Shown piece by piece: positions 1-64,000 of a DNA stretch of 64,000 nucleotides. Position numbers and translations under genes: made by a program. The stretch comes from Octopus sinensis. Lineage: Eukaryota. The stretch's first letter is position 1; each line of letters begins with the position of its first letter. Location of the stretch: positions 16,864,001-16,928,000 of the forward strand of contig NC_043025.1 of assembly GCF_006345805.1 (NCBI RefSeq), read 5' to 3'. The notes beneath the pieces are model-generated. The model was not told where the DNA came from, ran no database searches, and worked only from the letters and a program-made list of their open reading frames with translations.

Positions 1-3000
1 AAATTCTCAAAAGTTATCAGGTTAGAAAATGTGAAATATCTCAAATGTGTACTTGATAAAAAACAAAAAATTTTGTGATCTGTTAGGTTAACTGAGTTAT
101 AATAAGCTTATATTTATCCAAGAGATAACTAAAGTCTCAAAAGTTATCAGGTTAGAAAATGTTAAATTATTTCAAATGTGTACTTGAAAAACATAAAAAC
201 TTTTATGATCTGTTAGGTAAATATAAATTAACTGAGTGATAATAAGCTTATTTCTATCCAAGAGATCACTAAATTCTCAAAAGTTTTCAGGTTACAAAAT
301 GTCAAAATATTTCAAATGTGTACTTGAAATACAACAAAGTATTTTGTGATTTGTTAGGTAAATATAAGTTAACTGAGTGATAATAAGCTTATATTTATCC
401 AAGAGATTACTAAATTCTCAAAAATTTTAAGATTAGAAAATGTCAAAATATTTCAAATGTGTACTTTAAAAATAACAAAAAAACACGCGATTTTTTAGGT
501 AAATATATGTTAACTGAGTGATAATATGCGTATAATTATCCAAGACAACACTAAATTCTCAAAAGTTTTCAGTTTAGAAAATGTCAACATATTTCAAATG
601 TGTACTTGAAAAACAAAAAAAATTTTGTGATCTGTTCGGTAAATATAAATAACTGAGTGATAATAAGCTTATATTTATCCAAGAGATCACTAAATTTTCA
701 AAAGTTTTCAAGTTAGAAAATGTCAAAATATTTCAAAAGTGTAATTTAGAAACAATAAAAAAGTTTGTGATCTGTTAGGGAATATAAGTTATCTGAGTGA
801 TAATATGGTATATTTATCCAAGAGAGCACTAAATTCTCAAAAGTTTTCAAGTTAGAAAATGTCAAAATATTTCAAAAGTGTACTTGAGAAACAATAAAAA
901 AGTTTGTGATCTGTTAGGGAAATATAAGTTATCTGAGTGATAATATGCGTATATTTATCCAAGAGATCACTAAATTCTCAAAATTTGTCAGCTTAGAAAA
1001 TGTTAAAATATTTCAAATGTGTACTTGAAAAACAACAACAAATTTTGTGATCTGTTAGGTAATTATAAATTAACTGAGTGATAATAAGCTTATATTTATC
1101 CAAGAGATCACTAAATTTTCAAAAGTTTTCAGGTTAGAAAATATCAAAATATTTCAAATATTTACTTGAAAAACAACAAAATATTTTGTGATCTGTTAGG
1201 TAAAATATAAGTTAACTGAGTGATAATAAGCTTATATTTATCCAAGAGATCACAAAAGTCTAAAAGTTTTCAGGTTAGAAAATGTCAAATTATTTCAAAT
1301 GTGTACTTGAAAAACAACAAAATATTTTGTGATCTGTTAGGTAAAATATAAGTTAAATGAGTGATTATTATAAGCTTATATTTATCCAACAGATCACAAA
1401 ATTCTCAAAAGTTTTTAGGTTAGAAAATGTCAAAATATTTCAAATGTGTACGTGAAAAATAAAAAAAAATCACGTGATCTTTTAGGTAAATATATGTTAA
1501 CTGAGTGATAATATGCGTATAATTATCCAAGACAACACTAAGTTCTCAAAAGTTTTCAGATTAGAAAATGTCAAAATATTTCAAATGTGTACTGGAAAAA
1601 CAACAAAAAATTTTGTGTTATCTTCGGTAAATATAATTTAACTAAGTGATAATAAGCTTATATTTATCCAAGAGATCACTAAATTCTGAAAAGTTTTCAG
1701 GTGTGAAAATGTCAACATATTTCAAATGTGTACTTGAAAAACAACAAAGAATTTTTTGACCTGTTCGGTAAATATAAATTAACTGAGTGATAATAAGCTT
1801 AGATTTATCCAAGAGATCACTAAATTCTCAAAAGTTTTCAAGTTAGAAAATGTCAAAATATTTCAAAAGTGTACTTGAGAAACAACAAAAAATTTGAAAT
1901 CTTTGGGTAAATATAAATTAACTGAGTATAATAAACTTATTTTTATCAAGAGTTCACTAAATTCTGAAAAGTTTTCAGGTTAGAAAATGTCAAAATACTT
2001 CAAATGTGTACTTGAGAAACAATAATAAATTTTGTGATCTGTAGGTAATATAAATTAACTGAGTGATAATAAGCTATATTTATCCAAGATCACTAAATTC
2101 TGAAAAGTTATCAGGTTAGAAAATGTCAAAATATTTCAAATGTGTACTTGAAAAATAAAAAAAAAATTTTAAATCTGTTAGGTAAATATATTAACTGAGT
2201 GATAAAAATCTTATTTTTATCCAAGTGTTCAGTAAATTCTCAAAATTCTTCAGGTTAGAAAATGTCAAAACATTTCAACTGTGTACTTGAGAAACAACAA
2301 AAGATTTTGTGATCTGTTAGGTAAATATAAGTTATCTGAGGGATAATATGGTATATTTATCCTAGATATCACTAATTTTCAAAAGTTTTCAGGTTAGAAA
2401 ATGTCAAAATATCTCAAATGTGTACTTGAAAAAAACAAAAATTTGTGATCTTTTAGGTAGTATAAATTACCTCAGTGATGATAAGCTTCTATTTATCCAA
2501 AATATCACTAAATTCTGAAAAGTTTTCAGGTTCGAAAATGTCAAAATATTTCAAATGTGTACTTGAAAAATAAAAAAAAAAATTTAAATCTGTTAGGTAA
2601 ATATATTAACTGAGTGATAAAAATCTTATTTTTATCCAAGTGTTCAGTAAATTCTCAAAATTCTTCAGGTTAGAAATGTCAAAACATTTCAACTGTGTAC
2701 TTGAAAAACAACAAAAGATTTTGTGATCTGTTAGGTAAATATAAGTTATTTGAGGGATAATATGGGTATATTTATCCACGATATCACTAAATTTTCAAAA
2801 GTTTTCAGGTTAGAAAATGTCAAAATATCTCAAATGTGTACTTGAAAAACAACAAAAAATTTGTGATCTTTTAGGTAAGTATAAATTAACTCAGTGATGA
2901 TAGCTTCTATTTATCCAAAATATCACTAAATTCTCAAAAGTTTTCAGGTTAGAAATTGTCAAAATATGTCAAGTAAGTACTTGAAAAACAACAAAAAATT

Positions 3001-6000
3001 TTGAAATCTGTTAGGTAAATATAAATTAACTGAGTGATAATAAGCATACATTTATCAAAGTGATCACGAAATTCTCATTAGTTTTAAGGTTAGAAAATGT
3101 CAAAATATTTCAAATGTGTACTTGAGAAACAACAAAAAAGTTTGTGATCTGTTAGGTAAATATAAGTTATCTGAGTGATAATATGCATATATTTATACAA
3201 GAGATTACTAAATTCTAGAAATTGTTAGGTTAGAAAATGTCAATATATTTCAAATGTGTATTTGAAAAACAACAAAAAGTATTGTGATCTGTTCAGTAAA
3301 AATATATTAACTGAGTGAGAATAGGTTTATATTTATCAAAGTGATCATAAATTCTCAAAAGTTTTCAGGTTAGAAAATGTCAAAATTTTCATATGTTTAC
3401 TTGAAAAACAAAAAAAAAAATTTGTGATCTGGTAGGTATATATAAGTTATATGATTGATAATAAGCTCATTTTATATCCAAGAGATTACTAAATTCTCAA
3501 AAGTTATCAGGTTAGAAAATGTCAAAATATTTCAAATGTTTACTTGAAATAGAAAAAAAAATTTGTGATCTGTTAGGTAAACATAAGGTAACTGAGTGAT
3601 AATAAGCTTATATTTATCCAAGAATCACTAAATTCTCAATGTTTTCAGGTTAGAAAATGTCAAAATATTTCAATGTGTACTTGAAAAACAACAAAAAAGT
3701 GTGTGAACTGTTAGGTAATATAAATTAACTCAGTGATATTAAGCTTATATTTATCCAAGAGATCACTAAATTCTCAAAAGTTTTCAGGTTAGAAAATGTC
3801 AAAATATTTCAAATGTGTACTTGAAAAACAAAAAAAAATTTTGAAATCTGTTAGGTAAATATAAATTAACTGACTGAAAAAATCTTATTTTTATCCAAGA
3901 GTTCAGTAAATTCTCAAATTTTTCAGGTTAGAAAATGTCAAAATTTTTCAAATTTGTACTTGAAATCAACAAAAAATTTTGTGATATGTTAGGTAAATAT
4001 AATGAGCTTATATTTATCCAAGAGATCACTAGATTCTCAAAAGTTTTCAGGTTAGAATATGTCAAAATATTTCAAATGTGTACTTGAAAAACAACAAAAT
4101 ATTTTGTGATCTGTTAGGTAAAATATAAGTTAACTGAGTGATAATATGCGTATCATTATCCAAGACATCACTAAATTCTCAAACGTTTTCAGGTTAGAAA
4201 ATGTCAAATTATTTCAAATATGTACTTGAAAAACAACAAAAAATTTTGTGATCAGTTAGGTAAATAAAAGTTAACTGAGTGATAATAAGCTTATATTTAT
4301 CCAAGAGATCACTAAATTCTCAAAAGTTTTCAGATTAGAAAATGTCAAAATATTTCAAATGTGTACTTGAAAACACAAAATATTTTGTGATCTGTTAGGT
4401 AAATATAAGTTAAATGAGTGATTATAAGCTTATATTATCCAACAGATCACAAAATTCTCAAAAGTTTTTAGGTTAGAAAATGTCAAAATATTTCAAATGT
4501 GTACTTGAAAAATAAAAAAAAATCACGTGATCTTTTAGGTAAATATATGTTAACTGAGTGATAATATGCGTATAATTTCCAGACAACACTAAGTTCTCAA
4601 AAGTTTTCAGAGAAAAATGTCAAAATATTTCAAATGTGTACTGGAAAAACCACAAAAAATTTTGTTGTCTTCGGTAAATATAATTTAACTAAGTGATAAT
4701 AAGCTTATATTTATCCAAGAGATCACTAAAGTCTGAAAAGTTTTCAGGTGAGAATATGTCAACATATTTCAAATGTGTACTTGAAAAACAACAAAAAATT
4801 TTTTGACCTGTTCGGTGTAAATTAAAATTAACTGAGTGATAATAAGCTTAGATTTATCCAAGAGATCACTAAATTCTCAAAAGTTTTCAAGTTAGAAAAT
4901 GTCAAAATATTTCAAAAGTGTACTTGAGAAACAACAAAAAATTTTGAAATCTCTTGGGTAAATATAAATTAACTGAGTAATAATAAACTTATTTTTATCC
5001 AAGAGTTCACTCAAATTCTGAAAAGTTTTCAGGTTAGAAAATGTCAAAATATTTCAAATGTGTACTTGAGAAACAATAATAAATTTTGTGATCTGTTAGG
5101 TAAATATAAATTACTGAGTGATAATAAGCCTATATTTATCCAAGATCACTAAATTCTGAAAAGTTTTCAGGTTCGAAAATGTCAAAATATTTCAAATGTG
5201 TACTTGAAAAAAAAAAAAAATTTAAATCTGTTAGGTAAATATATTAACTGAGTGATAAAAATCTTATTTTTATCCAAGTGTTCAGTAAATTCTCAAAATC
5301 TTCAGGTTAGAAAATGTCAAAACATTTCAACTGTGTACTTGAGAAACAACAAAAGATTTTGTGATCTGTTAGTAAATATAGTATCTGAGGGATAATATGG
5401 GTATATTTATCCACGATATCACTAAATTTTCAAAAGTTTTCAGGTTAGAAAATGTCAAAAAATCTCAAATGTGTACTTGAAAAACAACAAAAAATTTGTG
5501 ATCTTTTAGGTAAGTCAAATTAACTCAGTGATGATAAGCTTCTATTTATCCAAAATATCACTAAATCTCAAAAGTTTTCAGGTTAGAAATTGTCAAAATA
5601 TGTCAAGTAAGTACTTGAAAAACACAACAAAAAATTTTGAAATCTGTTAGGTAAATATAAATTAACTGAGTGATAATAAGCATACATTTATCAAGTGATC
5701 ACGAAATTCTCATTAGTTTTCAGGTTAGAAAATGTCAAAATATTTCAAATGTGTACTTGAGAAACAACAAAAATGTTTGTGATCTGTTAGGTAAATATAA
5801 GTTATCTGAGTGATAATATGCGTATATTTATACAAGAGATTACTAAATTCTAGAAATTGTTAGGTTAGAAAATGTCAATATATTTCAAATGTGTATTTGA
5901 AAAACAACAAAAAGTATTGTGATCTGTTCAGTAAAAATATATTAACTGAGTGAGAATAGGTTTATATTTATCAAAGTGATCAGTAAATCTCAAAAGTTTT

Positions 6001-6826
6001 CAGGTTAGAAAATGTCAAAATATTTCGTATGTTTACTTGAAAAACAAAAAAAAAAAAAATTTGTGATCTGGTAGGTATATATAAGTTATATGATTGATAA
6101 TAAGCTTATTTTTATCCAAGAGATTACTAATTCTCAAAAGTTATCAGGTTAGAAAATGTCAAAATATTTCAAATGTTTACTTGAAATACAAAAAAAAAAT
6201 TTGTGATCTGTTAGGTAAACATAAGGTAACTGAGTGATAATAAGCTTATATTTATCCAAGAGATCACTAAATTCTCAAATGTTTTCAGGTTAGAAAATGT
6301 CAAAATATTTCAAATGTGTACTTGAAAAACAACAAAAAAGTGTGTGAACTGTTAGGTAAATATAAATTAACTCAGTGATATTAAGCTTATATTTATCCAA
6401 GAGATCACTAAATTCTCAAAAGTTTTCAGGTTAGAAAATGTCAAAATATTTCAAATGTGTACTTGAAAAACAAAAAAAAATTTGTGATTTGTTCGGTAAA
6501 TATAAATTGAGTGATAATAAGCTTATATTTATCCAAGTGATCACTAAATTCTCAAAAGTTTTCAGGTTAGAAAATGTCAAAATATTTCAAATGTGTACTT
6601 TAAAAAAATCAATAAATTAAGTGATCTTTTAGGTTAATATATGTTAACTGAGTTATAATAAGCTTATATTTATCCAAGAGATCACTAATTTTTCAAACGT
6701 TTTCAGGTTAGAAAATGTCAAAATATTTCAGTTGTGTACTTGAAAAACAACAAAAGCTTTTGTGATCTGTTAAGTTAATATAATTTAACAGAGTGCTAAT
6801 AAGCTTTTATTTATCCAAGAGATCAC
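1..6826 (+). repeat. Satellite DNA block A, ~141-bp AT-rich monomer, head-to-tail, consensus orientation
   Basis: The motif AAATTCTCAAAAGTTTTCAGGTTAGAAAATGTCAAAATATTTCAAATGTGTACTTG recurs every ~141 bp (e.g. starts at 271 and 412). The block is cut by the left window edge. Confidence 0.98.
1270..6490 (+). repeat. Higher-order repeat, two copies ~2.63 kb apart (3.05 kb in the part before a nested ~0.42-kb trimer duplication)
   Basis: Diagnostic variants recur: CACGTGATCT at 1471 and 4524, AAGTAAGTAC at 2971 and 5605, GTGTGAACTG at ~3700 and ~6340. The trimer 2090-2510 is repeated at 2510-2930 in copy 1 only. Confidence 0.85.
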
Positions 6827-9800
6827 AAAATTTTTTGTTGTTTTTCAAGTACACATTTGAAATATTTTCACATTTTCTTGCCTGGAAACTTTTGAGAATT
6901 TAGTGACCTCTTGGATGAATATAAGCTTTTTATCACTCATATAGCTTATATTAACCTAACAGATCACAAAATTTTTCTTTGTTTTTCAAGTACACATTTG
7001 AAATATTTTGACATTTTCTAACCTGAAAATTTTTAGAATTTAGTTATCTCTTTGATAAATATAAGGTTATAATCAAGCAGTTAACTTATATTTTACTTAA
7101 CAGTACACAAATTTTTTTTTTGTTTTTCAACTACACATTTGAAATATTTTAACCTTTTCTAACCTGAAACCTTTTAGAATTTAGTGATCTCTTGGATAAA
7201 TATATGCTCATTATCACTCAGTATTTTATATTTACCTAACAGATCACAAAATTTTTTGTTGTTTTTCAAGAACACATTTGAAATATTTTGACATTTTCTA
7301 ACCTGAAAACCTTTTAGAATTTAGTGATCTCTTGGATAAATATAAGCTTATTATCACTCGGTTAATTTATATTGACATAGCAAATCACAAAATTTTTTTT
7401 GTTTTTCAAGTACACATTTGAAATATTTTGACATTTTCTAACCTGAAAACTTTTGAGTATTTAGTGATCTCTCGGATAAATATTAGCTTATTATCACTCA
7501 GTTGACTTATATTTACCTAACAGATCACAAAATTTTTTTTGTTTTTCAAATACACATTTGAAATATTTTAACATTTTCTAACCTGAAACCTTTGACAATT
7601 TAGTGATCTCTTGGATAAATATAAGGTCATTATCACTCAATAATTTATATTTATTTAACAGATCACAAAATTTTTTGTTGTTTTTCAAGTACACATATGA
7701 AATATTTTGAAATTTTCTAACCTAAAAACTTTTCAGAATTTAGTGATCTCTTGGACAAATATAAGCTTATCACTCGGTTAATTTATATTTACATAACAGA
7801 TCACAAAATTTTTTGTTGTTTTTCAAGTACACAATTGAATTATTTTGACATTTTCTAGCCTGAAACTTTTGAGAATTTAGTGATCTCTTGGATAAATATA
7901 AGCTTCTTATTATTCACTTAACTTATATTTACCTAACAGATCACCAAATTTTTTGTTGTTTTTCAAGAACACATTTGAAATATTTTGACATTTCCTAACC
8001 TAAAAACTTTTGAGAATTTAGTGATCTCTTGGATAAATATAAGCTTATTACTACTCATTTAACTTATATTTACCTAACAGTTAATCAAATTTTTTTTTAT
8101 TTTTCAAATACATATTGAAATATTTTGACACTTTCTAATCTGAAAACTTTTGAGAATTTAATGATCTCTTCGATAAATATAAGCTAATTATCACTCAGTT
8201 AACTTATATTTACATAACAGACAACAACATTTTTTTTTGTTTTTCAAGAACACATTTGAAATATTTTGACATTTTCTAATCTGAAAAAATTGAGAATTTA
8301 GTGATCTCTTGGATAAATATAAGTTAATTATCACTTAGTTAACTTATATTTAACTAACAGATCACGAAATTTTTTTTTGTTTTTAAAGTACATATTTGAA
8401 ATATTTTGACATTTTCTAACCTAAAAACTTTTGAGAATTTAGTGATCTCTTGGATAAATATAAGCTTATTATAAATCAGTTAATTTTCATTTACCTAACA
8501 GCTCACAAAATTTTTTTTTTTTTTCAAGTAGACATTTGAAATATTTTGACATTTTCTAACCTGAAAACTTTTGAGAATTTAACGATCTCTTCGATAAAAT
8601 TTTTTTTTTTTTTTCAAGTACATATTTGAAATATTTTGACATTTTGTAGCCTGAAGATTTTTGATAATTTAGTGATCTCTTGGATAAAGATAAACGTATT
8701 ATCACTCAGTTAACATATTTACCTAACAGATCACAAAATTTTTGTTGTTTTTCAAGTACACATTTGAAATATTTTGACATTTTCTAACCTGAAAAATTTT
8801 GAGAATTTAGTGATCTCTTGCATAAATATAAGCTTTTTCAAGTACATTTTCTAACCTGAAAACATTTGAGAATTTAGTGATCTCTTGATTAAATATAAGC
8901 TTATTATCACTCAGTTAACTTATATTTACCTAAAAGATCAGAAAATTTTTGTTGTTTTTCAAGTACACATTTGAAATATTTTGACATTTTCTAACCTGAA
9001 AACTTTTGAGAATTTAGTGATCTCTTGGATAAATATAAGCTTATTATAACTCAGTTAATTTTTATTTACCTAACAGATCACAAAATATTTGTTGTTTTTC
9101 AAGTACACATTTGAAATATTTTGACATTATCTAACCTGAAAACTTTTGAGAACTTAGTGATCTCTTGATAAATATAAGATTATTATAACTCGGTTAATTT
9201 ATATTTACATAACAGATCACAAAATTTTTTTTTCTTTTTCAAGTACACATTTGAAATATTTTGACATTTTCTAACCTGAAAAATTTTGAGAATTTAGTGA
9301 TCTCTTGCATAAATATAAGCTTATTTTCACTTAGTTAACTTACATTTACCTAGCACATCACAAATTTTTTTTTTGTTTTTCAAGTACACATTTGAAATAT
9401 TTTGACATTTTCTAACCTGAAAACTTTTGAGAATTTAGTGATCTCTTGGATAAATACAAGCTTATTATAACTCAGTTAATTTATATTTACCTAACAGATC
9501 ACAAAATTTTTGTTGTTTTTCAAGTACAAACTTGAAATATTTTGACATTTTCTAACCTGAAATATTTGAGAATTTTGTGATCTCTTGGATAAATATAAGA
9601 TTATTATAACTCGGTTAATTTATATTTACCTAACAGATCACAAAATTTTTGTTGTTTTTCAAGTACACATTTGAAATATTTTGACATTTTCTAACCTGAA
9701 AACTTTTGAGAATTTAGTGATCTCTTGGATAAATATAAGCTTATTTTCACTCAGTTAACTTACATTTACCTAGCACATCACAAAATTTTTTTTTGTTTTT

Positions 9801-11639
9801 CAAGTACACATTTGAAATATTTTGACATTTTCTTACCTGAAACTTTTGCGAATTTCGTCATCTCTTGGATAAATATAAGCTTATTATCACTCAGTTAATT
9901 TATATTTACCTAAGAGATCACAAAATTTTTTTTGTTTTTCAAGTACATATTTGAAATTTTTTGTTCTTGTCAAACCAGAAAACTTTTGAGAATTTAGTGA
10001 TCTCTTGGATTAATATAAGCTTATTATCACTCATATAGCTTATATTTACCTAACAGATCAAAAAAATTTTTTTTGTTTTTCAAGTACACATTTGAAATAT
10101 TTTGACATTTTCTAACCTGAAAACTTTTGAGAATTTAGTGATCTCTTGGATTAATATAAGCTTATTATAACTCAGTTAATTTATATTTACCTAACAGATC
10201 ACAAAAGTTTTGTTGTTTTTCAAGTACAAACTTGAAATATTTTGACATTTTCTAACCTGAAATATTTGAGAATTTTGTGATCTCTTGGATAAATATAAGA
10301 TTATTATAACTCGGTTAATTTATATTTACCTAACAGATCACAAAATTTTTGTTGTTTTTCAAGTACACATTTGAAATATTTTGACATTTTCTAACCTGAA
10401 AACTTTTGAGAATTTAGTGATCTCTTGGATAAATATAGCTTATTTCTTATTTTCACTCAGTTAACTTACATTTACCTAGCACATCACAAAATTTTTTTTG
10501 TTTTTCAAGTACACATTTGAAATATTTTGACATTTTCTTACCTGAAACTTTTGAGAATTTCGTGATCTTTTGGATAAATATAAGCTTATTATAACTCAGT
10601 TAATTTATATTTACCTAACAGATCACAAAATTTTTATTGTTTTTCATGTACACATTTGAAATATTTTGACATTTTCTAACCTGAAAAATTTTGATAATTT
10701 AGTGATCTCTTGTATAAATATAAGATTATAATAACTCGGTTAATTTATATTTACCTAACAGATCACAAAATTTTTTGTTGTTTTTCAAGTACACATTTGA
10801 AATAATTTGACATTTTCTAACCTGAAAACTTTTGAGTATTTAGTGATCTCTTGGTTAAATATAAGCTTATTATCACTCAGTTAACTTATATTTACCTAAA
10901 AGATAACAAAATATTTTTTTTTTTCAAAGTACACATTTGAAATATTTTGACATTTTCTAACCTGAAACCTTTGAGAATTAGTAATCTCTTAGATAAATAT
11001 AAGGTTATTATCACGCAGTAATTTATATTTAACGTAAAGATCACAAAGTTTTGTTGTTTTTCAAGTACACATTTGAAATATTTTGACATTTTCGAACCTG
11101 AAACTTTTGAGAATTTAGTGATCTCTTGGATAAATATAAGCTTATTATCACTCAGTTAACTTATATTTACCTAAAAGATCACAAAATATTTTTTTCTTTT
11201 CAAAGTACACATTTGAAATATTTTGACATTTTCTAACCTGAAACCTTTGAGAATTAAGTAATCTCTTAGATAAATATAAGGTTATTATCACGCAGTAATT
11301 TATATTTAACGTAAAGATCACAAAGTTTTGTTGTTTTTCAAGTACACATTTGAAATATTTTGACATTTTCTAACCTGAAACCTTTGAGAATTTAGTAATC
11401 TCTTAGATAAATATAAGGTTATTATCACTCAGTAATTTATATTTACCTAACAGATCACAAAATTTTTGTTGTTTTTCAAGTACACATTGGAAATATTTTG
11501 ACATTTTCTAACCTGAAATATTTGAGAATTTTGTGATCTCTTGGAAAAAATATAAGATTATTATAACTCGGTTAATTTATATTTACCTAACAGATCACAA
11601 AATTTTTGTTTTTTTTCAAGTACACATTTGAATATTTTG

Positions 11640-14600
11640 ACATTTTCTAACCTGAAAACTTTTGAGAATTTAGTGATCTCTTGGATAAATATAAGCTTTT
11701 TTCACTTCTTGGATAAATATAAGATTATTTTCACTCAGTTAACATACTTAGCACATCACAAAATTTTTTTTGTTTTTCACTCAGTTAATTTATATTTACC
11801 TAAGAGATCACAAATTTTTTTTGTTTTTCAAGTAACACATTTGAAATTTTTTGTTCTTGTCAAACCAGAAAACTTTTGAGATTTAGTGATCTCTTGGATT
11901 AATATAAGCTTATAATCACTCATATAGCTTATATTTACCTAACAGATAAAAAAATTTTTTTTTGTTTTTCAAGTACACATTGAAATATTTTGACATTTTC
12001 TAACCTGAAAACTTTTGAGAATTTAGTGATCTCTTGGATAATATAAGCTTATTACCACTCAGTTAACTTATATTTATCTAACAGTCAAAAATTTCTTTTG
12101 GTTTACAAGGACACATTTGAAATATTTTGACATTTTCTAACCAGAAAACTTTTCAGAATTTAGTGATCTCTTGGATAAATATCAGCTTATTATCACTCAT
12201 ATAGCTTACATTTACCTAACAGATCACAAATTGTTTTTTGTTTTTCAGTACACATTTGAAATATTTTGACATTTTCTAACCTGAAAACTTTTGAGAATTT
12301 TGTAATCTCTTGGATAAATATAAGGTATTATAACTAAGTTAATTTATATTTACCTAACAGCTCACAAAATTTTTTTTTCTTTTTCAAGTACACATTTGAA
12401 ATATTTTGACATTTTCTAACCTGAAACTTTTGAGAATTAGCGATCACTTGGATAAAATTTTTTTTTGACTTTCAAGTACACATTTGAAATATTTTGACAT
12501 TTTCTAGTCTGAAAACTGTCGAGAATTTAGTGATGTCTTGGATAAATATAAGCGTATTATCACTCAGTTAACTTATATTTATCTAAAAGATCACAAAATT
12601 TTTTTTTGTTTTTCAAGGACACATTTGAAATATTTTGACATTTTTATGACAAGAAATCTTTTGAGAATTTAGTTATCTCTTGGATAAATATAAGTTTATT
12701 ATCACTCAGTTAACTTATATATACCTAACAGATCACAAAATTTTTTTTTTTTTTTTCTAACCTGAAAACTTTTGAGAATTTAACGATCGCTTTGATAAAA
12801 TTTTTTTTTTGTTTTTCAAGTACATATTTGAAATATTTTGACATTTTCTAGCCTGAAAACATTTGAGAATTTAGTGATCTCTTGGATAAATATGAGCTAT
12901 TATCACTCAGTGAACTTATATTTACCTAAAAGTTCACAAAATTTTTTTTCTTTTTAAAGTACACATTTGAAATATTTTGACATTTTCTAACCTGAAACCT
13001 TTGAGAATTTAGTAATCTCTTAGATAAATATAAGGTTATTATCACGCAGTAATTTATATTTACCTTACAGATCACAAAATTTTGTTTGTTTTTCAAGTAC
13101 ACATTTGAAATATTTTGACATTTTCTAACCTGAAACTTTTGAGAATTTAGTGATCTCTTGGATAAATAGAAGCTTATTATAACTCAGTTAATTTATATTT
13201 ACCTAACAGATCACAAAATTTTTGTTGTTTTTCAAGTTCACATTTGAAATATTTTGACATTTTCTAACCTGAAAACTTTTTAGAATTTAGTGATCTCTTG
13301 GATAAATATAAGATTATAATAACTCGGTTAATTTATATTTACCTAACAGATCACCAAATTTTTTGTTGTTTTTCAAGTACACATTTGAAATACTTTGACA
13401 TTTTCTAACCTGAAAACATTTGAGAATTTAGTGATCTCTTGATTAAATATAAGCTTATTATCACTCAGTTAACTTATATTTACCTAAAAGATCACAAAAT
13501 TTTTTGTTGTTTTTCAAGTACACATTTGAAATATTTTGACATTTTCTAACCTGAAACTTTTGAGAATTTAGTGATCTCTTGGATAAATATAAGCTTATTT
13601 TAACTTAGTTAATTTATATTTACCTAACAGATCAAAAAATTTTTGTTGTTTTCAAGTACACATTTGAAATATTTTCACATTTTCTAACCTGAAAACTTTT
13701 GAGAACTTAGTGATCTCTTGGATAACTATAAGATTATTATAACTCGGTTAATTTATATTTACCTAACAGATCACAAAATTTTTTTTTCTTTTTCAAGTAC
13801 ACATTTGAAATATTTTGACATTTTCTAACCTGAAAACTTTTGAGAATTTAGTGATCTCTTGGATAAATACAAGCTTATTATAACTCAGTTAATTTATATT
13901 TACCTAACAGATCACAAAATTTTTGTTGTTTTTCAAGTACAAACTTGAAATATTTTGACATTTTCTAACCTGAAATATTTGAGACTTTTGTGATCTCTTG
14001 GAAAAATATAAGATTATTATAACTCGGTTAATTTATATTTACCTAACAGATCATAAAATTTTTTGTCGTTTTTCAAGTACACATTTGAAATATTTTGACA
14101 TTTTCTTACCTGAAAACTTTTGAGAATTTAGTGATCTCTGGATAAATATAAGATTATTTTCCATTGGATAAATATAAGATTTTAACTCAGTTAACATTTA
14201 CCTAGCACATCAACAAAATTTTTTTGTTTTTCACTCAGTTAATTATATTTACCTAAGAGATCACAAAATTTTTTTTGTTTTTCAAGTACATATTTGAAAT
14301 TTTTTGTTCTTGTCAAACCAGAAAACTTTTGAGAATTTAGTGATCTCTTGGATTAATATAAGCTTATAATCCTCATATAGCTTATATGTACCTAACAGAT
14401 AAAAAAATTTTTTTTTGTTTTTCAAGTACAACATTTGAAATATTTTGACATTTTCTAACCTGAAACTTTTGGAATTTAGTGATCTCTTGGATAAATATAG
14501 CTTATTACCACTCAGTTAACTTATATTTATCTAACAGATCAAAAAATTTCTTTTGGTTTATCAAGGACACATTTGAAATATTTTGACATTTTTCAAACCA

Positions 14601-17600
14601 GAAAACTTTTCAGAATTTAGTGATCTCTTGGATAAATATCAGCTTATTATCACTCATATAGCTTACATTTGCCTAACAGATCACAAAATTTTTTTTGTTT
14701 TTCAAGTACACATTTGAAATATTTTGACATTTTCGAACCTGAAAACTTTTGAGAATTTTGTAATCTCTTGGATAAATATAAGGTTATTATAACTAAGTTA
14801 ATTTATATTTACCTAACAGCTCACAAAATTTTTTTTTCTTTTTCAAGTACACATTTGAAATATTTTGACATTTTCTAACCTGAAAACTTTTGAGAATTTA
14901 GCGATCACTTGGATAAAATTTTTTTTTTGACTTTCAAGTACACATTTGAAATATTTTGACATTTTCTAGTCTGAAAACTGTTGAGAATTTAGTGATGTCT
15001 TGGATAAATATAAGCGTATTATCACTCAGTTAACTTATATTTATCTAAAAGATCACAAATTTTTTTTGTTTTTCAAGGACACATTTGAAATATTTTGACA
15101 TTTTTATGACAAGAATCTTTTGAGAATTTAGTTATCTCTTGGATAAATATAAGTTTATTATCACTCAGTTAACTTATATATACCTAACAGATCACAAAAT
15201 TTTTTTTTTTTTTCTAACCTGAAAACTTTTGAGAATTTAACGATCGCTTTGATAAAATTTTTTTTTTGTTTTTCAAGTACATATTTGAAATATTTTGACA
15301 TTTTCTAGCCTGAAAACATTTGAGAATTTAGTGATCTCTTGGATAAATATGAGCTTATTATCACTCAGTGAACTTATATTTACCTAAAAGTTCACAAAAT
15401 TTTTTTTTCTTTTTAAAGTACACATTTGAAATATTTTGACATTTTCTAACCTGAAACCTTTGAGAATTTAGTAATCTCTTAGATAAATATAAGGTTATTA
15501 TCACGCAGTAATTTATATTTACCTTACAGATCACAAAATTTTGTTTGTTTTTCAAGTACACATTTGAAATATTTTGACATTTTCTAACCTGAAACTTTTG
15601 AGTAGTGATTCTTGGATAAATAGAAGCTTATTATAACTCAGTTAATTTATATTTACCTAACAGATCACAAAATTTTTGTTGTTTTTCAAGTTCACATTTG
15701 AAATATTTTGACATTTTCTAACCTGAAAACTTTTGAGAATTTAGTGATCTCTTGGATAAATATAAGATTATAATAACTCGGTTAATTTATATTTACCTAA
15801 CAGATCACCAAATTTTTTGTTGTTTTTCAAGTACACATTTGAAATACTTTGACATTTTCTAACCTGAAAACATTTGAGAATTTAGTGATCTCTTGATTAA
15901 ATATAAGCTTATTATCACTCAGTTAACTTATATTTACCTAAAAGATCACAAAATTTTTTGTTGTTTTTCAAGTACACATTTGAAATATTTTGACATTTTC
16001 TAACCTGAAACTTTTGAGAATTTATTGATCTCTTGGATAAATATAAGCTTATTTTAACTTAGTTAATTTATATTTACCTAACAGATCAAAAAATTTTTGT
16101 TGTTTTCAAGTACACATTTGAAATATTTTCACATTTTCTAACCTGAAAACTTTTGAGAACTTAGTGATCTCTTGGATAACTATAAGATTATTATAACTCG
16201 GTTAATTTATATTACCTAACAGATCACAAAATTTTTTTTCTTTTTCAAGTACACATTTGAAAATTTTGACATTTTCTAACCTGAAAACTTTTGAGAATTT
16301 GTGATCTCTTGGATAAATACAAGCTTATTATAACTCAGTTAATTTATATTTACCTAACAGATCACAAAATTTTTGTTGTTTTTCAAGTACAAACTTGAAA
16401 TTTTGACATTTTCTAACCTGAAATATTTGAGACTTTTGTGATCTCTTGGAAAAATATAAGATTATTATAACTCGGTTAATTTATATTTACCTAACAGATC
16501 ATAAAATTTTTTGTCGTTTTTCAAGTACACATTTGAAATATTTTGACATTTTCTAACCTGAAAACTTTTGAGAATTTAGTGATCTCTTGGATAAATATAA
16601 GATTATTTTCACTCTTGGATAAATATAAGATTATTTTCACTCAGTTAACATTTACCTAGCACATCACAAAATTTTTTTTTGTTTTTCACTCAGTTAATTT
16701 ATATTTACCTAAGAGATCACAAAATTTTTTTTTGTTTTTCATGTACATATTTGAAATTTTTTGTTCTTGTCAAACCAGAAAACTTTTGAGAATTTAGTGA
16801 TCTCTTGGATTAATATAAGCTTATTATCACTCATATAGCTTATATTTACCTAACAGATCAAAAATTTTTTTTTGTTGTTCAAATAAACATTTGAAATATT
16901 TTTACATTTTCTAACTGAAAAACTTTTGAGAATTTAGTGATCTCTTGATAAATATAAGCTTATTGCCACTCAGTTAACATATATTTATCTAACAGATCAA
17001 AAAATTTCTTTTGGTTTATCAGGACACTTTGAAATATTTTGACATTTTCTAACCAGAAAACTTTTCAGAATTAGTGATCTCTGGATAAATATCAGCTTAT
17101 TATCACTCATATAGCTTATTTACCTAACAGATCACAAAATTTTTTTTTGTTTTTCAAGTACACATTTGAAATATTTTGACATTATCTAACCTGAAAACAT
17201 TTGAGAATTTTGTAATCTCTTGGATAAATATAAGCTTATTATAACTCAGTTAATTTATATTACCTAACAGCTCACAAAATTTTTTTTTCATTTTCAAGTA
17301 CACATTTGAAATATTTTGACATTTTCTAACCTGAAACTTTGAGAATTTAGCGATCACTGGATAAAATTTTTTTTTGACTTTCAAGCACACATTGAAATAT
17401 TTTGACATTTTCTAGCCTGAAAACTGTCGAGAATTTAGTGATGTCTTGGATAAATATAAGCGTATTATCACTCAGTTAACTTATATTATCTAACAGATCA
17501 AAAATTTTTTTTTGTTTTTCAAGGACACATTTGAATATTTTGACCTTTTTATAAAAGAAATCTTTTGAGAATTTAGTTATCTCTTGGATAAATATTAGGT

Positions 17601-17750
17601 TATTATCACTCAGTTAACTTATATTTACCTAACGGATCACAAAATTTTTTTTTGTTTTTCTAACCTGAAAACTTTTTAGAATTTAACGATCGCTTTGATA
17701 AAATTTTTTTTTTATTTTTCAAGTACATATTTGAAATATTTTGACATTTT
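11640..17750 (-). repeat. Higher-order repeat of ~2455 bp (about 18-20 full and truncated monomers), ~2.5 copies
   Basis: The marker TTGTTCTTGTCAAACCAGAA occurs at 11851, 14304 and 16761 (spacings 2453 and 2457). The truncated monomers appear in the same order in each copy. Confidence 0.9.
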
Positions 17751-18560
17751 CTAGCCTGAAGACTTCTGATAAGTTAGTGATCTCTTTGATAAATATAAAC
17801 TTATTACCACTCAGTTAACATATTACCTACAGCAAATAAAATTTTTTTTTTTTTCAAGTACACATTTGAAATATTTTGACATTTTGTAACCTGAAAACAT
17901 TTGAGAATTTTGTAATCTCTTGGATAAATATAAGCTTATTATAACTCAGTTAATTTATATTTACCTAACAGCTCACAAAATTTTTTTTTCATTTTCAAGT
18001 ACACATTTGAAATATTTTGACATTTTCTAACCTGAAAATTTTGAGAATTTAGCGATCACTTGGAAAATTTTTTTTTGACTTTCAAGCACACATTTGAAAT
18101 ATTTTGACATTTTCTAGCGAAAATGTCGAGAATTTAGTTGATGTCTTGATAAATATAAGCGTATTATCACTCAGTTAACTTATATTTATCTAACAGATCA
18201 GAAAATTTTTTTTTGTTTTTCAAGGACACATTTGAAATATTTTGACCTTTTTATAACAAGAAATCTTTTGAGAATTTAGTTATCTCTTGGATAAATATTA
18301 GGTTATTATCACTCAGTTAACTTATATTTACCTAACGATCACAAAATTTTTTTTTGTTTTTCTAACCTGAAAACTTTTTGAATTAACGATCGCTTTGATA
18401 AAATTTTTTTTTTATTTTTCAAGTACATATTTGAAATATTTTGACATTTTCTAGCCTGAAGACTTCTGATAAGTTAGTGATCTCTTTGATAAATAAACTT
18501 ATTACCACTCAGTTAACATATTTACCTAACAGCAAATAAAATTTTTTTTTTTTTTCAAGT
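17150..18560 (-). repeat. Tandem ~700-bp duplication
   Basis: GACTTCTGATAAGTTAGTGA occurs at 17761 and 18461; GACTTTCAAGCACACAT occurs at ~17376 and ~18077. Confidence 0.85.
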
Positions 18561-21049
18561 ACACATTTGAAATATTTTGACATTTTGTAACCTGAAAACA
18601 TTTGAGAATTTAGTGATCTCTTGGATAAATATGAGCTTATTATCACTCAGTGAACTTATAGTTACCTAACAGATCACGAAATTTTTTCTTGTTTTTCAAG
18701 TACATATTTGAAATATTTTGACATTTTCTAACCTGAAATCTTTTGAGAAATTAGTGATCTGTTGGATAAATATAAGTTTTTCAAGTACACATTTGAAATA
18801 TTTTGACATTTTCTAACATGAAAACTTTTGAGAATTTTGTGATCTCTTAGATAAATATAAGCTTATTATCACTCAGTTAACTTATATTTACCTAACAGCT
18901 CACAAAATTTTTTTTTCTTTTTCAAGTACACATTTGAAATATTTTGACATTTTCTAACCTGAAAACCTTTGAGAATTTAGCGATCTCTTTGATAAAATTT
19001 TTCTTTTATTTTTCAAGTACACATTTGAAATATTTTGACATTTTCTAGCCTGAAGACTTTTGATAATTTAGTGATCTCTTGGATAAATATAAACTTATTA
19101 TCACTCAGTTAACATATTTACCTAACAGATCACAAAATTTTTTTTTGTTTTTCAAAGACACATTTGAAATATTTTGACATTTTCTAACAAGAAAACTTTT
19201 GAGAATTTCGTTATCTCTTGGATAAATATAAGCATATTATCACTGATATAGCTTATATTTACCTAACAGATCACGAAATTTTTTTTTGTTTTTCAAATAC
19301 ACATTTGAAATATTTTGACATTTTCTAACCTGAAAAATTTGAGAATTTAGTGATCTCTTGCATAAATATAAGCTTATTTTCACTCAATTAACTTACATTT
19401 ACCTAGCACATCACAAATTTTTTTTTGGTTTTTCAAGTACACATTTGAAATATTTTGACATTTTCTAACCTGAAAATTTTGAGAATTTCGTGATCTCTTG
19501 GATAAATTTAAGCTTATAATCACTCAGTTAACTTATATTTACCCAAAAGATCACAAAATTTTTTTTTTTTTTCAAGTACACATTTGAAATATTTTGACAT
19601 TTTCTAACCTGAAACCTGTGAGAATTTAGTGTTCTCTTAGATAAATATAAGAATATATCACTCAGTAATTTATATTTACCTAACAGATCACAAAATTTCT
19701 GTTGTTTTTCAAGTACACATTTGAAATATTTTGACATTTTCTAACATGAAACTTTAGAGAATTTAGTGATCTCTTGGATAAATATAAGCTTATTATAACT
19801 CAGTTAATTATATTTACCTAACAGATCACAAACTTTTGTTGTATTTCAAGTACACACTTGAAATATTTTGACATTTTCTAACCTTAATTATTTGAGAATT
19901 TTGTGATCTCTTGGATAAATATAAGATTATATAACTCGGTTAATTTATATTTCCCTAACAGATCAGAAAATTTTTTGTTGTTTTTCAAGTACACATTTGA
20001 AATATTTTGACATTTTCTTACCTGAAACTTTTGAGAATTCCTTGATCTCTTGGATAAATATAAGCTTATTATCACTCAGTTAATTTATATTTACCTAAGA
20101 GATCACAAAATTTTTTTTTGTTTTTCAAGTACACATTTGAAATATTTTGTTATTGTCAAACCAGAAAACTTTTGAGAATTTTGTGATCTCTTAGATAAAT
20201 ATAAGCTATTATCACTGAGTTAACTTATATATACCTAACAGATCACAAATTTTTTTTTGTTTTTCAAGTACACATTTGAAATATTTTGACATTTTCTAAC
20301 CTGAAAACTTTTGAGAATTTAGCGATCTCTTTGATAAAATTTTTTATAGATATATGTTTTGTATCACACAGTTAACATAAATTTATCTAAAGGATCAACG
20401 AATTTTTTTTTTCTATTTCAAGTACACATTTGAAATATTTTGACATTTTCTAACCTAAAAACTTTTGAGAATTTTGTGATCTCTTGGATAAATATTTGCT
20501 TATTATGACTCAGTTAATTTATATTTACCTAACAGCTCACAAAATTTTTTTTTGTTTTTCAAGTACTGGTTTGAAATATTTTGACATTTTCTAACCTGAA
20601 AACTTTTGAGAATTTAGTGATCTCTTGGATAAATATAAGCTTATTATCACTCATATAGCTTATAATTACCTATCAGACAACAAAATTTCTTTTTCGATTT
20701 TAAGTACACATTTGAAATATTTTGACATTTTCTAACCTGAAAACTTTTGAGAATTTAGTGATCTCTTGAATAAATATAAGCTTATTGTCACTCATATAGC
20801 TTATAATTACCTATCAGACAACAAAATTTTTTTTTGTTTTTCAAGTACACATTTGAAATATTTTGACATTTTCTAACGTGAAAACTTTTGAGAATTTAGT
20901 GATCTCTTGGATAAATATAATCTTATTATCACTGAGTTAATTTATATTTACCTTACAGATAACAAAATTTTTTTTTTGTCTTTGAAGTACACATTTGAAA
21001 TATTTTGACATTTTCTAACATGAAATCTTTTGGGAATTTAGTGATCTCT

Positions 21050-22760
21050 TGGATAAATATAAGCTTATTATCACTGAGTTAACTTATATTTACCTAACAG
21101 ATCACAAATTTTTTTTTGTTTTTCAAGTACACATTTGAAATTTTTTGAAATTTTCTAACCTGAAAACTTTTGAGAATTTAGTGATCTTTGGATAAATATA
21201 AGCTTATAATCACTCAGGTAACTTATATTTACCTAACAGATTACAAATTTTTTTTTTCTTTTCCAGTACACATTGAAATATTTTGACATTTTCTAACCTA
21301 AAAACTTTTGAGAATTTAGTGATCTTTGGATAAATATAAGCTTATTATAACTCATTAATTTATATTTACCTAACAGCTCACAAAATTTTTTTTTGTTGTT
21401 CAAGTACACATTTGAATATTTTGACATTTTCTAACCTGAAAACTTTTGAGAATTTAGTGATCACTTGGTTAAATATAAGCTTATTATCACTCAGTTAACT
21501 TATATTTACCTAACAGATCACGAAATTTTTTTCTTGTTTTTCAAGTACATATTTGAATTATTTTGACATTTTCTAACCTGAAAACTTTTGAGAATTTAGT
21601 GATCTCTTGGTTAAATATCAGCTTATAATGACTCAGTTAACTGATATTACCTAACAGATCGAGAAATATTTTTTGTTTTTCAAGTACATATTTGAAATAT
21701 TTTGACATTTTCTAACCTGAAAACTTTTGAGAATTTTGCCATCTCTTTGATAAAATTTTTTATAAATATATGTTTTGTATCACACAGTTAACATAAATTT
21801 ATCTAAAGGATCACGAATTTTTTTTTTGTTTTTCAAGTACACATGTGAAATATTTTGACATTTTCTAACCTAAAAACTTTTGAGAATTTAGTGATCTCTT
21901 GGATAAATATAAGCTTATTATCACTGAGTTAACTTATATTTACCTAACAGATCACAAATTTTTTTTTTGTTTTTCAAGTACACATTTGAAATTTTTTGAA
22001 ATTTTCTAACCTGAAAACTTTTGAGAATTTAGTGATCTGTTGGATAATATAAGCTTATAATCACTCAGGTAACTTATATTTACCTAACAGATTACAAATT
22101 TTTTTTTCTTTTCCAAGTACACATTTGAAATATTTTGACATTTTCTACCTGAAAACTTTTGAGAATTTAGTGATCTCTTGGATAAATATAAGCTTATTAT
22201 AACTCAGTTAATTTATATTTACCTAACAGCTCACAAAATTTTTTTTTTTTTTTGTTGTTCAAGTACACATTTGAAATATTTTGACATTTTCTAACCTGAA
22301 AACTTTTGAGATTTAGTGATCTCTTGGATAAATATAAGCTTATTATCACTCAGTTAACTTATATTTACCTAACAGATCACGAAATTTTTTCTTGTTTTTC
22401 AGTACATATTTGAATTATTTTGACATTTTCTAACCTGAAAACTTTTGAGAATTTAGTGATCTCTTGGTTAAATATCAGCTTATAATGACTCAGTTAACTG
22501 ATATTACCTAACAGATCGAGAAATATTTTTTGTTTTTTCAAGTACACATTTGAAATATTTTGACATTTTCTAACCTAAAAACTTTTGAGAATTTTGCCAT
22601 CTCTTTGATAAAATTTTTTATAAATATATGTTTTGTATCACACAGTTAACATAAATTTATCTAAGGATCACGAATTTTTTTTTTGTTTTTCAAGTACACA
22701 TGTGAAATATTTTGACATTTTCTAACCTAAAAACTTTTGAGAATTTAGTGATCTCTTGGA
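21050..22760 (-). repeat. Hexamer higher-order repeat (~850-860 bp), two copies
   Basis: The divergent monomer ...TGTATCACACAGTTAACATAAATTTATCTAA... occurs at 21781 and 22639; AAGCTTATTATCACTGAGTT occurs at 21061 and 21911. Confidence 0.82.
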
Positions 22761-23624
22761 TAAATATTTGCTTATTATGACTCAGTTAATTTATATTTAC
22801 CTAACAGCTCACAAAATTTTTTTTTGTTTTTCAAGTACAGGTTTGAAATATTTTGACATTTTGTAACCTGAAAACTTTTGAGAATTTAGTGATCTCTTGG
22901 ATAAATATAAGCTTATTATCACTGAGTTAATTTATATTTACCTAACAGATAACAAAATTTTTTTTTGTCTTTGAACTACACATTTGAAATATTTTGACAT
23001 TTTCTAACCTGAAATCGTTTGAGAATTTAGTGATCTCTTGGATAAATATGAGCTTATTATCACTGAGTTATCTTATATTTACCTAACAGATCACAAATTT
23101 TTTTTTATTTTTCAAGTACACATTTGAAATATTTTGAAATTTTCTAACCTGAAAACTTTTGAGAATTTAGTAATCTCTTGGATAAATATAAGCTTATTTT
23201 CACTCAGGTAACTTATATTTACCTAATAGATTACAAAATTTTTTTTTGTTTTCCAAGTACACATTTGAAATATTTTGACATTTTCTAACCTGAAAACTTT
23301 TGAGAATTTAGTGATGTCTTGGATAAATATAAGGTTATTATCACTCAGTTAACTTATATTTACCTAACACATCACAAAATTTTTTTTTGTTTTTCAAGTA
23401 CACATTTGAAATAATTTGAAATTTTCTAACCTGAAAATTTTGAGAATTTAGTGATCTCTTGGATAAATATAAGCTTATTATCACTCATATAACTTATATT
23501 TATCTAACAGATTACAAATTTTTTTTAGATTTTCAAGTACAAGTTTGAAATATTTTGGCATTTTCTAACCTGAAAACTTTTGAGAATTTAGTGATCTCTT
23601 GGATAAATATAAACTTATTATCAC

Positions 23625-23946
23625 AGAGCGTCGAGCTTACGATCGTGAGGTTGTGAGCTCGAATCCCGGACCGGGCTGCGTGTTGTGTTCTTGAGTAAGA
23701 CACTGAATTTAACGTTGCTCCAGTTCACTCAGCTGTAGAAATGAGTTGCGACGTCACAGGTGCCAAGCTGTATCGACCTTTGTCTTTCCCTTGGATAACA
23801 CAGGTGGCGTGGAGAGGGGAGGCCGGTATGCATGGGCGACTACTGGTCTTCCATAAAAAACAACCTTAACCAGACTTGTGCCTCAGAGGGTAACTCTCTA
23901 GGTGCAAACGCATGGTCACTCATGACCGAAGGGGGTCTTTACCTTT
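23625..23946 (+). mobile_element. 5'-truncated tRNA-derived CORE-type SINE, copy 1 (322 bp)
   Basis: GC- and CpG-rich island in the AT-rich array. It has a tRNA-like 3' half with a degenerate B box (AGCTCGAATCC, 23656-23666) and a segment at 23680-23745 resembling the MIR-type CORE (TGTGTGACCTTGGGCAAGTTACTTAACCTCTCTGTGCCTCAGTTTCCTCATCTGTAAAATGG). It ends in a short CTTTACCTTT tail and is flanked by a perfect 10-bp direct repeat. The family name is not verified. Confidence 0.85.
23656..23666 (+). promoter_or_regulatory. Degenerate RNA polymerase III B box in the SINE head (A box lost by truncation)
   Basis: AGCTCGAATCC vs consensus GGTTCGAATCC: the invariant GTTC is GCTC in both copies. It is preceded by GAGGTTGT, typical of a tRNA variable loop/T-stem. 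Confidence 0.65.
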
Positions 23947-25439
23947 TTATTATCACTCAGTTAATTTATATTTACCTAATAGATAACAAATTTTTTTTTG
24001 ATTTTCAAGTACACATTTGAAATATTTTATCATTTTCCAACCTGAAAACTTTTGAGAATTTAGTGATCTCTTGGATGAATATAAGGTTATTATCACTCAG
24101 TTAATTTATATATACCTAACAGATCACAAATTTTTTTTTGTTTTTCAAGAACACATTTGAAATATTTTGAGACAGTCTAAGATGAAATCTTTTGAGAATT
24201 TAGTGATCTCTTGGATAAATATAGGATTATTATCACTCAGTTAACTAATATTTACCGAACAGGTCACAAAATTTTTTTTTATTTTTCAATTACACATTTG
24301 AAATATTTTGACATTTTCTAACCTAAAATATTTAAGAATTTAGTGATCGCTTAGATAAATATGAACTTATTATTACTCAGTTAACATATATATACCTAAC
24401 AGATCACAAATTTTTTTTTGTTTTTCAAGTACATATTGGAAATATTTTGACATTTTCCAACCTGAAAACTTTTGAGAATTTCGTGATCTCTTGGATAAAT
24501 ATAAGCTTGTTATCACTCATATAACTTATATTTACCTAGCAGACAACAAAATTTTTTTTTGTTTATCAAGTACACATGTGCAATAATTTGACATTGTCTA
24601 ACCTGAAAACTTTTGAGAGTTTAGTGATCTCTTGGATAAATATAAGCCTTTTTTCACTCACTAAATTTATATTTACATGACAGATCACAAAATTTTTTTT
24701 TGTTTTTCAACTTTTGAGAGTTTAGTGATCTCTTGGATAAATATGAGCCTTTTTTCACTCACTAAATTTATATTTACCTAACAGATCACAAAATTTTTTT
24801 TTGTGTTTCAAGTACACATTGGAAATATTTAGAGATTTTCTAACCTGAAATCTTTTGAGAATTTAGTGATCTCTTGGATAAATATAAACTTATTATCATC
24901 ACTCATATAGCTCATATTTACCTAAAAGATCGCAAATTTTTTTTTTATTTTTCAAGTACACATTTGAGAAATTAGTGGTCTCTTGGATAAATATAAGCTT
25001 ATTATCACTCATATAGATTATATTTACCTAAGAGATAACAAATTTTTTTTTTATTCAAGTACACATTTGAAATATTTTGACATTTTCTAACCTGAAAACT
25101 TTTGAGAATTTTGTGATCTCATGGATAAATATAAGCTTATTATCACTCATATATCTTATATTTACCTAACAGATCACAACATTTTCTTTGTTTTTCAAGT
25201 ACAAATTTGAAATATTTTGACAATTTCCAACCTGAAAACTTTTGAGAATTTAGTGATCTCTTGGATAAATATAAGCTTATTATCAATCATATAGCTTATA
25301 TTTACCTAACAGATCACAAAATTTTTTTTTGTTTTTCAAAAACACATCTGAAATATTTTGATATTTTCTAACCTGAACACTTTTGAGAATTTAGTGATCT
25401 CTTGGATAAATATAAGCTTATTATCACTCATATAGCTTA

Positions 25440-27110
25440 TGAGATCACAAAATTTTTTTTTATTTTTCAAGTACACATCTGAAATATTTTGATATTTTCT
25501 TACCTGAAAACTTTTGAGAATTTAGTGAACTCTTGGATAAATATAAGCTTATTATCACTCAGCTAACTTATATTTATCTAACAGATCACAACAATTTTTT
25601 TTTGTTTTTCAAGTACACATTTGAAATATTTTGATATTTTCTATTCTGAAAACTTTTGAGAATTTAGTGATCTCTTGGATAAATATAAGCTTATTATCAT
25701 TCAGTTAAATTATAATTACCTAACAGTTCACAAAATTTTTTTTCTATTTTTCAAGTACAACATTTGAAATATTTAGAGATTTTCTAACCTGAAAACTTTT
25801 GAGAATTTAGTGATCTCTTGGATAAATATAAGCTTATTATCATCACTCATATAGCTGATATGTACCTAAAAGATCGCAAATTTTTTTTTTATTTTTTAAG
25901 TACACATTTAAAATATTTTGACATTTTCTAACCTGAAAACTTTTAAGAATATAGTGATCTCTTAGATAAATATAAGCTTATTATCATCACTCGTTAACTT
26001 ATAATTACCTAATAGATCACTAATTTTTTTTTGTTCTCAAGTACACATTTGAAATATTTTGACATTTCTAACCTGAAATCTTTTGAGAATTAAGTGATCT
26101 CTTGGATAAATATAAGCTTATTATCACTCAAATAGCTAATATTTCCTAACAGATCACAAAATCTTTTTTTTTTCAGTACTCATTTGATATTATCTTGACA
26201 TTTTCTAACCTGAAAACTTTTGAGATTTAGTTATCTCTTGGATAAATATAAGCTTATTATCACTCATATAGCTTATGAGATCACAAAATTTTTTTTATTT
26301 TTCAAGTACACATCTGAAATATTTTGATATTTTCTACCTGAAAACTTTTGAGAATTTAGTGAACTCTTGGATAAATATAAGCTTATTATCACTCAGCTAA
26401 GCTTATATTTATCTAACAGATCACAACATTTTTTTTTGTTTTTCAAGTACACATTTGAAATATTTTGATATTTTCTATTCTGAAAACTTTTGAGAATTTA
26501 GTGATCTCTTGGATAAATATAAGCTTATTATCATTCAGTTAAATTATAATTACCTAACAGTTCACAAAATTTTTTTCTATTTTTCAAGTACACATTTGAA
26601 ATATTTAGAGATTTTCTAACCTGAAAACTTTTGAGAATTTAGTGATCTCTTGGATAAATATAAGCTTATTATCATCACTCATATAGCTATATTACCTAAA
26701 AATCGCAAATTTTTTTTTTTTTTTTAAGTACACATTTAAAATATTTTGACATTTTCTAACCTGAAAACTTTTAAGAATATAGTGATCTCTTAGATAAATA
26801 TAAGCTTATTATCACTCAGTTAACTTATAATTACCTAATAGATCACTAATTTTTTTTTGTTCTCAAGTACACATTTGAAATATTTTGACATTTTCTAACC
26901 TGAAATCTTTTGAGAATTAAGTGATCTCTTGGATAAATATAAGCTTATTATCACTCAAATAGCTAATATTTACCTAACAGATCACAAAATCTTTTTTTTT
27001 CAAGTACTCATTTGATATTAACTTGACATTTTCTAACCTGAAAACTTTTGAGAAGTTAGTTATCTCTTGGATAAATATAAGCTTATTATCACTCATATAG
27101 CTTATATTTA
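25440..27110 (-). repeat. Hexamer higher-order repeat (~836 bp), two copies
   Basis: The deletion marker GCTTATGAGATCAC occurs at 25435 and 26271, followed by a matching series of variants (GTGAACTC, CTATTCTG, TTAGAGATT, GTACTCATTTGAT). Confidence 0.85.
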
Positions 27111-30100
27111 CCTAATAGATAACAAGATTTTTTTTTGTTTTTCAAGTACACATTTGAAATATTTTGACATTTTCTAACCTGAAAACTTTTGAGAATTTAG
27201 TGATCTCTTAGATAAATATAAGCATATTATCTCTCAGTTAACATATATTAACTTAACAGATCACGAAATCTTTTTTAGTTTTCAAGTACACATTTGAAAT
27301 ATTTTGACATTTTCTCGCCTGAAAACTTTTGAGAATTTAGTGATGTCTTAGATAAATATAAGAATATTATCACTCAGTTAACATGTAATTACTTAACAGA
27401 TCAAGCAATTTTTTTTTGTTTTCAAGTACACATTTGAAATATATTGATAATTTCTAACCTGAAAGCTTTTGAGAATTTGGTGATCTCTTGGATAAATATA
27501 AGCTTATTATCACTCATATAACTAATATTTACCTAACAGATCACAAAATTTTTTTTTGATTTTCAAGTACACATTTGAAATATTTTGATATTTTCTGACC
27601 TGAAAACTTTTTAGAATTTAGTGATCTCTTGGATAAATATTAGCTTATTATCACTCAGTTAACTTATCACCTTACAGATCACAAATGTTGTTTTTGTTTT
27701 TCTAGTACACATTTGAAATATTTTGACATTTTCTAACCTAAAAACTTTTGACAATTTAGTGATATCTTGGAAAATATAAACTTATTATCACTCATATAGC
27801 TTATATTTACCTAAGAGATCACAAAATTTTTTTTTTTTTTCAAGAACACATTTGAAATATTTTGACATTTTCTAACCTGAAAACTTTTGAGAATATAGTG
27901 ATATTTTGGATAAATATAAGCTTATTATCATCACTCATATAGCTTATATTTACCTAACAGACCACAAAATTTTTTTTGTTTTCAAGTAAACATTTGAATT
28001 ATTTGAGAGATTTTCTAACCTGAAAACTTTTGAGAATTTAGTGATCACTTGGATAAATATAAGCTTATTATCACACTCATATAGCTTATATTTATCTAAA
28101 AGATCGCGAATTTTTTTTTTTATTTTTTAAGTACACATTTGAATTATTTTGACATTTTCTAACCTGAAAACTTTTGAGAATTTAGTGATCTCTCAGATAA
28201 ATATAAGCATATTATCTCTCAGTTAACATATATTAACTTAACAGATCACGAAATCTTTTGTAGTTTTCAAGTACACATTCGAAATATTTTGACATATTCT
28301 AACCTGAAAACTTTTGAGAATTTAGTGATGTCTTAGATAAATATAAGCATATTATCACTCAGTTAACATATATATTTACTTAACAGATCACGTAATTTTG
28401 TTTTGTTTTCAAGTACACATTTGAAATATATTGATAATTTCTAACCTGAAAGCTTTTGAGAATTTAGTGATCTCTTGGATAAATATAAGCTTATTATCAC
28501 TCATATAACTAATATCTACCTAACAGATCAGAAAATTTTTTTTTGATTTTCAAGTACACATTTGAAATATTTTGACATTTTCTAACCTGAAAACTTTTGA
28601 GAATTTAGTGATCTCTTGGATAAATATAAGCTTATTATCATCACTCATATAGCTTATATTTACCTAACAGACCACAAAATTTTTTTTTGTGTTTCAAGTA
28701 AACATTTGAATTATTTAGGATTTTCTCTAACCTGAAAACTTTTGAGAATTCAGTGATCACTTGGATAAATATAAGCTTATTATCATCACTCATATAGCTT
28801 ATATTTATCTAAAAGATCGCGAAATATTTTTTTTTTTTTAAGTACACATTTGAAATATTTTGACATTTTCTAACCTGAAAACTTTTGAGAATTTAGTGAT
28901 CTCTTAGATAAATATAAGCATATTATCTCTCAGTTAACATATATTAACTTAACAGATCACGAAATCTTTTGTAGTTTTCAAGTACACATTTGAAATATTT
29001 TGACATTTTCTAACCTGAAAACTTTTGAGAATTTAGTGATATCTTGGATAAATATAAGCTTATTATCATCACTCATATAGCTTATATTTACCTAACAGAC
29101 CACAAAATTTTTTTTTGTGTTTCAAGTAAACATTTGAATTATTTAGAGATTTTCTAACCTGAAAACTTTTGAGAATTCAGTGATCACTTGGATAAATATA
29201 AGCTTATTATCATCACTCATATAGCTTATATTTATCTAAAAGATCGCGAAATATTTTTTTTTTTTTTAAGTACACATTTGAAATATTTTGACATTTTCTA
29301 ACCTGAAAACTTTTGAGAATTTAGTGATCTCTTAGATAAATATAAGCATATTATCTCTCAGTTAACATATATTAACTTAACAGATCACGAAATCTTTTGT
29401 AGTTTTCAAGTACACATTTGAAATATTTTGACATTTTCTAACCTGAAAACTTTTGAGAATTTAGTGATGTCTTAGATAAATATAAGCATATTATCACTCA
29501 GTTAACATATATATTTACTTAACAGATCACGTAATTTTTTTTTGTTTTCAAGGACACATTTGAAATATATTGATAATTTCTAACTTGAAAGCTTTTGAGA
29601 ATTTAGTGATCTCTTGGATAAATATAAGCTTATTATCACTCATATAACTAATATCTACCTAACAGATCAGAAAATTTTTTTTTGATTTTCAAGTACACAT
29701 TTGAAATGTTTTGATATTTTCTAACCTGAAAACTTTTGAGAATTTAGCGATCTCTTGGATAAATATTAGCTTATTATCGCCCAGTTAACTTATCACCTTA
29801 CAGATCACAAATTTTTTTTTTTTTTTAAAGTACATATTTGAAATATTTTGACATTTTCTAACCTGAAAACTTTTGAGAATTTAGTGATATCTTGGATAAA
29901 TATAAGCTTATTATCATCACTCATATAGCTTATATTTACCTAACAGACCACAAAATTTTTTTTTGTGTTTCAAGTAAACATTTGAATTATTTAGAGATTT
30001 TGTAACCTGAAAACTTTTGAGAATTTAGTGATCTCTTGGATAAATATAAGCTTATTATCTTCACTCATATAGCTTATATTTATCTAAAATATCGCGAATT

Positions 30101-30639
30101 TTTTTTTTATTTTTTAAGTAAACATTTGAAATATTTTGACATTTTCTAACCTGAAAACTTTTGAGAATTTAGTTGTCTCTTGGATAAATATAAGCTCATT
30201 ATCACTCATATAGCTTATATTTACCTAAGAGATCACAAAATTTTATTTTGTTTTTCAAGTACACATTTGAAATATTTTGAGATTTTCTAACATGAAAACT
30301 TTTGAGAATTTAGTGATCTCTTGGATAAATACTAGCTTATTTTCACTCAGTCAACTTATCACCTTACAGATCACAAATTTTTTTTTTATTTTTCTAGTAC
30401 ACATTTGTAATATTTTGACATTTTGTAACCTGAAAACTTTTGAGAATTTAGTGATCTCTTGGAAAATATAAGCTTATTATCACTCATATAGCTTATATTT
30501 ACCTACGAGATCAGAAAATTTTTTTTTTTCAAGTACACATTTGAAATATTTTGACATTTTCTAACCTGAAAACTTTTGAGAATTTAGTGATCTCTTGGAT
30601 AAATATATGTTTATTATCATCATTCATATAGCTTATATT

Positions 30640-33600
30640 TACCTAACAGATCACAAAATTTTTTCTTCTTTTTCAAGTACACATTTGAAATATTTTGACA
30701 TTTTCTAACCTGAAAAGTTTTGAGAATTTAGTGCTCTCTTGGATAGATATAAGCTTATTATCAATCATATAGCTTATATTTACCTAACAGATCACAAAAT
30801 TCTTTTTTTTTTCAAGTACATATTTGAAATATTTTGACATTTTCTAACCTGAAAACTTTTGAGAATTTAGTGATCTCTTGGATAAATATAAGCTCATTAT
30901 CACTCATATAGATTATATATACCTAAGGATCACAAAATTATTATTTTTTTTAAAATACACATTTGAAATATTTTGACATTTTCTAACCTGAAAACTTTTG
31001 AGAATTTAGTGATCTCTTGGATAAATATAAGCTTATTATCACTCATAGAGCTTATATTTACCTAACAGATGACAAATTTTTTTTTTTTTTCAAGTACACG
31101 TTTGAAATATTTTGACATTTTCTAACCTGAAAACTTTTGAGAATTTAGAGATCTTGGATAAATATAAGCTTATTATCAATCATTTAGCTTATATTTACCT
31201 AACAGATCACAAAATTTTTTTTTGTTTTTCAAGTACACATTTGAAATATTTTGAGATTTTTAACTGAAAACTTTTGAGAATTTAGTGATCTCTTGGATAA
31301 ATATTAGCTTCTTATCACTCAGTTAACTTATCACTTACTGATCACAAATTTTTTTTTGTTTTTCGAGTACACATTTGTAATGTTTTGACATTTTCTAACC
31401 TGAAAACTTTTGAGAATTTAGTGATCACTTGGATATATATAAGCTTATTATCACTGATATAGCTTATATTTACCTAACAGATCACAAAATTTTTTTTTTT
31501 TTTTTCAAGTACACATTTGAAATATTTTGACATTTTCTAAACTGAAAACTTTTAAGAATTTAGTGATCTCTTAGATAAATATAAGCTGATTATCACTCAG
31601 TTAACTTATAATTACCTAATAGATCATTAATTTTTTTTTGTTTTCAAGTACACATTTGAAATATTTTGACATTTTCTAACCTGAAATCTTTTGAGAATTT
31701 AGTGATCGCTTGGATAAATATAAGCTTATTATCACTCATATAGCTAATATTTACCTAACACATCACAAAATCTTTTTTTTTTCAAGTACTCATTTGAAAT
31801 ATCTTGACATTTTCTAACCTGAAACCTTTGAGAATTTAGTGATCTCTTGGATAAATATGAGCTTATTATCACTCATATAACTAATATTTACCTAACACAT
31901 CACGAAAAATTTTTTTTTGTTTTTCAAGTACACATTTGAAATATTTTGACATTTTCTAACCTAAAAACTTTTGAGAATTTAGCGATCTCTTGTATAAATA
32001 TAAGCTTATCTCACTCATATCGCTTATATTTACTAACAGATCACAAAATTTTTTTTTTTTCAAATACACATTTGAAATATTTTGACATTTTCTAACCTGA
32101 AATCTTTTGAGAATTTTGTGTTCTCTTGGATAAATATAAGCTTATTATCACTCATATAGCTTATATTTACCAAAGAGATCACCAAATTTTTTTTTGTTTT
32201 TCAAAACACATTTGAAATATTTTGACATTTTCTAACCTGAAAACTTTTGAGAATTTTGTGATCTCTTGGATAAATTCAAGCTTATTATCATCACACATAT
32301 AGCTTATTTTTACCTAACAGATCACAAAATTTTTTTTTTATTTTTCAAGTACACATTTGAAATATTTTGACATTTTCTAACCTGAAAACTTTTGAGAATT
32401 TAGTGATCTCTTGGATAAATATAAGTTAATTATCATCACTCATATAGCTTATATTTACCTAACAGATCACAAAATTTTTTCTTCATTTTCAAGTACACAT
32501 ATGAAATATTTTGATATTTTCTCACCTGAAAACTTTTGAGAATTTAGTGATCTCTTGGATAAATATAAGCTTAATATCAATCAGTTAACTTATATTCATG
32601 TAACAGATCACAAAATTTTTTTTTGTTTTTAAAGTACACATTTGAAATATTTTGACATTTTCTAACCTGAAAAGTTTTGAGAATTTAGTGCTCTCTTGGA
32701 TAGATATAAGCTTATTATCAATCATATAGCTTATATTTACCTAACAGATCACAAAATTCTTTTTTCTTTCAAGTACATATTTGAAATATTTTGACATTTT
32801 CTAACCTGAAAACTTTTGAGAATTTAGTGATCTCTTGGATAAATATAAGCTCATTATCACTCATATAGATTATATATACCTAAGGGATCACAAAATTATT
32901 ATTTTTTTTTAAAATACACATTTGAAATATTTTGACATTTTCTAACCTGAAAACTTTTGAGAATTTAGTGATCTCTTGGATAAATATAAGCTTATTATCA
33001 CTCATAGAGCTTATATTTACCTAACAGATGACAAATTTTTTTTTCTTTTTCAAGTACACGTTTGAAATATTTTGACATTTTCTAACCTGAAAACTTTTGA
33101 GAATTTAGAGATCTCTTGGATAAATATAAGCTTATTATCAATCATTTAGCTTATATTTACCTAACAGATTACAAAATTTTTTTTTGTTTTTCAAGTACAC
33201 ATTTGAAATATTTTGAGATTTTCTAACTTGAAAACTTTTGAGAATTTAGTGATCTCTTGGATAAATATTAGCTTCTTATCACTCAGTTAACTTATCACCT
33301 TACTGATCACAAATTTTTTTTTTGTTTTTCGAGTACACATTTGTAATGTTTTGACATTTTCTAACCTGAAAACTTTTGAGAATTTAGTGATCACTTGGAT
33401 ATATATAAGCTTATTATCACTGATATAGCTTATATTTACCTAATAGATCACAAAATTTTTTTTTTTTTTTTCAAGTACACATTTGAAATATTTTGACATT
33501 TTCTAACCTGAAAACTTTTAAGAATTTAGTGATCTCTTAGATAAATATAAGCTGATTATCACTCAGTTAACTTATAATTACCTAATAGATCATTAATTTT

Positions 33601-34370
33601 TTTTTGTTTTCAAGTACACATTTGAAATATTTTGACATTTTCTAACCTGAAATCTTTTGAGAATTTAGTGATCTCTTGGATAAATATAAGCTTATTATTA
33701 CTCATATAGCTAATATTTACCTAACACATCACAAAATCTTTTTTTTTTTCAAGTACTCATTTGAAATATCTTGACATTTTCTAACCTGAAACCTTTGAGA
33801 ATTTAGTGATCTCTTGGATAAATATGAGCTTATTATCACTCATATAACTAATATTTACCTAACAGATCACGAAATTTTTTTTTGTTTTTCAAGTACACAT
33901 TTGAAATATTTTGACATTTTCTAACCTGAAAACTTTTGAGAATTTAGCGATCTCTTGTATAAATATAAGCTTATTATCATCACTCATATCGCTTATATTT
34001 ACCTAACAGATCACAAATTTTTTTTTTTTTTCAAATACACATTTGAAATATTTTGACATTTTCTAACCTGAAATCTTTTGAGAATTTTGTGGTCTCTTGG
34101 ATAAATATAAGCTTATTATCACTCATATAGCTTATATTTACCAAAGAGATCACCAAATTTTTTTTTGTTTTTCAAGTACACATTTGAAATATTTTGACAT
34201 TTTCTAACCTGAAAACTTTTGAGAATTTTGTGATCTCTTGGATAAATTCAAGCTTATTATCATCACACATATAGCTTATTTTTACCTAACAGATCACAAA
34301 ATTTTTTTTTTATTTTTCAAGTACACATTTGAAATATTTTGACATTTTCTAACCTGAAAACTTTTGAAAA
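30640..34370 (-). repeat. ~14-mer higher-order repeat (~1.96 kb), two copies
   Basis: GCTCTCTTGGATAGAT occurs at 30733 and 32690, CGAGTACACATTTGTAATG at 31364 and 33330, and TCACACATAT at 32291 and 34263. Confidence 0.87.
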
Positions 34371-37300
34371 TTTAGTGTTCTCTTGGATAAATATAAGCTT
34401 ATTATCACTCATATAGCTTATATTTTCCTAACAGATGACAAATTTTTTTTTCTTTTTCAAGTACACGTTTGAAATATTTTGACATTTTCTAACCTGAAAA
34501 CTTTTGAGAATTTATTGATCTGTAGGATAAATATAAGCTTCTTATCACTCAGTTAACTTATCACCTTAATGACCACAAATTTTTTTTTTGTTTTTCAAGT
34601 ACACATTTGAAATGTTTTGACATTTTCTAACCTGAAAACTTTTGAGAATTTAGTGATCACTTGGATAAATATAAGCTTATTATCACTCATATAGCTTATA
34701 TTTACCTAACAGATCACAAAATTTTTTTTTGTTTTTCAAGTACACGTTTGAAATATTTTGACAATTTCTAACCTGAAAACTTTTGAGAATTTAGCGATCT
34801 CTTGGATTAATATAAGCTTATTATCATCAGTCATATAGCTTATATTTACCTAACAGATCACAAAATTTTTTTTTATTTTTCAAGTACACTTTTGAAATAT
34901 TTTGACATTTTCTAACCTGAAAACTTTTGAGAATTTAGTGGTCTCTTGGATAAATAGAAGCTTATTATCACTCATATAGCTTACATTTATCTAACAGATC
35001 ACAAAATTTTTTTTTTTTTTTCAAGTACACAGTTTGAAATATTTTGACAATTTCTAACCTGAAAACTTTTGAGAATTTAGCGATCTCTTGGATAAATATA
35101 AGCTTATTATCACTCATATAGCTTATATTTACCTAAGAGATCACAAAATTATTTTTTTTTTTTTAAATACAAATTTGAAATATTTTGACATTTTCTAACC
35201 TGAAAACTTTTGAGAATTTTGTGATCTCTTGGATAAATATAAGCTTATTATCACTCATATGGCTTCTATTTACCTAACAGATCACAAAATTTTTTTTTGT
35301 TTTTCAAGTACACATTTGAAATATTTTAGAACCTGAAAACGTTTGAGAATTTAGCGATCTCTTAGATAAATATAAGCTTATTGTCATCACTCATATAGCT
35401 TATATTTACCTAACAGATCACAAAATTTTTTTTTGTTTTTCAAGTACACATTTGAAATATTTTGACATTTTCTAACCTGAAAACTTTTGAGAATTTAGTG
35501 ATCTCTTGGATAAATATAGGCTTATTATCACTCATATAGCTAATATTTACCTAAGAGATCACAAAATTATTATTTTTTTTTAAAATACAAATTTGAAATA
35601 TTTTGACATTTTCTAACCTGAAAATTTTTCAGAATTTTGTGATCTCTTGGATAAATATAAGCTAGTATCACTCATATGGCTTATATTTACCTAACAGATG
35701 ACAATTTTTTTTTTCTTTTTCAAGTACACATTTGAAATATTTTGAAATTTTCTAACCTGAAAACTTTTGAGAATTTAGTGGACTCTTGGATAAATATATG
35801 CTTATTATCACTCATATATCTTATATTTACCTAAGAGATCACAAAATTTTTTTTTTTCTTCAAGAACACATTTGAAATATTTTAACATTTTCTAACCTGA
35901 AAACTTTTGAGAATTTAGTGATCTCTTGGATAAATATAAGGTTATTATCACTCATATAGCTTTTATTTACCTAAAAGTTCACAAAATGTTTTTTTGTTTT
36001 TCAAGTACACATTTGATGTATTTTGACATTTTTAACCTGAAAAGTTTTGAGAAGGTAGCGATCTCTTGGATAAATATAAGCGTATTATCATCACTCATAT
36101 AGCTTATATTTACCTAACAGATCACAAATTTTTTTTTATTTTTCAAGTACACATTTGAAATATTTTGACATTTTCTAACCTGAAAACTTTTCAGAATTTA
36201 GTGGTCTCTTGGATAAATATAAGCTTATTATCACTCATATAGCTTATATTTACGTAACGGTTGACAAATTCTTTTTTCTTTTTCAAGTACACATTTGAGA
36301 TATTTCGACATTTTCTAACTTGAAAACTTTTGAGAATTTAGTGATCTCTTGGATAAATATAAGCTTATTATCAATCATATAGCTTATATTTACCTAACAG
36401 ATCACAAATTTTTTTTTTGTTTTTCAAGTACACATTTGAAATATTTTGAGATTTTCTAACATGAAAACTTTTGAGAATTTAGTGATCTCTTGGATAAATA
36501 TAAGCTTATTATCACTCATATAGCTTATATTTACCTTACAGATCACGAAATATTTTTTGTTTTTCAAGAACACATTTGAAATATTTTGACATATTCGAAC
36601 CTAAAAACTATTGAGAATTTAGTGATCTCTTGGATAAATATAAGTTTATTATCACTCATATAGCTTATATTTACCTAACAGATCACAAAATTTTTTTTTG
36701 TTTTTCAAGTACACATTTGAAATATTTTGACATTTTCTAACCTGAAAACTTTTGAGAAATTAGTGATCTCTTCGATAAATATAAGCTTATTATCACTCAT
36801 ATAGCTTATATATACCTAGTAGATCACAAATTTTTTTTTCTTTTTAGAGTACACATTTGAAATATTTTGACATTTTCTGACCTCAAAAATCCTGAGAATT
36901 TAGTGATCTCTTGGATAAATATAAGCTTATTATCACTCATATAGTTTATCACAAGATTTCTTTTTGTACTTCAAGTACACATTTGAAATATTTTGACATT
37001 TTCTACCTAAAAACATTTGAGAATTCAGTTCTCTCTTGGATAAATATTAGATTATTATCACTCATATAACTTATATTTACCTCACAGATAACAAAATTTT
37101 TTTTGTTTTTCAAATAAACATTTGAAATATTTTGACATTTTCTGACCTGAAAACTTTTGAGAATTTAGTGATCTCTTAGATAAATATAAGCTTATTATCA
37201 CTCAGTTAACTTATATTTATCTAACAGATCACAAAATTTTTTTCTGTTTTTCAAGTACACATTTGAAATATTTTGATATTTTCTAACCTGAAAACTTTTG

Positions 37301-40085
37301 AGAATTTAGCGATCTGTTGGATAAATATAAGCTTATTATCACTCATATAGCTTATATTTACCTAACAGATCACAAATTTTTTTTTTCTTTTTCAAGTACA
37401 CATTTGAAATGTTTTGACATTTTCTAACCTGAAAACTTTTGAGAATTTAGCGATCTCTTGGATAAATATATGCTTATTATCATCACTCATATAGCTTATA
37501 TTTACCTAACAGATCACAAATTTTTATTTTATTTTACAACTACATATTTGAAATATTTTGACATTTTCTAACCTGAAAACTTTTGAGAATTTAGTGGTCT
37601 CTTGGATAAATATAAGCTTATTATCACTCATATAGCTTATATTTACCTAAGAGATCACAAAATTTTTTTTTTTATTCAAGTACACATTTGAAATATTTTG
37701 ACATTTTCTAACCTGAAAACTTTTGAGAATTTAGTGATCTGTTGGATAAATATAAGCTTATTATCACTTAGTCAACTTATCACCTTACAAATAACAAATT
37801 TTTTTTATTTTTCAAGTACCCATTTGAAATATTTTGACATTTTCTAACTTGAAAACTTTTGAGAATTTAACGATCTCTTGGATAAATATAAGCTTATTAT
37901 CACTCATATAGCTTATATTTACCTCACAGATCACAAATTTTTTTTGGTTTTTAGTGTACAGATTTGAAATATTTTGACATTCTCTAACCTGAAAACTATT
38001 GAGAATTTAGTGATCTCTTGGATAAATATAAGCTTATTATCCCTCATATAGTTTATCACAAGACTTTTATTTGTATTTCAAGTACACATTTGAGAATTTA
38101 GTGATCTCTTCGATAAATATAAGCTTATTATCACTCATATAGCTTATATTTACCTAACAGATAACAAATTTTTTTTTTCTTTTTCAAGTACACATTTGAA
38201 ATATTTTGACATTTTCTAACCTGAAAACTTTTAAGAATTTAGTGATCTCTTGGATAAATATATGCTTATTATGATTCAGTTAACTTATATTTGCCTAACA
38301 GATCACAAATTTTTTTTTTTTTCAAGTACATATTTGAAATATTTTGACATTTGAAATATTTGAAATATTTGCCTAACAGATCACAAAATTTTTTTTTTTT
38401 TTCAAGTACACATTTGAAATATTTTGACATTTTCGAACCTAAAAACTATTGAGAATTTAGTGCTCTTCGATAAATATAAGTTTATTATCACTCATATAGC
38501 TTATAAGAGATCACTGTTGTGATAAGTTAACGGAATGATAATAAGCTTATATTTATCCAAGAGATCACTAAATTTTCAAAAGTTTTCAGGTTAGAAAATG
38601 TAGAAATATTTCAAATGTGTACTTGAAAAAAAAAAAAAATTTTTTTGATCTGTTAGTCAAATATAAATTAACTGAAAGATAATAAGCTTATATTTATCCA
38701 AGAGACCACTAAATTCTCAAAGGTTTTTAGGTAAGAAAATGTCAAAATATTTCAAATATTTAGTTGTAAAATAAAAAAAAAATTTGTGATCTCTTAGGTA
38801 AATATAAGCTATATGAGTGATGATAATAAGCTTATAGTTATCCAAGAGATCGCTAAATTCTCAAAAGTTTTCAGTTTAGAAATATCAAAATATTTCAAAT
38901 GTGTACTTGAATAAAAAAAAATTTTTTCTTATCTCTTAGGTAAATATAAGCTATATGAGTGATAATAAGCTTATATTTATCCAAGAGATCACTAAATTCT
39001 CAAAAGTTTTCAGGTTAGAAAATGTCAAAATATTTCAAATGTGTACCTGAAAAATAAAAAAAAAATTGTGATCTGTTAGGTAAATATAAGCTATATGAGT
39101 GATGATAATAAGCTTATATTTATCCAAGAGATCACTAAATTCTCAAAAGTTTTCATGTTAGAAAATCTCAAAATGTGTCAAATGTGTACTTGAAAAACAA
39201 AAAAAAAATTTTTGATCTGTTAGGTAAATATAAGTTATATGAGTGATAATAAGCTTATATTTATCCAAGAGATCACTAAATTCTCAAAAGTTTTCAAGTT
39301 AGAAAATGTCGAAATATTTCAAATGTGTACTTGAAAAATAGAAAAAAATTTTGTGATCTGTTATATAAATATAAGTTAGCTCTGTGAAAATAAGCTTATA
39401 TTTATCCAAGAGATCACTAAATTCTGAAAAGTTTTCAGGTTAGAAAATATCAAATATTTAAAATGTGTCCTTGAAAAACAAAAAAAAATTTTGTGATGTG
39501 TTAGGTAATTATAAGTTAACTGAGTGATAATAAGCTTATATTTATCCAAGAGATCACTAAATTCTCAAAATTTTTCAGGTTAGAAAATGTCAAAATATTT
39601 CAAATGTGTACTTGAAAATCGAAAAAAACAATTGTGATCTGTTTGATAAATATAAAGTCTATTAGTGATAATAAGCTTATATTTACCCAAGAGATCACTA
39701 AATTCTCAAAAGTTTTCAGGTTAGACAATGTCAAATTATTGCACATGTGTACTTGAAAAACAAAAAAAAAATTTGTGATCTGTAAGGTAAATATAAGTTA
39801 AATGAGTGATAATAAGTTCATATTTATCTAAGAGATCACTAAATTCTCAAATATTTTAGGTTAGAAAATGTCAAAATATTTCAAATGTGTACTTGAAAAA
39901 TAAAAAAAAATTTTGTGATCTGTTAGGTAAATATAAGTTAACTGACTGATAATAATCCTATATTTATCCAAGAGATCACTAAATTCTCAAAAGTTTTCAG
40001 GTTAGAAAATGGTAAAATATTTCAAATGTGTACTTGAAAATCAAAAAAAAATTTGTGATCTATTAGGTAAATATAAATTAACTGA

Positions 40086-40427
40086 GTGATAATAAAAAGG
40101 TAAAGACCGCCTTCGGTCATGAGTGACCATGGGTGTGCACCTAGAGATTTACCCTTTGAGGCACAAGTCTGGGCATGGTCGTTTTTTATGGAAGACCAGT
40201 AGACGCCAATGCATAACGGCCTCCCCTCTCCACGCCACCTGTGTTATCCAAGGGAAAGACAAAGGTCGATACAGCTTGGCACCTGTGACGTCGCAACTCA
40301 TTTCTACAGCTGAGTGAACTGGAGCAACGTGAAATAAAGTGTCTTGCTCAAGAACACAACACGCAGCCCGGTCCAGGATTCGAGCTAACAACCTCACGAT
40401 CGTAAGCTCGACGCTCTGTGATAATAA
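40086..40427 (-). repeat. Target-site duplication GTGATAATAA (reverse complement TTATTATCAC) flanking SINE copy 2 (40086-40095 and 40418-40427)
   Basis: ACTGA[GTGATAATAA]aaagg...acgctct[GTGATAATAA]GTTTAT. Confidence 0.93.
40096..40417 (-). mobile_element. 5'-truncated tRNA-derived CORE-type SINE, copy 2 (322 bp)
   Basis: Its reverse complement aligns end to end with copy 1 with no indels and 18 substitutions (by-eye count, ~94% identity). It has the same 5' end (AGAGCG) and 3' end (CCTTT). Confidence 0.85.
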
Positions 40428-43400
40428 GTTTATATTTATCCAAGAGATCACTAAATTCTCAAGAGTTTTCAGGTTACAAAATGTCAAAATATTTCAAATG
40501 TGTACTTGAAAAACAAAAAAAAATTTGTGATCTGTTAGGTAAATATAAGCCATATGAGTGATAATAAGCTTATATGTATCCAAGAGATCACAAAATTCTC
40601 AAAAGTTTCCAGGTTAGAAAATGTCAAAATATTTCAAATGTGTACTTGAAAAAGAAAAAAAAATTTTGTTAATACTTAGGTATATATTAGCTATATGAGT
40701 GATAATAAGCTTATATTTATCCAAGAGATCAGTAAATTCTCAAAAGTTTTCAGGTTAGAAAATGTCAAAATATTTCAATTATGTACTTGAAAAGATAAAA
40801 AAAATTTGTGATCTGTTAGGTAAATATAAGCTATATGATTGATAATAAGCTTATATCTATCCAAGAGAGCACTAAATTCTCAAAAGTGTTCAGGTTAGAA
40901 AATGTCAAAATATTTCAAATGTGTACTTGAATAAAAAAAAAAATTTTGTGATCTCTTAGGTAATTATAAACTATATGAGTGATAATAAGCATATATTTAT
41001 CCAAGAGACCACTAAATTCTCAAAAGTTTTCAGGTTAGAAAATGTCAAAATATTTCAAATGTGTACTTGTAAAAGAAAAAAAAATTTTGTCATCTGTTAG
41101 GTAAATATAAGCTATATGAGTGATAATAAGCTTATATTTATCCAAGAGATCACTAAATTCTCAAAAGTTTTCAGGTTAGAAACTGTCAAAATATTTCAAA
41201 TGTGTACTTGAAAAACAAAAAAAAATTTCGCGATCTGTTAGGTAAATATAAGTTATATGAGTGATAATAAGCTCATATTTATCCAAGAGATCACTAAATT
41301 CTCAAATGTTTCAGGTAAGAAAATGTCAAGATATATTCAAATGAGTACTTGAAAAAAAAAAATTTGTGATGTGTTAGGTAAATATTAGCTATATGAGTGA
41401 TAATAAGCTTATATTTATCCAAGAGATCACTAAATTCTCAAAAGATTTCAGGTTAGAAATGTCAAAATATTCAAATGTGTACTTGAAAAAAAAAAAAAAA
41501 TTAGTGATCTATTAGGGAATTAAGTTAACTGAGTGATAATAGCTTATATTTATCTAAGAGATCACTAAATTCTTAAAAGTTTTCAGGTTAGAAAATGTCA
41601 AAATATTTCAAATGTGTACTTGAAAAACAAAAAAAAATTTTATGATCTGTTAGGTAAATATAAGCTATATGTGTGATAATAAGCTTATATTTATCCAAGT
41701 GATCACTAAATTCTCAAAAGTTTTCCGGTTAGAAAATGTCAAAACATTACAAATGTGTACTCGAAAAACAAAAAAAAAATTTGTGATCTGTCAGATGAAT
41801 ATAAGTTAACTGATTGATAATAAGCTTATATTTATCCAAGAGATCACTAAATTCTCAAAAGTTTTCAGGTTAGAAAATGTCAAAATATTTCAAATGTGTA
41901 TTTTAAAAAAAAATAATATTTGTGAGCCCTTAGGTATATATAAAGTATATGAGTGATAATAAGCTTATATTTATCCAAGAGATCACTAAATTCTCAAAAG
42001 TTTTCAGGTTAGAAAATGTCAAAATATTTCAAATGTGTACTTGAAAAGAAAAAAAAATTTTGTGATCTGTTAGGTAAAATAAGCTATATGATTGATAATA
42101 AGCTTATATTATCCAAGAGATCACTAAATTCTCAAAAGTTTTCAGGTTAGAAATTGTCAAAATATTCAAATGTGTACTTGAAAACAAAAAAAATTGTGAT
42201 CTGTTAGATAATATAAGTTAATGAGTGATATTAAGCTTATATTTATCAAGAGATCACTAATTCTCAAAAGTTTTCAGGTTAGAAAATGTCAAAATATTTC
42301 AAATGTGTACTGAAAAACAAAAAAAAAATTTTGTGATGTTAGGTTATATAAGCTATATGAGTGATGATAATAAACTTATATTTATCCAAGAGATCACTAA
42401 TTCTAAAAAGTTTTCAGGTTAGAAAATGTCAAAATATTTCAAATGTGTACTTGAAAACAACAAAAAAAAATTTGTGAGCTGTTAGGTAAATATAAGCTAT
42501 ATGAGTGATAATAGCTCATATTTATAATGAGATCACTAAATTCTCAAAGGTTTCAGGTTAGAAAATGTCAAGATATTTCAAATGAGTACATGAAAATAAA
42601 AAGAATTTTTGTGATCTCTGGTAGGTAATCATTAGCTATGTATGAGTGAAATAGCTTATATTTATCCAAGAGATCACTAAATTCTCAAAGTTTTCAGTTA
42701 GGTTAGAAAATGTCAAATATTTCAAATGTGTACTTGAAAAACAAAAAACAAATTTTGTGGATGTTAGGTAAATATAAGCTATATGAGTGATGATAATAAG
42801 CTTATATTTATCCAAGATATCACTAAATTGTCAAAAGTTTTCAGGTTAGAAAATGTCAAAATATTTCAAATGTGTACTTCAAAAAAAAAAAATTTTGTAA
42901 ACTCGTAGGTAAATATAATCTGTATGAGTGATAATAAGCTTATATTTATCCAAGAGATCACTAAATTCTCAAAAAGTTTTCAGGTTAGAAAATGTCAAAA
43001 TATTTCAAATGTGTACTAGAAAAAACAAAAAAAAATATTTGTGATCTTTAAGGTGATAAGTTAACTGAGTGATAATAAGCTAATATTTATCCAAGAGATC
43101 ACTAAATTCTCAAAAGTTTTCAGGTTAGAAAATATCAAAATATTTCAAATGTGTACTTGAAAATCAAAAAAAAATTTTGTGTTCTGTTAGGTAAATATTA
43201 GTTATATGAGTGACAATAAGCTTATATTTATTCAAGAGATCACTAAATTCTCAAAAGATTTCAGGTTAGAAAATGTCAAAATATTTCAAATGTGTACTTG
43301 AAAACAAAAAAAAAATTACGTGATCTGTTAAGTAAATATATGTTAACTGAGTGATAATAAGCTTATATTTATCTATGACATCACTAAATCTCAAAAGTTT

Positions 43401-46400
43401 TCAGGTTAGAAAATGTCAAAATATTTCAAATGTGTACTTGAAAACAAAAAAGATTTCGTGATCTGTTTAAGTTAATATATGTTATATGAGAGATAATATG
43501 CTTATAATTATCTAAGAGATCACTAAATTCTCAAAAGTTTTCAGGTTAGAAATGTCAAAATATTTCAAATGTGTCTACTGAAAAACAAAAGAAAATCTTT
43601 TTATCTATTAGGTAAATATAAGCTATATAAGTGATAATAAGCTTATATTTATCCAAGAGATCACTAAATTCTCAAATGTTTTCAGGTTAGAAAATGTCAA
43701 GATATGTCAAATGAGTACTTGAAAAAAAAAAAATTTTTGATCTGTTAGGTAAATATTAGCTATTTGAGTGATAATAAGCTTATATTTATCCAAGAGATCA
43801 CTAAATTCTCAAAAGATTTCAGGTTAGAAAATGTCAAAATATTTCAAATGTGTACTTGAAAACAAAAAAAAATTAGTGATCTATTAGGTAATTATAAGTT
43901 AACTGAGTGATAATAAGCTTATATTTATCTAAGAGATCACTAAATTCTTAAAAGTTTTCAGGTTAGAAAATGTCAAAATATTTTAAATGTTTACTTCAAA
44001 AACAAAAAAAAATTTTGTGATCTGTGAGGTGATCAGTTAACTGAGTGATATTAAGCTTATATTTATCCAAGTGATCACTAAATTCTCAAACGTTTTCAGG
44101 TTAGAAAATGTCAAAATATTTCAAATGTGTACTTGAAAAACAGAAAAAAAATTTTTGATCTGTTAGGTAAATATATATATACTGAATTATAATAAGCTTA
44201 TATTTATCCAAGAGATCACAAAATTCTCAAAATTTTTCGGGTTAGAAAATGTCAAAATATTTTAAATGTGTACTTGAATAACAAAAAAAATTTTGTGGTC
44301 TGTTAGGTATATATAAGTTAACTGAGTGATAATAAGCTTATATTTATCCAAGAGATCACTAAATTCTCAAAAGTTTTCAGGTTAGAAAATGTCAAAATAT
44401 TTCAAATGTGTACTTGAAAACAAAAAAAAAATTACGTGATCTGTTAAGTAAATATAAGTTAATGAGTGTAATATGCTTATATTATCTAAGAGATCACTAA
44501 ATTCTCAAAAGTTTTCAGGTTAGAAATGTCAAAATATTTCAAATGTGTACTTGAAAAAACAAAAAAATTTTGTGATCTGTTAGGTAAATATAAGCTATAT
44601 GGGTGATAATAAGCTTATATTATCCAAGATATCACTAAATTATCAAAAGTTTTCTGGTTAGCTCAATTATCAAAATATTTCAAATGTTAATGAAAAAAAA
44701 CAAAAAAAATTTTGTTATCTGTTAGGAATATAAGCTATATGAGTGACAATATATTAAGCTCATATTTTTCCAAGAGATCACTAATTCTCAAACGTTTTCA
44801 GGTTAGAAATTGTCAAAATATTTCAATCTGTACTTGAAAACAAAAAAAATTTTGTGATCTGTTAGGTAAATATAAGCTATATGAGTGATAATAAGCTCAT
44901 ATTATCCAAGAGATCACTAAATTCTCAAATGTTTTCAGGTTAGAAAATGTCAAATTATTTCAAATGTGTACTTCAAAAAAAAAAAATTTTGTGTCTCTGT
45001 AGGTAAATAAAGCTATATGAGTGATAATAAGCATATATTTATCCAAGAGATCACTAAAATCTCAAAAGTTTTCATGTTAGAAAATCTCAAAATATTTCAA
45101 ATGTGTACTTGAAAAACAAAATAAAATTTTGTGATCTCGTAGGTAAATATAAGTTATATGAGTGATAATAAGCTTATATTTATCAAAGAGATCACTACAT
45201 TCGCAAAAGATTTCAGGTTAGAAAATGTCAAAATATTTCAAATGTGTACTTAAAAAAAAAAAAAAATTTTGTGACATGTTAGGTAATATAAGCTATATGA
45301 GTGATAATAAGCTTATATTTATCCAAGAGATCACTAAATTCTCAAAAGTTTTCAGGTTAGAAAATGTCAAATATTTCAAATGTGTACTTGAAAAACAAAA
45401 CAAAATTTCGTGGAAAACTATATGAGTGATAATAAGCTTATATTTATACAAAGATCACTAAATTCTCAAAAGTTTTCAGGTTAAAATGTCAAAATATTTC
45501 AAATGGATACTTGAAAAAAAAAAAATTTTTTTTCACCTGTTAGGTAAATATAAGTTAACTGAGAGATAATAAGCTTATATTTATCCAAGAGATAACTAAG
45601 TTCAAAAAAGTTTTCAGGTTAGAAAATGTCAAAATATTTCAAATGTGTACTTGAAAAAAAAAATTATAATTTTCTGATCCCTTAGGGAAATATAAGCTAT
45701 ATGAGTGATAATAAGCTTATATTTTTCCAAGAGGTCACTAAATTCTCAAAAGTTTTCAGGTCAGAAAATATCAAAATATTTCAAATGTGTACTTGAAAAA
45801 CACAAAAAAATTTTATGATCTGTTATCTAGATAAACATAAGTTAACTGAGTGATAATAAGCTTATATTTATCGTAGAGATCACTAAATTCTCAAAAGTTT
45901 TCAGGTTAGAAAATGTCAAAAAATTTCAAATGTGTACTTGAAAAACAAAAAAAAAATTTGTGATCTGTAAGGTGATAAGTGAACTTAGGATAATAAGCTT
46001 AAATTTATCGAAGAGATCACTAATTCTCAAAAGTTTTCAGGTTAGAAACTGTCAAAATATTTCAAATGTTGTACTTGAAAACAAAAAAATTTTGTGATCT
46101 GTTAGGTAAATATAAGCTATTGAGTGTAATAAGCTTATATTTATCGAAGAGATCACTAAATTCTCAAAAGTTTTCAGGTTAGAAAATGTCAAAATTTTCA
46201 TCAATGTGTACTGACAAAAAAAAAAAAAATTTTGTGTGATCCCTTAGGTAATTTAACCTATATGAGTGATAATAAGCTTATATTAATCCAAGAGATCACT
46301 AAATTCTCAAAAGTTTTCAGGTCAGAAAATATCGAAATGTTTCAAATGTGTCCTTGAAAAACAGAAAAAAAATTTTATGATCTTTTAGATAAACATAAGC

Positions 46401-47389
46401 TATATGAGTGATAATAAGCTTATATTTATCCAGAGATCGCTAAATTCTCAAAAGTTATCTTCACGTAGAAAATGTCAAAATATTTCAAATGTGTACTTGA
46501 AAAGAAAAAAAAATTTCGTGATTTGTTACGTAAATATATGTTAACTGAGTGAAAATATGTTATATTTTAGCAAGATCACTAAATTCTCAAAAGTTTTCAG
46601 GTCAGAAAATATCCAATATTTCAATGTGTACTTGAAAAACAGAAAACACTTTTATGATCTCTATCTAGTAAATAAGTTAATGAGTGATAATAAGCTTATA
46701 TTATCAAAGAGATCACTAAATTCTCAAAAGTTTTCAGGTTAGAAAATGTCAAAATATTTCAAATGTGTTACTTGAAAACAAAAAAAAATTTTGTTAATCT
46801 GTGAGGTAAATATAAGTATATGAGTGATATAAGCTAATATTATCCAAGAGATCACTGAATTCTCAGATGTTTTAGGTAGAAAATGTCAAATATTTCAAAT
46901 GTGTACTTGAAATACAAATAAAAAGTCTTGTGATAAACTATATTGAGGGATAATAAGCTATATTTATCCAAGAGATCACTAATTCTCAAAGTTTTCAGGT
47001 TAGAGATGTCAAAATATTTCAATCTGTACACTACCAAAAAAAATTTGTGATCTGTGAGGTTAGTAAGCTATATGAGTGATAATAACTTTAATTTATCCAA
47101 GAGATCGTTATTCTCAAAAGTTTTCAGGTTAGAAAATGTCAAAATATTTCAAATGTGTACTTGAAAAAATAAACAAAATTTGTTATTGTGTAAGGTGACA
47201 AGTTGACTGAGTGATAATAAGCATATTTATCCAAGAGATCACTAAATTCTCAAAAGTTTTCAGTTAGAAAAAGAAAATGTCAAAATATTTCAAATGTTTA
47301 CTTGAATAAAAAAAAAAATTTTGTGATCTTAGGTAAATATAAGCTATATGAGTGATAATAGCTTATATTTATCCAAGAGACCACTAAAT

Positions 47390-50160
47390 TCTCAAACGTT
47401 TTCAGGTCAGAAAATGTCAAAAATTTTAAATATGTAGTTGTAAAATAAAATAAAAATTTGTGATCTGTTAGGTAAATATAAGCTAATGAATGATGATAAT
47501 AAGCTTATATTTATCCAAGAGATCACTAAATTCTCAAAAGTTTTCAGGTAGAAAATGTCAAAATATTTCAAATGTGTGCTTGAAAACAAAAAAAATTTTG
47601 TGATCCGTTAGGTAAATATAAGCTATATGAGTGATAATAAGCTTATATTTATCCAAGAGATCGCTAAATTCTCAAAATATTTCACGTTAGAAAATGTCAA
47701 AATATTTCAAAAGTGTACTTAAAAAGAAAAAAAATTTCGTGATTTGTTACGTAAATATATGTTAACAGAGTGAAAATATGCTTATATTTATCTAAGAGAT
47801 CACTAAATTCTCAAAAGTTTTCAGGTTAGAAAATGTCAAATTATTTCAAATATGTACTTGAAAAACAGAAAAAAATTTTATGATCTCTTATCTAGATAAA
47901 CATAAGTTAACTGAGTGATAATAAGCTTATATTTATCGAAGAGATCACTAAATTCTCAAAAGTTTTCAGGTTAGAAAATGTCAAAATTTTTCAAATGTGT
48001 ACTTGAAAAACAAAAAAAAAATTTGTGATCTGTAAGGTGATAAGTTAACTTAGTGATAATAAGCTTATATTATCGAAAGATCACTAAATTCTCAAAAGTT
48101 TTCAGGTTAGAAAATGTCAAAATATTTCAAATGTGTACTTGAAAAACAAAAAAAAATTTTGTGATCTGTTAGGTAAATATAAGTTAACTGAGTGATAATA
48201 AGCTTATATTTATCCAAGAGATCACTAAATCCTCAAAAGTTTTCAGGTTACAAAATGTCAAAATATTTCAAATGTGTACTTGAAAAAAAAAAAAATTTTG
48301 TGATCTGTTAGTCAAATATTTCAAATAGTTCAAATGTCAAAATATTTCAAATGTGTACTTGAAAAATAAAAAAAAATTTTGTGATCTGTTAGGTAAATAT
48401 AAGCTATATGAGTGATAATAAGATGATATTTATCAAAGAGATCACTAAATTCTCAAAAGTTTTCAGGTTAGAAGACGTCAAAATATTTCAAATGTGTTCT
48501 TGAAAAAAAAAAAAAATTTTGGTGATCCCTTAGGTAAATTTAAGCTAAAAGAGTGATAATAAGCTTATATTTATCCAAGAGATCACTAAATTCTCAAAAG
48601 TTTTCAGGTCAGAATATATCCAAATATTTCAAAAGTGTCCTTGAAAAACAGAAAAAAATTTTAAGCTCTGTTAGATAAACATAAGTTAACTGAGTGATAA
48701 TAAGCTTATATTTATCGAAGAGATCACTAAATTCTCAAAAGTTTTCAGGTTAGAAAATGTCAAAATATTTCAAATGTGTACTTGAAAAACAAAAAAAAAT
48801 TTTGTGTGATCCGTAGGTAAATATAGCTATATGAGTGATAATAGCTTATATTTATCCAAGAGATCGCTAAATTCTCAAAATATTTCAGGTTAGAAAATGT
48901 CAAAATATTTCAAATGTGTACTTGAAAAACAAAAAAAAAATTTCTGATCTGTAAGGTGATAAGTTAACTTAATGATAATAAGCTTATATTTATCCAAGAG
49001 ATCACTAAATTCTCAAAAGCTTTCAGGTTAGAAAATGTCAAAATATTTCGAAAGTGTACTCGAAAAACAAAAAAGTTTTGTGATCTGTTAGGCAAATATT
49101 TGAAATATTTCAAATGTCAAAATATTTCAAATGTGTAGTTGAAAAAAAAAAATTTTGTGAGCTGTTAGGCAAATATAAGTTAACTGAATGATAATAAGCT
49201 TTTATTTATCCAAGAGATCACTAAATTCTTAAAAGTTTTCAGGTTAGAAAATGTCAAAATATTTCAAATGTGTACTTGAATAAGAAAAAAAAATTTTGTT
49301 ACCTGTTAGGTAAATATAAGCTATATGAGTGATAATAAGCTTATATTTATCGAAGAGATCACAAAATTCTCAAACGTTTTCAGGTCAGAAAATGTCAAAA
49401 TATTTCAAATATGTAGTTGTAAAATAAAATAAAAATTTGTGATCTGTTAGGTAAATATAAGCTATATGAATGATGATAATAAGCTTATATTTATCCAAGA
49501 GATCACTAAATTCTCAAAAGTTTTCAGGTTAGAAAATGTCAAAATATTTCAAATGTGTACTTGAAAAACAAAAAAAAATTTTGTGATCCGTTAGGTAAAT
49601 ATAAGCTATATGAGTGATAATAAGCTTATATTTATGCAAGAGATCACTAAATTCTCAAAAGTTTTCAGGTCAGAAAATATCCAAATATTTCAAATGTGTA
49701 CTTGAAAAACAGAAAAAAATTTTATGATCTCTTATCTAGTTAAACATAAGTTAACTGAGTGATAATAAGCTTATATTTATCGAAGAGATCACTAAATTCT
49801 CAAAAGTTTTCAGGTTCGAAAATGTCAAAATATTTCAAATGTGTACTTGAAAAACAAAAAAAAAATTTGTGATCTGTAAGGTGATAAGTTAACTTAGTGA
49901 TAATAAGCTTATATTTATCGAAGAGATCACTAAATTCTCAAAAGTTTTCAGGTTAGAAAATGTCAAAATATTTCAAATGTGTACTTGAAAAACAAAAAAA
50001 AATTTTGTGATCTGTTAGGTAAATATAAGTTAACTGAGTGATAATAAGCTTATATTTATCCAACAGATCACTAAATCCTCAAAAGTTTTCAGGTTACAAA
50101 ATGTCAAAATATTTCAAATGTGTACTTGAAAAAAAAAAAATTTTGTGATCTGTTAGGTAA
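47390..50160 (+). repeat. Imperfect duplication (47.4-48.3 kb vs 49.4-50.2 kb, offset ~1.98 kb) with a one-monomer indel
   Basis: ATGTAGTTGTAAAATAAAATAAAAATTTG occurs at 47432 and 49411; TGATCTCTTATCTAG occurs at ~47881 and ~49726. Confidence 0.7.
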
Positions 50161-50899
50161 ATATAAGCTATATGAGTGATAATAAGCTTATATTTATCGA
50201 AGAGATCACTAAATTCTCAAAAGTTTTCAGGTTAGAAAATGTCACAATATTTCAAATGTGTACTTGAAAAAAAAAAAAAAATTTCTGATCTGTAAGGTGA
50301 TAAGTTAACTTAATGATAATAAGCTTATATTTATCCAAGAGATCACTGAATTCTCGAAAGCTTTCAGGTTAGAAAATGTCAAAATATTTCGAAAGTGTAC
50401 TCGAAAAGCAAAAAAATTTTGTGATCTGTTAGGCAAATATTTGAAATATTTCAAATGTCAAAATATTTCAAATGTGTACTTGAAAAAAAAAAATTTTGTG
50501 ATCTGTTAGGCAAATATAAGTTAACTGAATGATAATGAGCTTATATTTATCCAAGAGATCACTAAATTCTTAAAAGTTTTCAGGTTAGAAAATGTCAAAA
50601 TATTTCAAATGTGTACTTGAATAAGAAAAAAAAAATTTGTTAACTGTTAGGTAAATATAAGCTATATGAGTGATAATAAGCTTATATTTATCGAAGAGAT
50701 CACTAAATTCTCAAAAGTTTTCAGGTTAGAAAATGTCAAAATATTTCAAATGTGTACTTGAAAAACAAAAAAAAATTTTGTGATCTATTAGGTAAATATA
50801 AGCTATATGATTGATAATAAGCTTATATTTCTCCAAGAGATCACTAAATTCTCAAAAGTTTTCAGATTACAAAATGAAAAAATATTTCAAATGTGTACT

Positions 50900-52270
50900 T
50901 GAAAAACAAAAAAAAAATTTGTGATCTGTTAGATAAATATAAGCTATATGAGTGATAATAAGCTTATATTTATCTAAGAGATCACTAAATTCTCAAAAGT
51001 TTTCAGGTTAGAAAATGTCAAGATATTTCAAATGTGTACTTGAAAGACAGAAGGAAATTTTGTGATCTGTTAGATAAATATAAGTTAACTGAGTGATAAT
51101 AAGCTTATATTTATCTAAGAGATCACTAAATTCTCAAAAGTTTTCAGGTCAGAAAATGTCAAAATATTTCAAAAGTTTATTTGAAACACAAAAAAATGTT
51201 TGTTATCTGTGAGTTAAATATAAGTTATATGAGTGATAATAAGCTAATATTTATCCAAGAGATCACTGAATTCTCAAATGTTTTTAGGTAGAAAATGTCA
51301 AAATATTTCAAATGTGTACTTGAAATAGAAAAGAAAATCTTGTGATAAACTATATGAGTGTAATAAGCTTATATTTATCCAAGAGATCACTATATTCTCA
51401 AGAGTTTTCAGTTAGAAAATGTCAAAATATTTCAAATGTGTACTCTAAAAACCAAAAAAAATTTCTGATCTCTTAGGTATATAAAAGCTATATGAGTGAT
51501 AATAAGCTTATATTTATCCAAGCGATCACTAAATTCTCAAAAGTTTTCAGGTTAGAAAATGTGAAAATATTCAAATGTGTACTTGAAAAACAAAAAAAAA
51601 TTTGTGATCTGTTAGATAAATATAAGCTATATGAGTGATAATAAGCTTATATTTATCAAGAGATCACTAAATTCTCAAAAGTTTTCAGGTTAGAAAATGT
51701 CAAGATATTTCAAATGTGTACTTGAAAGACAGAAGGAAATTTTGTGATCTGTTAGATAAATATAAGTTAACTGAGTGATAATAAGCTTATATTTATCTAA
51801 GAGATCACTAAATTCTCAAAAGTTTTCAGGTCAGAAAATGTCAAAATATTTCAAAAGTTTATTTGAAAAACAAAAAAAATGTTTGTTATCTGTGAGTTAA
51901 ATATAAGTTATATGAGTGATAATAAGCTAATATTTATCCAAGAGATCACTGAATTCTCAAATGTTTTTAGGTAGAAAATGTCAAAATATTTCAAATGTGT
52001 ACTTGAAATAGAAAAGAAAATCTTGTGATAAACTATATGAGTGTTAATAAGCTTATATTTATCCAAGAGATCACTATATTCTCAAGAGTTTTCAGGTTAG
52101 AAAATGTCAAAATATTTCAAATGTGTACTCTAAAAACCAAAAAAAATTTCTGATCTCTTAGGTATATAAAAGCTATATGAGTGATAATAAGCTTATATTT
52201 ATCCAAGCGATCACTAAATTCTCAAAAGTTTTCAGGTTAGAAAATGTGAAAATATTTCAAATGTGTACTT
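50900..52270 (+). repeat. Pentamer tandem duplication (~682 bp)
   Basis: AGATATTTCAAATGTGTACTTGAAAGACAGAAGGAAAT occurs at 51021 and 51703, followed by an identical series of variants. Confidence 0.88.
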
Positions 52271-53027
52271 GAGAAACCAAAAAAAATTTTGAGATCTGTT
52301 CGGTAATTATAAGCTATATGAGTGATAATACGCTTATATTTGTCCAAGAGATCACAAAATTCTCAAAAGTTTTCAAGTGAGAAAATGTCAAAATATTTCA
52401 AATGTGTATTTGAAAAAGAAAAAAAAATTTTGTGATCTGTTAGGTAAATATAAGCTATATGAGTGATAATAATATGCTTATATTTATCCAAGAGATCGCT
52501 AAATTCTCAAAAGTTTTCAGGTTAGAAAATGTCAAAATATTTCAAATGCGTACTTGAAAAAAAAAAAAAAATTTGTGATATGTTAGGTATATATAAGCTA
52601 TATGAGTAAAAATAAGCTCATATTTATCGAAGAGATCACTAATTTCTCAAAAGTTTTCAGGTTAGAAAATGTCAAAATATTTCAAATGTGTACTTGAAAA
52701 AAAAAAAAAATTTTTTTGTTCTGTTAGGCAAATATATATTATCTGAATGATAATAAGCTTATATTTATCCAAGAGATCACTAAATTCTCAAAAGTTTTCA
52801 GGATACAAAATTTCAGAATATTTAAAATGTGTACTTGAAAAACAAAAAAAAATTTTGTGATCTTTTACGTAAATATAAGCTATATGAGTGATAATAAGCT
52901 TATATTAATCGAAGAGATCACTAAATACTCAAAATTTTTCAGGTTAGAAAATGTCAAAATATTTCAAATGTGTACTTGAAAAACAAAAAAAAATTTTGTG
53001 ATCTGTTAGGTATTTTGACATTTTCTA

Positions 53028-53700
53028 CCTAAAAACATCTGAGAATTCAGTGATCTCTTATAAGTGATAGCTTATATTTACCTAACAGATCACAAAATTT
53101 TTTTTTGTTTTTCAAGTACACATTTGAAATATTTTGACGTTTTCTAACCTGAAAACATTTGAGAATGTAGTTATCTCTTGGATAAATATAAGCTTATTAT
53201 CACACATATAGCTTATATTTAAGTAACAGATCACAAAATTTTTTTTTGTTTTTCAAGTACACATCTGAAATATTTTGATATTTTCTAACCTTAAAACGTT
53301 TGAGAATTTAGTGATCTCTTGGATAAATATAAGCTTATTATCACTCAGCTAACTTATATTTATCTAAAAACATCTGAGAATTCAGTGATCTCTTATAAGT
53401 GATAGCTTATATTTACCTAACAGATCAGAAAATTTTTTTTTATTTTCAAGTACACATTTGAAATATTTTGACGTTTTCTAACCTGAAAACATTTGAGAAT
53501 GTAGTTATCTCTTGGATAAATATAAGCTTATTATCACACATATAGCTTATATTTACCTAACAGATCAGAAATTTTTTTTCGTTTTTCAAGTTCACATCTG
53601 AAATATTTTGATATTTTCTAACCTGAAAACGTTTGAGAATTTAGTGATCTCTTGGATAAATATAAGCTTATTATCACTCAGCTAACTTATATTTATCTAA
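53028..53700 (-). repeat. 335-bp tandem duplication carrying the aberrant junction monomer
   Basis: CATCTGAGAATTCAGTGATCTCTTATAAGTGATAGC occurs at 53036 and 53371, each followed by GACGTTTT...GAATGTAGTTATC...TCACACATAT. Confidence 0.88.
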
Positions 53701-54929
53701 CAGATCACAAAATTTTTTTGTATTTTTCAAGTACACATTTGAAATATTTTGACATTTTCTAAACAGACAACTTTTAAGAATTTAGTGATCTCTTGGATAA
53801 ATATAAGCTTATTATCACTGAGCTAACTTATATTTATCTAACAGATCACAAAATTTTTTTTTGTTTTTCAAGTACACATTTGAAATATTTTGACATTTTC
53901 TCACCTGAAAACTTTTGAGACTTTAGTGATCAGTTGGAAAATATAAGCTTATTATCACTCATATAGTATATATTCACCTACGAGATCACAAAATTTTTTT
54001 TTTTTTCAAGTACACATTTGAAATATTTTGACAATTTCCAACCTGAATAATTTTGAGAATTTTGTGATCTCTTGGATAAATATAAGCTTATTATCATTCA
54101 TATAGCTTATATTTACCTAAGAGATAACAAATTTTTTTTTTATTTTTCAAGTACACATTTGAAATATTTTGACATTTTCTAACCTGAAAACTTTTAAGAA
54201 TTTAGTGGTCTCTTGGATACATATAAGCTTATTATCACTCAGTTAATTTATATTTACATAACAAATCACAAAATTTTTTTTTATTTTTGAAGTACACATG
54301 TGAAATATTTTGACATTTTCTAACCTGAAAACTTTTGAGAATTTATTGTCTCTTGGATAACTATAAGCTTATTATCACTCATATAGCTTATTCTTACCTA
54401 ACGGATCACGAAATTTTTTTTTTTATTCAAGTACACATTTGGAATATTTTGACATTTTCTAACCTGAAAACTTTTGAGAATTTAGTGATATCTTGGATAA
54501 ATATAAGCTTATTATCATCACTCATATAGCTTATATTTACCTAAAAGACCGCAAATTTTTTTTTTTTTTTCAAGTACACATTTGAAATATTTTGACATTT
54601 TCTAACCTGAAAACTTTTGAGAATTTAGTGGTCTCTTGGAAAAATATAAGCTTATTATCACTCATATACCTTATATTTACCTAAGAGATCATAAAATTTT
54701 ATTTTGTTTTTCATGTACACATTTGAAATATTTTGAGATTTTCTAACAGGAAAAATTTTGAGAATTTAGTGATCTCTTGGATAAATATTAGCTTATTATC
54801 ACTCAGTTAACTTATCACCATACAGATCACAAATTTTTTTTTAGTTTTTCTAGTACACATTTGAAATAATTTGACATTTTCTAACCTGAAAACTTTTGAG
54901 AATTTAGTGATCTCTTGGATACATATAAG

Positions 54930-57900
54930 CTTATTATCACTCAGCTAATCTATATTTACCTAAGAAATCACAAAATTTTTTTTTTATTATTGAAGTACAC
55001 GTGTGAAACATTTTGACATTTTCTAACCTGAAAACTTTTGAGAATTTAGTGATCTCTTGGATAACTATAAGCTTATTATCACTCATATAGCTTATATTTA
55101 CCTAACAGATCACAAATTTGTTTTTTTATTCAAGTACACATTTGAAATATTTTGACATTTTCTAACCTGAAAACTTTTGAGAATTTAGTGATATCTTGGA
55201 TAAATATAAGCTTATTATCATCACTCATATAGCTTATATTTACCTACCAAATCACAAAATTTTTTTTTTGTGTTTCAAGTACACATTGAAATACTTAGAG
55301 ATTTTCTAACCCGAAACCTTTGAGAATTTAGTGATCTCTTGGATAAATATAAGCTTATTATCATCACTCATATAGCATATTTTTACCTAAAACATCGCAA
55401 ATTTTTTTTTATTTTTCAAGTAAACATTTGAAATAATTTGACATTTTCTAACCTGAAAAATTTTGAGAATTTAGTTATCTCTTGGATAAATATAAGCTTA
55501 TCATCACTCATATAGCTTATATTTACCTAACACATCACAAATTTTTTTTTTGTTTTTCAAGTACACATCTGAAATATTTTGACATTTTCTAACCTGAAAA
55601 CTTTTGAGAATTTAGTGATCTCTTGGACAAATATAAGCTTATTATCACTCATATAGCTTATATTTACCTAACAGATCACAAATTTTTTTTTTGTTTTTCA
55701 AGTACACATCTGAAATATTTTGATATTTTCTAACCTGAAAACTTTTCAGAATTTAGTGATCACTTGGATAAATATAAGCTTATTATCACTCAGCTAACTT
55801 ATATTTATCTAACAGATCACAAAATTTTTTTGTATTTTTCAAGTACACATTTGAAATATTTTGACATTTCTAACCTGAAAACTTTTGAGAATTAGTGATC
55901 TCTTGGTCAAATATAAGCTTATTATCACTCATAATAGCTTATATTTACCTAAGAGATCACAAAATTTTTTTTTGATTTTCAAGTACACATCTGAAATATT
56001 TTGATATTTTCTAACCTGAAAACTTTTGAGAATTTAGTGATCTCTTGGATAAATATAAGCTTATTATCACTCAGCTAACTTATATTTATCTAACAGATCA
56101 CAAAATTTTTTTTTGTTTTTCAAGTACACATTTGAAATAATTTGACATTTTCTCACCTGAAAACTTTTGAGACTTTAGTGATCAGTTGGAAAATATAAGC
56201 TTATTATCACTCATATAGCTTATATTTACCTACGAGATCAGAAAATTTTTTTTTTTTTTTAAGTACACATTTGAAATATTTTGACATTTTCTAACCTGAA
56301 AACTTTTGAGAATTTAGTGATCTCTTGGATACATATAAGCTTATTATCACTCATATAGCTTATATTTACCTAACCGATCACAAAATTTTTTTTTGTTTTT
56401 CAGGTACACATTTGAAATATTTTGACAATTTCCAACCTGAAAACTTTTGAGAATTTAGTGATCTCTTGGATAAATATAAGCTTATTATCACTCATATAGC
56501 TTATATTTACCTAACAGATCACAACATTTTTTTTTGTTTTTCAAGTACACATTTGAAATATTTTGACATTTTCTAACCTGAAAACTTTTGAGACTTTAGT
56601 GATCTCTTGGATAAATATAAGATTATTATCATTCAGTTAATTTATATTTACCTAACAGATCACAAATTTTTTTTCTATTTTTCAAGTACACATTTGAAAT
56701 ATTTTGACATTTTCTAACCTGAAAACTTTTGAGAATTTAGTGATCTCTTGGACAAATATAAGCTTATTATCACTCATATAGCTTATATTTACCTAACAGA
56801 ACACAAATTTTTTTTTTGTTTTTCAAGTACACATCTGAAATATTTTGATGTTTTCTAACCTGAAAACTTTTGAGAATTTAGTGATCTCTTGGATAAATAT
56901 AAGCTTATTATCACTCAGCTAACTTATATTTATCTAACAGATCACAAAATTTTTTTCTATTTTTCAAGTACACATTTGAAATATTTTGATATTTTCTAAC
57001 CTGAAAAGTTTTAAGAATTTAGTGATCTCTTGGATAAATATAAGCTTATTATCACTCAGCTAATCTATATTTACCTAACAAATCACAAAATTTTTTTTTT
57101 ATTATTGAAGTACACGTGTGAAACATTTTGACATTTTCTAACCTGAAAACTTTTGAGAATTTAGTGATCTCTTGGAAACTATAAGCTTATTATCACTCAT
57201 ATAGCTTATATTTACCTAACAGATCACAAATTTTTTTTTTTTTCAAGTACACATTGAAATAATTTGACATTTTCTAACCTGAAAACTTTTGAGAATTTAG
57301 TGATATCTTGGATAAATATAAGCTTATTATCATCACTCATATAGCTTATATTTACCTACCAAATCACAAAATTTTTTTTTGTGTTTCAAGTACACATTTG
57401 AAATACTTAGAGATTTTCTAACCCGAAAACCTTTGAGAATTTAGTGATCTCTTGGATAAATATAAGCTTATTATCATCACTCATATAGCATATTTTTACC
57501 TAAAACATCGCAAATTTTTTTTTTATGTTTCAAGTAAACATTTGAAATAATTTGACATTTTCTAACCTGAAAAATTTTGAGAATTTAGTTATCTCTTGGA
57601 TAAATATAAGCATATTATCACTCATATAGCTTATATTTACCTAACACATCACAAATTTTTTTTTTGTTTTCAAGTAACATCTGAAATATTTTGACATTTT
57701 CTAACCTGAAAACTTTTGAGAATTTAGTGATCTCTTGGACAAATATAAGCTTATTATCACTCATATAGCTTATATTTACCTAACAGATCACAAATTTTTT
57801 TTTGTTTTTCAAGTACACATCTGAAATATTTTGATATTTTCTACCTGAAAACTTTTTTCAGAATTTAGTGATCACTTGGATATATAAGCTTATTATCACT

Positions 57901-60900
57901 CAGCAACTTATATTTATCTAACAGATCACAAAATTTTTTTGTATTTTTCAAGTACACATTTGAAATATTTTGACATTTTCTAACCTGAAAACTTTTGAGA
58001 ATTTAGTGATCTCTTGGTCAAATATAAGCTTATTATCACTCATATAGCTTATATTTACCTAAGAGATCACAAAATTTTTTTTTGATTTTCAAGTACACAT
58101 CTGAAATATTTTGATATTTTCTAACCTGAAAACTTTTGAGAATTTAGTGATCTCTTGGATAAATATAAGCTTATTATCACTCAGCTAACTTATATTTATC
58201 TAACAGATCACAAAATTTTTTTTTGTTTTTCAAGTACACATTTGAAATAATTTGACATTTTCTCACCTGAAAACTTCTGAGACTTTAGTGATCAGTTGGA
58301 AAATATAAGCTTATTATCACTCATATAGCTTATATTTACCTACGAGATCAGAAAATTTTTTTTTTTTTTTTCAGTACACATTTGAAATATTTTGACATTT
58401 TCTAACCTGAAAACTTTTGAGAATTTAGTGATCTCTTGGATACATATAAGCTTATTATCACTCATATAGCTTATATTTACTTCACCGATCACAAAATTTT
58501 TTTTTGTTTTTCAGGTACACATTTGAAATATTTTGACAATTTCCAACCTGAAAACTTTTGAGAATTTAGTGATCTCTTGGATAAATATAAGCTATTATCA
58601 CTCATATAGCTTATATTTACCTAACAGATCACAACATTTTTTTTTGTTTTTCAAGTACACATTTGAAATATTTTGACATTTTCTAACCTGAAAACTTTTG
58701 AGACTTTAGTGATCTCTTGGAAAATATAAGATATTATCATTCAGTTAATTTATATTTACCTAACAGATCACAAATTTTTTTTCTATTTTTCAAGTACACA
58801 TTTGAAATATTTTGACATTTTCTAACCTGAAAACTTTTGAGAATTTAGTGATCTCTTGGACAAATATAAGCTTATTATCACTCATATAGCTTATTTTACC
58901 TAACAGAACACAAATTTTTTTTTGTTTTTCAAGTACACATCTGAAATATTTTGATGTTTTCTAACCTGAAAACTTTTGAGAATTTAGTGATCTCTTGGAT
59001 AAATATAAGCTTATTATCACTTAGCTAACTTATATTTATCTAACAGATCACAAAATTTTTTTCTATTTTTCAAGTACACATTTGAAATATTTTGATATTT
59101 TCTAACCTGAAAAGTTTTAAGAATTTAGTGATCTCTTGGATAAATATAAGCTTATTATCACTCATATAGCTTATATTTACCTAACAAATCACAAAATTTT
59201 TTTTTGTTTTTCAAGTACACATTTGAAATATTTTGACATTTTCTAACCTGGAAACTTTTGAGAATTTAGTGATCTCTTGGAAAATATAAGCTTATTATCA
59301 CTCATATAGCTTATATTTACCTACGAGATTACAAAATTTTTTTTTTTTCAAATACACATTTGAAATATTTTGATAATTTCTGATCTTAAAACTTTTGAGA
59401 ATTTAGTGATCTCTTGGATAAATATAAGCTTATTATCACTCAGCTAACTTATATTTATCTAACAGATCACAAAATTTTTTTTTATTTTTCAAGTACACAT
59501 TTGAAATATTTTGACGTTTTCTAACCTGAAAACTTTTAAGAATTTAGTGATCTCTTGGATAAATATAAGCTTATTATCACTCAGCTAACTTATATTTATC
59601 TAACAGATCACAAAATTTTTTTTTGTTTTTCAAGTACACATTTGAAATATTTTGACATTTTCTCACCTGAAAACTTTTGAGAATTTAGTGATCAGTTGGA
59701 AAATATAAGCATATTATCACTCATTTAGCTTATATTTACCTACGAGATCACAAAATTTTTTTTTTGTTTTAAGTACACATTTGAAATATTTTGACATTTT
59801 CTAACCTGAAAACTTTTGAGAATTTAGTGATCTCTTGGATTACTATAAGCTTATTATCACTCATATAGCTTATATTTACCTAACAGATCACAAATTTGTT
59901 TTTTTATTCAAGTACACATCTGAAATATTTTGACATTTTCTAACCTGAAAACTTTTGAGAATTTAGTGATATCTTGGATAAATATAAGCTTATTATCATC
60001 ACTCATATAGCTTATATTTACCTAACAAATCACAAAATTTTTTTTTGTGTTTCAAGTACACATTTGCAATACTTAGAGATTTTCTAACCCGAAAACCTTT
60101 GAGAATTTAGTGATCTCTTGGATAAATATAAGCTTATTATCATCACTCATATAGCATATTTTTACCTAAAACATCGCAAATTTTTTTTTTATTTTTCAAG
60201 TAAACATTTGAAATAATTTGACATTTTCTAACCTGAAAAATTTTCAGAATTTAGTTATCTCTTGGATAAATATAAGCTTCTTATCACTCATATAGCTTAT
60301 ATTTACCTAACAGATCACAAATTTTTTTTTTGTTTTTCAAGTACACATCTGAAATATTTTGACATTTTCTAACCTGAAAACTTTTGAGAATTTAGTGATC
60401 TCTTGGACAAATGTAAGCTTATTATCACTCATATAGCTTATATTTACCTAACAGATCACAAATTTTTTTTTGTTTTTCAAGTACACATCTGAAATATTTT
60501 GATATTTTCTAAACTGAAAACTTTTCAGAATTTAGTGATCTCTTGGATAAATATAAGCTTATTATCACTCAGCTAACTTATATTTATCTAACAGATCACA
60601 AAATTTTTTGTATTTTTCAAGTACACATTTGAAATATTTTGACATTTTCTAACCTGAAAACTTTTGAGAATTTAGTGATCTCTTGGTCAAATATAGCTTA
60701 TTATCACTCATATAGCTTATATTTACCTAAGAGATCACAAAATTTTTTTTGATTTTCAAGTACACATCTGAAATATTGATATTTTCTAACCTGAAAACTT
60801 TTGAGAATTTAGTGATCTCTTGGATAAATATAAGCTTATTATCACTCAGCTTATATTTATCTAACAGATCACAAATTTTTTTTGTTTTTCAAATACACAT

Positions 60901-61750
60901 TGAAATAATTTGACATTTTCTCAACCTGAAAACTCTTGAGACTTTAGTGATCAGTTGGAAAATATAAGCTTATTATCACTCATATAGCTTATATTTACCT
61001 AGGAGATCAGAAAATTTTTTTTTGTTTTTCAGTACACATTTGAAATATTTTGACATTTTCTAACCTGAAAACTTTTGAGAATTATAGTGATCTCTTGGAT
61101 ACATATAAGCTTATTATCACTCATATAGCTTATATTTACTTAACGATCACAAAATTTTTTTTGTTTTTCAGGTACACATTTGAAATATTTTGACAATTTC
61201 CACCTGAAAACTTTTGAGAATTTAGTGATCTCTTGGATAAATATAAGCTTATTATCACTCATATAGCTTATATTTACCTAACAGATCACAAATTTTTTTT
61301 GTTTTTCAAGTACACATTGAAATATTTTGACATTTTCTAACCTGAAAACTTTTGAGATTTAGTGATCTCTTGGATAAATATAAGCTTATTATCATTCAGT
61401 TAATTTATATTTACCTAACAGATCACAAATTTTTTTTCTATTTTTCAAGTACACATTTGAAATATTTTGACATTTTCTAACCTGAAAACTTTTGAGAATT
61501 TAGTGATCTCTTGGACAAATATAAGCTTATTATCACTCATAAAGCTTATATTTACCCAACAGAACACAAATTTTTTTTTTGTTTTTCAAGTACACATCTG
61601 AAATATTTTGATGTTTTCTAACCTGAAAACTTTTGAGAATTTAGTGATCTCTTGGATAAATATAAGCTTATTATCACTCAGCTAACTTATATTTATCTAA
61701 CAGATCAAAAAATTTTTTTGTATTTTTCAAGTACACGTTTGAAATATTTT
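54930..61750 (-). repeat. 15-mer higher-order repeat (~2.11 kb), two adjacent copies plus a third copy offset by ~2.66 kb
   Basis: TGAAGTACACGTGTGAAACA occurs at 54991 and 57106 (2115 bp = 15 x 141). CTTAGAGATTTTCTAACCCG occurs at 55294, 57406 and 60072; AGAACACAAA at 56798, 58905 and 61561. Confidence 0.88.
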
Positions 61751-62320
61751 GACATTTTCTAAACTGAAAACTTTTGAGAATTTAGTGATCTCTTGGACAA
61801 ATATAAGCTTATTATCACTCATATAGCTTATATTTACTAACAACAAATCACAAAATTTTTTTTTCAAGTACACATTTGAAATATTTGACATTTTCTAACT
61901 GAAAACTTTGAGATTTAGTGATCTCTTTGGATAAATATAAGCTTATTATCACTCATATAGCTATATTTACCTACGAGATTACAAATTTTTTTTTTTTTTT
62001 TTTATACACATTTGAAATATTTTGATATTTCTCTAACCTTAACTTTTGAGAATTTAGTGATCTCTTGGATAAATATAAGCTTATTATCACTCATATAGCT
62101 TATATTTATAACAGATCACAAGATTTTTTTTTGTGTTTCAAGTACACATTTGAAAATTTTGACAATTTCTCACCTGAAAACTTTTGAGAATTTAGTGATC
62201 GTTGGATAAATATAAGCTTATTATCACTCATATAGCTTATATTTACACGAGTCACAAATTTTTTTCTTTTAAGTACACATTTGAAAAATTTTGACATTTT
62301 CTAACCTGAAAACTTTTGAG

Positions 62321-62397
62321 AATTTAGTGATCTCTTGGATAAATATAAGCTTATTATCACTCATATAGCTTATATTTACCTAACAGATCACAAAATT
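62321..62397. repeat. Representative internal inverted repeat of the monomer (31-bp arms, 15-nt loop), present in essentially every full-length monomer
   Basis: Arm 62321-62351 AATTTAGTGATCTCTTGGATAAATATAAGCT vs the reverse complement of arm 62367-62397 (AATTTTGTGATCTGTTAGGTAAATATAAGCT) match at 27/31 positions. The loop is TATTATCACTCATAT. Confidence 0.95.
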
Positions 62398-64000
62398 TTT
62401 TTTTGTTTTCAGGTACACATTTGAAATATTTTGACATTTTCTAACCTGAAAACTTTTGAGAATTTAGTGATCTCTTGGATAAATATAGCTTATTATCACT
62501 CATATAGCTTTATATTTACTTAGACAAATCCAAAATTTTTTTCTATTTTCAAGTACACATTTGAAAATTTTGACATTTTCTAACCTGAAAATTTGAGAAT
62601 TTAGTGATCTCTTGGAAAATATAAGCTTATTATCACTCATATAGCTTATATTTACCTACGAGATACAAAATTTTTTTTTTTTTCAAGTACACATTTGAAA
62701 TATTTGACATTTTCTAATCTAAAACTTTTGAGAATTTAGTGATCTCTTGGATAAATATAAGCTTATTATCACTCATATAGCTTATATTACCTAACAGATC
62801 ACAAATTTTTTTTGTTTTTCAAGTACACATTGAAATATTTTGACATTTTCTAACCTGAAAACGTTTGAGAATTTAGTGATCTCTTGGATAAATATAAGCT
62901 TATTTCACTCAGCTACTTATATTTATCTAACAGACCACAAAATTTTTTTTGTTTTCAAGTACACATTGAAATATTTTGACATTTTCTAACCTGAAAACTT
63001 TTGAGAATTTAGTGATTCTCTTGGAAAATATAAGCTTATTATCACTCATATAGCTTATATTTACCTAACAGATCAGATAATTTTTTTTTTTTTAAGTACA
63101 CATTTGAAATATTTTGACATTTCTAACCTGAAAACTTTTGAGAATTTAGTGATTCTTGGATAAATATAAGCTTATTATCACTCATATAGCTTATATTTAC
63201 CTAACGATCACAAAATTTTTTTGTTTTTCAGGTACACATTTGAAATATTTTGACAATTTCCAACCTGAAAACTTTTGAGAATTTAGTGATCTCTTGGATA
63301 AATATAAGCTTATTATCACTCATATAGCTTATATTTACCTAACAAATCACAAAATTTTTTTTTGTTTTTCAGGTACACATTTGAAATATTTTGACAATTT
63401 CCAACCTGGAAACTTTTGAGAATTTAGTGATCTTTTGGAAAATATAAGCTTATTATCACTCATATAGCTTATATTTACCTACGAGATTACAAAATTTTTT
63501 TTTTTTTTCAAATACACATTTGAAATATTTTGATATTTTCTAATCTAAAAACTTTTGAGAATTTAGTGATCTCTTGGATAAATATAAGCTTATTATCACT
63601 CAGTTAATTTATATTTACCTAACAGATCACAATTTTTTTTTTATTTTCAAGTACACATTTGAAATATTTTTACATTTTTAACCTGAAATTTTGAGAATTT
63701 AGTGATCTCTTGGATAAATATAAGCTATTATCACTCATATAGCTTATATTACCTAACAGATCACAAAATTTTTTTTTGTTTTTCAAGTACACATTTGAAA
63801 TATTTTGACATTTTCTCACCTGAAAACTTTTGAGATTTAGTGATCTTGGATAAATATAAGCTTATTATCACTCATATAGCTTATATTTACCTACAGATCA
63901 CAAATTTTTTTTTTTTTCAAGTACACATTTGAAATATTTGACATTTCTAACCTGAAAACTTTTAGAATTTAGTGATCTCTTGGATAAATATAAGCTTATA

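What the first reader, a model, noticed from the sequence alone, without database searches (positions are those of the whole stretch)
62321..62397. Every satellite monomer carries a 31-bp quasi-palindrome (hairpin/cruciform-capable) with a 15-nt loop
Seen: over half of each 141-bp unit is a 77-bp imperfect inverted repeat (27/31 matches in the later subfamily, 26/31 in the early one), so the window holds several hundred regularly spaced potential hairpins. Established: AT-rich inverted repeats can extrude cruciforms and stall replication, and dyad symmetry/non-B DNA has been proposed as a feature of centromeric satellites. Inference: this stem-loop organises how the array mutates (see the separate findings on junctions, arm conversion, deletion and the SINE site). 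It is the best candidate here for an undescribed system: a self-restructuring satellite rather than a coding locus.
Basis: partly seen in the sequence, partly recalled or inferred. Interest (0 to 1): 0.7.

Follow-up and report, generated by a model that had tools for sequence, protein, structure and literature searches.

The report
Hairpin-capable inverted repeat in satellite DNA
The 64-kb window is one AT-rich ~141-bp satellite array whose repeat unit really does contain a 77-bp imperfect inverted repeat, but this is an inherited, slowly decaying feature of a well-known kind that leaves only local marks on how the array mutates.

Summary
At 62321-62397 a 31-nt arm, a 15-nt spacer and a 31-nt arm pair at 27/31 positions. 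The same dyad is in the consensus of both subfamilies (27/31 and 26/31). It beats all 5000 dinucleotide shuffles and folds as single-stranded DNA at -15.1 kcal/mol (z = -7).

- **Decay:** individual copies pair less well than the consensus (mean 22.2 of 30 scored pairs).
- **No extra constraint:** the arms are not better conserved than the rest of the unit.
- **No maintenance:** compensatory changes are no commoner than in shuffled or slid controls, there are no arm-to-arm conversion tracts, and no full-length monomer has a flipped loop.
- **Large rearrangements:** deletions and duplications of 15 bp or more join at 2-8-nt direct microhomologies spread evenly along the unit (11 of 23 breakpoints in the palindrome; 12.6 expected).

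Real footprints:
- One of three orientation switches is a seamless chimeric arm.
- The other two share a rare arm variant.
- Indels of 3-16 bp are enriched in the loop.
- One SINE-like insertion also sits in the loop.

Satellites with dyad symmetry inside the monomer, and arrays with inverted sub-blocks, are already described (for example in Tribolium). This is a new member of a known kind; species unidentified.

The parts
1..64000 (.). One AT-rich (24% GC) tandem satellite, unit ~141 bp. 470 monomer hits, with local higher-order repeats, two subfamilies, and only one ORF of 90 aa or more in the whole window.
62321..62351 (+). Left arm of the example palindrome (model columns 60-90): AATTTAGTGATCTCTTGGATAAATATAAGCT.
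62352..62366 (+). 15-nt spacer or loop, TATTATCACTCATAT (model columns 91-105). The minimum-energy fold closes 3 further pairs, leaving an 8-nt loop.
62367..62397 (+). Right arm (model columns 106-136), AGCTTATATTTACCTAACAGATCACAAAATT. It is complementary to the left arm at 27/31 positions.
2..6834 (-). Orientation block 0: 50 monomer hits in minus orientation. This is the most diverged block, with the weakest palindromes (19.8-20.8 of 30 pairs).
6839..38514 (+). Orientation block 1: 236 monomer hits in plus orientation.
38522..52985 (-). Orientation block 2: 104 monomer hits in minus orientation.
53011..63999 (+). Orientation block 3: 80 monomer hits in plus orientation, and the most homogeneous block (7.6% mean pairwise divergence).
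6802..6832 (+). Junction A: a single chimeric arm, AGCTTTTATTTATCCAAGAGATCACAAAATT. It follows a reverse-complemented loop and has the reverse-complemented-left-arm bases at three diagnostic positions. It then ends as a right arm and runs into a plus-orientation spacer. The switch lies inside the block shared by both arm types, AGATCAC(A/T)AAATT.
   Evidence: read against the consensus
38498..38528 (+). Junction B. A plus-orientation monomer (left arm, loop) is followed by the reverse complement of a rare left-arm variant with an 8-bp deletion. The sequence then jumps (GATCACTG|TTGTGAT) into a reverse-complemented right arm that carries a 15-bp deletion.
52992..53099 (+). Junction C. A reverse-complemented right arm is cut at about column 115 and joined to plus-orientation non-palindromic sequence at about column 28. 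Next come the same rare 8-bp-deleted left arm (53044-53064), a short TGATA remnant that may be a flipped loop, and a right arm. The segment is duplicated at 53364-53432.
23625..23946 (+). 322-bp SINE-like insert with a 10-bp target-site duplication TTATTATCAC (23615-23624 and 23947-23956). The duplication covers the last base of the left arm and the first 9 nt of the loop.
40096..40417 (-). Second copy of the same insertion (same duplication, same flank variants, 94.3% identical), carried into the minus block by a later rearrangement.

Best explanation
This is an ordinary, non-coding, AT-rich satellite array of roughly nucleosome-sized units, from an unidentified animal genome. Inference: it is probably heterochromatic or (peri)centromeric.

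Its founder monomer contained a 77-bp imperfect inverted repeat. The dyad is present in hundreds of copies because the unit has been amplified and homogenised by unequal exchange and segmental duplication, not because pairing is maintained. In individual copies it decays by ordinary mutation.

When the DNA is single-stranded, for example on the lagging-strand template, each unit can fold into a hairpin of about -9 to -15 kcal/mol. Cruciform extrusion from duplex DNA should be disfavoured by the 15-nt spacer and the 4-5 mismatches (my own knowledge, not tested here).

The detectable consequences are local:
- Because a left arm resembles the reverse complement of a right arm, strand or orientation switches can occur inside the arms. 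These give chimeric arms and blocks of inverted array.
- The loop region is a hot spot for small slippage indels and received one retroposon.

Larger deletions and duplications arise by ordinary microhomology slippage anywhere in the unit.
For: **Shown.**
- Tandem array, with only one ORF of 90 aa or more.
- The dyad is significant in the consensus but weaker in the copies: mean 22.2 of 30 pairs, against 25-26 in the consensus.
- Divergence of the arms (5.5% and 8.6%) is not below that of the non-palindromic part (5.0%).
- Compensatory doubles: 20 in register against 11-37 in slid registers. By the independent tool: 16 cells against 13.6 +/- 2.8 in shuffles and 23-49 in slid registers.
- Pairing alleles within an arm follow independence: right arm 3 observed against 8.2 expected, left arm 4 against 4.4.
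- 0 of 414 loops are inverted.
- Local higher-order repeats and near-identical monomers at offsets of 5-34 units show amplification by segmental duplication.
- The large events join at direct microhomologies (AAA, TTTT, TT, ACATTT, TCA, AA, TTTGA, AT, ATATTT, TACCTAA) and are spread evenly.
- Junction A is a chimeric arm, and junctions B and C share a rare arm variant.
- Indels are enriched in the loop.
- The insertion's target duplication lies in the loop.
- Mirror-register divergence across all three junctions equals the background, which excludes recent fold-back duplication and fold-back read artefacts.

**Inferred.** Chromosomal location, hairpin formation in vivo, and the template-switch or recombination mechanism at the arms.
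Against: - Concerted evolution can hide selection. If whole monomers are replaced by gene conversion or amplification, selection for a good dyad would act on the consensus and need not leave compensatory pairs.
- At the consensus mismatch positions the pairing base is the commonest minor allele in 6 of 9 columns, including two C-to-G transversions. That fits decay from a more perfect ancestor, but equally fits templated quasi-palindrome correction.
- The late subfamily is more palindromic than the early one, and the direction of change cannot be set without an outgroup.
- Only three orientation switches and one insertion are available.
- Assembly errors in satellite DNA cannot be excluded from one window.
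Confidence: 0.7

Rival explanations
1. One reading: the stem-loop actively organises the mutation of the array (junctions, arm conversion, deletions, insertion site), making it a 'self-restructuring satellite'.
For: - Junction A is a seamless arm chimera.
- Junctions B and C carry a shared rare arm variant.
- 5 of 6 primary switch breakpoints lie in arms (P about 0.06).
- The loop is enriched for 3-16-bp indels.
- The insertion's target duplication is in the loop.
- The late subfamily gains one pair through an A-to-G change at column 107.
Against: - 11 of 23 large-event breakpoints lie in the palindrome, against 12.6 expected. All joins are at direct microhomologies and none is symmetric about the hairpin.
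- There are no conversion tracts, no covariation and no loop inversions.
- Loop substitution rate is the same as elsewhere once the two subfamily-diagnostic columns are removed (5.3% against 5.0%).
- The loop indels are mostly gain or loss of tandem TTA, ATC, ATA or TATA units, which the local sequence explains without a hairpin.
- Of the three clustered changes that separate the subfamilies, only one increases complementarity.
Confidence: 0.15
2. The dyad is a functional element under selection: a non-B DNA signal for centromere identity, or a two-fold symmetric binding site for a dimeric protein.
For: - The dyad is highly non-random and present in both subfamilies.
- Dyad symmetries are reported to be enriched in centromeric satellites of many taxa (PMC5889037).
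- The minor alleles at mismatch positions tend to restore pairing.
Against: - The arms are no more conserved than the rest of the unit.
- Individual copies pair less well than the consensus.
- There is no compensatory evolution.
- The location of the array and any binding protein are unknown.
Confidence: 0.1
3. Origin from a mobile element: the arms are the terminal inverted repeats of a MITE or foldback-like element (or a TE-internal repeat) that became tandemised. This concerns origin only and is compatible with the best explanation.
For: - Arms of 31 bp with a short or 63-nt interval have the geometry of a small element with terminal inverted repeats.
- TE-derived satellites are common, for example in bivalves (PMC11136912).
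Against: - No dispersed single copies could be looked for.
- There are no recognisable transposase-family termini or target duplications at the arm ends (read by eye).
- No hits were found in any collection available here.
Confidence: 0.12
4. The inverted repeat is a chance property of low-complexity AT-rich sequence, or the orientation switches are assembly or read artefacts.
For: - AT-rich sequence gives many short chance dyads. The non-palindromic half scores no better than shuffles.
- Satellite arrays are prone to misassembly.
Against: - 0 of 5000 shuffles reach the observed score, and the folding z-score is -7.
- Fold-back read artefacts would give near-identical mirrored flanks, but mirrored divergence is 9-12%, equal to the background.
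Confidence: 0.03

Closest known systems
Tribolium madens TmSat1/TmSat2 satellites: three levels of dyad symmetry (within subunits, within the repeat, and array-level 'macro-dyad' inversions); PMC13081366
   Same: - Abundant satellite with an inverted repeat inside the monomer.
- Arrays broken into sub-blocks of opposite orientation spanning kilobases to tens of kilobases.
- Specific, diverged units at the inversion sites.
- Hairpin or cruciform potential predicted by computation only.
   Different: - Unrelated sequence and a different unit size (141 bp, against ~110-bp-derived 225 and 704 bp).
- Arms of 31 bp, against ~300 bp in TmSat2.
- Only three inversion sites could be seen here, so their conservation cannot be judged.
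- The mirrored blocks here are no more similar to each other than any two monomers.
- Species unknown, and the SINE-like insert gives no taxon.
Centromeric satellites with short dyad symmetries predicted to form non-B DNA (Kasinathan and Henikoff 2018, PMC5889037)
   Same: Dyad symmetry in a tandem satellite unit, proposed to form hairpins or cruciforms.
   Different: - That class is defined by dyads under 10 bp and by centromere location. Here the arms are 31 bp with a 15-nt spacer, and the location is unknown.
- No evidence of constraint on pairing was found.
Satellites with long inverted repeats inside the monomer: Trichogramma brassicae (385-bp unit, 80-bp inverted repeats) and Tribolium brevicornis (1061-bp unit, ~470-bp inverted segments), as cited in PMC13081366
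   Same: A large fraction of the monomer is an imperfect inverted repeat (here 77 of 141 bp).
   Different: Shorter arms.
Rearrangement mediated by inverted repeats, and lagging-strand hairpins at interrupted palindromes (reviewed in PMC12708500)
   Same: It works like this for the orientation switches: short inverted repeats act as substrates for strand or template switching, which gives chimeric repeats at inversion borders.
   Different: - Experimental systems use longer or perfect repeats.
- Here there is only sequence evidence, from three junctions, and no sign of the palindrome-centred deletions typical of those systems.

Membership tests
Satellite DNA (tandem repeat array) | Long head-to-tail array of a unit of about 100-200 bp with copy-to-copy divergence and higher-order repeats | tested here: met
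   TRF periods of 139-142 bp across the whole 64 kb, 470 nhmmer monomer hits, 8-12% mean pairwise divergence, and repeats at offsets of 5-34 units.
Satellite DNA (tandem repeat array) | Non-coding | tested here: met
   There is one ORF of 90 aa or more in six frames, and it lies inside the insert. Rfam gives no gathering-threshold hits and ARAGORN finds no tRNAs.
Dyad-symmetric (non-B-prone) satellites | Inverted repeat in the unit beyond chance expectation | tested here: met
   Score 19 against a maximum of 15 in 5000 shuffles; DNA folding z = -6.96; 81% pairing in register against 28-41% slid.
Dyad-symmetric (non-B-prone) satellites | Structure actually forms (sensitivity to nuclease or chemical probes) and the array is centromeric | not testable with these tools
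   Needs S1, T7 endonuclease I or permanganate probing and centromeric-histone mapping in the source organism.
Conserved structured element (pairing under selection) | Compensatory changes above control level, and stems better conserved than the flanks | tested here: not met
   Compensatory cells: 16 against 13.6 +/- 2.8 in shuffles and 23-49 in slid registers; 20 against 11-37. Arm divergence of 5.5% and 8.6% against 5.0% outside the palindrome.
Macro-dyad satellite arrays (Tribolium type) | Sub-arrays of opposite orientation within one array | tested here: met
   Four blocks (-, +, -, +) of 6.8, 31.7, 14.5 and 11 kb.
Macro-dyad satellite arrays (Tribolium type) | Recurrent, conserved inversion-site sequences | tested here: inconclusive
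   Junctions B and C share a rare arm variant, but only three junctions are available and junction A is different.
Self-correcting quasi-palindrome / arm-to-arm gene conversion | Multi-site tracts that make one arm the exact complement of the other, or flipping of the loop | tested here: not met
   Co-occurrence of pairing alleles is at or below independence. 0 of 414 loops are inverted.
MITE- or foldback-derived satellite | Dispersed solo copies with terminal inverted repeats and target-site duplications | not testable with these tools
   The source genome is not available, and no matches were found in the metagenome, prokaryote-genome or viral collections.
SINE (for the 322-bp insert) | Short non-coding insert with a target-site duplication, a tRNA-like pol III head, and membership of a dispersed multicopy family | tested here: inconclusive
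   - A 10-bp target duplication is present.
- A 35-bp core and a tail motif are shared with a dispersed ~330-bp family at 37 loci of a host-contaminated MAG.
- The head is 5'-truncated and not recognised as tRNA by Rfam or ARAGORN.

The most novel reading that the evidence does not exclude
The inverted repeat inside the monomer is what causes the array-level orientation switches. Any left arm can act as an inverted homologue of any right arm, so template switching or recombination between them flips blocks of array and leaves chimeric arms. That would give a concrete sequence-level mechanism linking the 'repeat-level' and 'array-level' dyad symmetries recently described in satellite-rich genomes.
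Probability: 0.3. Interest if true: 0.5.

Novelty: new member of a known kind. Interest (0 to 1): 0.22.

Why it matters
If the arm-mediated switching holds genome-wide, it would explain how satellite arrays acquire blocks of opposite orientation. That architecture is currently discussed as a possible structural feature of (peri)centromeres. The satellite would also offer a natural data set for measuring how short inverted repeats shape rearrangements in eukaryotic heterochromatin. As it stands, the finding mainly shows that a striking dyad in a satellite consensus need not be under selection for pairing. It is inherited by amplification, it decays in the copies, and it does not direct most mutations.

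Tried and rejected
1. **The whole monomer as an inverted dimer of a ~70-bp unit.** A gapped self-versus-reverse-complement alignment runs through the whole unit. However, the 63-nt non-palindromic part alone scores 16, against 17.6 +/- 4.6 in shuffles. Rejected: the dyad is confined to the 77 bp.
2. **Recent fold-back duplication or read artefact at the junctions.** Mirrored monomer divergence of 0.09-0.12 equals the background at all three junctions. Rejected.
3. **Arm conversion as the origin of the late subfamily.** Only one of the three clustered substitutions (column 107, A to G) increases complementarity. Not supported.
4. **Flipped loop near junction C (53065-53069).** Two readings are about equally parsimonious: inversion plus three deletions, or two deletions plus two substitutions. 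The shared ancestry with junction B favours the flipped reading. Left open.
5. **Identifying the satellite.** Literature searches by description and by sequence strings found nothing. A 20-mer scan of metagenome contigs gave 12 single chance matches with no satellite in them. The genome and viral collections gave none.
6. **Identifying the taxon from the insert.** Only a 35-bp core matches a SINE-like family in eukaryotic contigs binned into a 'Metamycoplasmataceae' MAG. The tools give no way to name that host. Rfam and ARAGORN see no tRNA in either element.
7. **Simple inversion model for junctions A and B.** They are not the two reciprocal products of one arm-by-arm inversion. The chimera types do not match when worked through by hand.

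Full report
**What is in the window.**
- Tandem Repeats Finder reports periods of 139-142 bp over the whole 64 kb, and GC content is 24% throughout.
- A profile built from the unit at 62257-62397 finds 470 non-overlapping monomer hits, 414 of them full length.
- They fall into four orientation blocks: minus 2-6834, plus 6839-38514, minus 38522-52985 and plus 53011-63999. The sign changes of GC and AT skew agree with these blocks.
- The window holds one ORF of 90 aa or more, no Rfam family and no tRNA.
- Near-identical monomers recur at offsets of 5-34 units, and TRF sees dimer (281 bp) and larger periodicities. The array has therefore grown by local segmental duplication.

**The observation.**
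- At 62321-62397 the left arm AATTTAGTGATCTCTTGGATAAATATAAGCT and the reverse complement of the right arm agree at 27/31 positions, around the 15-nt spacer TATTATCACTCATAT.
- In profile coordinates (135 columns) the left arm is columns 60-90, the loop 91-105 and the right arm 106-136.
- Two subfamilies differ at columns 103, 104 and 107: CAGTTAACTT, mostly before about 24 kb, and CATATAGCTT, mostly after. They give 26/31 and 27/31 pairs.
- The consensus inverted-repeat score of 19 exceeds all 5000 dinucleotide shuffles (mean 7.4, maximum 15).
- The 77-mer folds as single-stranded DNA at -15.1 kcal/mol, z = -6.96.
- A sliding 77-nt window over the consensus is most stable exactly over the dyad, and a folded trimer uses the 15-nt-loop pairing in each unit.
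Two caveats apply: 56 hits are truncated or rearranged, and real copies carry on average 22.2 of the 30 scored pairs, with a mean energy of -9.1 kcal/mol.
- The remaining 63 nt of the unit have no significant dyad symmetry.

**Is pairing maintained?** No sign of it was found.
- Column-wise divergence from the consensus is 5.0% in the non-palindromic part, 5.5% in the left arm, 5.3% in the loop without its two diagnostic columns, and 8.6% in the right arm.
- Monomers changed on both sides of a pair number 59, against 60.1 expected. 20 of them are compensatory, against 11-37 when the partner column is slid by 1-3.
- The independent pair-counting tool, on 150 evenly sampled copies, gives 16 compensatory cells. 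Shuffles give 13.6 +/- 2.8 and slid registers give 23-49.
- Bases that would make one arm the exact complement of the other do not co-occur within an arm: right arm 3 monomers with two or more such bases against 8.2 expected, left arm 4 against 4.4.
- No full-length monomer has an inverted loop.
- One ambiguous hint remains. At the consensus mismatch columns the pairing base is the commonest minor allele in 6 of 9 columns. That fits either relics of a more perfect ancestor or templated correction, and no outgroup is available to decide.

**Do structural changes follow the hairpin?** I catalogued every discontinuity between or within monomer hits, read representative sequences, and collapsed copies that share descent.
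- There are eleven distinct deletions or duplications of 15 bp or more. With the insertion site they give 23 breakpoints.
- 11 of the 23 lie in the 77-bp dyad, against 12.6 expected. I tallied this count by hand. An earlier tally that also included the three switch junctions gave 16 of 29, P = 0.55.
- Every join sits in a short direct repeat: AAA, TTTT, TT, ACATTT, TCA, AA, TTTGA, AT, ATATTT or TACCTAA. None is symmetric about the hairpin centre. This is ordinary slippage or microhomology joining.
- Unique indels of 3-16 bp inside otherwise intact monomers behave differently. They are concentrated in the loop (7-9 of about 19, 2.3 expected, P about 0.005 to 0.0001).
- Most of these loop indels are gains or losses of tandem TTA, ATC, ATA or TATA units. 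The local sequence alone could therefore explain them.

**Orientation switches.**
- *Junction A (6802-6832).* This is one arm, preceded by a reverse-complemented loop and followed by a plus-orientation spacer. It carries the reverse-complemented-left-arm bases at three diagnostic positions and the right-arm base at the fourth. The switch therefore lies within the block AGATCAC(A/T)AAATT that the two arm types share. By my rough estimate a random pair of breakpoints would give such a seamless join with probability about 0.003.
- *Junction B (38498-38528).* A normal plus-orientation left arm and loop are followed by the reverse complement of a left arm with an 8-bp deletion. The sequence then jumps into a reverse-complemented right arm.
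- *Junction C (52992-53099).* A reverse-complemented right arm (about column 115) is joined to plus-orientation non-palindromic sequence (about column 28). The same 8-bp-deleted left arm follows, now in plus orientation, and then a right arm.
- *Link between B and C.* The deleted variant (GATCTCTT|ATAAG) occurs only three times in the window: at B, at C, and in a local duplicate of C. The two ends of the minus block are therefore related.
- *Not fold-back products.* Mirrored monomers across the junctions are no more alike than the background. The blocks are thus neither recent fold-back duplications nor fold-back read artefacts.
- The arms are clearly involved in the switches, but with three junctions the statistics are thin: 5 of 6 primary breakpoints lie in arms, P about 0.06.

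**The insert.**
- A 322-bp non-satellite segment lies at 23625-23946 (plus) and again at 40096-40417 (minus).
- Both copies have the same 10-bp target duplication TTATTATCAC and the same flank variants, and they are 94.3% identical to each other. This was one insertion into the loop that was later copied or inverted with its flanks.
- Its central 35 bp and its tail motif match a dispersed ~330-bp SINE-like family at 37 loci of a 'Metamycoplasmataceae' MAG. By their composition and repeats, those contigs are animal host DNA.
- Rfam and ARAGORN do not recognise a tRNA in either element. I therefore call it SINE-like only.

**Comparison with what is known.**
- Dyad symmetry in satellites has been described at several scales. 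Short dyads are enriched in centromeric satellites (PMC5889037).
- Long inverted repeats inside the monomer occur in Trichogramma brassicae, Tribolium brevicornis and T. madens TmSat2. Array-level 'macro-dyad' inversions with characteristic inversion-site units occur in Tribolium (PMC13081366).
- Hairpins at interrupted palindromes on the lagging strand, and instability driven by inverted repeats, are established (PMC12708500).
- The present array has the same kinds of features, with a different sequence and intermediate arm length.
- No matching sequence was found in the literature or in the collections searchable here. Dfam, Repbase and eukaryotic genome databases were not available.

**Verdict.**
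- The palindrome is real and far beyond chance. It is best read as an inherited property of the founder monomer that is propagated by amplification and erodes in the copies.
- It probably contributes to orientation switching, and perhaps to small-indel and insertion targeting at the loop.
- It does not organise substitutions, conversions or the larger deletions and duplications, and it is not a new kind of system.
- Novelty: a new member of a known kind. Interest: low to moderate.

Noticed in passing
L013-L049 (GenBank CBDHHR01, 'MAG: Metamycoplasmataceae bacterium'): 37 loci on more than 30 contigs of this bacterial MAG carry a dispersed ~330-bp tRNA-SINE-like repeat, and the 8 contigs whose composition was checked have 37-52% GC. 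The bin appears to be heavily contaminated with animal host DNA.
   Followed up: partly
window 23625-23946 (+) and 40096-40417 (-): A 322-bp SINE-like insert with a 10-bp target duplication TTATTATCAC in the hairpin loop. The two copies are 94.3% identical and lie in oppositely oriented blocks, so the rearrangement that separated them is younger than the insertion. The only ORF of 90 aa or more in the window lies inside the second copy.
   Followed up: partly
window 38500-38512 (-), 53052-53064 (+), 53387-53399 (+): A left-arm variant with an 8-bp deletion occurs only at the two borders of the minus block (in opposite orientation) and in a local duplicate. This ties junctions B and C to one history that I could not fully reconstruct.
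   Followed up: partly
window 11600-19200; 24963-38056 and 38522-48319; 54900-59000: Higher-order repeats: a ~2.45-kb unit (17-19 monomers, including the same truncated and duplicated monomers each time), a 281-bp dimer periodicity on both sides of junction B, and a 15-monomer repeat with identical monomers in the last block.
   Followed up: partly
window 36840-36949, 37947-38056, 38522-38631, 45415-45519, 46933-47030, 51345-51452, 52028-52137: A right-arm variant with a 15-bp internal deletion (AGTTTAT|CACAAGA) is present in both plus and minus blocks and on both sides of junction B. It therefore predates, or moved with, the orientation change.
   Followed up: no
model columns 94-98 of about 31 monomers between 24.8 and 60.2 kb (e.g. 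24860-24939): A 3-bp tandem duplication ATC in the loop (TTATCATCAC) marks a sub-lineage of the late subfamily and alternates with unmarked units. It is useful as a marker of the dimer higher-order repeat.
   Followed up: no
window 1-8000: The first (minus) block is the most diverged (about 12% pairwise) and has the weakest palindromes (19.8-20.8 of 30 pairs). The last block is the most homogeneous (7.6%) and has the best palindromes (about 23 of 30). This suggests an age gradient along the array.
   Followed up: no
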